From: Eukaryota sp. TZLM1-RC
Lineage: Eukaryota > Protista > Metamonada: BaSk clade
Length of the DNA: 64,000 bases
Assembly: GCA_040285825.1 (NCBI GenBank)
Contig: JAUPSS010000005.1
Coordinates: 1,178,001 to 1,242,000 of the forward strand
Reading direction: 5' to 3'
The position numbers were made by a program, and so were the translations under genes. Positions 1 through 64,000 of this stretch are shown one piece after another; position 1 is the stretch's first letter, and every line of letters starts with the position of its first letter. The notes beneath the pieces were generated by a model. It had not been told where the DNA came from, searched no databases, and saw nothing but the letters and a program-made list of their open reading frames with translations.

Positions 1-357
1 GAATTCAAACATTTTCTGTTTTTTATGGAAAACCAATTTTACATATCTACAGAAATATCTTCTTATATTTATCGTCATCACCCAAAAATAATGCTCGGAA
101 ATGAATAAAGTGTTACAATTAAAGGAATGATTTGGAGCAATTTTTGGCCCACATTTGCAAATCAAATTATGAGGCATGTTATCAGGCCAAACGAAACATC
201 GAAATTCCACTGAAGAAGAAATTATGGTATCTTTTGACAGAAGATTATAAATTTGAGTAATTTAGCAGACAAACACAAAGAGGAACTGTTTTGGCTAAAC
301 CAAATAAGAGAACTTTAGAATTGAAATTTACCCAATCATCAAACAATCTAAACTTCT

Positions 358-3258
358 ATGAACGGCTCTGTCATCAAACTTAATAATGGCTACTACAATG
401 TTATAGAAAAGATTGGTGACGGAGCATATGCTTCTGTTTACAAAGCTTCCAAGGTCACTTCTTCATCTCAATATGCACTCAAGATCATGTCTACCGCGGA
501 TCCTGACAGACAATCTCTCTTCCAACAAGAAATTTCCATGATGAAGCATATTGGCGACCATCCAAACATTGCTTCACTACATGATTCCTACATTGAAACA
601 TCGTCTTCTTCACACAAATACTACCTTCTTCTAGATCTCTGCTCTCCTATTACTTCGTTTACATCACTCTCTACGTCACCTCTACCAGATGCAACACTAC
701 TCCATCTCGTTAAGGATCTCTCACTTTCTCTACACCACCTCCATTCCCTGTCCCCGCCAGTCATCCACAGGGATATCAAGCTCGAAAACACGTTACAACA
801 AGGAAACAGTTTTAAACTCTGTGACTTTGGCTCTGCAACTACATCAATTTTGACTCCTTCATCACGTAAACAACGACTTTTGATTGAATCAGAAGTTTCT
901 AAATTGACAACTCCTGCCTATAGATCACCTGAAATGGTAGATGTTTATAGAAACATTGATATAGGAAAACCCAGTGATATTTGGGCATTTGGGGTTCTTG
1001 TGTATGTTTTCGCTTTCGGCAAGTTTCCTTTTGGTGATGGGAGTAATAAACTGGCAATCATGAATAAGAAGTTGATGTTTCCAAAAGACTTTTCAAGACC
1101 GGAAGTTATTTATGACGTGATTAATGGTTGTCTGGAACGGAATGTCGAGAAACGGTGTTCAGCCAATGACTTGTTAAACATTTTGGGCTTGAGTGAAAAA
1201 GTCGAAGTTCTTCGATGTAGTCATAATTATCCTTTTGATTTTGAAAGTCAAGGAAAGTCTCGTGATGACGTGTCAATAGGTCAAAAAGACACAACTTTTG
1301 ATTTTGCAGTCGGTGATCATGAAGATAATCCTTTTAATTTTGAAAGTCAAGGAAAGTCTCGTGATGACGTGTCAATAGGTCAAAAAGACACAACTTTTGA
1401 TTTTGTAATCGGTGATCATGAAGATAATCCTTTTAATTTTGAAAGTCAAGGAAAGTCTCGTGACGACGTGTCAATAGGTCAAAAAGACACAACTTTTGAT
1501 TTTGCAGTCGGTAATTATGAAGATAATCCTTTTGATTTTGAAAGTCAAGAAAAGTCTCGTGATGACGTGTCAATAGGTCAAAAAGACACAACTTTTGATT
1601 TTGCAGTCGGTGATCATGAAGATAATCCTTTTAATTTTGAAAGTCAAGGAAAGTCTCGTGATGACGTGTCAATAGGTCAAAAAGACACAACTTTTGATTT
1701 TGCAGTCGGTGATCATGAAGATAATCCTTTTAATTTTGAAAGTCAAGGAAAGTCTCGTGATGACGTGTCAATAGGTCAAAAAGACACAACTGTTGATTTT
1801 GCAGTCGGTGATCATGAAGATAATCCTTTTAATTTTGAAAGTCAAGGAAAATCTCGTGACGACGTGTCAATAGGTCAAAAAGACACAACTTTTGATGACT
1901 TTTTTGGAGAATGTAATTCTGTAGAAACTGGAACCAAATCTGGTCACTTTGATAGCTTTGAGCCCTCATTTTTTGGACCTCCTACGCCCTCAAAACCATC
2001 AAAAACGTCATCATTTGATTGTTTTGATCACCCAGAACCAATCAAACCTCAAAAGAAAGTTCCATTGTTTTTCCAAAATGATTTTATTGACAAGTTACAA
2101 TCAGATTCACATGAAATTCAGCTCACAGTGAGTAGAGAACCTTCGCCAGAGTTACAATCAAAAGATCAATCAAAGCATCAATCAAGTGACGTGAGCTCAC
2201 GGTCACAGTCCATTTCCCATCAATTTACTAAACGAAAACTCTCATTATGTGGTAAAGAGGATTCAGTCGATCATCATTTATCTCATATCACGTCATCCTC
2301 ACGGTCAGTTTCCGATATTGCCGGTTCTTTATTATCTGTATTCTCAAAACAAGGAACTGTTAGATCTAGTATAATTAAAGCCACAGATTCTTCAAGTAAT
2401 TCGCCTAAATGTAAACATATCAGAAGCATTATTATAGGTTTATACGAAAACCCCATTCAAAACCCATTTCAATTTATTCTTTCTAGAATTAGTAATAATA
2501 AAGATTCCGAGGTTATTTGCCTCAAAAGCTTGTATTTGTGCATGTATCTCCTTCAGGAAGGTCCCCGGGATTCTACGAAGAAGTTGAGAGAAGTCTTTGA
2601 TACTTTTGAGACTAGCATGGCTTCAAATTGGGATGCTTTGTTGAAGTTTATCGAACAAATGCTCTCGTTTAGGCTTAAGGAGGGATGTTTCTTGGAAGGG
2701 AATCTGTCTCTAGACACTATTATTAAGACCACATGTGTTAGAAACCAGCATAAACTAAAGAGTTTGAGGTACAAACCATTAGAGAAATGGATGGAGGTGT
2801 ACCAGATTGTAAGTGAGAAACTTGGTTCTTCATTCCTTTTGGATTGTGCTGTTTATCTTAATGGGATCTTGGAATCTGTGATGACGATCTTTAATCTTGT
2901 TCAAATGGCAACGTATCCTTATCTGCACGAAAGACTTGTCTATGAGGTTAATAGCATTTTACAACTTGTTGTTTTTTGCTTATGTTCTCATGGATGTTGT
3001 CAAGAAGTCGGTTCAAATGTACGGGAATCTCTGCATTCATCTTTGTCCTTGCTCTCCACACTTGCTACTGAACCAACAACACTTGAATTGTGTGATGCAC
3101 TTGAGCAATGTTTAAGGTTCAACGCTCCCTCACAGTACAAGGAACTTGCTTCAAATTTGCAAGTAAGACCCAATCAGTCATTGGACGCAGACATTAGGGT
3201 GGCTGCAGTTCGTGATTGTGTATATCTTAGTGTTGATAAGTATAAGTGTAATAAATAA
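358..3258 (+). CDS. NAK-family (AAK1/GAK/Ark1-like) Ser/Thr kinase with NPF tandem repeats and C-terminal ANTH-like domain
   Basis: Kinase motifs GDGAYASVY, ALK, HRDIKLEN, LCDFGSAT, TTPAYRSPEMVDVY, DIWAFG (NAK-type activation segment); central 33-aa repeats; IIKATD...PKCKHIRSII...LKSLYLCMYLLQEGP resembles ANTH/ENTH helices. Confidence 0.88.
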   Translation: MNGSVIKLNNGYYNVIEKIGDGAYASVYKASKVTSSSQYALKIMSTADPDRQSLFQQEISMMKHIGDHPNIASLHDSYIETSSSSHKYYLLLDLCSPITSFTSLSTSPLPDATLLHLVKDLSLSLHHLHSLSPPVIHRDIKLENTLQQGNSFKLCDFGSATTSILTPSSRKQRLLIESEVSKLTTPAYRSPEMVDVYRNIDIGKPSDIWAFGVLVYVFAFGKFPFGDGSNKLAIMNKKLMFPKDFSRPEVIYDVINGCLERNVEKRCSANDLLNILGLSEKVEVLRCSHNYPFDFESQGKSRDDVSIGQKDTTFDFAVGDHEDNPFNFESQGKSRDDVSIGQKDTTFDFVIGDHEDNPFNFESQGKSRDDVSIGQKDTTFDFAVGNYEDNPFDFESQEKSRDDVSIGQKDTTFDFAVGDHEDNPFNFESQGKSRDDVSIGQKDTTFDFAVGDHEDNPFNFESQGKSRDDVSIGQKDTTVDFAVGDHEDNPFNFESQGKSRDDVSIGQKDTTFDDFFGECNSVETGTKSGHFDSFEPSFFGPPTPSKPSKTSSFDCFDHPEPIKPQKKVPLFFQNDFIDKLQSDSHEIQLTVSREPSPELQSKDQSKHQSSDVSSRSQSISHQFTKRKLSLCGKEDSVDHHLSHITSSSRSVSDIAGSLLSVFSKQGTVRSSIIKATDSSSNSPKCKHIRSIIIGLYENPIQNPFQFILSRISNNKDSEVICLKSLYLCMYLLQEGPRDSTKKLREVFDTFETSMASNWDALLKFIEQMLSFRLKEGCFLEGNLSLDTIIKTTCVRNQHKLKSLRYKPLEKWMEVYQIVSEKLGSSFLLDCAVYLNGILESVMTIFNLVQMATYPYLHERLVYEVNSILQLVVFCLCSHGCCQEVGSNVRESLHSSLSLLSTLATEPTTLELCDALEQCLRFNAPSQYKELASNLQVRPNQSLDADIRVAAVRDCVYLSVDKYKCNK
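1228..1896 (+). repeat. 99-bp (33-aa) coding tandem repeat, ~6.7 copies, unit DNPFNFESQGKSRDDVSIGQKDTTFDFAVGDHE
   Basis: Near-identical units recur every 99 nt (starts near 1231, 1330, 1429, 1528, 1627, 1726, 1825). Confidence 0.97.
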
Positions 3259-3341
3259 CGTAATTCATATTGTATTGATAGCACAGCTGAAAGGGGAATT
3301 TAGATACAAAATAATACAAGAGAGAGGTTATAACTACAATG

Positions 3342-3654
3342 CTACTGGGCTTCTACGTTCATCTGTTGAAGTGACTGACGAAGCTCGTCATTTTGGCGCT
3401 TCAAGTCTTCATTTTCAGTACGAAGGGCATCAACATCAGATGAATCCGAAGGACCTGACGACGCCTCCAAATACTGACGGAGATACTCTAGGCCGTTGAC
3501 GGGACGGTCAGTTTCTTCATAAAGCGCAACTAACGCCTTGGTCAGAGTGTCTATGATACCACACTTCTCGAGGTACTTGCGGAACTCTTCTTTTTTAGCG
3601 TCGGGGGTCTAAGATGGGCAAGAAGAGAACCTAACATACTGCAAAGGAAGACAT
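3342..3654 (-). CDS. MYCBP: c-Myc-binding protein (MYCBP/AMY-1) homologue, 93 aa; exons 3654-3640 and 3608-3342
   Basis: Manual translation MSSFA|TPDAKKEEFRKYLEKCGIIDTLTKALVALYEETDRPVNGLEYLRQYL...EAQ* matches the MYCBP core (FRxYLEKxG..DTLTK.LV.LYEE); 31-nt intron GTATGT...TTAG at 3639-3609 joins the exons in frame. Absent from the ORF track. Confidence 0.92.
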
Positions 3655-3707
3655 TAAGTTTGTGCAAGTTGACTTGGTGAAAATATACTTCAGATAAATC
3701 TCTCAAA

Positions 3708-4211
3708 ATGGATGCTCTTCGTGTCTCTGGAATCTTTGTTGCTGATGGCTCTGACGTCTTACATTGTCGCTACTTCGGAAACCTACTTCAATTAGGTGCT
3801 TCTACACATCGTGATCTTGAAAATAAAATATGCTCTCAGGTGGACGAAAGTGTTGCCATAATCGATGATTACATTGTCTGTAGACAGAAAGAGGGCGATC
3901 TCATAGCATTCATCATTGGGGATCTTAACTGTTGTGAGGTCATTTTACGTAACGCACTTGCTACTCTTTTTGATGCATTTGACGGTTCTCCATTACAGTC
4001 CTTCACAAGAGACGTGTTTGAGCAACACCTCTCATATTTCATTATTGCAGTAGATGAACTTTTTGATGATGGTTATGTCTTTGAAACATCTGCTGCTTCT
4101 TTAAAGAAGAAGATACAAGTCAAATCTGATTTACTACCATTGATTGACATGTCTATAGGAGATGTGTTTTCCAAAGCAAAAACATCATTTCTTCGCTCCT
4201 TGCTCCAGTGA
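3708..4211 (+). CDS. COPZ: Coatomer subunit zeta (sigma/zeta longin family)
   Basis: 167 aa; IAVDELFDDGYVFETS and C-terminal SIGDVFSKAKTSFLRSLL match the zeta-COP pattern (LAVDEIVDGGVILE...SAKEQIKWSLL). Confidence 0.85.
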   Translation: MDALRVSGIFVADGSDVLHCRYFGNLLQLGASTHRDLENKICSQVDESVAIIDDYIVCRQKEGDLIAFIIGDLNCCEVILRNALATLFDAFDGSPLQSFTRDVFEQHLSYFIIAVDELFDDGYVFETSAASLKKKIQVKSDLLPLIDMSIGDVFSKAKTSFLRSLLQ

Positions 4212-4658
4212 TTTGTGTAGATTTCCAATAATAAACTTGGTATTTTACAGTCTGTTCTGTTTTTAATCATGGTTTAGTCTTATTTTGGGAATTTGGTAAT
4301 ATTCTTTGCCCAAATAAAAAACTGAAATTTAATGAAATTATGCAAAGTACTACACTGGGAAATGAAACAGCAAATGGGTTATCTAGAATATAATGAATAT
4401 AATTACATGTATTACAAGTATTTAAAAGTTTTTCATGCTAATTCTTCACAGATGGTTTTCAGTGTGCATTTCTGAATAAGCTGTTTTCAATAAGTTGCAG
4501 CCATTCCAGATTCAATGTTATATAATTAACATATAATTTTGTTGGTAGTCAAAATTAGTTTATAAGAAGACGTCAATTTATAACATTGCACCACAACAGA
4601 AAGTGCATATACCAAAGAATTAATTTTAAAAACGATTCAATTTAAAAGGATTCAATCG

Positions 4659-5892
4659 ATGACTTCTGCAGCATCAACAACCACAAGTCCTGAACTTCTT
4701 AGAAGTAGTTCCTCCAAATGGACCAATTGGTTTATCCGTACTAAATCTGCAGCCGTTCTTGTCGCAATAGTTGGTGGTTGTGTTGCTGCAGGACACTTTG
4801 GGGTAATGCTTCTCAATACCATCATTCAGGGTACATCTCTTCCTACACATTCTCAACCCAGCCCTACTCTTTCATGAACTTATCTCTCTCCGTCAACACG
4901 ATCGCCAATCTGATCGATCTAGTCATCGATCAGACGAAGAAGACCATGAAACTGCTGAGATCGTCAATCTCCAACCCTGGTACCAATGGGCTTGGTTCGC
5001 ATTAGCCCATTATCTCGTGACTGGTCTTGTCCTGTTCTCCCGCTTTTCCCTTGATGAATCCATGGGTACGATCTTCACCTTCCTAATGCGCTACCACATG
5101 CTGATCTCCTTCCTCGCTGCATGCTTCCTCTTCGTGTACTTCATCGCTACCCTCACACCACCATACTGGCCTAAGATCAAGTCTTTGTTCTGGACTTTGA
5201 TTGTTATTCTCCTCATTTATGGAACCACTGGACCGATCCTTTCACCATTAATGGACGGTCTTTTCTGGTACATCTTCCCAACCATCCTCATTGCCATCAA
5301 CGATACCGCAGCATATATTTCAGGATTTTTCTTTGGAAAACACCAACTATGTCAGATTTCACCAAAGAAAACGATAGAGGGTGCTCTTGGTGCTTTCATT
5401 GTTACCATTATTGTTTCCTACTTCCTCGCCGGCTGGATGAGTAATTTTCCCTTTGTTGTGTGTCCCAAATCAGAGCTCTCACTAACCCCACTAGTGGAGT
5501 GTTCCCCTGATCCTGTTTTCTTGCTGAAAAAATACACAATACCATATTTAAATTACGAATTTGTCACCAAACCTATTCAATTACATGGTCTATTTTATGG
5601 CCTTTTCGCATCATCTATCGCTCCTTTTGGCGGACTTTTTGCTTCTGCTATCAAAAGAGCACTCAAAATTAAAGATTTTTCCGCCCTTATCCCAGGTCAT
5701 GGAGGTGTTGCTGATAGAGTTGATTGCCAGGTGTTTATGTTGTTGTTTTCTACAGTTTGGTATTCAACCTTTATCAAACCTTATAATGTTTCTTACATTT
5801 CTTATTACTCACAGTATTTACCAATGAAGGAACAGGTGGCTTTGTTTGAGATTTTACAGCGTAGGCTTAGAGCTGGTGGTTATCCAGTTTAA
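4659..5892 (+). CDS. CDS1: Phosphatidate cytidylyltransferase (CDP-DAG synthase); exons 4659-4830 and 4862-5892
   Basis: NDTAAYISGFFFGKH, ISPKKTIEG, APFGGLFASAIKRALKIKDF..IPGHGGVADRVDCQ signature; 31-nt intron GTACAT...CCCAG (4831-4861) joins ORFs 4659 and 5017 in frame (IIQ|ALLFHEL). Confidence 0.93.
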
Positions 5893-5984
5893 TTATGAAT
5901 AATAATGTGTAAAAGATATTACTTTGAAAAATAAAAAATAAAATTCAGTTTGAATTAGAGTCAAAAGATCATAATATATACCAC

Positions 5985-6340
5985 ATATAGGGAACAATTA
6001 TCCAAATTATGCAAACAAAAATGATCCAACAGCATGCAAAAAAATTTGTATCTTTGGTTCACTTGCTCCGACTGTCTCAAGTTTTGTGGTAATTTTGAAC
6101 AATTTGTTAAATACAACCATTGAAACCTCTTCAAAGAATATTTTGCCAAAACCAAATATTTGCCAAATATTTTGCCAAAACAGTATGGGGTTTTCTATTT
6201 TTAAGTGAATGATGAAGTTGGTCTCTGATGCACAACTTTCTCTTGGGTCTTACTATCAAAGAGTTGCATCTAGTTGTTATGTATTGGTAAAAATAGATCA
6301 TCTTGATGTTGATTTATCGTTTGTTTAATAAATATATTGA
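5985..6340 (+). mobile_element. Degraded 3' end of RLE non-LTR retrotransposon (family B)
   Basis: Nucleotide similarity to 12830-13420 (tttggttcacttgc...gagttgcatctagt...gatgttgatttat) ending in aataaa. Confidence 0.75.
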
Positions 6341-6819
6341 ATAAATTATGGAATTTTAAAGTAAAAATTTCTGAATCATGACATTGAAGTAAAAGGCAAG
6401 TCAAGTCTTAGGACAAAATTTGCTGCTTTTGTACTATTTAGTTAAATAGTGCTTCAGTTTAAAATGCACAATAGGAAGAAATCTGTTTGAAACACATAAG
6501 TCGTTCATTTATACTGTTAACAATTAATTCAAATAAAAAATTCTGTAATTATAGATGACTGAAGTGTGTGTAGGACATCCCTTTGTCAAGATTGTTTGCC
6601 ACAACTTCAAATGCTGCTCTACAAACAAATAATGATTTTGCAACACTGATTCCCCATAGATCAATAACAAAGAACCGAAAGGCGTGAGTAGCAATGTCAG
6701 CTACTTCCTACAACCTTTAAAATTGCAAATAAGTTGGCCTAAAAAAGTTAAGATAGGTTGTATAAAAAGACTCATTTACAACAAAAAACAGTTTTGGAAC
6801 ATTTGGTTGAATTGGTTTA

Positions 6820-6910
6820 ATGATCAAGATTTTGTAGAGGAAATCTTGGTTCCATGAATTTTGTCGCATTAGTTATGAGTTAATTTTATTAAGTGTGCAA
6901 GATTAAAAAA
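6820..6910 (+). mobile_element. Short 3'-terminal fragment of non-LTR family A
   Basis: atcaagattttgtagaggaaatcttggtt...aagtgtgcaa equals the reverse complement of 13900-13980. Confidence 0.8.
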
Positions 6911-7787
6911 ATAGTTTAATGAAAGTTATAAATTGGAAAACAAAAATTAGCAAAAAAGTGTACTTAACTGGAAAAAATCTACCACCATCAATCAAATAAT
7001 AAATCAAGAACATAAATGAATATAGACTTTGAGATTTCGGCAAATGCTGACAACATCAAGCTCACTTCAACATATACAATAATTCGAATTATGTTGATCT
7101 TCTTGCACTTTGATGACGTGATATGATGTGATACTTTCCTAAACTGGCAGGTCACGTTTAGCTAAGGCTGACAGAATGCTGTTATCAAAAATGTTTGACT
7201 TTTTTTGGATTGACGTTTTAATAATACTATAAATTTGAATTATGTATGTAGATAATACACATTGTTAACTTCTAATAGTGGGTTATCAATTTCAGGAGAA
7301 CAAGCAAATGCCGTAGGATGCAAGAAACAATGGCGAGAAAACAGTCAGATTAATAATTCTTAGACGAATGCTTGGTTCAATGAATTTTTCCGATAAATGT
7401 TCATAGCATTGTGATAATTTTTGTAGTTTACTAACATACGTTTGTTACTCTGACAGCTTGGAAGAACCTCACGTAGATGAAACCTCATGTACATGGTGGA
7501 AAATATCGAAAAATATACTGTGAGAAACTTCTGATTCATTTCGAGGAATAGGAATCAAATGCAGTATATGCGAAGTTTAGTAAAATATAAATGATAGAAC
7601 CACATCTCTTGGAAGAAATTTTGGATAGCTAGCATAACCTTAACGAGGCAGAAAACAGAATTTTGGTTGAACCATAATAACCACTTTTAATATCTTGTTG
7701 AACAATTGTTGTAGTTGTACTATCATTACACTATCTATTTGTTTCAGCTCGAGATATTTGTCAGATTTGAATGTTTTACTTACATAG

Positions 7788-8033
7788 TTTATCAAAGACA
7801 AACGTCACTATGAGTGTGATCCGATGTTTTACTGAATTCAGTATGTTCAAAAACAATTTTGAAAACTATCCAATTGTTTGCTTTATAGAATTACCACAAA
7901 AATTTTGTATAATAACCTGTTGTACAATAACAGTTTCTCAAAGAATAAAATTATTACAAAATTCAACTCTAATCAATGGTCTGTTACAAATGGAAATGTG
8001 GTCTTAATTAAATTTTTTAAGTTAGAACTATGA
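7788..8033. repeat. ~245-bp dispersed repeat, copy 1 (copy 2 at 17214-17463)
   Basis: Colinear match from ttatcaaagacaa through atcaatggtctgttacaaatggaaatgtggtcttaattaaa to aactatgat. Confidence 0.85.
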
Positions 8034-8750
8034 TTCATTATTATTTTCTAAAAACGAACCCAAATAACGAATGTCACCAATTGAATATTATTTGGCTTGA
8101 ATTTCAATACCATCAACTATTGTGGAAACTGGAAAATTCGAAAACGAAACACATTTGAATAAATTAAGTCGGAGACCAATTCTGGTAAATAATTCTTTAA
8201 ATCAAACAGTTGCTTGTTTCACAATATTTAAATCACCAATAAGCACAACATCATCCATATATGCAATCATTTTTAGTGAAGGAAACATCTCTTGAATTTG
8301 CAGTAGAATAGGATGAATGGCCAAACAAAACAAAAGAGGTCCTAACGGATCTCCTTGCTTTACGCCACTTGATGAACTCAAAATGTTGTTACCAAAATGT
8401 AAATTAGAATATGTGCAATATGTTGATTGAAAATACGGTATTAATTCCGGCATATATTGCAATAAAACACCATGGATACTGCGAAGACTGAGTGAATTGA
8501 ATGAATTGCTAAAAACCAATGACATACAAACATCGGATTCATTTTTTTCTGAAATAATGCATCTGAAGCAAATATCGCTGATAAACTTCATCAGTGGTAT
8601 TAATTCCATATTGAAAGCGTAATAAATTCTTTTTTGCTTTTTCATTGAACCTGCTTTAGCAACACGCAGAAAAATAGAAAAAATGAAAAAACAACTTCAT
8701 TTTGAAATTTCTTGAATTACTATAGGGAGACATCATTGCCCTAATTCAGG
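8034..8750 (-). mobile_element. Family A non-LTR retrotransposon RT fragment
   Basis: SSGVKQGDPLGPLLFCLAIHP...AYMDD; near-identical to 15360-16050. Confidence 0.92.
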
Positions 8751-9700
8751 AGCTAATGTTGACACTTTTTTCCGTCAGTTAGCCTATTTGTGGTTTCAAC
8801 ATTTTCGGCAAAATGATATTGTCTAGGAAATTCAAAAACAAAATTTTTCCCACCACCAATCAATGATTTTGTCAATTGCGTTGAAGAATTAATACCAACA
8901 CCGCCAAGTTGAACATCATAAAAAATTTGATTCTTCAAAATTGTTGGATCAACAGACATTAAAAAAGCCAAAAATTCTCTACGTATTTTTTTTGAATTGT
9001 CTACAAAAATTGGAAGTTAATGATGGAGGTAACGATCGAACTAAATGGGTATTTTTTAGCATAATATGTTTTCAAAAGAACAAATTTAAGATGCTACTCC
9101 AATTCAAGGGTCTTAATGAATTCAAGATCTTCCTTAATTGAATTCAAATAGTTTTTAAGGCTACCAAACGTCATTTCAGTAAAACCTATTAAAAGCCAAG
9201 TAATCAGAAATTAGTTGAGGTATAATCAATTAATGGTACCTTCGGGGAATTGATTCTTAATTTAAAATTATTTTTAGAAATATAAAAAATATTTTTCAAC
9301 ATAGTGGCAGTCTCAGAATTTGAAACAGTTTTACTGCCGTCTTCACATTTTTTATATTATTTTATGACCAAGTTGTTTATCACACGACAAACAACGATGA
9401 GCATTGTTCGAGTTTTTTTGGTTTTTCCGGCAAATTGGTCGTTGTTTGAATTCATTTTTTTAGAAAAATGTCGAGCATAACTGGGGGGGGGGATGGAAGT
9501 GAACGGGATGAGCTTGATCTGATGGGTAGAATCTCTACCTCGGCGTTTTAGTCCGTATCAGAGTCACTGTTGGTTAGCGACATCTCTTTGGCAAAGAACA
9601 GAAGAAATTTGAGTCCTTGACAGAAAGTGAGATAACGGAAGGTTGACCAAGGGAGGGAGAAACAAACTTCTCCTTTTAATCACTTTTCAGAAACTTCTGC
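8751..9700 (-). mobile_element. Deleted non-LTR remnant (post-RT segment plus probable 5' end)
   Basis: LGGVGINS...GGGKNFVFEF motif shared with other copies; 9490-9665 is homologous to 52133-52300. Confidence 0.6.
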
Positions 9701-10089
9701 AATATTCTTACCCAAACTCTAAACAAACTCTTTCATACCCTTTGACAGGAGGATTGGTCAACTTAGCAAAAAAAAGACTGCAACTCTAACGACCTCTGGT
9801 ATTGATTGGAAATTGTAGTTTTCAATAACTGTGGTGATTAATGTGTTGTTGAATCCAAAGTTGAAGAAAATCAATAAGTTCCTTTTCATTCAGTCAAAAA
9901 AGGCAATGTTGTAAGTGATACACTTTGATTCTTCGTATATTTAAAACGGTTCTGATTTAGTGCTGAGCTAATTCGTACTTAAGTCTATCACATTTGTCGT
10001 TTGTTTAATGTTGGCAGTAGTAAGTATTGTTTAATCAAAAAGCACAAAAAATTCATCCATGATTAAAAGCCATTTGATTATATCTAGAA

Positions 10090-11360
10090 AATGATTTGTT
10101 TACAATTAGAAACTAATCCTAACACCAAACCTTCTTCCAAAATTTCAGCAACTTGGTAACTAATATTATTATCGGGTAACCAAAGCACTTCAAGACCACT
10201 ATTAACCTCTCAAACTTCACTCAAAGCAGCAGCTTCTTGATTACTACATTTACTTCGACGAAGGTGAAGCTCAACCAATGAACTATTTGATTGCAACGCT
10301 TTAGCAAAGTATCGAATACCAACATCACCAATTCTGCTATCAAATAATTGAGCTCTTTTATCGCAAAATTAATTTTCAAAGCCTCAGCTATTGCTTTAGA
10401 ACCAATATGGTTGAATTTGTTCGAGGTACAACCAAGTACTTCCAATTTTGAATTTGTCTTAAAGGCTTGAGCAAATGCACATACTCCATACTTATCATTA
10501 ATATAGTTATTAATAAGGCAAAGCATTTTCACATGCTGATTATCTTTAAGACAAACAGCAATTGTTATAATTCGTTCATCCATCGTATGGCGATTCTGAA
10601 AACGTAAATCCACTTCACTTTAGTCACCATCAATAGCTCCTTTGAAGTCTTGTAGTAATAAATCATAATGGACGTTTGTAAATATTTCATCTTCCAAATT
10701 ATGTTCATTTGATTGAGTATTTCGTTCACGATGATCAATTTTAGCTTAATTTTCGGCTTCTTTTAAGTTCATTAGTCAGCTGAATGAAACCTTGTTTTTC
10801 GTTATTAAGTCAATTAATTTCTGTTTTTGCTCTTGATTCGTGTGAATTAAAGTATATTTTTCTCCATTTAATTCTTGGTTTTGTTGGCTTAATTTTTGAT
10901 TTTCATTATATATTCTTTCGATTTCTTCATCCTTTTTGCTTCATTTAGAGAATGCTTTGGTCAATATTTAAATTTGAAACGTCAATAATGACAAAATTTT
11001 CTCAATCAATCAAAATTTTAATGTGTTGACCAATATTTGGCCTGTTTGATGGGTGAGCAGAAAAACAAACATTGATCAAATTTACTAAAAAAATGTTTCT
11101 CTGCACGATCAACGAGATCTTTTTGTAACATCTTTGCAGAGCATGGATGCTTGGCTAGGTGGAGAACTTCACGTGAGAAAAGAGAAGGAACTGGAAGGGA
11201 GGACTTGGTATGTTCCATGACAGTGTCGATCTTATCATCAAAGTGAGTGATGCCTAAAACACGAAGGATGCCAGGGCATGGTTTTTAAAAAAATTACCGA
11301 TATTCCCTGAAAACCAGTTCATTTAGGAAGGAAGGGATATGCTCAGTTTCAGTACATTAA
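10090..11360 (-). pseudogene. Disrupted kinase-fragment / coiled-coil / RI-type leucine-rich-repeat gene
   Basis: PGILRVLGITHFDDKIDTVMEH (kinase subdomain IV-V-like) near 11210-11280; LRR units (NYINDKYGVCAFAQAFKTNSKLEVL; NHIGSKAIAEALKINFAIKEL) in 10221-10613; multiple stops and frameshifts. Confidence 0.7.
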
Positions 11361-12487
11361 GCTAAGATATGCAAAAATTTGGTATTAATTTAGTTATTGA
11401 TTTTTATCTTTTTATTCATCTTGTTGTGACAACAATCTCCTTGGACCTTTTTAAAAACAGTTAGTAGGTATCAAATTTCCACAGTTCTTCCTTGGCGATA
11501 GATTGTGTATCAAGAAAAAAAGCGCAACAAGAACAATTTAAATCGTAAAACTAGTGATGGTTATTCCAATGTCAAACGGCAAAAAATTTAAATTCCGCGC
11601 CCTTCACCCTCGCACTCAAGTATCAGATTGGGATCTTAGGAATGCTGATGTTTGAAGAGCTCTTACTTCATGGTTTTTCAATAATTTCTCAAGGATGATG
11701 TTTAACAATAACAATTAAGGTGAAGCAATTTTGTTAGTTATTCTAATATTGTAATTATTCCAATAACAACAATAAACAACTATTACGTCTGTCCAATAGT
11801 AGAAAATGTAGGGGTCATACTGAATTTTCATGGCACCACCTTTTCATAGAGTAGCTTGGTGTCATACACATTCTTTTGGCTTTAAATAACGCAATGAGTA
11901 ATTCGAATTAAATAAAATCAAATTAATAGAAACCACTGCGTCACATTCTCAACTATTTCGGTTGAAGATGAGTTTGAGTCAGAAGTGCTGAACGCTGATA
12001 AAGAATTACTATAGTAAAGCATACTGAATACTGTGACTAAAGTTATGCTCATGACTTTCAAGATTGTTGGAAGAAGTAGGCCATTTCCAATAGTAGATCA
12101 AGAACCAGGTGCTATTTTTTTATTACCATGGTCTACAATTAGAATGACTACAGAAGTACATGGTCAGTTCCTGAGTGTCTTGGATATAATTTTTGTTTGA
12201 AACTAAAAGTAAAACTGTCATACATACTGTCATAGTAAACTGAAACTAGGAATAAAAACTATTTATGTAATGTATTTCTGTTTACATCACATCCTCTCTG
12301 GTTTGGGAAACTTTTATATAGGGCGAAAAGGTCTTTTGTTTTGCATATCGGTGGATCGAACCTACTACACCGCGCATTAATGAATAGATATCGAATGTTT
12401 CACAAATTCGACCAATTCAGCTTTGTGTGTCCTTGATGCTCAGTGCGATAGTAATAGTGCGGTTCTCTCAGTGCGGTTCCGAGAGAA

Positions 12488-13443
12488 ATTACAACTACTC
12501 ATTTGTTAAATTGTAAACATTTTATTATTTTTAGAAGCAAGGTTCATGATGCTGTAAGAGACCAGTTATATTGTATGTGTAAATCTTATAGAATTGAATT
12601 TTTCTTGAAACCTCTGTTGTCAAGTCTGTTTGATGCTGAAGATGATTTTCATAAGAATAATAGAGGTGATGTTATTTTACCTGGATTAGATGGAAGTTTC
12701 ATTTTATTGGATGTAATGTCTGTTGATCCTTGTAATGCCTCAAATGAAAGGCTAGTTAATTCGGAAATTCATAATCCCCTTTCAAATGATGAAAATTTCA
12801 AATTCAAAAAAATACAATGAACCTTTGTCCAAATTGGCCAGTCTACAGCATGCAAAATACAATTTGTATCCATTTGTATTTTCTCTTTTTGGTTCACTTG
12901 CACCAACTGCTTTACGTTTTTTGGATGATTTTGAAATGATTGTAAAGAGAAGAACTGGCAGAAATTTCAACAGATTGTTTTGGCAAAATAGAATTGTGTT
13001 TTCTATTTTTAAGGGGATGTTGAAGATGGTTTCTGATGCTTTGCTTTCTCTTGGATCTCACTATGAGAGAGTTGCATCTAGTGTTTTTGTTCTTGGAGAG
13101 ATGTCTACAGCATACATCATAGTCTACAGCATGCAAAATACAATTTGTATCCATTTGTATTTTCTCTTTTTGGTTCACTTGCACCAACTGCTTTACGTTT
13201 TTTGGATGATTTTGAAATGATTGTAAAGAGAAGAACTGGCAGAAATTTCAACAGATTGTTTTGGCAAAATAGAATTGTGTTTTCTATTTTTAAGGGGATG
13301 TTGAAGATGGTTTCTGATGCTTTGCTTTCTCTTGGATCTCACTATGAGAGAGTTGCATCTAGTGTTTTTGTTCTTGGAGAGATGGATTTTTTAGATGTTG
13401 ATTTATAGGTTTTGAATAAAATTAAAATTTTGGTCAAAAAAAA
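12488..13443 (+). mobile_element. 5'-truncated family B RLE non-LTR insertion with internal 280-bp duplication and poly(A)
   Basis: HLLNC..FRSKVHDAVRDQL, RGD...D, KKY endonuclease motifs; A-tract 13436-13443; candidate TSD gtt(c/t)cgagagaa at 12476-12487 and 13444-13455. Confidence 0.9.
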
Positions 13444-13850
13444 GTTTCGAGAGAACCTCAACAAATTTCAAAGGCTGGCTGGACATCCTAAAAAGCTCAA
13501 CTTTGTTGTGGGCTCTGCTAATTTTCCTTCTCATTGCCAAAAAATCAATCGATATGGATCAGCCAGGGCTTTTAGAAACTGGTTGTTTTATCAAAAAGAC
13601 GTAAAGCACTTATCAACCAGTGAACTTAATACACGCAAACTATCCAGTTGTTACATGGCCGAGAATATTCAAGCAGGCTCATGGCAGATGCGTATTTGTT
13701 CTGAATGTCAAATAGTATATGACAGAGATATTTCCGCTGCAAAATATATTCAAATTAATAAGAAAGCGGAATTGTGGCAGGAAAGATACATTTGTTCAGA
13801 AGTTCTATTGAGGAAATGAATGAGGAACCTGAGCATACAGAAACTAAAAT
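13444..13850 (+). pseudogene. Fanzor/TnpB C-terminal remnant (RuvC-II, Zn ribbon, RuvC-III)
   Basis: VVGSANF...TSELNTRKLSSC...RICSECQIVYDRDISAAKYI resembles the TnpB/Fanzor E-x-x-T-S...CxxC...DRDxNAAxNI pattern. Confidence 0.72.
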
Positions 13851-13884
13851 TTTCGAAAAATATTTTATTTTGATTTTTACCTAT

Positions 13885-16800
13885 GATCGTATTTATTGAA
13901 TTTGCACACTTGATTAAATTAAATCATAACTAATGGGACGACTATCATTAAACCAAGATTTCCTCTACAAAATCTTGATTTGCTTGCTGTCTAGCTAAAG
14001 CTTCTCTAATTCGATTGAAAAACCGCGGTAATCTATTAATAATGGCAAATTGAATCCGTGAACGCCATAAAAAAATATCAAATCTTTTCATTGTTTTTTC
14101 TTTCACCATTTTTTGGAAGTCATCCAAAAAAGTTTCTGCTTCAACTGATAATCTTCCATTTATCGAAAATGGGAAAGCAATAAAAACCAGCTGTGTATTT
14201 CTATCGACATTTGCATCTTCAATTTCTTTATCATATTTTCTATGTTTTTCTTTTGCTTTAAAATCCAGAGCAGCCACAGGATTAAGTTTTCTTCTGTGAA
14301 CCAAAGTATCGTTTGCAACATTACATGAAACAAAGTCAACAATAGCTTCAGAATTATCAATCCAATCACAGTATACATCACCTCTATCATCAGAACCAAA
14401 ATTATTCAGAGAAAGTGTTTCCTTCAGCAGGGGCTCTTTGATACACGATATTCTTGCAGTTTGTGCCATATTGAAAACAGTGTCTCTAACAGCATCATGT
14501 AATGAAGAACGATAAGTTATCAATTTAGAGCAATTTAGAGCATGGCGCAAAGTGAGTTGAGGTGAATTCGAACAAATACATTTTTCTTTTGATAATAATT
14601 GGTTAATGGGGATGTTCAAATATAATCTCATTTTTGTTACAAATGCTTCATTAGTGGCACACAATCCAAATCTTCGTGGTACAATGGTTACAAAAAGTGA
14701 CGAATCTGACGCCTTGTTTTCACAAACACCTTTTTCCAATAACAATGAGTGAAGATCTTGATTTAAAACAGCCGAGCTGCAAATATTATTATAAAGATCT
14801 TTTTCATACATTCCAGTCAATCTTTTCTGTAATGTTCGAAGAGTGTACTTCAAATTTAAAACATTTTTTTCTGGAATATTGCCATTGAATGATTGGGGAA
14901 AACATCGACCCCATTTTTCTACATCAATTCTTGAAATTTCTTCATTTAATGCAAAAACAGTGGAACTTTGCGTTGTCATCAATAAATCTTCCCAATCTGC
15001 AAATCTTTCGGAAAACTCAAAGATTGCATTTCTGCATCCACCAACAAAAGCACACGAGGTAAGAATAGAAGCCTTGTCCACCCTAAACCACCATAATGTG
15101 GACTAAGGTAAGTATGATCTGGAATTTGAAACATTTTACATCCCAGTAATTGAGACAGAACTTTTGCACGTAACTCATTAAACTTTTGAGCCAAAGGTCT
15201 AGTGACGAGAGGATTTGTAGATCGAAATATATGATTAAAGTTGGAACTAAAACATAGTCTTATAATGGTAAATTTGATGTGTTTTTTTTATATCTAAATT
15301 CATCATTCGGTCAATTTGTCAGAAATTGAGTTCAACTTTTCAAACAATTTTTTGGTAATTTCATCATTATTTCCTAAAAACGAACCCAAATGACGAATAG
15401 CACCAATTGAATATAATTTGGCTTGAATTTCAATATCATCAATTATTGTGGAAACTGGAGAATTCGATAACAAAACACATTTGAGTAAATTAAGTCGGAG
15501 ACCAATTTTGGTAAATAATTCTTTAAAACATACAGTTGTTTTTTTCACAATATTTAAATCACCAATAAGCACAACATCATCCATATATGCAATCATTTTT
15601 AGTGAAGGAAACATCTCTTGAATTTGCAGTGGAATAGGATGAATGGCCAAACAAAACAAAAGAGGTCCTAACGGATCTCCTTGCTTTACGCCACTTGATG
15701 AACTCAAAATGTTGTTACCAAAATGTAAATTAGAATATGTGCAATATGTTGATTGAAAATATGGTATTAATTCCGGCATATATTGCAATAGAGCACCATG
15801 GATACTGCGACGACTTAGTGAATTGAAAGCATTACTAAAATCCAATGACATGCAAACATTGGATTCATTTTGACGAAATAAGACATCAGTAGCAAAAATC
15901 GTTGAAGAGACTCCATCTGTACTATTTATACCATATTGAAAGGGTAATAAAATCTTTTTTGCTTTTTCATTGAACCTGCTTAAGCAACACGCAGAAAAAA
16001 TATTTTGTAAGCTCTCAGAGACTGCAATAGGACAAACATCCATTTTTTAATTTTTGACAAGTGCAGTCAAACGAGAACTTCTTAATTCTTCTGGATATCT
16101 TAGTGGACCAGTCAATATTTTGTTGAAAAATTTGTTCAATAAACCAAGGCAATTTTCTGAAGAAATAATCGCAACTTTCACATGATCGATAGTAATAGCA
16201 GAAAGTCCGGCAGACCTACCGCGTGGTCTCTTTTTGATTACCGAAAAAACTTCTGATGGCATCTATGGATAATTTCCCAGTATGTGTCGTAAATATTTTG
16301 ATCCATTATAGGAACTTCAAAAGGATCAAGTATTTTTTGTTTATCTATTGGTTTTTCATTGTTGGGTGCTTTAACTCCGGGACTTAAAGCTGACAAAGCC
16401 TTAGACCATTTGTTGTCAAAGCATTTGTCTTCAAAGATTTTACTTAATTTCTCAGATGACTGTTTTCTCGGTGCTATGTTAGTTAAATCTTCAAAATTCT
16501 TTACGAAATTTTGCTCGAAAGGAGGACAAAAAACCAAAAATTCCCAAAGAATAGCATACTTTCCCTTACATAACTGATCCAAAAATCTTTTAAAAACGAA
16601 AACAAATTCTTTGTATTTTGACGGATGAATTTCTTGAGGTATTTTTATGGGAGGATGGAAATCATCAACTATGCGGCATTTCAAGCATCGATCAGCCGTT
16701 TTTTCTTTTGCATTTTTTCTAAAAGGAACACCACAATTGTTGCAAGCTTTGTGCTTGATTCGATTGTTAACTGGTTTTGCAACAACTTGTGGAGAACCAT

Positions 16801-17210
16801 TTATTGGTCTTAGCTTAAATTCTGTTCTCCGAATAAATTTTCTTTTACATTTTGTTTCAGAATTTGTCACATCATTTTTCCAACATTGGGGCATGTTCGA
16901 CCATTGTGTCCTTGTTGTCGACAGTTTGAGCATCTGTAGGTCCGTGGCTTCGGTTTTGAACAAACTATATTTTCATCATGATTTTCTAAAATTTCTTGAT
17001 CAGAAATTTTTTGTCCAAGATTGAAGAGAGAAGAGGTTAAGGAGGAGATGTGAAAAGGACGTTATGAGCATCTTGTTGTCTATCGTTCTTTCTTTTGACT
17101 CCATTAGAATCAGAAACTGATTCAGGCATCAACAAGAAAGAATAGAAGCAATGATTGCGGTTCAGCCAGGTTGTAAGTTAAACGGATTTATGTAGAGGAA
17201 GGAAGAAATA
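13885..17210 (-). mobile_element. Near full-length, frameshifted family A non-LTR retrotransposon (Cys-rich N-terminus, RT, CCHC, RLE; CRE/R2-like)
   Basis: ORF pieces 16238-16963 (CNNC...CLKC), 16047-16262 (RT0), 15303-16043 (LDFSNAFNS, QGDPLGP, YMDD), 13948-15081 (CICx8Hx3C, HDAVRD, RGDVYCD, D, KHRKY). Confidence 0.93.
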
Positions 17211-17213
17211 TAT

Positions 17214-17463
17214 TTTATCAAAGACAACCGTAAATCAGAATGTGTGCCGATGTTGTACTGAATTCAAGTATGTTCAAAAACATTTTTGACAACTATCCAA
17301 TTGCTTGCTTTATAGCGTTACCATAAACAATTTTGTATAATAACCTGTTGTACAATAACAGCTTCTAAAAGAATAAAGTTACAAAATTTAGCTCTGATGA
17401 TCAATGGTCTGTTACAAATGGAAATGTGGTCTTAATTAAATTTTTTTACAATACAACTATGAT
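17214..17463. repeat. ~250-bp dispersed repeat, copy 2
   Basis: Matches 7788-8033. Confidence 0.85.
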
Positions 17464-18753
17464 GAAAGTAACAAATAGTCCAAATGAAACTGTTCTGGAC
17501 CCAAATTGAGTCTCTGTTGTGATTTTAGTCAAATATTCTTGTGTTGGAATTTGCATTCAATGACCAAGGGTCTGACTTATGAAGATTACCTTAGAATTCA
17601 ATAATTTCTTTATTACTTTTGTACTGTTTTGAAACTTATTGGGTCAGCATTGTTGTTGATCATAATTACTTCAATAATTTGATCTGAATGGCATTTATTG
17701 TCGCTGATGATGTCAAAACTTGTACAGAACAAGCTTAAATGCAGAGGCTCTATCAAGATGTAACTAATAGCCTTGTGGGGTGTAGTGAGATCTTTCAAAA
17801 AAATGAGTGTACTATTATTGACTTCTAAATCAGGCGGTGGAGATATTCGTGTGTTATGTCGCCATTAATTATATGTTTATTTTTTGTATATTGTGAAACA
17901 TTGATGAAAAGGGTCAACCCAATGTACATCCAAAAATATAACAAATGCATAGTATATAACAAATGAAATGTGGTGTATCTAAATTAAACAGTGGGCACTG
18001 AAATTTATTAAGCGGTGATTCTTTATCTTTTTTGATTCTGTTTTTTAAGATTCTTCATCTACTCGTTGAATAAATCTGTGATTTCAGAACTAAAGCTCTA
18101 TTGTATAAGCAGAATTTTTTTTCAATTGAATGTTTGTAGACAAAAGCACATGTCTAATAACATTTGAATACGGATGGCCAAAAATGATAATTCAATGACG
18201 CTTTTCTTGTTTACAAAGCAGGAAATTCAACAAAATTTAACGAAGATTTGTTCTCCATCATTAAGCCTGTTTGTTTTCCAGAGATAAAATATCTAATTCT
18301 AATAAACAATAGGGACATCTACTGATAATGGAAAATTGAATTCGGAATCATTATCATTTTATCATTTTTTTGGTTTTTTTGTACATTGTTCGTGGAAGTA
18401 AATGTGTGAAATTTCGATGTTGTTTTATAGAAGGTGAAAAGCACTAAATGAGATGTCATTTTCTATCAGCATTAGCTTCCTCCATGTCACAACTGTCTTT
18501 TTCAGGTTTGTTCTTTTGCTTTGAATTCGTGTGCCTCAACTCTCTCCAATTGTCATATGCAACAACTACAAAAAATCAGCAATACATACAAATTTACTAA
18601 TTCAATCGAAAAATATAACCCGTTTAACCAAACCAAATATGTAATCAAATACTTCTATGTTGATCAAGTACATTCAATTTGTGTCAAAATTCTGTTCAGA
18701 ATCAATAATAAGAACTGTTTTGTTTTTTTTTATCTAAATTTACAAACTTCAAA

Positions 18754-21700
18754 CTATTTACTATGGTTTGAAGGTCTACTCACTTTCCTCAAAGGCGGAA
18801 GAGATGTTTCCTTTTTCTGCAAAGTATCAACAACGGGTAATGACGTTGGTAACATTGTTTTGGGTGGAATTGCAGTCGATTGAAGCCTTGGTCTGTTACT
18901 CAAACCAGCTTTTTGGGAGTTAAGTTTGGGCAAAACGTGATTATTTTGTGCAACTTTAGATATTTTTGTGGTAGGCGTCTTCGCCAAATCACTCTCCAAG
19001 AACGGTCCGTGAGATTCAGAACCAACCAATTGTCCATTACTATGTTTTCTTGTTTTTTTGTTTTGTTTTGTATCCTTTGGCTTGCCTTTGATGGGTTTAA
19101 GCTGAACCAGTTGAGGACCAGAACTAGCACGAGGACGCTCAAGTGCAGTGGGAATAAAATCTTTACGGAAACTGGCCAAACTAGGGAGATTTTCTGGACG
19201 TAAAGCTGGTTTCAGAGGCTTGACTTTGCCCAATTTGGAAGTTTTTCTTCTTGACAATCGTGTTCTTAAAAGAATAACAATAGTAAAAGCCGTAATCAAC
19301 ATAATAGAAACTACAATAACTAAAACCAGCAAAGGAAAAGTATCAGGATCTTCTGGCATTGGAAGTAATACCACTGAAACAGCTGAGTGTTGAAGATTAG
19401 TGTTATTAATTTTGAACTGAACGTGTACATTGTGAATACCCTTTTCAAACTGCGGATTAGGAGAAATCTTCACCAATCCAATCAACATGCTCTCATCAGA
19501 ATTAGCATATGAAATATTTTGTTGAGTGAAATTCAAGGATTTAGAATAACCCAGTAGTTCTCCATGCTGATTTAAACAACCATAATTCGAAAGATTTGGT
19601 TCATCAACATAAAAACTTTTAGAGCACATATGGACAGATACAATATCCAGATCAAAGTCAGAACTGTTGGTCTCTAAGCTATTAAATTCTGGGCGATCAA
19701 CAACAATGTATGCAAAAACAGGTGAATCACTAGCATAAGGACCTGTAGAATGAAAATTTCGCAAATCAGCAAAGGTTGAATTGTTAGGAAAACCATCAAT
19801 CAAAGCGTCTGAAAGAATAATACCTATAGAGTCTTTGAAATTCAATATAGATTGAACAGGCTGTGTGGTTAGTTCAAATTGCACTCTATCCCCATCTTTT
19901 GTCTCAATCGCGTAAGAGGTCAGAAAATCAAATGGTGATCTTTTGGGGTCAATAGAAGTAATCAAAACTAAAGAACCCGCTGCTAGTAAACGAGTAGGCA
20001 CGGTATTATCTGGTAAGTTTATGGCTTTTTCAAATTTTACAGTCGAATGAAACTCTAATTGAAAATCATATTGACCTTCCTCAGATCCTTGCCATGAAAT
20101 GTAAAAACGTTTGAATAAATCATAGGGAGATTCACAGAATTCAGAAGCGTCTAAAGAAACACCATCTTTACATGAATCTATAGTAATGTTTTTCAAAACC
20201 ATTATACTCGAAAACATAAACTTTTCTGTTTTTTGAAGAACTATTTGATCATTATTGCCGGTAATAGAAGCTTGGATCAAACTAATGGATACTTGACCAA
20301 ATATTTCAAGAATAGGGGTCCCTCGATAAACACGAACTCCTTCAGTAAAAGAGCGATTTTCAAGACAATTCATCAAATTTTCGCCCTTTATTGGCAGTGA
20401 GTATGTGACCGTATCACAAGATTCAGACCGCTGATCCCATATGTTTGAGTCGCTATATGGTAAAAAGTGATTATTTCCAAGTGCCGAAGATAGGTTTGAA
20501 TGAGGGGCTGAATAGGCGAACTGTAACCGATCAGCATCATTTAGAAAACCTGGTATCTTATTGGCACATTGAGAAGTATTGTTCAGATCCACAGTTGCTT
20601 GAAGTGGAAATTCAAAAAAATCAATCACCCAGGTGAGAGCATCTCGAACATAAGGGACAACTACCTCAATTTCATATAAATTAAAACCAAGGGGTAAGTA
20701 ATGTGTGTAAATTGAAGAAATTTCAATAGAATCTTGGAGCGCACACTGTTCACAATGGTTACAGTACCAATTATCGTAGTTATGAAAGGTTGGGGTGTGA
20801 ATTTCAGTAGCTGAATCACACAGACCATCATCATAAGACCATCCACAGTACTGGGAAGATGTACACATTGAGCAGGATGTGATTTGAACGCAAGTTGGGG
20901 AACATTTGGTAGAATTTTCGTAACAGAAACAATTTTGCCACGTACAATACATATTATCAAGAAGCAGAACACCCAGGCCAACTATTTGACCATATTTATA
21001 ACCAAAAGGACCAGGTTGAGTGAGTACTGAGGTATTATCACCGATAAAAATAGTAGATTGAGGTGAATTCAACGTTAGTGAATGAATTAATGTTTGGTTT
21101 GATGGTTTCAAAATTCCTGAACTCACTTTGATGTTTCCAACTACCGAGTTTTCTTCTATGTAAACTCCTTGATTATCGCAAAACGAATGCCAGAAAAGAT
21201 CATCAGTAAGTATTGTGTCAATTGGAGAAAAATCTTCGCATTCAATATCGACTTTGATGTACGAGACGAACACAAATGGTTTAAGCATTAATTGACCAGA
21301 TTCAACAATAACTTTGTGCACGAAAACGTCTGCAAAAAACGTTACACTTGAGTGTTTAATGTGAATCGTGCCAGTAATGTTTAAAGGGGTGAATGAATTG
21401 AAGATCGAATTTTCCAAGTTTAACCTCGAATTCCCAAAAGAGCAGTCTAAAATTTGCCCAAGATTAACAAAAGTTGACTCAATAAATGTGATATTAGAAT
21501 TACAAACTTCAATGTCGCCAAAATTTGAGAATGTCAATCCAAAAATAGCCTCCATATCGTTAGCTAATTGAATAGAACCATTGTTGACAAGGCTACCAAG
21601 TGCAAAAGCTCCATCCATAAACGAATTGGAAAACAATACAGTGGATGTATTGCTTATGGAAATTGCAGTTGATTGTTCACTAACAAGCAGATTTCCCTCA

Positions 21701-24700
21701 AAATTAATTGTATCCAACACCAAAAGTTCTCCACTCCCAAGTAGAGATAATGTGTTTGAAATCAAACTAGGACCTGTTAACGCTAATACTGAGTTATTAA
21801 AATCAACAATGCAATCATTACTTCCAAGAGAACCTACATCAGTAGCATCGTTGAAAACAAGTAAAGTAGAAGATGAGCAGTCAAGGAATTCAAATGATGA
21901 ATCAACAAGCAAAGTAACAAATGAGTTGTGCTCAATGTTCATTAATGTTTTATTCAATTGAATATTGTAAAATACCAAATGAGATGCCCGAATAGAAAGT
22001 TTAGGAGTTGATGTAAACAGTGATAATTCACCAACTGCGTTTGAAAACAAAACGTCGGAATTTCCTGAAAAGGTACAATGTCGGAAATCAACATTAGCAG
22101 AACGAAACAAAATGTTCTGATTTACTTCAAATCTAGCAAAAGTTCCAAAAATAGTTGATTGTAGAACTGAAGTACCTTGTATACTTGTGAAAGTAGAATA
22201 AGGTAAAAATTGAACAATTACCTCGGTGACTAAAATACAACCTCTTGAAACAACTGTTCCCGCGATATAAATTAATGTTGTTGGAGGAGTTGTGGAATAG
22301 ATAATAAGACCAGATAAATCAAGTAATACAGTCCCCGTTGAAGACACAAAAATTCTACTATTAGAGGACATATAAAGATCCTTTTGTTTCCATTCAAGTG
22401 TGTCAACAATGTGCAAATTGTGACTAATTAATTGTCGATTTTTTTCAGAAATTTTTTCATTGTAAGCTGAACTAAAGATTGCAGTGCCATTGATGAATGT
22501 TGTAGATTCGAAGTACTTTGAAGTTAAAACACCACCCGTAAAATGGTATAAGTCCAACACAAATAAGTCAGATGAACCAGCTCGTGTACCGTCTAAGTGA
22601 TAAAAGTAATTAACAGCAACTAATCCTTCACAAGAAGGTGAAAACAATGAATTATCCAATAAATGAAGGTTGTTGATTACGATGTCACATCGACTATTAT
22701 CAATATTGAATTCACCAAAATCTTGCAAAACAAATTCACTGTCTTGAGAAGAAACCATTGAGTCCTCAACAACACTTACCAATGCCATGTCATTGATGTT
22801 AAATTCAGAACCAAAGATTGACAATTCACCACCATTGGTTATAGTAATTTTTGAGTTCACCATAAGTTCCACATTTGACCTCATTATTTCCAAACTTGCT
22901 GTATGATGAACCAAAGTTGAATTAATAAATGACAAAGTGGTGTTGAACGTATATAAACCTGAATAATTTACCTTTGCAATAGTTGAATTAACTAAGAATA
23001 CCGTACTTGTATCAATGTCCATCAGCGAATCCCTTGAAGCATTGCAGTATTTACTAGTAAATGGTCGAAATACATTCTCTTCAATTGTTAATGCCGTAAA
23101 ATTGATAATTGATTGTGTACTGGAAACTACTGATCCAAAGTTTGAAAAAGAATTGATGACAGTGAGGTTAGTAGCAGTCATGGCGGTGTCCTGCAACCTT
23201 AATATGTCTAATGCACATGTATTTAATACTAGGGCGTCAAAAATTGAAATACCAGATTGTCTTAAAATAAAAATTCCATCAGTCGTATAAGAAGCCGAAA
23301 TTAAAAAATTCGAAATCTCAACTGATGAAGCAGCTTTGGCTTTGAAAATTGGCCCTGTTAGGTTTGTGAATTGAACATAATTACCATAGAAAAGAGTTTT
23401 GGTTAATTCAAAGTGACCATCAGTAGCAGTAGAATCACGAACAAGAACAGTTTCTAAATCAATAATAGACTCAGTAGCAACAATAGATTGAGATTGACAA
23501 CCAACAACAACTACATCATCAAAATCAATATTAGATTTAACAAGGGTAATAAGAGGTTCATGATTAGCACATCCACTGATAACTTTACCATTAGAATCAA
23601 CTGGACCTAAAGTTTTGACTTTGGTGAAGTCCAAGGTTGAATCATCAGCATTGATAAATGAACCTGAATAAGAAGTAAGATCAACAATATCCAAATTACT
23701 TAAAGAAATTTCAGATTTAGAAATGGAATCAATTAATCTAAAAACAGATGAATCAAGTATTTGAGAATCAATCAAAGAAAATTTACTAGAGGAAATCTTC
23801 ATAAGGGCCTCAGATGGAGTATCAATATTTAAAATTGGTAGACGCAAACCATCAACTTTAGAGTCACTCTTTACGTCAAAAACTTTACCTTCAAGATTGT
23901 TAAATTCGACATCAGTTGCAGTGAAATTAGAATTGGTTAAATCAACATGTCCAGAAGCTTGTGAATCTAATACATCAACATTAGTAAAGGTAACATCTGC
24001 ATTGTTAATACCAACAAGAGTTTGGGACAAATGACCAATAAGTGAGGCATCAGCCAAAGTAAACTCTGAATTATCAACAGTAAATAAAGGATCAGTAAAT
24101 GAACAAGTTACAGTAGTTGAAGTAGTAGATTCCTTGACAATATTGATATTATCTAAGGTTAATTCAGAATTATTTGAGGCATCAAATAAAGAACCACTAT
24201 AAGTATCAGGATGAGATGCCTTCAAATCATGAATTTTAATAGTAGAATCAACAGATTCAAATGCTGGTCTTACACAAGAATTAATAATTTCAGCTTGTTT
24301 TAAATCAATAGTAGAAGAGTCAGTAAGCATCATTGAATCATTATTAGTAGTGGTATCAATAACTTTAACATTTAAACCTTGAACTTTAGAATCACTCTTT
24401 ACATCAAAAACTTTACCTTCAAGATTATTAAATTCAACATTAGTTGCAGTGAAATTAGAATTGGCTAATTCAAAGTGACCATCGGTAGCAGTTGAATCAC
24501 GAACAAGAACAGTTTCTAAATCAATAGTAGAATCAGTAGCAACAATAGATTGAGATTGACAACCAACAACAACTATATCATCAAAGTCAACATTAGATTT
24601 AACAAGGGTAATAAGAGGTTCATGATTAGCACATCCACTAATAACATCATTATCAGAATCAACTGGACCTAAAGTTTTGACATTGGTGAAGTCCAAGGTT

Positions 24701-27700
24701 GAGTCATCAGCATTGATAAATGAACCTGAATAAGAAGTAAGACCGAAAATATCCAAATTATTTAAAGAAATTTCAGATTTAGAAGTGGAATCAATTAATC
24801 TAAAAACAGATGAATCAAGTATTTGAGAATCAATCAAAGTTACTTTACTAGAGGAAATCTTCATAAGGGCCTCAGATGGAGTATCAATATTTAACATTTG
24901 TAGACGCAAACCTTGAACTTTAGAATCGCTCTTTACATCAAAAACTTTACCTTCAAGATTGTTAAATTCAACATCAGTTGCAGTGAAATTAGAATTGGTT
25001 AATTCAACATGTCCAGAAGCTTCTGAATCTAGTACATCAACATTAGTAAAGGTAACATCTGCATTGTTAATACCAACAAGAGTTTGGGACAAATGACCAA
25101 TAAGTGAGGAATCAGCCATAGTAACCTCTGAATTGTCAACAGTAAATAAAGGATCAGTAAATGAACAAGTTACAGTAGTTGAAGTAGTAGATTCCTTGAC
25201 AATATTGATATTATCTAAGGTTAATTCAGAATGACTTGAAGCATCAAATAAAGAACCACTATAAGTATCAGGATGAGATACCTTCAAATCATCAATTTTA
25301 ATAGTAGAATCAATAGATTCAAATGCTGGTCTTACACAAGAATTAATAATTTCAGCTTGTTTTAAATCAATAGTAGAAGATTCAGTAACCATCATCGGAT
25401 CATCATTAGTATTGGTATCAATAACTTTAACATTTAAACCTTCAACTTTAGAATCACTCTTTACATCAAAAACCTTACCTTCAAGTTTCTTAAATTCAAC
25501 ATCAGTTGCTTTGAAGTCAGAATTGGCTAATTCAACATGTCCAGAAGCTTCTGAATCTAGTACATCAACATTAGTAAAGGTAACATCTGCATTGTGAATA
25601 CCAACAAGAGTTTGGGACAAATGACCAATAAGTGAAGAATCAGCCAAGGTAACCTCTGAATTATCAACAGTAAATAAAGGATCAGTAAATGAACAAGTTA
25701 CAGTAGTTGAAGTAGTAGATTCCTTGACAATATTGATATTATCTAAGGTTAATTCAGAATGACTTGAAGCATCAAATAAAGAACCACTATAAGTATCAGG
25801 ATGAGATACCTTCAAATCATCAATTTTAATAGTAGAATCGATAGATTCAAATGCTGGTCTTACACAAGAATTGATAATTTCAGCTTGTTTTAAATCAATA
25901 GTAGAAGATTCAGTAACCATCATCGGATCATCATTAGTATTGGTATCAATAACTTTAACATTTAAACCTTCAACTTTACAATCACTCTTTACATCAAAAA
26001 CTTTACCTTCAAGTTTCTTAAATTCAACATCAGTTGCTTTGAAGTCAGAATTGGCTAATTCAACATGTCCAGAAGCTTCTGAATCTAGTACATCAACATT
26101 AGTAAAGGTAACATCTGCATTGTTAATACCAACAAGAGTTTGGGACAAATGACCAATAAGTGAGGAATCAGCCAAAGTAACCTCTGAATTGTCAACAGTA
26201 AATAAAGGATCAGTAAATGAACAAGTTACAGTAGTTGAAGTAGTAGATTCCTTGACAATATTGATATTATCTAAGGTTAATTCAGAATGACTTGAAGCAT
26301 CAAATAAAGAACCACTATAAGTATCAGGATGAGATACCTTCAAATCATCAATTTTAATAGTAGAATCGATAGATTCAAATGCTGGTCTTACACAAGAATT
26401 GATAATTTCAGCTTGTTTTAAATCAATAGTAGAAGATTCAGTAACTATCATCGGATCATCATTAGTATTGGTATCAATAACTTTAACATTTAAACCTTCA
26501 ACTTTAGAATCACTCTTTACATCAAAAACTTTACCTTCAAGTTTCTTAAATTCAACATCAGTTGCTTTGAAGTCAGAATTGGCTAATTCAACATGTACAG
26601 AAGCTTCTGAATCTAGTACATCAACATTAGTAAAGGTAACATCTGCATTGTTAATACCAACCAGAGTTTGGGACAAATGACCAATAAGTGAGGAATCAGC
26701 CAAAGTAACCTCTGAATTATCAACAGTAAATAAAGGATCAGTAAATGAACAAGTTACAGTAGTTGAAGTAGTAGATTCCTTGACAATATTGATATTATCT
26801 AAGGTTAATTCAGAATCACTTGAAGCATCAAATAAAGAACCACTATAAGTATCAGGATGAGATACCTTCAAATCATCAATTTTAATAGTAGAATCAATAG
26901 ATTCAAATGCTGGTCTTACACAAGAATAAATAATTTCAGCTTGTTTTAAATCAATAGTAGAAGATTCAGTAACCATCATCGGATCATCATTAGTATTGGT
27001 ATCAATAACTTTAACATTTAAACCTTCAACTTTAGAATCACTCTTTACATCAAAAACTTTACCTTCAAGTTTCTTAAATTCAACATCAGTTGCTTTGAAG
27101 TCAGAATTGGCTAATTCAACATGTACAGAAGCTTCTGAATCTAGTACATCAACATTAGTAAAGGTAACATCTGCATTGTTAATACCAACCAGAGTTTGGG
27201 ACAAATGACCAATAAGTGAGGAATCAGCCAAGGTAACCTCTGAATTATCAATAGTAAATAAAGGATCAGTAAATGAACAAGTTACAGTAGTTGAAGTAGT
27301 AGATTCCTTGACAACATTGATATTATCTAAGGTTAATTCAGAATTACTTGAAGCATCAAATAAAGAACCACTATAAGTATCAGGATGAGATACCTTCAAA
27401 TCATCAATTTTAATAGTAGAATCAATAGATTCAAATGCTGGTCTTACACAAGAATTAATAATTTCAGCTTGTTTTAAATCAATAGTAGAAGATTCAGTAA
27501 CCATCATCGGATCATCATTAGTATTGGTATCAATAACTTTAACATTTAAACCTTCAACTTTAGAATCACTCTTTACATCAAAAACTTTACCTTCAAGTTT
27601 CTTAAATTCAACATCAGTTGCTTTGAAGTCAGAATTGGCTAATTCAACATGTACAGAAGCTTCTGAATCTAGTACATCAACATTAGTAAAGGTAACATCT

Positions 27701-30700
27701 GCATTGTTAATACCAACCAGAGTTTGGGACAAATGACCAATAAGTGAGGAATCAGCCAAGGTAACCTCTGAATTATCAATAGTAAATAAAGGATCAGTAA
27801 ATGAACAAGTTACAGTAGTTGAAGTAGTAGATTCCTTGACAACATTGATATTATCTAAGGTTAATTCAGAATCACTTGAAGCATCAAATAAAGAACCACT
27901 ATAAGTATCAGGATGAGATACCTTCAAATCATCAATTTTAATAACAGAATCAATAGATTCAAATGCTGGTCTTACACAAGAATTAATAATTTCAGCTTGT
28001 TTTAAATCAATAGTAGAAGAATCAGTAACCATCATCGGATCATCATTAGTATTGGTATCAATAACTTTAACATTTAAACCTTCAACTTTAGAATCACTCT
28101 TTACATCAAAAACTTTACCTTCAAGATTCTTAAATTCAACATCAGTTGCTTTGAAGTCAGAATTGGCTAATTCAACATGGCCAGAAGATTGTGAATCTAA
28201 TACATCAACATAAGTAAAGGTAACATCTGCATTGTTAATACCAACAAGAGTTTGGGACAAATGGCCAATAAGTGAGGAATCAGCCAAAGTAACCTCTGAA
28301 TTATCAACAGTAAATAAAGGATCAGTAAATGAACAAGTTACAGTAGTTGAAGTAGTAGATTCCTTGACAATATTGATATTATCTAAGGTTAATTCAGAAT
28401 CACTTGAAGCATCAAATAAAGAACCACTATAAGTATCAGGATGAGATACCTTCAAATCATCAATTATAATAGTAGAATCAATAGATTCAAATGCTGGTCT
28501 TACACAAGAATTAATAATTTCAGCTTGTTTTAAATCAATAGTAGAAGATTCAGTAACCATCATCGGATCATCATTAGTATTGGTATCAATAACTTTAACA
28601 TTTAAACCTTCAACTTTAGAATCACTCTTTACATCAAAAACTTTACCTTCAAGTTTCTTAAATTCAACATCAGTTGCTTTGAAGTCAGAATTGGCTAATT
28701 CAACATGTCCAGAAGCTTCTGAATCTAGTACATCAACATTAGTAAAGGTAACATCTGCATTGTTAATACCAACAAGAGTTTGGGACAAATGACCAATAAG
28801 TGAGGAATCAGCCAAAGTAACCTCTGAATTGTCAACAGTAAATAAAGGATCAGTAAATGAACAAGTTACAGTAGTTGAAGTAGTAGATTCCTTGACAATA
28901 TTGATATTATCTAAGGTTAATTCAGAATTACTTGAAGCATCCAATAAAGAACCACTATAAGTATCAGGATGAGATATCTTCAAGTCATCAATTTTAATAG
29001 TAGAATCAATAGATTTAAAAGCTGGTCTTACACAAGAATTAATAATTTCAGCTTGTTTTAAATCAATAGTAGAAGAATCAGTAACCATCATTGGATCATT
29101 ATTAGTATTGGTATCAATGACTTTAACATTTAAACCTTCAACTTTAGAATCACTCTTTACATCAAAAACTTGACCTTCAAGTTTCTTAAATTCAACATCA
29201 GTTGCTTTGAAGTCAGAATTGGCTAATTCAACATGGCCAGAAGATTGTGAATCTAATACATCAACATTAGTAAAGGTAACATCTGCATTGTTAATACCAA
29301 CAAGAGTTTGGGACAAATGACCAATAAGTGAGGAATCAGCCAAAGTAACCTCTGAATTGTCAACAGTAAATAAAGGATCAGTAAATGAACAAGTTACAGT
29401 AGTTGAAGTAGTAGATTCCTTGACAATATTGATATTATCTAAGGTTAATTCAGAATTACTTGAAGCATCAAATAAAGAACCACTATAAGTATCAGGATGA
29501 GATATCTTCAAGTCATCAATTTTAATAGTAGAATCAATAGATTTAAAAGCTGGTCTTACACAAGAATTAATAATTTCAGCTTGTTTTAAATCAATAGTAG
29601 AAGAATCAGTAACCATCATTGGATCATTATTAGTATTGGTATCAATGACTTTAACATTTAAACCTTTAACTTTAGAATCACTCTTTACATCAAAAACTTT
29701 ACCTTCAAGATTGTTAAATTCAACATCAGTTGCTTTGAAGTCAGAATTGGCTAATTCAACATGGCCAGAAGATTGTGAATCTAATACATCAACATTAGTA
29801 AAGGTAACATCTGCATTGTTAATACCAACAAGAGTTTGGGACAAATGACCAATAAGTGAGGAATCAGCCAAAGTAACCTCTGAATTGTCAACAGTAAATA
29901 AAGGATCAGTAAATGAACAAGTTACAGTAGTTGAAGTAGTAGATTCCTTGACAATATTGATATTATCTAAGGTTAATTCAGAATTACTTGAAGCATCAAA
30001 TAAAGAACCACTATAAGTATCAGGATGAGATATCTTCAAGTCATCAATTTTAATAGTAGAATCAATAGATTTAAAAGCTGGTCTTACACAAGAATTAATA
30101 ATTTCAGCTTGTTTTAAATCAATAGTAGAAGAATCAGTAACCATCATTGGATCATTATTAGTATTGGTATCAATGACTTTAACATTTAAACCTTTAACTT
30201 TAGAATCACTCTTTACATCAAAAACTTTACCTTCAAGATTGTTAAATTCAACATCACTTGTAGTAAAATTAGAATTGGTTAATGCAAAGTGACCACTAGC
30301 AGCAGTAGAATCACGAACAAGAACAGTATTTAAATCAATAGTAGAATCAGTAGCAACAATAGATTGAGATTGACAACCAACAACAACAACATCATCAAAA
30401 TCAACATTAGATTTAACAAAGGTAATAAGAGGTTCATCATTTGCACATCCACTAATAACTTTACCATCAGAATCAACTGGACCTAAAGTATTGATATTGG
30501 TGAAATCCAGGGTTGAATCATCAACATTGATAAATGAACCAGTATTAGATTCATGGTGAACAATATCAAAGTCAGTAACGGTAATTGTGGAAGTTTTAGA
30601 ATAAATAATGTTACTAAATTTAGTATCAGAAAGGTCAACAGTGGTCAAGGTAAGCTCAGAATTATTGATCACAATTAAGTCATCAGAATTGGAATTTGAA

Positions 30701-33700
30701 TCAGAAATATCAACATTGGTTCCAGTAACTTTAGTATTATCTTTAATATTGAAAACTCTACCTTCAAGACCTTGGAAATTGACATTATTCATTGTCAAAG
30801 TAGTTTTGGTTAATTCAAAGTGACCATCAGTAGCAGTTGAATCACGAACAAGAACAGTTTCTAAATCAATAGTAGAATCAGTAGCAACAATAGACTGAGA
30901 TTGACAACCAACAACAACTACATCATCAAAGTCAACATTAGATTTAACAAGGGTAATAAGAGGTTCATCATTAGCACATCCACTGATAACATTACCATCA
31001 GAATAAACTGGACCTAAAGTTTTGACATTGGTGAAGTCCAAGGTTGAGTCATCAGCATTGATAAATGAACCTGAATAAGAAGTAAGATCGACAATATCCA
31101 AATTATTTAAAGAAATTTCAGATTTAGAAGTGGAATCAATTAATCTAAAAACAGATGAATCAAGTATTTCAGAATCAATCAAAGTTACTTTACTAGAGGA
31201 AATCTTCAATAGGGGCTCAGATGGAGTATCAATATTTAAAATTTTTACACGCAAAGTATCAACTTTAGAATCACTCTTTACATCAAAGATTTTACCTTCA
31301 AGATTGTTAAATTCAACATCAGTTGCAATGAAATTAGAATTGGTTAAATCAACATGTCCAGAAGCTTGTGAATCCAGTACATCAACATTAGTAAAGGTAA
31401 CATCTGCATTGATAATACCAACAAGAGTTTGGGACAAATGACCAATAAGTGAGGAATCAGCCAAGGTAACCTCTGAATTATCAACAGTAAATAAAGGATC
31501 AGTAAATGAACAAGTGACAGTAGTTGAAGTAGTAGATTCCTTGACAATATTGATATTATCTAAGGTTAATTCAGAATTACTTGAAGCATCAAATAAGGAA
31601 CCACCATAAGTATCAGGATGAGATACCCTTAAATCATCAATTATAATAGTAGAATCAATAGATTCAAAAGCTGGTCTTACACAAGAATTAATAATTTCAG
31701 CTTGTTTTAAATCAATAGTAGAAGATTCAGTAACCATCATCGGATCATCATTAGTATTGGTATCGATAACATTAACATTTAAACCTTCAACTTTAGAATC
31801 ACTCTTTACATCAAAAACTTTACCTTCGAGTTTCTTAAATTCAACATCAGTTGCTTTGAAGTCAGAATTGGCTAATTCAACATGGCCAGAAGATTGTGAA
31901 TCTAATACATCAACATTAGTAAAGGTAACATCTGCATTGTTAATACCAACAAGAGTTTGGGACAAATGACCAATAAGTGAGGAATCAGCCAAAGTAACTT
32001 CTGAATTATCAACAATAAATAGAGGATCAGTAAATGAACAAGTTACAGTAGTTGAAGTAGTAGATTCCTTGACAATATTGATATTATCTAAGCTTAATTC
32101 AGAATCACTTGAAGCATCAAACAAAGAACCACTATAAGTATCAGGATGAGATATCTTCAAATCATCAATTATAATAGTAGAATGAATAGCTTTAAAAGCT
32201 GGCCTTACACAAGAATTAATAATTTCAGCTTGTTTTAAATCAATAGTAGAAGAATCAGTAACCATCATTGGATCATTATTAGTATTGGTATCAATAACTT
32301 TAAGAGTTACACCCTCAACTTTACAATCACTCTTTACATCAAAAACTTTACCGGCTAAGTTGTTTAATTCTAAATTATCAATGTTCAAAGTAGATCCAGT
32401 TAATTCAAAAGCAACCGATGCTGCTGAGTCCTTGACAATAAAATCTTCGGTGTTTATGAAAGAATCAGTTGCTATAATTGTACCATGATCACATTCACTG
32501 GCAACAATTGCTTTAAGACCCAAATCAGATTGGGAAACAGTGAACAAAGCTTCACTGTTGGCGCATTGAAAGACCACGTTACCAGTTTCTCCATTGACCC
32601 TGGATATCTGAAGATCTTCCTGACTGAAGGTGTATGAACCAGAATAAACACCGGGGTAGAAAAAGACATTCTTAGTGTCATCAACATTTGCTATTCTCAC
32701 AAGGGCTCCAGATAACGTTCTACAAGGATAAGAAGAAGTTCCGCAACAATGGTCGTCAAAGCCACCTGTTGACACGTAAGCAGTATCACCGAGATCATCA
32801 ACAACTGCATCTAAAAGTTCAAGCTCCATAGTTTCAGACAGATATGATAAATTCCAAATATTTTCACATAAAAACAGTGGAGATAATGCAAATTCGTTAG
32901 AATGAGATGAAAAACGTAGAAGAGTATAAGTTCCAGCAGTAGTAAGCTGTGCTTCAATACCAAGAACCAAAGTACTACCACTGTTGATATCAACATGACC
33001 AATAACTATTAATTCCGCAGGAAGACTAAAATCACATATAAATTCAGAACTAGAATGGAAAAAGACAGAACCTTCTATGTTCAACTCAGGAATAGGCCGG
33101 ATTGAACCATAAATGTTCATGGCAGAAGTAATGGTACCTTTACCACTGAATGTTTTCCCTTCATAAACCTCTAATGTGTTGGTACTCAGAACTGTACCTT
33201 CATTTAATACCAAGTTTTCCTTAATGTCAAGCATAGTGGAAATTTTGGAAAGAAGTGAACCCCAGATGCTGAGATCATTTTCAAAAATAAGTGTGCCATA
33301 ATTAAGAATTAAATCACCACCAATAAAACTTTCAACCTCTGTCGTAACAGATCGATCAGAGTCCACTGTTAATGTACCATTAATTACAATCTCGCCATCC
33401 CCAGCATTTGAAGATTTCAAACTAATTTCAATCGGAATAACGTCTGAAATTGATGGATAGTAAATATACGTATTGTGATACGAAACTTCCGCATTGAGAC
33501 CCTTGACAGTAGAAATACATTCTGGAGACCACCTTGTTCCCGTGAAATCTCGTCCCCATCTCCAAATGTTGCCGTTAGATTCCACGGCTAAAACCTGCCG
33601 ATGCTTGGCCTTTATTGAAATTATATCACTTAACCCAGCAATTTCTTGAGGAGTGTCGATATCACTTGTTTGACTTGAACCCAAACCCAATTGACCATTC

Positions 33701-35010
33701 CTAGCTGCTCCAGTTGCCTTAACTTTACCATAACTATCCAAGAAAAAGCTAGTGTATTCCGTAGCCGCTACTTCAACACAATGGGAAACTTGGATCACGT
33801 CATATGGATTAGTGTACCAGATAGTTGAATCTGTTCTACCATAACCTAATTCACCATATTGGTTATTTCCAAAAGATTTGACAAAATTATTTTCAAGTAT
33901 AACCAAAGTATGTGTCCTTCCACCAACAGAAAAAATAGCATTATCTATAGCAGTAGTGGCTGGTGAAGGTCGATCACTGGTACTGAAACCTGTCCCTTGT
34001 CCTAGTTGACCCCTAGAATTACGTCCCCATGTCCACAGAACCCCTTCATTAGTGATGGCATGGCCGGTATCTCTACCACAACCAACAAATTTGATATTGG
34101 AAAGTGCTGAAACTTCTGTAGGTGAAGATCTATCACTAGTATGACCTAAACCAAGCTGGCCCCTATTGTTCCTACCCCAAGAGTAGACAGTACCACTGGA
34201 ATCTAGGGCAAGAGTGTATTCGCGTTGGGAACATATTGATATTATATTATTCAGCTTTTGATCATTTATCTTTTGAGGAATAGGTCTTCGGGCATCACTA
34301 ATGTCCAGGCCTAATTGACCGCGATCATTCGCGCCCCAACTAAGAACAGTGCCATCGAGAAGTAGGGCATGTACATGGTGCTCTCCCGCAGACATTGCTT
34401 TGATTCGATGTGATGTGAAAAGCGGGAGGGGGGTCGTTGTATCATCTCGGTTACCTAAACCTAGTTCACCTTCATAATTCTCACCCCAAACAAATGCAGA
34501 AATGGTATCTGAAAGATCATTTACTATTGAAATTTCACCATCAGTAATTATATTTATACTTGCGTTATCCACAAAGTCAACATCACCTTGAATCCACTCC
34601 CCACCACCACCGGTTATGTGGAGAGCATGGTTATCCAATGTTAAAAGAGTTTCACTATCGATTATGATTGATCCAGTCGAGGTTTTGCATGAATCAGTGC
34701 AAGAAGCATCCGATCCGAGAGTTCCTCCTTTCCAAACAAACTCATCTGTAATGGTGAGAACAGCGTTGTTTTCGAAATGAATGATGGTTCCACTATGTAA
34801 TGTCAAAGATTCAACCTCGAAGTTTGAAGAGATCGTCAGTGTCTTGGATGCTTCAAGAGGAGGAATAAAAGCTGTGGAGGAAGATTCGGGAAGTGAAGGC
34901 TCCCAACAAGATGGATCATCAAACGCACTATCTGTAGTACAAACAAAGACAACTGTACCATAGCAGCAGCTTAGCAACAAAAGCACATAAAGGGTAACGA
35001 GAAAGGACAT
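18754..35010 (-). CDS. Giant (~5,418 aa) type I membrane/surface protein: signal peptide, RCC1 repeats, beta-solenoid-like tandem repeats, PSI-like Cys motif, TM helix, basic cytoplasmic tail
   Basis: Uninterrupted 16.3-kb ORF, first ATG at 35010 (MSFLVTLYVLLLLSCCYG); WGxNxxGQLG RCC1 units ~33460-34500; YVSTGGFDD..CG...PCRTL beta-helix cap motif; CSMCTSSQYCGWSYDDGLC ~20820-20875; hydrophobic helix ~19267-19338. Confidence 0.9.
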   Translation of the reverse strand: MSFLVTLYVLLLLSCCYGTVVFVCTTDSAFDDPSCWEPSLPESSSTAFIPPLEASKTLTISSNFEVESLTLHSGTIIHFENNAVLTITDEFVWKGGTLGSDASCTDSCKTSTGSIIIDSETLLTLDNHALHITGGGGEWIQGDVDFVDNASINIITDGEISIVNDLSDTISAFVWGENYEGELGLGNRDDTTTPLPLFTSHRIKAMSAGEHHVHALLLDGTVLSWGANDRGQLGLDISDARRPIPQKINDQKLNNIISICSQREYTLALDSSGTVYSWGRNNRGQLGLGHTSDRSSPTEVSALSNIKFVGCGRDTGHAITNEGVLWTWGRNSRGQLGQGTGFSTSDRPSPATTAIDNAIFSVGGRTHTLVILENNFVKSFGNNQYGELGYGRTDSTIWYTNPYDVIQVSHCVEVAATEYTSFFLDSYGKVKATGAARNGQLGLGSSQTSDIDTPQEIAGLSDIISIKAKHRQVLAVESNGNIWRWGRDFTGTRWSPECISTVKGLNAEVSYHNTYIYYPSISDVIPIEISLKSSNAGDGEIVINGTLTVDSDRSVTTEVESFIGGDLILNYGTLIFENDLSIWGSLLSKISTMLDIKENLVLNEGTVLSTNTLEVYEGKTFSGKGTITSAMNIYGSIRPIPELNIEGSVFFHSSSEFICDFSLPAELIVIGHVDINSGSTLVLGIEAQLTTAGTYTLLRFSSHSNEFALSPLFLCENIWNLSYLSETMELELLDAVVDDLGDTAYVSTGGFDDHCCGTSSYPCRTLSGALVRIANVDDTKNVFFYPGVYSGSYTFSQEDLQISRVNGETGNVVFQCANSEALFTVSQSDLGLKAIVASECDHGTIIATDSFINTEDFIVKDSAASVAFELTGSTLNIDNLELNNLAGKVFDVKSDCKVEGVTLKVIDTNTNNDPMMVTDSSTIDLKQAEIINSCVRPAFKAIHSTIIIDDLKISHPDTYSGSLFDASSDSELSLDNINIVKESTTSTTVTCSFTDPLFIVDNSEVTLADSSLIGHLSQTLVGINNADVTFTNVDVLDSQSSGHVELANSDFKATDVEFKKLEGKVFDVKSDSKVEGLNVNVIDTNTNDDPMMVTESSTIDLKQAEIINSCVRPAFESIDSTIIIDDLRVSHPDTYGGSLFDASSNSELTLDNINIVKESTTSTTVTCSFTDPLFTVDNSEVTLADSSLIGHLSQTLVGIINADVTFTNVDVLDSQASGHVDLTNSNFIATDVEFNNLEGKIFDVKSDSKVDTLRVKILNIDTPSEPLLKISSSKVTLIDSEILDSSVFRLIDSTSKSEISLNNLDIVDLTSYSGSFINADDSTLDFTNVKTLGPVYSDGNVISGCANDEPLITLVKSNVDFDDVVVVGCQSQSIVATDSTIDLETVLVRDSTATDGHFELTKTTLTMNNVNFQGLEGRVFNIKDNTKVTGTNVDISDSNSNSDDLIVINNSELTLTTVDLSDTKFSNIIYSKTSTITVTDFDIVHHESNTGSFINVDDSTLDFTNINTLGPVDSDGKVISGCANDEPLITFVKSNVDFDDVVVVGCQSQSIVATDSTIDLNTVLVRDSTAASGHFALTNSNFTTSDVEFNNLEGKVFDVKSDSKVKGLNVKVIDTNTNNDPMMVTDSSTIDLKQAEIINSCVRPAFKSIDSTIKIDDLKISHPDTYSGSLFDASSNSELTLDNINIVKESTTSTTVTCSFTDPLFTVDNSEVTLADSSLIGHLSQTLVGINNADVTFTNVDVLDSQSSGHVELANSDFKATDVEFNNLEGKVFDVKSDSKVKGLNVKVIDTNTNNDPMMVTDSSTIDLKQAEIINSCVRPAFKSIDSTIKIDDLKISHPDTYSGSLFDASSNSELTLDNINIVKESTTSTTVTCSFTDPLFTVDNSEVTLADSSLIGHLSQTLVGINNADVTFTNVDVLDSQSSGHVELANSDFKATDVEFKKLEGQVFDVKSDSKVEGLNVKVIDTNTNNDPMMVTDSSTIDLKQAEIINSCVRPAFKSIDSTIKIDDLKISHPDTYSGSLLDASSNSELTLDNINIVKESTTSTTVTCSFTDPLFTVDNSEVTLADSSLIGHLSQTLVGINNADVTFTNVDVLDSEASGHVELANSDFKATDVEFKKLEGKVFDVKSDSKVEGLNVKVIDTNTNDDPMMVTESSTIDLKQAEIINSCVRPAFESIDSTIIIDDLKVSHPDTYSGSLFDASSDSELTLDNINIVKESTTSTTVTCSFTDPLFTVDNSEVTLADSSLIGHLSQTLVGINNADVTFTYVDVLDSQSSGHVELANSDFKATDVEFKNLEGKVFDVKSDSKVEGLNVKVIDTNTNDDPMMVTDSSTIDLKQAEIINSCVRPAFESIDSVIKIDDLKVSHPDTYSGSLFDASSDSELTLDNINVVKESTTSTTVTCSFTDPLFTIDNSEVTLADSSLIGHLSQTLVGINNADVTFTNVDVLDSEASVHVELANSDFKATDVEFKKLEGKVFDVKSDSKVEGLNVKVIDTNTNDDPMMVTESSTIDLKQAEIINSCVRPAFESIDSTIKIDDLKVSHPDTYSGSLFDASSNSELTLDNINVVKESTTSTTVTCSFTDPLFTIDNSEVTLADSSLIGHLSQTLVGINNADVTFTNVDVLDSEASVHVELANSDFKATDVEFKKLEGKVFDVKSDSKVEGLNVKVIDTNTNDDPMMVTESSTIDLKQAEIIYSCVRPAFESIDSTIKIDDLKVSHPDTYSGSLFDASSDSELTLDNINIVKESTTSTTVTCSFTDPLFTVDNSEVTLADSSLIGHLSQTLVGINNADVTFTNVDVLDSEASVHVELANSDFKATDVEFKKLEGKVFDVKSDSKVEGLNVKVIDTNTNDDPMIVTESSTIDLKQAEIINSCVRPAFESIDSTIKIDDLKVSHPDTYSGSLFDASSHSELTLDNINIVKESTTSTTVTCSFTDPLFTVDNSEVTLADSSLIGHLSQTLVGINNADVTFTNVDVLDSEASGHVELANSDFKATDVEFKKLEGKVFDVKSDCKVEGLNVKVIDTNTNDDPMMVTESSTIDLKQAEIINSCVRPAFESIDSTIKIDDLKVSHPDTYSGSLFDASSHSELTLDNINIVKESTTSTTVTCSFTDPLFTVDNSEVTLADSSLIGHLSQTLVGIHNADVTFTNVDVLDSEASGHVELANSDFKATDVEFKKLEGKVFDVKSDSKVEGLNVKVIDTNTNDDPMMVTESSTIDLKQAEIINSCVRPAFESIDSTIKIDDLKVSHPDTYSGSLFDASSHSELTLDNINIVKESTTSTTVTCSFTDPLFTVDNSEVTMADSSLIGHLSQTLVGINNADVTFTNVDVLDSEASGHVELTNSNFTATDVEFNNLEGKVFDVKSDSKVQGLRLQMLNIDTPSEALMKISSSKVTLIDSQILDSSVFRLIDSTSKSEISLNNLDIFGLTSYSGSFINADDSTLDFTNVKTLGPVDSDNDVISGCANHEPLITLVKSNVDFDDIVVVGCQSQSIVATDSTIDLETVLVRDSTATDGHFELANSNFTATNVEFNNLEGKVFDVKSDSKVQGLNVKVIDTTTNNDSMMLTDSSTIDLKQAEIINSCVRPAFESVDSTIKIHDLKASHPDTYSGSLFDASNNSELTLDNINIVKESTTSTTVTCSFTDPLFTVDNSEFTLADASLIGHLSQTLVGINNADVTFTNVDVLDSQASGHVDLTNSNFTATDVEFNNLEGKVFDVKSDSKVDGLRLPILNIDTPSEALMKISSSKFSLIDSQILDSSVFRLIDSISKSEISLSNLDIVDLTSYSGSFINADDSTLDFTKVKTLGPVDSNGKVISGCANHEPLITLVKSNIDFDDVVVVGCQSQSIVATESIIDLETVLVRDSTATDGHFELTKTLFYGNYVQFTNLTGPIFKAKAASSVEISNFLISASYTTDGIFILRQSGISIFDALVLNTCALDILRLQDTAMTATNLTVINSFSNFGSVVSSTQSIINFTALTIEENVFRPFTSKYCNASRDSLMDIDTSTVFLVNSTIAKVNYSGLYTFNTTLSFINSTLVHHTASLEIMRSNVELMVNSKITITNGGELSIFGSEFNINDMALVSVVEDSMVSSQDSEFVLQDFGEFNIDNSRCDIVINNLHLLDNSLFSPSCEGLVAVNYFYHLDGTRAGSSDLFVLDLYHFTGGVLTSKYFESTTFINGTAIFSSAYNEKISEKNRQLISHNLHIVDTLEWKQKDLYMSSNSRIFVSSTGTVLLDLSGLIIYSTTPPTTLIYIAGTVVSRGCILVTEVIVQFLPYSTFTSIQGTSVLQSTIFGTFARFEVNQNILFRSANVDFRHCTFSGNSDVLFSNAVGELSLFTSTPKLSIRASHLVFYNIQLNKTLMNIEHNSFVTLLVDSSFEFLDCSSSTLLVFNDATDVGSLGSNDCIVDFNNSVLALTGPSLISNTLSLLGSGELLVLDTINFEGNLLVSEQSTAISISNTSTVLFSNSFMDGAFALGSLVNNGSIQLANDMEAIFGLTFSNFGDIEVCNSNITFIESTFVNLGQILDCSFGNSRLNLENSIFNSFTPLNITGTIHIKHSSVTFFADVFVHKVIVESGQLMLKPFVFVSYIKVDIECEDFSPIDTILTDDLFWHSFCDNQGVYIEENSVVGNIKVSSGILKPSNQTLIHSLTLNSPQSTIFIGDNTSVLTQPGPFGYKYGQIVGLGVLLLDNMYCTWQNCFCYENSTKCSPTCVQITSCSMCTSSQYCGWSYDDGLCDSATEIHTPTFHNYDNWYCNHCEQCALQDSIEISSIYTHYLPLGFNLYEIEVVVPYVRDALTWVIDFFEFPLQATVDLNNTSQCANKIPGFLNDADRLQFAYSAPHSNLSSALGNNHFLPYSDSNIWDQRSESCDTVTYSLPIKGENLMNCLENRSFTEGVRVYRGTPILEIFGQVSISLIQASITGNNDQIVLQKTEKFMFSSIMVLKNITIDSCKDGVSLDASEFCESPYDLFKRFYISWQGSEEGQYDFQLEFHSTVKFEKAINLPDNTVPTRLLAAGSLVLITSIDPKRSPFDFLTSYAIETKDGDRVQFELTTQPVQSILNFKDSIGIILSDALIDGFPNNSTFADLRNFHSTGPYASDSPVFAYIVVDRPEFNSLETNSSDFDLDIVSVHMCSKSFYVDEPNLSNYGCLNQHGELLGYSKSLNFTQQNISYANSDESMLIGLVKISPNPQFEKGIHNVHVQFKINNTNLQHSAVSVVLLPMPEDPDTFPLLVLVIVVSIMLITAFTIVILLRTRLSRRKTSKLGKVKPLKPALRPENLPSLASFRKDFIPTALERPRASSGPQLVQLKPIKGKPKDTKQNKKTRKHSNGQLVGSESHGPFLESDLAKTPTTKISKVAQNNHVLPKLNSQKAGLSNRPRLQSTAIPPKTMLPTSLPVVDTLQKKETSLPPLRKVSRPSNHSK
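23400..32345 (-). repeat. 17 tandem ~528-534-bp (176-178 aa) coding units, order A A B C (A)x10 B A B
   Basis: KVFDVKSD-type anchor recurs at about 32340, 31811, 31283, 30750, 30219, 29691, 29163, 28633, 28105, 27577, 27049, 26521, 25993, 25465, 24937, 24403 and 23876. Confidence 0.93.
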
Positions 35011-35099
35011 TATATACAAGTCAGGAAGAAGTTAATATAGAATGGTCAGTGCAAATCACATCAGCGACGTTTCTAAAATTGGATTACATATATATTGTT

Positions 35100-38000
35100 T
35101 TTCTTTTATTTTCTCCCCCTCTTTCTCCATTGTCCAAGTTCCTCCGCATACTTACTGTGGTTCCTGTAAGTTCTGATATGGATGATAATGTCAGTCTAAA
35201 AGATTGGGATGACAACGCATCAATTAAATGTCGTTCTATTGTCAAACCATCTGGACCCCTTTCATCCACTTCTCCTACACACCCTCTTCCCTTCATTTCT
35301 GCCTGGAAAAAAATTTTCTTCAAAATTTTTGCAAAATTTAGAAACATCAAGAAATTGCCCAGAAGCCAGTTCAGCTACGTTACGTCGTAGTATTCATTCT
35401 CTTGCGAGATGCAAACTCCCTGCGCAACAGCAAAAAATTTTTATGTCGAAACCAATTATGAAGCCTCAGAACAGTAATATTGAATTTCGTTCTCCCATTC
35501 AACAACATTGCTCTTCTTCTATTGCAATAAACAGTCAATGAAATAATTTAATTACTAGTAAAAATAAATCAAGACGAAAATGTTCAATTTGCGGAATTAG
35601 TGGTCATAATACTAGGACTTGCAAAGAAAATAAGATTAATGCTTTAAAATTCCAATCAGCTAACCACGTACTTAACACTTGTTTTCTTGGGTCCAACAAT
35701 GGAGAACTTATGGTGACCTTATGGTGCCGGAGTTCAATCATTATTTTCCACTAATATTGAAAAACCAAGTATTGAAACTCTTGAAAAATTAAAGAAGCTC
35801 CATTCTGAAGAAAAATTTGTTTGTCCAAAACCCAGTATTTGTGAGTTTTGGACTAATAATCCAATTAATGCTTCTAAAGTTCTTGCTTTAATTAAAAAGT
35901 TACCAAATGGTAAAGCTGCAGGACCATCAGGAATTTCGTTTGATATTTGAAAAACCGCCTGCAATAAGATACCTGAAATTACAGATGATTTAGCTTTGTA
36001 TTTTAAAATATTGGTTTCATTGAAAGTCATTCCTGCTCCTGAGCTTACTGTTGCCCGTCTTATTGCTTAAGTAAAACCTGGTAGTGATATCAAGCTTTCA
36101 ATAATTCGTCCCATTGCAGTAAGTGAATCTATTTCGTCTGTTTGCTTCAATTATTTTGACTAGAATGGCTGAAAAGGCTGGAAAATTCTTGTCGCCAATG
36201 CAATTTGATACTCAAACGATTGATAGAGCTTCAGTCGCTGTTCTAAAATCAGCTTTGTTCTTTAACTGCAAAGAATACAATTATATTTTCACTTTAGATT
36301 TTAGAAAGGATTCCAATAGTGTAAAAAGAAAAGCAATTTACGAAGTAATTCAAAAACATTTCCCTGAACTATCAAGTGATTTTTTTTGTTTTACCGTAAA
36401 CCCAGTGAATTAGAATATGATGTATTTTCTCTCAAGTATTCATCAGGTGTGAAACAAGGGGATCCTGGAGGCCCATTATTATTTTGTATAGCAATCTAAT
36501 AATCATTGATTGTTATTAAAGAAAAATACCCTTTTCTTAAAATTGAGGGTTACATAGATGACATCTCCCTTATCGGTCTTTTTGATGTTGTCCAAAAAGC
36601 TTCAAATGAAATTGCTGAACAATATGAAATTATTGGTCTTCACTTGAATCCTGAGAAATGTTTATCAATTGGTAATGATGCCAGGGAGTTGATAATTAAT
36701 AATGGTAAAATCCATTTTACCAATTATTCACAAAAAGCTTTCTGTTTTCTACGGTGTTGGACAGGAAATGTTGATGAAATTACTATAAAATTTTTTTTGT
36801 TGCGAAATTGTTGCAAAACTTGGTGCTGAGCTTCAATTAATTTTTGAATTAGAAACAGAAAGACATATCAAATTTTTATTTTAGAAATTTGTTACTCCGG
36901 AAAAATTACTCACTTATTGAGGTCGACAGCACCTTCGTTGTCTATCGATTTTACATAGTTTTCAATGAACTTCGTGCAACTTTCTTTGCTTCCCTATTAG
37001 ATGTGAATCCTGAGCTAATTCGACCTCACTTGTCCTCTTCGTCACAACTCGGTGGTGTTGGCTTCACCGAATCTTCAATTTTTTGTCAAGCAGCTTTTGT
37101 TGGCGGTGGCAAAAATTTTATTTCTGACTTTCTTAATCGTTTCCCTGAAAATATTCATTTGCTGAGTTCATCATTTTCCAAATAATTGTATGATACTATG
37201 TATTTATTGAATTTGCACATTTAATTAAATTAACTCATAACTAATGTGACGACTATCATTGAACCAAGATTTCCTCTACAAAATCTTGATCTGCTTGCTG
37301 TCTAGCTGAAGCTTCTCTAATTCGATTGAAAAACCGAGGTACTCTATTAATAATGGCAAATTGAATCCGTGAACGCCATAAAAAATTATCAAATCTTTTC
37401 ATTGTTTTTTCTATTGTATGACACTGATAATGCTATTGATAGAATTCCACGCGAAATTTGATGTCACTGTTTTCCCGACTCAGTTCAAGAGATTCCTCCA
37501 CGAAATTTAGTTAATTTATGATATTGTGTGAAAAATCTCTAACAAAAACTGATAGTAATTTTTGAAGGCTTGGATTATGAAGAGCGTCTTAACTTGGCTA
37601 CACAAAAAAATTCCGCTTTTGCAAATTTTTACTGGTTGTTTGTGTTAGTTTTGCCTCTGGTTTAATTAATCAAGTACCAAGAATTTATGGTTTGTTTTTC
37701 AATGACCCTTGTTTTTTTATTATCTATGCGTCTTCAATCGATCTTTTATTTGGCCTGCTAATCTTCCTCATAGATTAATTTGTAAATGTGGAAAGACTGT
37801 CACTCCAACCCATTTGTTTAATGGTAATCGTTTGATTACTTTTGAAACATAAGTGCATGATACAGTGGGTGATCAGCTTTATTGTATGTTTAAGTCCTAC
37901 AAGATTGAATATTTTTTAGAACTTTTGCGTTCAAATTTGGCTGACGAATCTGACAGAAATTCTGTTGGTGACAGCCGTGGTGATGTGCTAGTTCCCAAAC

Positions 38001-38450
38001 TTGATGGATCAATGTTTCAAACAGCTCAATTGAAAAACTGGCACTATCTTATAATTCACCTTTACGAAGAGCTGAAGAAGCGAAAATTATTAATTACACA
38101 AAATAATCAATAATCTGAATTCCAACTCACATACTAAATACCTTCTTTGTCCTTTTGCTATTTCTTTATTTCTTTATTTTGAACCTTGGGTAAAACTGTG
38201 TTATCTTCTTTAGACGATTTTTCATCTATTGTCAAAATTAGAACAGGAAGAATATTTGACTGAACCTTTTGGCAAAAGAGAATTGTATTTTCTATTTTTT
38301 AAGGAATGATTAGCCTTGTTTCTAGCTCGTTATTATCACTAGGAAAATTTTATGAAGAAAATGCTATAGGTAAGTTTTCAATAGTAGATGAGGAGTTTGA
38401 GCAGATTGATTTTATGTTTTTTTTACAATTTTGTTTGAATACAATATTTA
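35100..38450 (+). mobile_element. Near full-length degraded family C non-LTR retrotransposon with N-terminal CCHC zinc knuckle, RT and RLE
   Basis: CSICGISGHNTRTC at ~35581-35622; GKAAGPSG, RPIAV, GVKQGDP, YIDD, GGVGF, HDTVGDQL, RGD; many stops. Confidence 0.88.
37198..37412 (-). mobile_element. 5'-truncated family A 3' end nested in the family C element
   Basis: Matches 13890-14100; TSD attgtatga(t/c)act at 37185-37197 and 37413-37425. Confidence 0.9.
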
Positions 38451-38849
38451 TAAAATACAGTATTTTAATTATGCTCTTATTCTAGAAACTTTCGAAGGGT
38501 GCCATTTGTTCATCCACCATCAGACGTACAAGAAATCAGATTGACAACCATTACATGAAGAGGCAGTATCAAAAATCAGAAACCTGTTATATTCATTCAA
38601 TATTGTCAAATTTACGCTTTTGATTGATACACCCGTCATGAATTCCCACAACCCAGTGCAAAATTAAATTGTCTCTGGAGACCTGCTCTCATAAAATGCG
38701 TTTGTAGGGGAAATCAGTTTTTATATCAACATCAGGGTTACTGTTTGAAGATTGTACATTTGTGTAAGCAGTACATTACAACAGCTTTATTGATTGTACC
38801 TAAAAATCATAGTATTTTTTCGATTATATTTTAATGTCCAAAATGAAGC

Positions 38850-41570
38850 AACCTACCTTTTGAATTTTTGAAACGTTTTTTTTTGAAAAACAACATTTAA
38901 TAGAATGTTGTGTTAGTGACTATTTAGTGTCCTGGCAGAGTGAAATTGAATGCATGTCTCCTCACATATGGTACAAATGCTTTCCTGCTGATATTCAAGA
39001 AATTCCACCCTGGAGTTTGATTTCCTTGAAATTTGCATATGTTAAATTGCAGAAACAGATATTAAAAGTTTTTGAAAACTTGGATTTCACTGTTCGTCTT
39101 AGCTTGGCTAAAGAAAAGAATCCCGTTTTTGCAAACTTTTTAATTGACCTTAAGGAAAATAGCTCAAGTTGTCTTATTTCCCAGATTCCAAATGTAGATG
39201 GTCTATTATTAAATGATCATCAATGGACAACTGCCTTCAGGATGACGTGTTTTTGTGGCCATGTAGTGTGCCAATTGATTTAGCTCATTAATCTGAATCA
39301 TTTATTTAATTGCAAATTTAATATTACATATTTTTTTGACCAAAATTTTAATTTTATTCAAAACCTATAAATAAACATCTGAAAAATCCATCTCTCCCAG
39401 AAAAAAAACACTAGATGCAACTCTCTCATAGTGAGATCCAAGAGAAAGCAAAGCATCAGAAACCATCTTCAACATCCCCTTAAAAATAGAAAACACAATT
39501 CTATTTTGCCAAAACAATCTGTTGAAATTTCTCCCAGTTCTTCTCTTTACAATCATTTCAAAATCATCCACAAAACGTAAAGAAGTTGGTGCAAGTGAAC
39601 CAAAAAGGGAAAATACAAAATGGGTACAAATTGTATTTTGTATGCTGTAGACTGGCCAATTTGGACAAAGGTTCATTGTATTTCTTGAATTTAAAATTGT
39701 CAGCATTTGAAAGGGGATTATGAATTTCAGAATTAACTAGCCTTTCATTTGAGGCATTACAAGGATCAACAGACATTACATCCAATGAAATGAAACTTCC
39801 ATCTAATCCAGGTGATATAACATCACCTCTATTATTCTTATGAAAATCATCTTCAGTATCAAACAGATTTGACAATAGAGGTTCCAAGAAGGATTCAATT
39901 CTATGAGATTTACACATACAATATAACTGGTCTTCTACAGCATCATGAACCTTGCTTCTAAAAGTAATAAAATGTTTACAATTTAACAAATGAGTAGTTG
40001 TAATTTCTCGAGAACATTTACAAATTAAATTATGAGGTAAATTATCAGGCCAGATAGAGGAACGAAATCTCATATTAAAATTCCAAGCAGAATCGGTTAA
40101 GAGAGTACCATAAACTTGGGGAATTGTTGTTGCTAAGGCGGAAGAAGTACTGTCACACATATCTTGTAAAAGATTTGCAAAAGCGGGATTCTTTTTCTTG
40201 GCCAAGCCAAGTCTAACATCAAAGTCCAAGCTTTCAAAAATCTTTGACAATTTTTGTTGAAGCTTTTTACAGCAAAACTGTAAATTAAAAAGAGATCGGT
40301 TTGGAATTTCTTGAATTGATTGAGGAAAACATTTGGTCCAAATTTGTGGCGGCAATTTTTCAAGTTCACAAGATAACTCATACAAATAGGGACTGCAATT
40401 GAAAACTAACAGATGAGAAGCATTAGGAAATCTACAAGAAAATTCATAAATAAAATTTCTGCCACCACCCATGAATGCTGATTGACACAAAATTGAAGAC
40501 TTAGTAAATCCAATATCACCCAAATTTGATGAAGAAAATAAATGACTTTTCAACATTCCTGGTTCTACATCCAATAAATCAGGAAAAAAATCTGTTCCCA
40601 ATGAATTAAATGAACGACAAAAATCTAATGCTATGGAAAGAGCACAAGATCTCAAAATGTGGGTTATTCTTCCAGTGTAGCAAATTTTAAGAATGAAAAA
40701 TTTAATATGCTTTTCTATATCTAAAGAAGAAATTGAATCAAATTCAATTTTCATTTTTCCAAATAACTTGCAATTCATTCTGAATTTGAGGCACGTTTCC
40801 TAACCAACAACCAAGGAACTTAAAAGCATCACTACTATAATTAGTAAAAGGGACAATAGAATCGTTTATCACAAGATCTTGAGCAGAAGAGCCAATCACA
40901 ATGCATTTGCTCGCATTAAAATAAAGCCCAATATTTTCATATGAATCATATTACATATCGCTCAGTTGTTCACGATGCTGTTAGAGACCAACAATACGCA
41001 ATGTGCAAAAGTCATCACATCGAAGCTTTTGTTGAACCACTTGTGCGAAGGTTGTCATCTGAAAATGAAGATGAAAATACTTTTGTGAAACACCATGCTG
41101 ATTTAATTACCCCTGCGTCTGATGGTGTTATTGAAGTTGTTGATTTTGTCACTGTTGATGTTGAAAAGACTCAGCCATTGATTTTGCTAAAAGAGATGAA
41201 ACTCCAATTTGCTCTGCTGAAAAGAGCGAAATCAAAAAGTACAATGAACCCTTATCTCAGCTAGGACGTGTTGAGCATGTCAAGTATCAGTTGGTTCCAT
41301 TTGCTGTTTCTCTTTTTTGTAACATTGGAATATCTGGCATTAAATTTCTTGAAGGTTTCAGAAGATTAATAAAAGAAAGAGCAGGAAAAGAATCGAACTT
41401 CAATTTCTGGCACAATAGAATTGATTTTACTATTCTTAAAGCACTTCCAGAAATGTTGACCAAAGCACTGTTACAATTAGGAATAGAGTATGAAAATCGC
41501 GCGCTTAAAAGATTTGATGATGTTGATGTGTGTATTGAGGATATTGAGTTCTAGTTTTTTATTAAAATGA
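38850..41570 (+). mobile_element. 5'-truncated family D non-LTR element, split by a nested insertion
   Basis: 38927-39331 and 40948-41554 rejoin as HLFNCKFNITYRSVVHDAVRD; ends IEDIEF*. Confidence 0.85.
39332..40947 (-). mobile_element. 5'-truncated family B non-LTR element nested in family D
   Basis: Post-RT, CCHC and RLE ORFs 39564-40778 and 39365-39706; short tail (T-run from 39332); TSD atattacatat at 39321-39331 and 40948-40958. Confidence 0.92.
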
Positions 41571-42351
41571 AGTAACCTTGTGCAACTGAAGAAAATATGT
41601 AAATAAATCAAACAAGCAAGTATTTGCACCACAACTTTGAAATCAATATCATCATTAACAAGTTTCCAAAACAATTGACATTAGACATTGTTTAACTGCA
41701 CCAAAGTGTGCGAAATCCCTGTTCCTTGGTAATTCAACTGATAGAATTATTCAATGTTGATGAGAACGTTCTGGTTTCCGCAATTTTCAGAATTTGAAAC
41801 ATGATTTTCTGGTTAGAGGAATGTCTCTAACTCAGACAACTTAAAAAAATTATTAGTATTCGTTAAAACGGGTAGAGGAAACTTCAGACACCGCAAAGTG
41901 CTCTCGAGGCTCTTTTTGATTAAGACATCGGTGATGTAGGTTTCAAGATTCTGATTGTTGAATTGGCCATTTGTCCCTTCATTAAAGAATGTTCCACAAC
42001 ACAATGCTGAAATCTTCAAAGAATATCAAAATCCCTTACACCAAATAGTATATGAAGAAAATACAAAATTCATTCAGATAAGGAGAAAAAAAGTCATAAC
42101 TCCCATTAAGCAAAAATGTTCTTTGTTTCAAATTCAAGAATCTATTATTGGAACGAATTGAAAACAAAATAGAAAAATAAATAATGCAACACTACAACTA
42201 CTACGAGTATCTGTTAAATGCAAATGTGGGATGCTTACAGTTGTTTTATCATTGTTTTAGTTCGTACCAATAATTTCCATCCAAATATTTTTCTTTGAGC
42301 GAAAACAGTTGCTTTACAATCATTGATTTCTTGTTTCAAGTTTTTACTTTA

Positions 42352-43533
42352 ATGCTTCCCACATGTCTTCATTGTGGTAACTTCCTTGCCCTTTCTGATA
42401 TTCATTCTGAGGAAGAACCTGTACCGATATGCCCAACTTGTGCTCCCAAATCCCCTTCATCAACATCTGGTGACCAACACACCCACTCTGACAACAACTT
42501 TGATGTTTATACTACTGTTTTTGGATCAATCCCTGTTTGTGATCAGTCCACTAACACTGATGGTGCTTTATATCAAGATGATTCTTACTTAGATACCCTC
42601 CAATTTAAACTCAAATCCTCTCAGGAACGTATCTTGACATTAGAAAAGGAATTGCATTTTGAAAAAACAATGGCAAAATCTTCAGTACAAGACCTTGAGA
42701 ATGAACACAAAGCCATAGTTGCCAAGTTAAAGTCGGACTACCAAGCAGAAATCACCAAAATTGAGTCATCTTATAAGGAACAACTGGAGAAATCCCGACC
42801 TAGTCCGACCCAAGTCGATCTAATTCCGACCCAAAATGAGTTGATTCAAGAATTGCGAACGGAATTGTTAAAACAGGAAGCCTTGTTGGTTAAAGCTAAT
42901 GAAGACTTGACTAAAGCGCAGCAACGACTAGAATTAGCTCATCTAGGTCAATGTGTAACCCTCTCTCAAAACCCCGATCTAACCCGATCCAATCCCGACA
43001 CAACCCCATCTAGTAAAAGGTTGGCCAAGAGTAATGACGAGCCGCCAAAGAAACTGCGTAATGTGGATGACCTTGAACTTGAGGACTTGGTAAATATGCT
43101 TGAAGCCCTCCCAACAGCTCGTGACAAAGTTTTACTTATACTAAGCGTTCATTTGCCTATTTCTGTTGCTAAACTAGTTGAGTTGAGGGCACGCGATGTT
43201 TTTGACTATGAAAATAAGACACTTGTTGTTTATAAAATAGCAACAAAACGTCGTAAGCAGTTCTTAGACTTGAGTAAAATGGCAGATGTTTTTAAAGATT
43301 TTTTAATTGATTATTTATTACCAATGCCCCCCCAAGGTTTTGTTTTGTACAGCACTGAGGCGATGAAAGGTTCTGAGGATAGGAAGCCTGTCTATGATAG
43401 ACATTTGGCTCAAGGAACCGTGTGGACTTTGTTTAAGAATGCTGCTAAAAAGGCAAATATAGAGGGAAGGTTTTCAAGGGATACTATAAAGAACTTTTTT
43501 GATATGGTTTCAGTAGATATGATGTTTAATTAA
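42352..43533 (+). CDS. Zn-finger + coiled-coil protein with C-terminal inactive tyrosine-recombinase (phage integrase)-like domain
   Basis: First ATG 42352; CLHC...CPTC; long coiled coil; RDKVLLILSVHLPISVAKLVELRARDV...KDFLIDYL...VWTLFKNAAKKANIEGRFSRDTIKNFF aligns by eye with XerD/Tn554-type catalytic domains but lacks the catalytic residues. Confidence 0.72.
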   Translation: MLPTCLHCGNFLALSDIHSEEEPVPICPTCAPKSPSSTSGDQHTHSDNNFDVYTTVFGSIPVCDQSTNTDGALYQDDSYLDTLQFKLKSSQERILTLEKELHFEKTMAKSSVQDLENEHKAIVAKLKSDYQAEITKIESSYKEQLEKSRPSPTQVDLIPTQNELIQELRTELLKQEALLVKANEDLTKAQQRLELAHLGQCVTLSQNPDLTRSNPDTTPSSKRLAKSNDEPPKKLRNVDDLELEDLVNMLEALPTARDKVLLILSVHLPISVAKLVELRARDVFDYENKTLVVYKIATKRRKQFLDLSKMADVFKDFLIDYLLPMPPQGFVLYSTEAMKGSEDRKPVYDRHLAQGTVWTLFKNAAKKANIEGRFSRDTIKNFFDMVSVDMMFN

Positions 43534-44219
43534 GGTTTGTCTGTTTTTTTATTAATTCATTGTTCCTTTAATGTTTTATTCAAATAGTGTTTGTTTTGTC
43601 TATTTAATTAATTAATTTTTTTATGAATTTATTTTTTTGATTTTTTTGATTTTTGGAGACAGTGATTGTTCAATTCTAAGGTTTCTTCAGTTTTCTTATC
43701 CGCTCTATTTACTTATTTATTGGATTGATTGGATTTATTTGGGACTGGAAATTAGGGAAATTTGTTTAATTTTTGTGAAAAGGAGTAATTCAAATGTGTT
43801 TTTCAGCTCTTACTGCTGGTGTTAGTGGTTGGGCGAGTTGATTTTAATTTTTTGTATTAATTACATGCAACACAAAACAATGATTCGATATGAAATATTA
43901 AGAAAGTCAATGTTCTCATTTTCGAATACACACTCTACACAAATAACATTTCCATAATTCTTGCACACAAGGCCTCTGACTTGGTATGCTTTCGATTCAA
44001 TATCAAATCAGTTTCTTTGAATTAATTGTCGCATTGGGAACTCTATTTCGAATGGTCTAGGTGTGTGATCAAAGCAGGATTTTGGAACAAATTGAATTAA
44101 TGTTGATTAATAATAATAAGTTGAATACTTTATTTCAAATAATATAAAATTACATTATATACAAAATCAAGAAATATGTAAATCAAGAGATAACAGTGAA
44201 AAAGACCAAACACCGAAAA

Positions 44220-44337
44220 AAACAACCAAAAATTTCATCTCAACCAAAAATTCCATCTTGACAAACTCAAATAAACACCCAAAATAAATAAAAATAAACA
44301 ACCAAAAATTTCATCTTGGCAAACTCAAATAAACACA
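44220..44337. repeat. Imperfect local duplication between convergent genes
   Basis: caaccaaaaatt(t/c)catct occurs three times and caaactcaaataaacac twice. Confidence 0.6.
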
Positions 44338-44367
44338 TTACAATTTCAATAACAAAAACTCAAAAAG

Positions 44368-46209
44368 TTATCGTGTTCCTGACAAAATTTCCAGGGCTCC
44401 TTTACTGTTGCCTCCCAAAGCACTTATTGATCTTGGTGTAAAAGTTTTTGCAGCTACTGATCTTTTGAAAATCTTTTCGTAAATAATATTCAATAAGCGA
44501 CCTTTTGCGATCAAAGTTGGCAAAATTTTCAAAGTTGATCCATTCAAAAGATCAATATCGAAATTTTCCAAGTCTTCAGGAACCTGATACCTGGCACTTT
44601 CTATTTTAGTCACATTTCCTGAACTTTCTTTGTAAATTTGACCCTTTACGACCTCCAAACTTTCCTTCAGTAAGAGCTCAATCTCAGCTAATGAACGTTT
44701 ATACTCGAAAATTTCATTCTTGACAACCAAAATTTCTTCATCCACTGATTTTATGGCTTCTCTTAATTTATTAACTTGATCCACAATCTTCAACTCCTGC
44801 TCATTGCTAGCCAAATAATTTTCTTTTAATATCATATCATCAGTTTCTTCAGAAACCTGACCCTCATCAGACAGTTCATCATCAGAAACTTCCACGTCAT
44901 CAATAACGTAATCAGTGACGTCAGCAGTCTCCAATTTTCTTTCCAACATTTCATTTTGGGCTTTGTAATGATCTAACTTAGATAAGCTCATATTATAATC
45001 AGATTTGATTGCCATTAGATCAGAATTGAGTTGACTCTGACGTGCCAAAAGGTCATTATTCAAGCACGTCAGAGCTAGCGTTTTTCTCCTTGAATCCGCA
45101 AGACTTTTAGAGGTTTGATTGAAAAATTCAACAAATTCTTCCATCTGGGACACCACATTTGAATCATTTTCTACTTCTAATTGCTGTCGTATAGAATCTA
45201 CTCGTGACTCAAAGCCAGAAACCATTTTCTTCATTCGTTCTGTGATTAGAGTTGGAAAAAATGAAATAAAAACAAATAAAAAGGATAAGGCATTAGCTAG
45301 AAAACTGGAAAGGGTGGTTGTAAGTTGAAAACTTGATTTCATAGATATAAGAAAAAGCTCAAGTCAAGTTAAAAACAACAAACTTAATACGTTCGATTCA
45401 TAGATAATTCTTATTCAATATTTGATAAATAAAATTATAAACCTTATTATTTCCTTTTCATTTTTAAATTAAACCAAAATAAACATACCTTCTGAAGTTT
45501 GTTGAGCAACTCTACTCATTTCATCAATTTTATTGTTAATCTCCGAATGCAATTCCCTCACACTGCCTAATTCAGCATCGACTCCATTTTTGGAAACTAA
45601 AGAATTAATCTGATTTGTGAGAGACTCAATCATTTGATTGAGCTGGTTACGTGATTTGATGAACTCTGATTGTTTATTCTTTGCTTCCTGGGCAAGTGAA
45701 TCTCGTTTTTCAGTCAATTTAGCATTTTCAACAGTCAGTTTCAGCATTTGTTTTTCCAATTCATTCGCAGAGGGCATTGAGTTAGCGTTGGGGTTGGGGT
45801 TAGACTCTACAGCTGTACTTGCAGAAGGTCTGGCTGAAGATCTTTGGGCATTCCTGAGGTTAGGGTTAAAGTTAGGGTTCGAAGCTAGTCTGATTGGAGG
45901 AATGAGAAGTTGTACATTGGGTTGGGAAGAATCTGATCGATCCGGGTTTCTTGTGGGAGTTGAAGGAAAAGGGGAAGCTCTATTGTCTGGGGAGAATGGT
46001 GGAAAATCTGATAAGGCGCGTTCTAAGGAAGCAAGAAAGTCAGAAGAGGGGTCATCCGTGTGAAGACGCTCAGTACGTTCTTCTTGAAGGAGTTCTTCTA
46101 GTTTGCGATGAAAGGCAAGAGAGTCTGCACAATCAGGATTACTGACATCAACAGCTTGTTTAAGTTCATCTCGTCGTGGAGTACGAGCAGTGGAGCGTGC
46201 TGATATCAT
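44368..46209 (-). CDS. Uncharacterised coiled-coil protein, 530 aa; exons 46209-45489 and 45239-44368
   Basis: 249-nt intron GTATGT...CTAATCACAG (45488-45240) joins ORFs 45469-46209 and 44368-45342 in frame (QQTSE|ERMKKM); total 1593 nt. Confidence 0.8.
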
Positions 46210-48106
46210 TGAAACAGATATTGTCTATAACAATGAAATAAGTGTCCTTTTTGGGGACTGAGTTTTTGGGAAGTGGAAGATTTTCTTCTCAATGCCTTTG
46301 AACCTTTGTCAACCTTGACTCTCTGCAGGTATTCCGGTCTATCTCCACCATTTACATGTGCTTCCATCACTGCCAACATATGCAGCGAAGCATTTCGATC
46401 TCTATTCCACAAACTTTCGCATGATTTTACACATGGTAAGCCCGGGACGAATAGACATCTCATACCTCTTCCATGGCCTAGGATTTCTGCACCATCGGAA
46501 TGTTTCAACTGTCTTCTCCGCTTTCTTACAGTTGAAACAACAACAACTGGTTCGAAACTCATCAATCAAAAAGACCTTATAAACAGCCTTTTTAAATAGA
46601 ATTCTCAACCCTTTTCCTTTGGTAGGTTCTTTGAATTTCATGTGTTTTCGTTGTTCCCAGTCTCCGATTCCAATAACTACTTGGCTGGGATCACCAATTA
46701 CTCATTTGAATCTTTGGATCATCTTTGCCTCGGATCTTGTGCGATTAATCTCAGCCCACCATCTTAGTTTTCTAAATATTTTTTGATGATAGACGTGACC
46801 AACAATACTATTCACATAATTCTTTTGTTTGATATACTCCATAAATCTATCAAACCTGCAGCTTTTGGAGTTGAATTGGGATAATGTTGCCTCCCATTCT
46901 GCTACAGATTTAGTCGTGTGATCATTATTTCTCAAATTTAATGAGTAATTAATTTCGTGGGGAATATTGATTTCTTGAGGTACTTCACCTCTTAATAAAC
47001 TAATTGTTCTTTCAGTCATTTGATTAATTATACTGCTGTTTAAATCCATCCTTTGTTGTTGTTCTTCAGATGGTTCATAATTGGATAGACCCATCACTCT
47101 ACTAGTAGAGTCACTTATTGTGATAAGAGTGTCATTGCGTATGCTGTCTCTTATTCTTTCGAATTTGGAACTTTTCGACTCAAATCTTTGTTGATTTTGA
47201 GTGTACCTGAAATGAACATATTTGTCTCTCTCAGATTTTTTTGAATGCGTCATTCCAAAAGCTAAATTGACAGAAAAAAAGAGTAGATCAGATTTTCCTG
47301 GATCAGCAGCAGCAAGTGTCATATCTTGGAATTCAGAAAGATTGATGCTGGGGTCATCAATATTTTTCTTCATCTTTCATTTCTTTTGCAGTTACTTTGT
47401 ACTTTTTCAAGTCCATTCTAGATTGAATGAAACTTACTGCTATTCCATCAGTCTCGATACTAGACATGATGTATTTGGAATTTTCCGAATATAGTTTAGT
47501 GTTTTTAATCTCGTCCATTTTTAAAATGGTGTCCCATAAAATCAAATCAGCAGCTTGATTATTGCATTGGTAAGACGACCTTGGACCAAGAATGTCCTTG
47601 AATTGGACAAAGAACAAGTCCAATAAACTTGTCTTGTCAATTCTGATATACGAGGGAATACAAGAATTCTTCAAAGGCAGAGCATGAAAGAGTTTACTCT
47701 CCTCATCCTCTAAATAATTATTACTATTAAACATTGCCCTCAAATAGTAATTTGATTTTGAAGAAAAATCAAATTTTGAATACTTTTCCCTTTTAGAATT
47801 ACTGGGAAGTAAAAGAGGGATCTGGTCATTAATGAAAAGCGAAGTAATTGATCAGACTTTGTTTCTCGTTGCACACGTTTCGCCATCAATATCTCTACAT
47901 CCTTTTAGAAGGAGGGATTTAACTTTGCTGATGAATGTTGAGAAGTGTTTCTTATCTTGCTTTTTCAGGACGTTGTTGTTTCTCTTAACATCATAAAAAA
48001 CATCGACAAACTGATCCAAGTAATCAAAGTTATGCTCCTGGATGTTATTTTTGAAATTCACAATCAGTTTATCAGTTGCGCAATACAAAATATTACTGAT
48101 TCCTTT
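46206..48106 (-). pseudogene. Fanzor (eukaryotic TnpB-like RNA-guided endonuclease), N-terminally truncated, four lesions
   Basis: LPLKNSCIPSYIRID, SIETDGIAVS, RuvC-I AADPGKSDL (47296-47304), GIGDWEQRKHMKFKEPTKGKG, RuvC-II LIDEFRTS (46558-46563), CFNC...CKSC, RuvC-III WNRDRNAS (46398-46400), RPEYL; in-frame TGA at 47852 and 46702, frameshifts near 47360 and 46427. Confidence 0.9.
46241..46330 (-). ncRNA. Candidate Fanzor omega-RNA scaffold / element right end
   Basis: Four consecutive hairpins directly after RPEYLQR, ending at a TA (46239-46240); position matches known TnpB/Fanzor omega-RNA architecture. Confidence 0.4.
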
Positions 48107-49170
48107 TTTTGATAAATCCTTTAAATGAATCACATCCTTTATTAATTTCTCTTGAAAAAATGGTGCAAGAACTACCTGTTGATATTTGGAATAGGAGTTT
48201 TCCTTCAAGTTTGCCTGCTGTGCCTTCGAGATCTTTCACCAACCTTCATCTTGCTGTTGTGAAATTACAGAAGTCTGTTCTTATTGGTTTTGAAGACCTG
48301 GAATTTTCTAAACGACTTAGTGTGACTAAGATTAATAATCCCGTCTTTGCTGCCTTTTTATCAGACATTCAGAACTGTACTAGTTTAATATCTCAGCAAC
48401 CAAGGCCATTTGGTCTTCACTTAACAAATGAAGCTTGGAAACAAAACATGCGGTTGAGATTGGGGGTGTATCCAAGTGGTCTTTTGGACAATTCTTATTG
48501 TATTTGTAACAAAAAACCTACTGCCAATTTTCGTCATATTGTGAGCTGTAAGAAATTTCTCCAATATAGGACAGTTCTTCATAATGCCGTTCGTGATGTG
48601 ACATATGAGATGTTCAAGTGTTACAATTTTAGTTGCAAAGTAGAACCTTTGTTGAAGCATTATAGCGATAATAATCTGTTTAATTCACGTCGAGGTGATT
48701 TAATTGCTCCTTTTGTGCATTCCTCACAAGTTGTTGTTGATTATACTACAGTTGATCCCTTTGCTTTTATTTATCGTGATGATGTTTTACTTAGTGCTAA
48801 TGGTCATTTAAACAAGGCTGAAGATCGTAGAAGAGATAAATATACTGAGATATTAAATGATTTAAATAAGAATCTTTACTCGAAGTTTTCGTTTTTTCTT
48901 TTTGCCTTTTCGATTTTTGGCAACATTGGACAATCCGCCTTGAGTTTCATCAATGATTTTGGTAATTTATGTCGTTCAAGTGGTAAGAATTTTGCACAGA
49001 ATTTATGGAAAAATCGTATCATTTTCGCTTTGTACAGAAGTGTTCCCAAGTACTTGATTTTAATGATGTCTAAACTTTATGAGGATTCATCAAGAGTTGG
49101 CGTGGAGAATTTAGTTTCTTATGTGTTTTAGTTTGTTTTGTTTTTATTTGATTCTTTATAATATATTTAA
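48107..49170 (+). mobile_element. 5'-truncated family E non-LTR element (CCHC + RLE) interrupting the Fanzor
   Basis: CICNKKPTANFRHIVSC, HNAVRD, RRGDL, DKY; highly similar to 54065-55090. Confidence 0.92.
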
Positions 49171-49649
49171 AAATTAATTAATTAAATTAATATTGTCAAT
49201 AAACTATATGCTGTATCAAAAAGTGTTGGTGATAAAATTCCTACGTTGCACAACGAAAATTTTGCAAAGTTGTTTTTGTCTTTGCGTTAAGGGAACTTTC
49301 CTTATCGCTTTGGGACGTGACCACAGGAAAAGCATCACGAAATAATTGGGTTTCAATTTTTGGTACAATAGCATTTGGGTTTTAAGTCAAAAAGTTGCAA
49401 AAAGGGATCAACTTCATGAACCTCCCAATACTTTGCATTATATTGAGGATCAAGGTCAATATTTCTTTCCCCTAATAAAATTTTGGAAACTGTGTTTAGT
49501 TTGCGTGGTTTGTAATAATTTGTGTAAATACTACAAGTATCAACAACAAATCGACCAGCATTTTAGGGGTTCAAGTGTTTGTGATTCAATTCTATTATAT
49601 TTGAGTTATAGAATTGAACCCATTCAGTAGCACCGAATTCTCCCTTTAA

Positions 49650-50215
49650 AAAAGTCCTCATTGTCAGAACGTTTCATAAGATGTGGGATGTCAAATGATG
49701 ATTTGGACGTTGAATTTCAATCATCAAAACACAAAGTACATATTGACCCTGGTAAAAATGATTTACTGTATTGGTGTGGCCAAAAATGATTCAAACTTAA
49801 TGCAAAAAACCAACTAAAAAGAGATAAACAATATGAGTGGCTCAGATTGACAGAATTGGAATGATCAAGGGTATCGAGAGTTCACCAAAAATTCAGAAAA
49901 TTGAAAAAGAAAGAGTTTATTTTGCAAAATGAAATCACAGTGGAAGAAACAGATACTGCTTTATCAAAAGAATCATCAAAATCTTTTATTTATAATAATT
50001 TCTATTCTTATGTTGCTTCCAAGATGACAAACATGACATTTACATTTGATTACTACTGTTTAATGTTATGACGCATTCAAAAAATGCAAAGGTATTTCCA
50101 TTATCAGAAAGCAGAAGCTAAGTTATTAAAAAATGGCTGAAATACAATGGAAGCAATAAAACACTATCCTAATGTTTGGTGACAATGGCAATAAGACAAA
50201 GAATTTGAAGTATCA
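49650..50215 (+). pseudogene. Second, divergent Fanzor remnant (RuvC-I region)
   Basis: Manual translation across frameshifts: KVHIDPGKNDLLYWCG...YEWLRLT...ETDTALSKESSKSFIYNNFYSYVASK...YQKAEAKLLK...ILMFGD, colinear with 46660-47320. Confidence 0.75.
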
Positions 50216-50224
50216 TCGATCAAG

Positions 50225-50530
50225 TAGTTATTGATAAGAATCACCTCTGTGGTTCTTATGAAAATCATCTTCAGCATCAAACAAATTTGGCAACATATGT
50301 TACAAATAAGATTCAATTCAATGAGACTTACACATACAATATAATTAGTCTCTAACTGCATCGTGAACCTTGGTTCTAAAGGTGATAAAATGTTTAAAAT
50401 TGAGCAAATGAGTGCACCTTACATTGGCAAATTGAATTACGAGGCAAATTATCAGGCATGATAAAGGAACGAAGTATCATATTCAAAGTGATCCAGGCAG
50501 AATCAGATATGAGAATCTCATAAACATGAG
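50225..50530 (-). mobile_element. Degraded family B-like internal fragment
   Basis: Similar to 39820-40110 (gaaaatcatcttcagcatcaaacaa...catacaatataa...gaacctt). Confidence 0.75.
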
Positions 50531-50584
50531 CACGTATTTATTAGCATTGAGTTCTTTATAAAAAACATAAAATTTCTGGCTCAA

Positions 50585-50704
50585 GGAACACCGGTGGAAC
50601 ACCGGTGGAACACCTGAACACGCTTTTGAATTGAGGAACGTGTATCGAACACCTGTTCACACGGCACACGTGTTAACACATGTAAAGTGTAATTCTGAAC
50701 ATTG
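50585..50704. repeat. GAACACC motif array / possible DNA-transposon subterminal region
   Basis: ggaacaccggt x2, ggaacacct, gaacacg, gaacacctgttc, acacgtgt, tgttaaca; the minus strand begins caatgttcag. Confidence 0.5.
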
Positions 50705-50746
50705 ACTTTAACAGGAAGATTTGGATTTCGTTACCTCTGCCCACAA

Positions 50747-51862
50747 ATGCATTTTCAAAAACCTACCACAGAAGGACTGCGATCTTCAGCAGAGTACCTC
50801 AAACAAACCTTTATTCAACGACATGGTGATCTTCGTCCTCCATCCCCAGTAACACAACAAACCCTTCCCGATCAAGCTCTTCTCAAAACTCTTGTACACG
50901 AGATCGGAATTCCGGAACGTCAAGCCAAGGAGGCCCTCATCGCTACCTCCAACGTAAGCGTTGATGCCGCTCTCGAACACATTTGGTCTCAAAGCCAACA
51001 GCAAGAACCTCCAGAGCCCGCACCTCAAGAACAATTACCACATGTTAAGGATTATTCATATGGAACAACCATAGAAGAAGCTTTAAAACAAGGTTATATT
51101 GAAGGAATTGGTGAAATCTCCACCACTCCAGGTCACGTTGAGCCTTTAGGTCGGCCGACGCAACATTCCCAGTCTGTACCAATGGAAGAGGCACATTCTT
51201 CAAGAGATGAATCAGGAGAAATGGAACATGGGTTAGATCGGCCGACTCAAGAAATGGAAGGTGAAGTTGCAGAGAAAACACAGGAAGAGAAAAAGGCTGA
51301 GATGTTGGCCAAAATGAAGCGGATATCTGACCAAAAAAAGCAAAAAGAGAAAGAAGAGCAACGACTCCGAGAAAAGCAACGGCGCGAGGAAGGGAAAAGT
51401 TACGCTGAATTAAAGAGAGAAATAAAGGAAAAAGAAAGGAAGAAAGCCATGGAAGAAAAGATGAGGGAAAGACGTGAGCAAAGGGAGTATTTGGCTAAGG
51501 TAAAAGAGCAGGTAAGGTTGGAGAAGGAAGCTCGTGCAAGGGAGAGTTTGCCTGCAAGTTCAAAAGTGCAGGGAAAAAGTCCAGCAGGAGGATTGCCGAC
51601 ATCCGCTCCAGTCCAGGCAAACCCACCTGGACCAATGTCTAAAACAGATAAATGTAGAGTTCAGGTAAGAATTGGCGGAAAACCTTATCAAAATGAGTTT
51701 TCCGCCAATGCCACTTTTAGAGAAGTTAAGCAATGGGTAAGGAGCCAAGTAGGTAAAGATGTGAGGTTGATGACCATGATGCCAAGAAAAGAGGTCACTG
51801 AGGAGAATAGAACGTTGGAAGACTTGGGTTTTGTGCCTGCAATAGCTTTGATGGGAATGTAA
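50747..51862 (+). CDS. UBA-UBX p97/Cdc48 adaptor (UBXN1/SAKS1-like)
   Basis: First ATG 50747; UBA (LKTLVHEIGIPERQAKEALIATSNVSVDAALEHI), charged coiled coil, UBX (CRVQVRIGGK...MPRKE...TLEDLGFVPA). Confidence 0.85.
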   Translation: MHFQKPTTEGLRSSAEYLKQTFIQRHGDLRPPSPVTQQTLPDQALLKTLVHEIGIPERQAKEALIATSNVSVDAALEHIWSQSQQQEPPEPAPQEQLPHVKDYSYGTTIEEALKQGYIEGIGEISTTPGHVEPLGRPTQHSQSVPMEEAHSSRDESGEMEHGLDRPTQEMEGEVAEKTQEEKKAEMLAKMKRISDQKKQKEKEEQRLREKQRREEGKSYAELKREIKEKERKKAMEEKMRERREQREYLAKVKEQVRLEKEARARESLPASSKVQGKSPAGGLPTSAPVQANPPGPMSKTDKCRVQVRIGGKPYQNEFSANATFREVKQWVRSQVGKDVRLMTMMPRKEVTEENRTLEDLGFVPAIALMGM

Positions 51863-52132
51863 ATAAACACTTATTGGTGGAAGTTGTTGTGATCAAATTG
51901 TTTATGATATACAATCTGAGTAAAAATTACTTGGAAAAGAGTGTAATTTTCTCAAAAATGCAGAATTGATTTCGCACTTGATGGCTCCAAAATACTTGTA
52001 ATTGATTTATTAACAATTAAATATTAGGTTTCTATTCTAAATCTACCTTGAATCACAGTAAAAGAGTTCGGTTAGAATTTAGTTGATAATATTACAGAAG
52101 TTTCTAAAAAGTTATTAAAAAGAGAAGTATTT

Positions 52133-52300
52133 ATCTCCCTGCCTTGGTCAACCTTTTGATACCTCACTTTCTGGCAGGGCGTCATATTTCTTCTGTTCTT
52201 TGCCAAAACGATGTCGCTGACCGACAGTGACCCTGACTTGGGCGGACTAGGACGCCCAAGTAGATATTCTACCCGTCAAATCAAGCTCATCCCCTTCACT
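52133..52300 (+). mobile_element. Isolated probable retrotransposon 5'-end module
   Basis: Homologous (inverted) to 9490-9665; pyrimidine-rich start tctccct, then ATGTCGCT at 52211. Confidence 0.5.
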
Positions 52301-52808
52301 CAAAAACTAATTCACGTATTTCTCGTAGAAAATACAGTGGTTGAGTTTCTAACAGCTAGAGAATGAAAATATAAACTGTTTCGTTGAATTTGAGTCGAAA
52401 TAAAGGACATTAGTTGAAAGAGACAGCGTCATGTAGGATTAGAAGATGATTGTATTTGAAGTTCAATTTTTGATAGAGATAACTGACGTAAACAAGTCGA
52501 TATGGTAAAATGGCTTACATAATAGTATTTATCAATATCTTGCTGGGTTTTGTTTAGAAGGACTAAGGTGTAAATCGCTCGAGTCTTGGTGTCTTCGCTT
52601 GCATGCACTTTCAGGCGTCTAGAATTATCACCAGAAACCAAAAGTCGATGCTAGCTCCGATTACACCACATACAAATTGTAATGAAAAATGATGTGAGAA
52701 ATAGGTGTGGTGAGAATTAGAATTCACTAATGTCAATGAATAAACGACACAGGTTCTATTTTTGGTATTAAATTATCTGCCAACATATCTTCATCCTTTA
52801 CGTCCTGA

Positions 52809-53576
52809 ATGAGTCTTCATAAGTGTATAAATTCAAATGAAATTCCAGCACGTGCTCCCAACGCCAATGCTTGCACCTCCAAGCCCATCAATGATTCTGA
52901 CCAAAAGCCCCCAGGCGAAGAGTTAGTCGGAAAGGAAGTCGGTTCAAAGCTTCGTGTTCGGGTTTATAGTAGTTTTGAATGTTACGCACAGCTTATTGTT
53001 TCCAAGGTGAGGAGAGGTTTTAATCAGAATTGGAATAACGTTGACCTTTTCATTAGCCACGACATACATATCAACGATTTTGAGGATTTATGCAACTGTG
53101 ACGTTGTTGTCATCGACACTAACCAAATGACTTGGAATGTTGCTTTTCTCAATCGTATATTTGAATCCACTTGTGGATCATTAAAAGGTTTGGTTTTGTT
53201 TAACTATGTCCCAGCGGATGGTTTTAATCATTCTTGCTTCGAGGATGGTAGTTGTGATTATTATTATCTTCAATCACCAAATGACTTCACCACAATGATT
53301 CCAACACGTGATGATGATCCTTTACTAAGAAATGTAAAGCCCTTCTTATTGAATTGTGGTAGAATCAACACCCAATGTATTAGTGGCACTTTGGTTGCTA
53401 CTATTGAAGATGGTACTCCTTTATTTGCCAAGAATGTTGTCTGTGGACAGAGATTTGTCGAATTTTTGTTTCATTCAAACACTTGGGGCAATGTTCCAAA
53501 TGATGGACCTTTTGAATCCTCATCGGAATGTGATTTATTAATAGCTAATGCTGTTGCCTGGTGTGGTCATGTTTAG
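52809..53576 (+). CDS. Uncharacterised protein with class I glutamine-amidotransferase-like (flavodoxin-fold) domain
   Basis: DVVVID...GLVLF...DGTPLFAKN...LLIANAVAWCG; paralogous to 57100-57727; fold call is tentative. Confidence 0.6.
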   Translation: MSLHKCINSNEIPARAPNANACTSKPINDSDQKPPGEELVGKEVGSKLRVRVYSSFECYAQLIVSKVRRGFNQNWNNVDLFISHDIHINDFEDLCNCDVVVIDTNQMTWNVAFLNRIFESTCGSLKGLVLFNYVPADGFNHSCFEDGSCDYYYLQSPNDFTTMIPTRDDDPLLRNVKPFLLNCGRINTQCISGTLVATIEDGTPLFAKNVVCGQRFVEFLFHSNTWGNVPNDGPFESSSECDLLIANAVAWCGHV

Positions 53577-54039
53577 GTTTAAATATATGGATTTGAATAT
53601 GTTTTTTTTGTTTTTATATGAAGTAACCAATTATTATTATCATTAGTGTATTTTGAATCCCAATAACTTAAAGATTGATTAAATTAATGTTAGATTATGA
53701 AATTAAGCGGAGATCTACTAACAATTGAAGCATTCAGTTGTCTTTCAACAGGTTTATAATCTTACATCATAAAATTATTGAAAGAAGAAAAACATACTTT
53801 GCCAAAAATATATCGGTAGTACAAAAAGCAATAAAGATCATTTAATTATCGAGCAATCATAAATTCCGAATACATACTCAAGACTACAAATTATTATAAA
53901 TTTGAAATATGAAAACAAAACATTTTGGTTGATAATTAGATTGAATTCAGGCAGTAAATTTTTTTTGTTTGATTTGTTTCAAATACAATATGAATTTTCA
54001 ACAATATTTAATTTTATTTTTTGATGGATATTTTCTACG

Positions 54040-56575
54040 AAGAATCAAATAAAAACAAAACAAACTAAAACACATAAAAAACTAAATTCTCCACGCCAAC
54101 TCTTGATGAATCATTATAAAGTTTGGACATCATTAAACTCAAGTACTTGGGAACACTTCTGTACAAAGCGAAAATGATATGATTCTTCCATAAATTCCCT
54201 GCAAAATTCTTACCACTTGATCGACATAAATTACCAAAATCATTGATGAAATTCAAGGCGTATTGTCCAATGTTGCCAAAAATCGAAAAGGCAAAAGGAA
54301 CAAACGAAAACTTCGAGTAAAGATTCTTATTTAAATCATTTAATATCTCAGTATATTTATCTCGCTTACGATCTTCAGCCTTGTTTAAATGACCATTAGT
54401 ACTAAGTAAAACATCATCGCGACAAACAAAAGCAAAGGGATCAACTCTAGTGAAATCAACAACAACTTGAGAGGAATCCACAAAAGGGGCAATTAAATCA
54501 CCTCGACGTGAATTAAACAGATTATCATCATTATAATGCTTCCACAAAGGTTCTACTTTGCAACTAAAATTGTAACACTTGAACATCTCATATGTCACAT
54601 CACGAACGGCATTATGAAGAACTGACCTATATTGGAGAAATTTCTTACAACTCACAATATGACGGAAATTGGCAGTAGGTTTTTTGTTACAAATACAATA
54701 AGAATTGTCCAAAAGACCACTTGGATACATCCCTAATCTCAACCGCATGTTTTGTTTCCAAGCTTCATTTGTTAAGTGAAGACCAAATGGCCTTGGTTGC
54801 TGAGATATTAAATTAGTACAGTTCTGAATGTCTGATAAAAAGGCAGCAAAGACGGGATTATTAATCTTAGTCACACTAAGTCGTTTAGAAAAATCCAGGT
54901 CTTCAAAACCAATAAGAACAGACTTCTGTAATTTCACAATAGCAAGATGAAGGTTGGTGAAAGATCTCGAAGGCACAGCAGGCAAACTTGAAGGAAAACT
55001 CCTATTCCAAACATCAACAGGTAGTTCCTGCACCATGTTTTCAAGAGAAATTAATAAAGGATGTGATACATTCAAAGGAATATGATCAAAACGAAGTTTC
55101 CACGCAAAAAGAAAATTTTTCATACCACCAATAAAAGCAGAGCACTGTTACAATTAGGAATAGAGTATGAAAATCGCGCGCTTAAAAGATTTGATGATGT
55201 TGATGCGTGTATTGAGGATATTGAGTTCTAGTTTTTTGTTTAATGTTTTGTTAGCGTTGAAAATAAATTTATCCTATAACAAAAAAAAATAAAAGCACTT
55301 TTGCATAAATACTCTGCTTTTGAAAAACCAACTCCACCAAATTGAGGACTAAAAAATGCATGATAAAGAATTTTAGATGGACAAACTTCTAATAAATTTC
55401 CTAAGTAATTTGTTCTCAAAGTATTAAATTGACGTGCAAAATCATGAGAAATTGTGGGAGATACAGAAAGAAGAAGATGATTAATTTTTGATCCAAAACA
55501 CACATTTAGGACCGAAAACGCTAAATGTTTGTCAATTTCTAGATCTTGAATAGCCAAAAGTTGCTCTTCGATTTTTTTCCAAAATACCTGACAAAATCGA
55601 TTTAATTGTTTCACAATTTCCAAAATAAGAGCCAAGAAACTGAATAGCATCTTCCTCGTAATAAACGTATTTGATAAAAGTTTCATTAAATGCCACCTCC
55701 ACATTCTGATTACCAATAATGAAACACTTGGGCAATTTAATATCTAACCCTATTTATTTGAACAGAAAAACAAAATGTTGTAACCCGTATTGTGAAAGAG
55801 ACAAAGGGCCAATAAGTGATAAATCATCTGCATAAGCACATATATGAATGTCAGGAAAATCCGACTTAAATTTTACCAAAACTGATTGCAGTGCTAAGCA
55901 AAAGAAAAATGGACCCAATGGATCCCCTTGTTTGACGCCTCTTGACGAAACAATATTCTCAGAATGAAAAATTAAGTTAGAGGGTGATCCATACATCAAT
56001 TTAAAATACGGCAAAAGTGGAGGATAATGTAGTTCAAGTTCTTGCAAAATACTGCAGCGAAAAACCGAGTTGAAAGCATTTTTAAAATCAATGTTCAATA
56101 AATAATTTTCGATTGAAAATTTTTGATTGAAAAGTAAATCTGTACACAACACAGCACTAGTTGTGCCATCAGGAATTCCGATAGCAAATTGATAAGGACG
56201 AAAAAAATAAATTGCGGATGACTTAACTCTTTTAAAACAAATAATTGCCAATAATCTCTTTAAAGACTCACCAACAGCAATAGGTCTGACACCACCTCCA
56301 GGCTTAATTAAAGCAACTAAACGAGATGACGTTAACGCTTGTGGTAACTTGAAACGTCCCATGATAACACTATTAAAAAAGAAAGCTAAATCATCCACGA
56401 TTTCTGGACATATGTTGACGGTCGACTTCAAATAATCATAACTAAGTCCAGAAGGCCCAGGAGAACGACCAGACGGAACTCCTTTAATAGCTACACTAAT
56501 TTCAACACAAGTAACAAAATTGATAGGATTAGTAGTGCAGAAATCACGTTCATTATTACGATGTGATTTATGATA
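54040..56575 (-). mobile_element. 5'-truncated family E non-LTR retrotransposon (RT + RLE), frameshifted, with nested insertion
   Basis: GRSPGPSG, GVRPIAVGE, IDFKNAFNS, GVKQGDPLGP, YADD; RLE ORF 54065-55123. Confidence 0.93.
55140..55287 (+). mobile_element. Family D 3' end with poly(A), nested in family E
   Basis: Nearly identical to 41465-41560; A-run 55281-55287; TSD aataaaagca at 55130-55139 and 55288-55297; host rejoins as CKSAFIGGMKNF. Confidence 0.92.
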
Positions 56576-57727
56576 CTCACCCCCCCCCCAATCCCATCGA
56601 TGAGTCCAATCAAAACTCAACAGAGACTCGTGTTTGTAACAACTGCACCAAATCAGAAGCCACTCTCTTCTGTATTCAATGCGATGGTTATCTCTGTACG
56701 CAATGCTCTCAGGAACTGCATCTTAATCCAATTTTGCAATACCATACCCCTCTCGAAATCCCAGCCTCTCGTACTACCTTTAAATGTTCTCGTTCAACAA
56801 GAATGAATCTTTCATACAATTGTGAAGAAGATTTAATGAGCATTACTTATCAAATTCATTTTAATCATTTAGATGAGCAAAAGTTCATGAATATTGTAAA
56901 TTTTGGAATTATTCACTCATTTCCGGAGTTAATTGCCAAAGTTATTGACAATTACCACTTTCAGCCACCACCAAAAGTCGTTAAAATTCCTGTCGATATC
57001 CTGCTTAAGTTGGCGCTTAATGATGTTGATGATACAACAGAACGATGGTTGGAAAACGTAGTAAGAATTAGTTGTACCTGTGACAATTTTGCACATGTTT
57101 CCAAAAAGTTATTGGGAAAGGAAGTTCAAAAACAAGTTTCAGTTGCAGTTAGTTGCCAGCGCTTGTCTGATCTTGATAGCAAACTGAAGGAAGGACAGGA
57201 GAAGAATTGGAATGATGTTGTGTTTAAAATTACGAAAAATCCCCAGGTCCGCAATCGTGAAGACTTAAACCCTTATGATGTTGTTGTTGTGGAATCATGG
57301 AAATCTAATCTTCCAGGAACTCTTCTTAATGAAATACTTGAATCAGAAAAAGGTTTGGTTTTTTTCCATTCCAATCCAATAGTTCGTTTCAAGTACTCTT
57401 GTTTTTGAAAAAATAATTGGTCGTACTTTCGAAAATTATACAGAAATGGTTCGAGTAGATGATTCTGATTCTTTACTATATAATGTTAAAACTTTTTTTT
57501 ATAGAGATGGTATTAAAAATACCCAATGTACAAGTGGAAAATTGGTTGCTGCCATTGCCGATGGTACTCCTTTAATTGCCAAGAATGCTGTTGGTAGTGG
57601 TAGGTTAGTTGAATTTGGGTGTTATTCGTCTTCGTGTGGTGCAGAGGCTTCATATGGCTGGGATGCATCAACTGATGGTCATTTATTAATAGCTAATGCC
57701 GTTGCTTGGTGTGGTTTTTGTGTTTAG
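56576..57727 (+). pseudogene. B-box zinc finger + GATase-I-like domain gene; disrupted near 57405-57445 and 5' end abutting a retroelement
   Basis: CNNCTKSEATLFCIQCDGYLCTQCSQELH...H B-box; C-terminal half paralogous to 52809-53576 and split over two ORFs. Confidence 0.7.
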
Positions 57728-58192
57728 GTCAAATAAATTGATTTTTATTAATGTTTTCAGTTGTTTTCAGTGTATTAAATAGCGAGTTTACTTATTAGTT
57801 TTATTGCATTTTGGTTCAATGAATTTTGTCAAATTGTAAGTTGATTAAATCAAGTGTTGTGGTTCAATAACAAAGCATTTTGATTCTTCTAATTAAACGA
57901 TATTGAACTTCAACAATGTCAATACTGATTTTCTGAATCCAGTCTGATTTCTAGATGAAATAAGTTCCAAAGAAAGAACTATTTATTAAAAGAAACGTTT
58001 TAGTTGGTTATTGCATCGGAATTTCAGGTCTTTCAAGAATAAGAGAAGTTTAATGCTGTAGATCAAAAGGGAAGGAAATCAAACATTACATCAAAATTCT
58101 CAATTCAATGACTCATTGTGGTGACGGTATTTGCTGAGACAGTAGGATGAAAGAGGAATTGAATTTAATACAATAATCAAATTAAATTTTAT

Positions 58193-59117
58193 TTACCCTG
58201 AAACAAAACTCTTGACTCTTTTTCTAGAATTATTATTAATATAAAACCAAGATTGAATCCAACTAAGTAATTCCAAATCATCATCAGATTTTCTAATTTT
58301 TTCGTAAATAAAATCTAAGAATTGTTTCTTTAAATAAAAAGACAATATTTTTAAATCATGTTTCGAATTATGAAAATCAAATACATTTAAATCATAAATA
58401 TGGAGCAATTCTGAGGGTAAATTGAAATAATTAAGGTTAAAATCACTTGACGGTAAAAAGATTGATACAATTATAATTAAAGAGACCAAAATTATTTACC
58501 AAATTATTATTAATTTTGGAAACAAAGTCAGAAAAATCAATTAATTCTTGGTTTTTTGACTTAATTAATTTGAGAAGTTTTATTTTAAACAATATTTCTG
58601 ATTTAGTTTCACTTTTCATATTGATAACAGCATTTTTAATTTCAACTAAGCTATTAAAGATTTGCAACCCTGCCTGTTCAAGTCTAATTAAAGGCATAGA
58701 TTCTTGACAAGAAGCTTCTAATGACCTGATAAAGGATAAACTTGCTGAATTTCTAGTTTGCAAAGCCCTTACCTGGGTTAGTCTAGAGTTGGGGTAAGAG
58801 TTAGGGTTGGGATTGGGATTAAGGTTAGAGTTAGAGTTAGGGTTAAGGTTAGCTTTTGGTTTTGGTTTTGGTTTTGAAATGGGACGGCGAGTGCTTAGAG
58901 ACTTTCTTCTAGGCTTATCTGGCTTTGGGTGGATCTTCACAGAGTTGATAATGTTGTGTAGCTCTTCGTTGGTTATGAGAGAGGGCGTATGATGATCTGC
59001 GACAGAAGCTGAATAGGAAGTACCGCAAGCAAGAATGGTGGAATGGACAAAGGAAAGAACTTGTGTGATGTAGTCGAGGTGATCACAACATCGTCGTAGT
59101 GTAGGAAGGTGTTCCAT
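58193..59117 (-). CDS. Hypothetical protein (two overlapping ORFs; frameshift or unresolved intron)
   Basis: 224-aa ORF with (KP)n/(NP)n tract plus overlapping 98-aa ORF; no clean in-frame splice found. Confidence 0.4.
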
Positions 59118-59904
59118 TGATAATGGATTAAGATGTTTTGAATCTCGATTGTCAAAGATCTATCTTATTCACTGACTTTGGGTGAAAATCAACTTCATTG
59201 AGAAGCGGGTATTGAAATCACCAGCTTAGTGCGGCCGGCTGGGGCGGACTGAACTGTTCTTACATGGAAGACAATCTTCAAAAATTGTTGAGTTGGTTAT
59301 AATAAATTTAAATTCTAGATAAAGAAAAACTAAGAAACATACCTTAATGTTCAGTCTTATCCCAGCCTGATAAACACTTTCAAGAAAAAGCTGAAATTGA
59401 AATAAGAAAAGCTTCTTTTGGGAAATTTTCTGAATCTTTGGCAATTAATTGTTTTGATATAGGGGAGGCAGGTTTTGAGGATGTGGAGTTTATATTATGT
59501 ATTTCATATTTGTTGTTGAGTAAAAATAAAATGAATGGCAAATAACATATCAGAACTCATAAATAAATTAGTTATCACTATAATGCATCGACTTTGAACA
59601 AAACAATAAATGATTCAACATCACCTTAATAGTAGAACCTCATCAGTGGATATTACATTATATAATAGCTGAGGTCATCAAGTCAAAAATATGTACAATA
59701 CATATTCAATAAACTTTGATTTCAAACATCAAAAAATGACCTAGGTTTTGGTTAAGTGCAGTCAGACTGAGACTTAATCTGATTTTAATCTACTAGAGAA
59801 AACAACAGTGCTGAGAAAACACAACTAAAATACATCGGACGGTCAATGATATTGATTCACCCCAATCAAAATTTGATTTTCAATTATTAAAACAAAAGAA
59901 TTAA

Positions 59905-62005
59905 TCGTTTTCAAGAATTCTTGCGTCTCTTGTTTTCAATAGAATTGGGAAAAAAGCCAAGGAATTTTTCAGTCCATTTCAATTTGGAATCAAGACAATT
60001 GATGGTGCTCCTTCTGCTGCTCCTTCGTCGGATGTGTTTTTTAATTCTAGAGATTCTAATTACATCTTCAATTTAGATTTTAAGAATGCTTTCAATTCTG
60101 TATCTCGTTCTTCCATTTTACCTTTGCTGCGAAAGTATTTTCCTGAAGTTGAGCCTTTTTTCTATTCATTTTAAGGAAAATCATCAACATTGGTCTATGA
60201 AAACATTGACCTGCTTTCTTCTTCAGGTGTTAAACAGGGCGATACACTTGGTACTTTTTTCTTTTGTCTGGCAATTCATCCATTAATGTGCGAATTGAAA
60301 GAAAAATTCCCAGAAATAGATATTGTAGCATATATGGATGACATTTCTGTAATTGCTCCTATTGCAATTCTGAAACAAATAGCAACTTTTATTCAACAAC
60401 GTTATGAAGATATTGGACTCTCATTGAATATCTCCAAATGTTTGATTATTGGCCATGAACCAATTGATTTTTTCATTAATGATGTCAATGTCCCCTTTAT
60501 CAATTATGATCAGTCTGGTTTTCGTTTTTTGGGTTGTTATCTCGGAAATATTGATGAAGTCAAAGGCCAACTTTCGACTCTGTTGACTCAATTTGGAAAT
60601 GAATTAGAATCAATAGAAAATTTAGATATTGAGAAACATTTGAAATACTTTTTCCTAAAAATCTGTTATTCTGGAAAATTTACTCATATTTTGAGATCAA
60701 CATCACCATCAATTTCTTTGGAGTTTTTTCGCATTTTTAATGAACAAAGAACCAATTTTTTAGCAAAATTATTGGAAATTGATGCATCTCAGTTACGAAG
60801 CCACATTTTTGTGGTACAAATTTTGGTGGTGTTGATTTTCATAAATCAAGCTACCTTTGTAAAGCTGCCTTTATTGGAGGTGGAAAGAATTTTATTTATG
60901 AATTTGTGAATCGTTTTCCTGAAAAAATTCATCTCATTGAAAATTGTGACAGCTCTTATCTTATTTCTTTGCAACAGGAAATTGAAACTCTTTCACCCAA
61001 TATTTGGGCTAAATGTTTCCCCTCTGATATTGTGGAACTTCCTCCAAGAAGCTTGCTCTTCCTACCACTGACTTTTGCAAAATTGCAGAAAAAAATCTTG
61101 AAAGTTTTAGAAAACTTGAATTATATTGTACGTCTTAGCTTGACTAAGGAAAAAAATCCCGTTTTTGCAAACTTTTTGATTGATCTTGAAGACAGTTGTT
61201 CAAGTTGCCTAATTTCCCAAATTCCCAACATTTATGGCCTTCTACTTAATGATCACCAATGGACCACTGCAATGAGAATGAGGTGTTTTCTATGGCCTTG
61301 TTCATTACCAAATGATTTAATTTGTCGCTGCAAGAGTGTTGTTACGCTTTCCCATATTTGAAACTGTAAGTATTTTATAACATATCGCTCAATTGTTCAT
61401 GACTCAGTTCGTGATCAATTATATGCCATGTGCAAAAGTTTCAACATAGAGGCATTTATTGAGCCACTAGTACGTAAGCTGTCTTCAGATCAAACTGATG
61501 ATTCCTTTGGTAAAAGAAGGGCAGATTTAGTAGCTCCAGGGATCGATGGTGTTCTCAATGTTGTGGATGTTGTCTCAGTTGATGTTTGCAAAAATTCTGC
61601 TGTTCGTTTAGTGTATTCCGCTGATTTGCCGTTATCTAACGCCGGAAAAAAGAAGATAAAAAATATGAAGAACCTTTGGCACAGTTAGGTAAAGTCGAAC
61701 ACGTCAAATATCAGTTTGTGCCGTTTGCAATTTCTCTTTTTGGCAATATTGGACCTTCAGGGTTACACTTTTGTGAAAATTTCAAAAAAATGTTACTGAA
61801 TAGATCTGGTGAAGACAATGAACTCCACTTTCTGGTTAAATAGAATTGTCTTTTGCATTTTCAAGTCTATTCCAACAATGATTTCAAAGGCACTTTTAGC
61901 TATTGGTGTAGAATATGAACCTAATGCTGTGAGTACGTTTAGTAATAGTGAAGCTTGTTTGGAGGATATTGAATTCTAGATGGGTTTTTTATCTCAATAA
62001 ATATT
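59905..62005 (+). mobile_element. 5'-truncated, frameshifted family D-like non-LTR retrotransposon
   Basis: LDFKNAFNS, GVKQGDTLG, YMDD, CRC..H, HDSVRDQL, RRADL; ends LEDIEF* then aataaa. Confidence 0.9.
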
Positions 62006-62492
62006 CCAGTTTAAGAAAAGAATGAATTATTAAATCTTCTGCGATGAATGTCAAATTTTCCACAAATTTTCACACCTTGGCAGATGAATTGATGCAGGAA
62101 TAGGGAAAATGCTGAGGAAAAGCTACTATAGTGGTACCACAAGGACGAATGCAACTACTGATCATATGATTACTTACGAGTTTATGGATTCAATTCTTTA
62201 TGCATACGAAGTGAAAACTGCGAGATTTTAAAATCACTTATTCGTTCAATGGGTGAAATGATTTAACACAATTCACGATGAAATAGAATGCGAATACCCA
62301 AATCAATGACTTCATTGATGTAGTTTCTCGGTTTCTAATAACTTTCATTTGTTATCTTTAAAGCATTTGTTATCTTGGAGTGAAACCATCTTATGAATGT
62401 CGGTTCCAAGGTTATGATCGCATATAGTGAGAAAAGGTGACAGAATTGTGGAAGTATGTGAGTCAAACAAAATCCTCCATTCTAGTGAAATT

Positions 62493-62540
62493 ATATTTAT
62501 TGAACTTGCACACTTAGATAAATTAATTCACAACTAATAA
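62493..62540 (-). mobile_element. Tiny family A 3'-terminal fragment
   Basis: atttattgaacttgcacactt...aactaat matches 13891-13935. Confidence 0.6.
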
Positions 62541-64000
62541 CCTCCATGATGGAGTTAGACCAATTGCTATTGGAGAGTCATTAACCAGATTGCTTTCTTC
62601 GCTTATTTTTAACAGAATTTCTACTAAAGCAAGGGACTATTTGAAGCCTTTCCAATTTGGTATAAAAACCATTGAAGGTGCTTCTGTTGCTTCAATGACT
62701 TCAGATGTTTTTTTCAATAGTCAACATCATCAATATATTTTCAATTTGGATTTCAAAAATGCTTTCAATTCTGTGAAACGTGATTGTATTTTTGATGTGC
62801 TTCTTCATGATTTTCCTGAACTTTCTGCATATTTTTATTTATTTTATGGAAAAAAATCAGACTTAGTTTTTGACTCCTTTACCCTTGAATCTTCTTCTGG
62901 TGTGAAACAAGGTGATCCTCTTGGCCCTTTGCTGTTTTGTTTGGCTATTCATAATATTATTAAAATGACACAACAAGATTTCCCTGATTTGCGTATTGTT
63001 GCCTATATGGATGACATTTCTATTATTGGCTCTTTTGAAAGCATTTCTAGGGTCTCTGAAGACATTGCGGCGAAATACAAAGAAATTGGTTTAGCTTCGA
63101 ACCCATCTAAATGTCTCTTGATTGGTAGAGAAAAACAATCTTTGATAATTGGAGGAGCTCAGATTCCTTTTATCAATTATAACCAACAAGCTTTTAAGTT
63201 TCTTGGATGTTGGCTTGACAATTTCGATGAAATTTATTCCCATTTAAACAATTTTTTGGAGAAGTTTGACAAGGATCTTAGTTTTATTGCTGAATGTGAC
63301 ATTGAGAAACACATCAAATTTTTTATTTTAAAAATTTGTTATTCTGGAAAATTCACTCATATTTTAAGGTCAACTCCCCCATCGGTATCTCTCAATTTTT
63401 GCAGATCTTTTAACAAACTTCGAGTCAAATTTTTTCTTCTTTATTAGAAGTAAATTAATCTTTAATTCGAAGTCATGTATTTTGTTTAGCAGATTTGGGT
63501 GGAATTGGATTCACCAAATCTTCGATTCTGTGTTAAGCAGCATTTTTGGGAGGTGGTAAAAATTTTGTTTTTGAATTTTTCCAAAGGTTCCCTTTTGATG
63601 TTCATCTGATCAATGGTGAATCAAATTTTTACTTGAATCAACTGCAATTTGAATTAGAAAATTTGCCTAGTGATATCTGGATTCAGTGTTTTCCTCAAAA
63701 TGTTCCAGAAATTCCCACCCGATCACTTCCAAATTTATGTTTTTGCCTGAAAAAGCTTCAGCACCATCTGGTTAAATTATATGAAGGCTTGGATTATGAA
63801 GTAAGACTTGGCTTGGCCAAAACTAAAAATCCCGCTTTCGGTAATTTTTTAAAGGATATTCGTGATAGTTCAGCTGCTGCTGTAGTAACTCAAGTTCCCT
63901 CTGTTGATGGGCTTTTGTTAAAAAACAATGAATGGCTTCTTAACATGCGTTTTCGTTGTTTTCTGTGGCCAAACAATTTTCCCAATCATTTAACTTGTAA
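62541..64000 (+). mobile_element. Non-LTR retrotransposon RT and post-RT region, runs off the window end
   Basis: GVRPIAIGE, LDFKNAFNS, GVKQGDPLGPLLF, YMDD, GGIGF, GGGKNFVFEF. Confidence 0.93.

What the first reader, a model, noticed from the sequence alone, without database searches (positions are those of the whole stretch)
42352..43533. Intact host gene carrying a catalytically dead bacterial-type tyrosine recombinase domain
Seen: an uninterrupted ORF with no flanking element features, encoding CxxC...CxxC, a ~120-aa coiled coil, a basic patch (PSSKR...PPKKLR, possible NLS) and a C-terminal domain (~43066-43533). By eye the domain tracks XerD/Tn554-TnpA integrases: RDKVLLIL vs RDKAMLEV; PISVAKLVELRARDV vs GLRVSELVGLTMSDI; FKNAAKKANI vs KHYAVLAGI; SRDTIKNFF vs SPHVLRHAF. 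The catalytic Arg is Ser, HxxR is DxxK, and the protein ends before the His/Tyr nucleophile segment. Known: recombinase folds were domesticated as non-catalytic DNA-binding proteins in yeast Ndc10 and in Crypton-derived ZMYM/KCTD1. Inference: an independent, probably undescribed domestication as a dimeric DNA-binding, chromatin or centromere factor.
Basis: partly seen in the sequence, partly recalled or inferred. Interest (0 to 1): 0.8.

Follow-up and report, generated by a model that had tools for sequence, protein, structure and literature searches.

The report
Dead recombinase gene in skoliomonad protist
An anaerobic protist has an intact gene ending in a bacterial-style DNA-recombinase domain that has lost its cutting residues, and one distant relative has the same design, so it is likely a repurposed nuclear DNA-binding protein, a kind of recycling already known from yeast, animals and phages.

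Summary
42352-43533 (+) is an open 393-codon frame. Its last 157 residues are a tyrosine-recombinase catalytic domain (Pfam PF00589 at the cut-off; best structural matches XerA and XerD). The first Arg is Ser, HxxR is lost, and the protein stops before the His/Tyr segment; no splice restores it.

New here: among 1.84 billion protein representatives, one relative has the same design (coiled coil, basic patch, dead domain; about 30% identical). It is P9112_010489 of the skoliomonad Eukaryota sp. TZLM1-RC. The two share 25 residues that are rare in active enzymes, so they likely descend from one inactivated ancestor kept under constraint. No element borders and no close siblings were found.

Not shown: orthology (the relative may be a paralogue, and none was seen from two other skoliomonads), expression, DNA binding, dimer formation, any centromere link, and the donor (bacterial, phage or eukaryotic virus).

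Best reading (0.6): a lineage-restricted domesticated, non-cutting nuclear DNA-binding protein. The kind is known (Ndc10, DUF3504 genes, MrpR). The Xer-like, catalytic-domain-only version in a metamonad was not found in print. Interest is moderate.

The parts
42352..43533 (+). Open reading frame, 393 aa (P0001), apparently single-exon
   Evidence: identical sequence in the protein database; no splice variant extends the domain
42364..42441 (+). CxxC-x18-CxxC putative zinc ribbon (C5, C8, C27, C30); absent from relative P0002
   Evidence: Pfam Zn_ribbon_8 E 0.0047, below cut-off
42586..42942 (+). Predicted coiled coil, residues ~79-197; P0002 has a coiled coil in the same place, with only weak similarity
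   Evidence: heptad count and shuffle test, 7 of 500 shuffles as high; SMC/Rad50-type coiled-coil hits for P0002
43015..43059 (+). Basic patch K222-R236, bipartite-NLS-like; P0002 has KRR at 193
   Evidence: consensus recalled; localisation untested
43060..43530 (+). Truncated, catalytically dead tyrosine-recombinase catalytic domain, residues 237-393
43162..43164 (+). S271 in place of the first catalytic Arg (Pro in P0002)
43381..43425 (+). R344-W358, conserved with P0002 (R344, K345, H351, T356, W358). Leads into the helix that aligns with XerA 202-222; candidate DNA-contacting surface
   Evidence: the DNA-recognition role of this helix is recalled, and searches found no passage for it
43480..43491 (+). 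D377-T-I-K380 in place of HxxR (KWLR in P0002); the frame ends 13 codons later, before the His/Trp and Tyr positions

Best explanation
The gene encodes a coiled-coil protein ending in a tyrosine-recombinase domain that lacks the residues needed to cut DNA, and it is likely a host-retained (domesticated) nuclear protein that binds DNA without recombining it. Shown: fold, loss of the active site, one diverged relative with the same layout, and no element around it. Inferred history: a prokaryote-type recombinase catalytic domain entered a skoliomonad ancestor from a bacterium, phage or endogenous virus, lost its first Arg and its His/Tyr tail once, and was joined to a coiled coil. It then split into at least two genes or lineages (P0001, P0002) that stayed under constraint. 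Inferred mechanism: the basic patch imports it into the nucleus. The kept N-terminal three quarters of the catalytic domain grips DNA through the beta-hairpin and the conserved R344-W358 helix. The coiled coil would supply oligomerisation or partner binding in place of the missing C-terminal helices that join recombinase subunits. The most likely job is transcriptional or chromatin regulation, as for most Crypton-derived genes and MrpR.
For: Fold: hhalign prob 96.3, E 2e-9; XerA Z 11.6, XerD 10.4. Dead. Relative P0002 (397 aa; E 4.6e-9, 32% over ~130 aa): domain score 167 against shuffles 29.4 +/- 4.8, 0 of 500 as high, and 25 columns identical in both but present in under 10% of 32 active small recombinases, including HLP where the motif around the first Arg sits. 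Neutral simulation: 0 of 1000 copies of the ORF stayed open when drifted to 55% identity. Each protein is a one-member, one-contig 90% cluster, and no other hit appeared among 2856 and 360 candidates. No part of the ORF is repeated in the window; no terminal repeats; no other frame over 79 aa between the flanking features. Codon use is slightly host-like, +0.022 against -0.03 to -0.06 for the non-LTR relics. Precedent: PMC3212892 and PMC10516654 (passages); C-terminal helix role in PMC3646895 (abstract).
Against: No syntenic orthologue was shown. P0002 may be a paralogue, and no relative was detected from the two skoliomonads that gave the nearest UBX hits. The constraint could have acted while the gene was on a mobile element. 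Non-LTR relics in this window also keep open frames of 320-400 codons, so an open frame alone proves little. The codon signal is weak (the Fanzor relic scores +0.061, a large host gene -0.068). The P0001 domain has net charge 0 (23 K+R, 23 D+E), against about +11 for P0002 and for active enzymes, which is unfavourable for DNA binding. The N-terminal halves are barely alike (11 of 500 shuffles as high) and the zinc ribbon is not shared. My AlphaFold model used 32 phage recombinases in its alignment, so its Xer-first ranking is biased; no Foldseek hit reached E 0.001.
Confidence: 0.6

Rival explanations
1. Stranded accessory gene of a mobile element or endogenous virus (Polinton-like virus, phage-derived insert or extinct recombinase element). 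The dead recombinase served the element, for example as an MrpR-like repressor, and the copies now sit in the genome with little or no host function.
For: The window is rich in transposon relics, with a non-LTR relic 785 nt upstream. Not detected in two related genomes. Protist endogenous viruses, metamonads included, are documented, and many carry recombinases (PMC10120064, passages). Dead recombinases work as phage repressors (PMC10516654, passages). The Atlas feature hits are 135-150 aa unnamed bacterial proteins, which might be naturally truncated forms; I could not retrieve them.
Against: At most 2.8 kb lies between the flanking features, with no capsid, polymerase or RT frame and no terminal repeats. 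No siblings at 50-90% identity. No relative in viral or metagenome contigs by pattern scans (low sensitivity). Both known copies are intact at about 395 aa.
Confidence: 0.22
2. Host gene, but the dead domain is a protein-interaction or structural module and no longer binds DNA.
For: Net charge 0 of the P0001 domain. No core-binding-domain match. PMC3212892 (passages) names protein-protein interaction as the other likely role of domesticated recombinases.
Against: Basic residues before the candidate recognition helix are identical in both proteins (K339, R344, K345, H351). NLS-like patch. P0002's domain is as basic as active enzymes.
Confidence: 0.11
3. One reading: an Ndc10-like centromere or inner-kinetochore DNA clamp that arose independently in skoliomonads.
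For: Architecture by analogy only. Ndc10 is a dimeric, non-specific DNA-binding, recombinase-fold protein (PMC6077249, passages). Coiled coils are common in kinetochores (own knowledge). A related free-living metamonad lacks canonical segregation complexes (PMC8516963, search listing only).
Against: No sequence match to Ndc10 or DUF3504 profiles at E <= 10. Ndc10 ranks at Z 6.1-6.4, against 11.6 for XerA. An essential centromere factor should be conserved in sister species, where none was detected. The skoliomonad genome paper has no mention of kinetochore or centromere.
Confidence: 0.07

Closest known systems
Xer-type tyrosine recombinases: archaeal XerA (PDB 4A8E, 5HXY), E. coli XerD (1A0P); Pfam PF00589, NCBIfam NF040815, PHROG 216
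   Same: Catalytic-domain fold over 133-138 residues, Z 10-11.6; weak sequence match.
   Different: First Arg, His and second Arg replaced; His/Trp, Tyr and C-terminal helices absent; coiled coil and zinc ribbon where the core-binding domain would be; eukaryotic host.
Small (~180 aa) phage and Bacillota recombinases with an HTLRK motif, including unnamed fragment P0003
   Same: P0003 is the nearest active sequence (30% over 70 aa, E 2e-4) and shares a loop insertion. 8 of the 15 loci fetched from the Bacillota scan are of this type. By their length they also lack a core-binding domain.
   Different: They keep the catalytic set. They score no better than XerD/integron-like proteins in profile comparison (68.6 against 68.5), so they are not established as the donor.
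MrpR/YopR of phage SPbeta (PDB 8A0A) and SroF of phi3T (9RD5)
   Same: Prokaryotic recombinase fold turned into a non-cutting DNA binder (PMC10516654, passages); Z 6.8 and 6.1.
   Different: These are phage repressors. MrpR keeps the core-binding domain and the Tyr. No direct sequence relationship was seen.
Ndc10/Cbf2, Gcr1 and DUF3504 genes (ZMYM2-4, QRICH1, KCTD1, KIAA1958, WOC)
   Same: Eukaryotic host genes with a dead recombinase domain fused to other domains (PMC3212892, passages).
   Different: Crypton-derived, in fungi and animals; no profile match here; lower structural scores (Z 5.8-6.4).
Pf-Int of Plasmodium falciparum
   Same: A recombinase gene kept as a conserved protist host gene that binds DNA (PMC3466309, abstract).
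   Different: Pf-Int keeps R-H-R-H/W-Y and the N-terminal helical bundle; unrelated lineage.

Membership tests
Tyrosine recombinase superfamily (fold) | Catalytic-domain fold or PF00589 match | tested here: met
   PF00589 27.1 bits = cut-off for the domain alone; Atlas TM 0.70; VIA Z 11.6, rmsd 3.4, 138 aligned to 4A8E
Active tyrosine recombinases | R-K-H-R-H/W pentad and Tyr nucleophile | tested here: not met
   At most K299 kept; S271, D377, K380; last two positions absent; no splice rescue in 106 variants
Active tyrosine recombinases | N-terminal core-binding domain | tested here: inconclusive
   No Phage_int_SAM-type Pfam hit and the region reads as coiled coil plus linker, but it was not modelled on its own
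Crypton-derived host genes (DUF3504, Ndc10/Gcr1 types) | Profile match to DUF3504, NDC10_II or GCR1_C | tested here: not met
   None listed at E <= 10 for P0001 or E <= 1 for P0002; HMMER filters drop most weak matches
Crypton-derived host genes (DUF3504, Ndc10/Gcr1 types) | Closer to Crypton/DIRS recombinases than to prokaryotic ones | tested here: inconclusive
   Xer ranks first, but the model was guided by phage sequences; P0002's Atlas model also lists DUF3435, oomycete and DIRS-type clusters at TM 0.60-0.65; no eukaryotic recombinase was in my tree
DIRS/Crypton/Polinton-like element | Terminal repeats, companion genes (RT, capsid, polymerase), multiple close copies | tested here: not met
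   (window only); one-member clusters. Whole genome not held
Domesticated gene | Intact frame, catalysis lost, outside an element | tested here: met
Domesticated gene | Syntenic orthologues in related species | tested here: inconclusive
   One relative, orthologue or paralogue unknown; the neighbour search gave no locus tag to compare
Domesticated gene | Purifying selection by dN/dS; expression | not testable with these tools
   No DNA for P0002 and no close orthologue; no sequencing run was listed. Only indirect support from the simulation
Centromere/kinetochore factor | Centromeric localisation and binding | not testable with these tools
   Needs localisation or ChIP

The most novel reading that the evidence does not exclude
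Skoliomonads independently recruited a prokaryote-type recombinase domain as a coiled-coil DNA clamp for centromeres or chromosome organisation, a convergent counterpart of yeast Ndc10 in a lineage whose relatives have lost parts of the canonical segregation machinery.
Probability: 0.07. Interest if true: 0.85.

Novelty: new variant of a known kind. Interest (0 to 1): 0.4.

Why it matters
If domesticated, it adds an independent case, in a deep-branching anaerobic protist, to a recurring pattern: recombinase folds lose their active site and become DNA-binding regulators. It differs from the described eukaryotic cases in matching Xer-type rather than Crypton-type enzymes, in keeping only three quarters of the catalytic domain, and in carrying a coiled coil. 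That makes it a natural test of the minimal DNA-binding core of the fold. It also gives a named candidate for lineage-specific chromatin factors in metamonads. Without orthology, expression or function, the biological payoff is still hypothetical.

Tried and rejected
Whole-genome copy number: no genome held. Cluster look-up: no answer available. Sequencing runs: none was listed, which is no evidence on expression.

Homodimer prediction of residues 75-393: no answer, scores 0.31 and 0.26 against a mark of 0.32, controls not folded; neither for nor against. Single-sequence AlphaFold gave pLDDT 46 and was not used.

Pattern scans for relatives found none: P0001 in viral contigs; A3 in metagenome and viral contigs; P0003 in all three collections; A6 in viral contigs. 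A6 in genomes gave 2 ordinary Lachnospira recombinases out of 105 pattern hits. tblastn of the domain: no match in phages; 4 weak cyanobacterial plasmid integrases at E 0.3-4.

Synteny through the neighbouring UBX gene: uninformative.

Donor by tree: unresolved. 22 rows, 2 of 19 inner branches starred; P0001+P0002 join at 87/83, flagged as long branches. I left out L092 (fragment) and L094 and L097 (near-duplicates), and cut long proteins to their last 200 aa. AU tests, with groups named after seeing the tree: with P0003 p 0.23; with the XerD-like L089 p 0.044. A narrow profile of 34 small phage recombinases scores the domain only 10-14 bits, below Pfam's general model, so I dropped the idea that this family is the proven donor.

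A hidden exon carrying His/Tyr: rejected. No Rfam match in the window. No passage found for the DNA-recognition helix. PMC13667924 (passages) was irrelevant.

Full report
Observation. The frame 42352-43533 (+) is open for 393 codons, and the protein database holds the same 393 residues on one contig of 1.86 Mb. It has CxxC motifs at C5/C8 and C27/C30 and a bipartite-NLS-like stretch at K222-R236 (consensus recalled). Pfam Zn_ribbon_8 scores below its cut-off. Residues ~79-197 look like coiled coil (crude heptad count). The window is eukaryotic: it holds a protein kinase with ANTH/ENTH match, a cytidylyltransferase, a UBA-UBX protein and RVT_1 fragments, and a neighbour with a GTATGT...CAG intron that splices to 530 aa.

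The domain is a tyrosine-recombinase catalytic domain. Pfam PF00589 gives E 4.1e-6 and 27.1 bits, equal to the cut-off, for residues 234-393, covering profile positions 7-128 of 172; it is the only family listed for that piece at E <= 10. NCBIfam's best is archaeal XerA (E 1.3e-4, far below its cut-off) and PHROGs' best is integrase family 216 (E 0.003). The ESM Atlas's own model matches integrases at TM 0.64-0.70 in all 8 rows shown. An AlphaFold model made with an alignment of 34 sequences (pLDDT 80.9, pTM 0.79) gave only recombinases among the Foldseek PDB rows shown, none at E <= 0.001. Against 48,161 chains by VIA-align it scored: XerA Z 11.6, XerD 10.4 and 10.0, lambda Int 9.6, topoisomerase IB 7.1-8.6, MrpR 6.8, Ndc10 6.1-6.4, QRICH1 5.8. 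That model was guided by 32 phage recombinases, so the ranking leans prokaryotic; the Pfam and Atlas results do not depend on it.

It cannot cut DNA by the known chemistry. The catalytic set is R-K-H-R-H/W-Y (PMC5357621 and PMC10516654, passages). In alignments with active enzymes the first Arg is S271, the hairpin Lys may survive as K299, HxxR is D377-T-I-K380, and the protein ends at 393, before the His/Trp and Tyr (shifts the HxxR register by one, which still gives no HxxR). A six-frame search of the window found no downstream piece with the missing segment. None of 106 possible GT-AG splices extended the match beyond position 135 of 181.

One relative shares the design. A full phmmer scan of 1.84 billion representatives gave 3 hits at E <= 0.001: the query, P0002 (397 aa, E 4.6e-9, 32%) and P0003 (125 aa fragment of an active recombinase, E 2e-4). 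P0002 is NCBI hypothetical protein P9112_010489 of Eukaryota sp. TZLM1-RC, on a 3.2 Mb contig. TZLM isolates are the subject of the Skoliomonas description (PMC11603281, search listing); skoliomonads are free-living anaerobic metamonads (PMC11316075, passages). P0002 has an N-terminal coiled coil, a KRR patch, no CxxC, and a dead domain: Pro at the first Arg, KWLR at HxxR, no Tyr. The domains score 167 against 29.4 +/- 4.8 for shuffles (0 of 500), and 25 columns are identical in both yet present in under 10% of 32 active enzymes. The inactivation therefore likely happened once, before the two split. The N-terminal halves are only marginally alike (11 of 500 shuffles as high). Under neutral substitution 0 of 1000 copies of the ORF, and 9 of 1000 of the domain, stayed open at 55% identity to the start. 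This shows long selection for an open frame, but not who benefited from it.

Orthologue or paralogue is open, and this is the main gap. The neighbouring UBX gene has its best hits in Eukaryota sp. TZLM3-RCL (43%) and GEM-RC1 (39%), 2 of 6 hits among 4187 candidates, with no separate TZLM1-RC protein. This places the window among skoliomonads and fits a paralogue better than an orthologue, although a word-index search can miss. No dead-recombinase relative appeared from those two genomes. They may lack it, may have it unannotated, or may be too diverged for the ~36-bit threshold.

Context. No part of the ORF, or of 41567-48106, is repeated within the window. There are no convincing terminal repeats. 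Between a non-LTR relic ending at 41566 and the converging gene ending at 44368, no other frame exceeds 79 aa, leaving no room for a DIRS, Polinton-like or phage element. P0001 and P0002 are each one-member clusters without closer siblings; repeat-masked copies might not have been called as genes. Codon use is slightly host-like but does not discriminate well. Against over-reading: non-LTR relics here also keep frames of 320-400 codons.

Donor. The two-sequence profile hit 20 of 401 genomes in one bacterial phylum at E <= 0.01. Of 15 loci fetched (of 21 matches), 8 were small 176-213 aa recombinases, 6 were XerD/integron-like and 1 was a fragment. Profile scores to the two groups tie (68.6 and 68.5) and the tree is unresolved. 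No eukaryotic recombinase was available for the tree. P0002's Atlas model also lists eukaryotic clusters, and protist endogenous viruses use recombinases (PMC10120064 and bioRxiv 10.64898/2026.06.19.733378, passages). 'Prokaryote-type' is the best match, not a proven route.

Mechanism. Shown: dead, truncated domain behind a coiled coil and a basic patch. Inferred: DNA binding, because residues K339, R344, K345, H351, T356 and W358 are identical in both proteins and lead into the helix that aligns with XerA 202-222, which I recall as the DNA-recognition helix. Against this, the P0001 domain is net neutral while P0002 and active enzymes are about +11. In XerA the C-terminal alphaN helix stabilises subunit contacts (PMC3646895, abstract). 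It is missing here, so the coiled coil is the candidate replacement. I put host-retained DNA-binding regulator at 0.6, stranded element gene at 0.22, non-DNA scaffold at 0.11 and centromere factor at 0.07.

Known versus new. Dead recombinases as DNA binders are established: Ndc10, Gcr1 and the DUF3504 genes from Cryptons (PMC3212892, passages; PMC6077249, passages), MrpR (PMC10516654, passages) and SroF (10.1101/2025.11.27.690993, search listing). Pf-Int is an active-site-complete protist host recombinase (PMC3466309, abstract). PMC8138268 (passages) describes prokaryotic recombinases as generally having core-binding plus catalytic domains. This protein works like those cases, but it is not an active recombinase and did not match the Crypton-derived profiles. 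I found no description of it: searches. The skoliomonad genome paper has 0 occurrences of recombinase, integrase, kinetochore or centromer- in its main text, and none of the six terms searched, including the locus tag, occurs in its searchable supplements (one scanned PDF was not searchable). Subscription journals and bioRxiv supplements were not visible. Earlier notes of this scan report similar dead recombinases in sea urchin, Rozella and Odinarchaeia (unchecked leads), which suggests the pattern is common and lowers the surprise. Verdict: real feature, new variant of a known kind, interest 0.4.

Noticed in passing
window ~46222-48235 (-): Broken Fanzor1-type (TnpB-like) nuclease gene with stops and frameshifts; piece 46405-46701 matches PpFz1 (9cf0, E 6.7e-12) and SpuFz1 (8gkh, E 4.2e-10). 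It ends about 12 nt before the ATG of the next host gene.
   Followed up: partly
window 46209-45490 and 45240-44368 (-): Two-exon gene (intron ~250 nt, GTATGT...CTAAT...CAG) for a 530-aa coiled-coil protein with no Pfam family above cut-off; converges on the recombinase-like gene.
   Followed up: partly
window 18754-35031 (-): 5,425-codon frame with an N-terminal hydrophobic stretch, an RCC1-like propeller, long internal repeats and a C-terminal membrane-like segment; looks like a giant surface protein.
   Followed up: partly
window 7784-17463, 36201-41566, 48107-50528, 53309-56722, 59914-64000: Many diverged non-LTR retrotransposon relics (RVT_1) on both strands. The C-terminal zinc-knuckle/endonuclease layout suggests CRE/SLACS-like elements (label recalled, not tested). 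Two copies are 92% identical at protein level.
   Followed up: partly
window 43535-43540 (+): Donor-like GTTTGT immediately after the stop codon, followed by T-rich sequence; possible 3' UTR intron.
   Followed up: no
ESM Atlas clusters: Both dead domains have as top feature hits (0.95-0.96) unnamed bacterial clusters of 135-150 aa without a Pfam family; these might be a family of naturally truncated recombinase-like proteins. Sequences were not retrievable.
   Followed up: no
L093 and L094 (small recombinases): Bacillota small recombinases with Lys in place of the first catalytic Arg but with HxxR, His and Tyr intact.
   Followed up: no
window 44208-44348: Short direct repeats (38 nt, 95% identical, 58 nt apart; 18-nt tandem) just downstream of the converging neighbour gene.
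   Followed up: no
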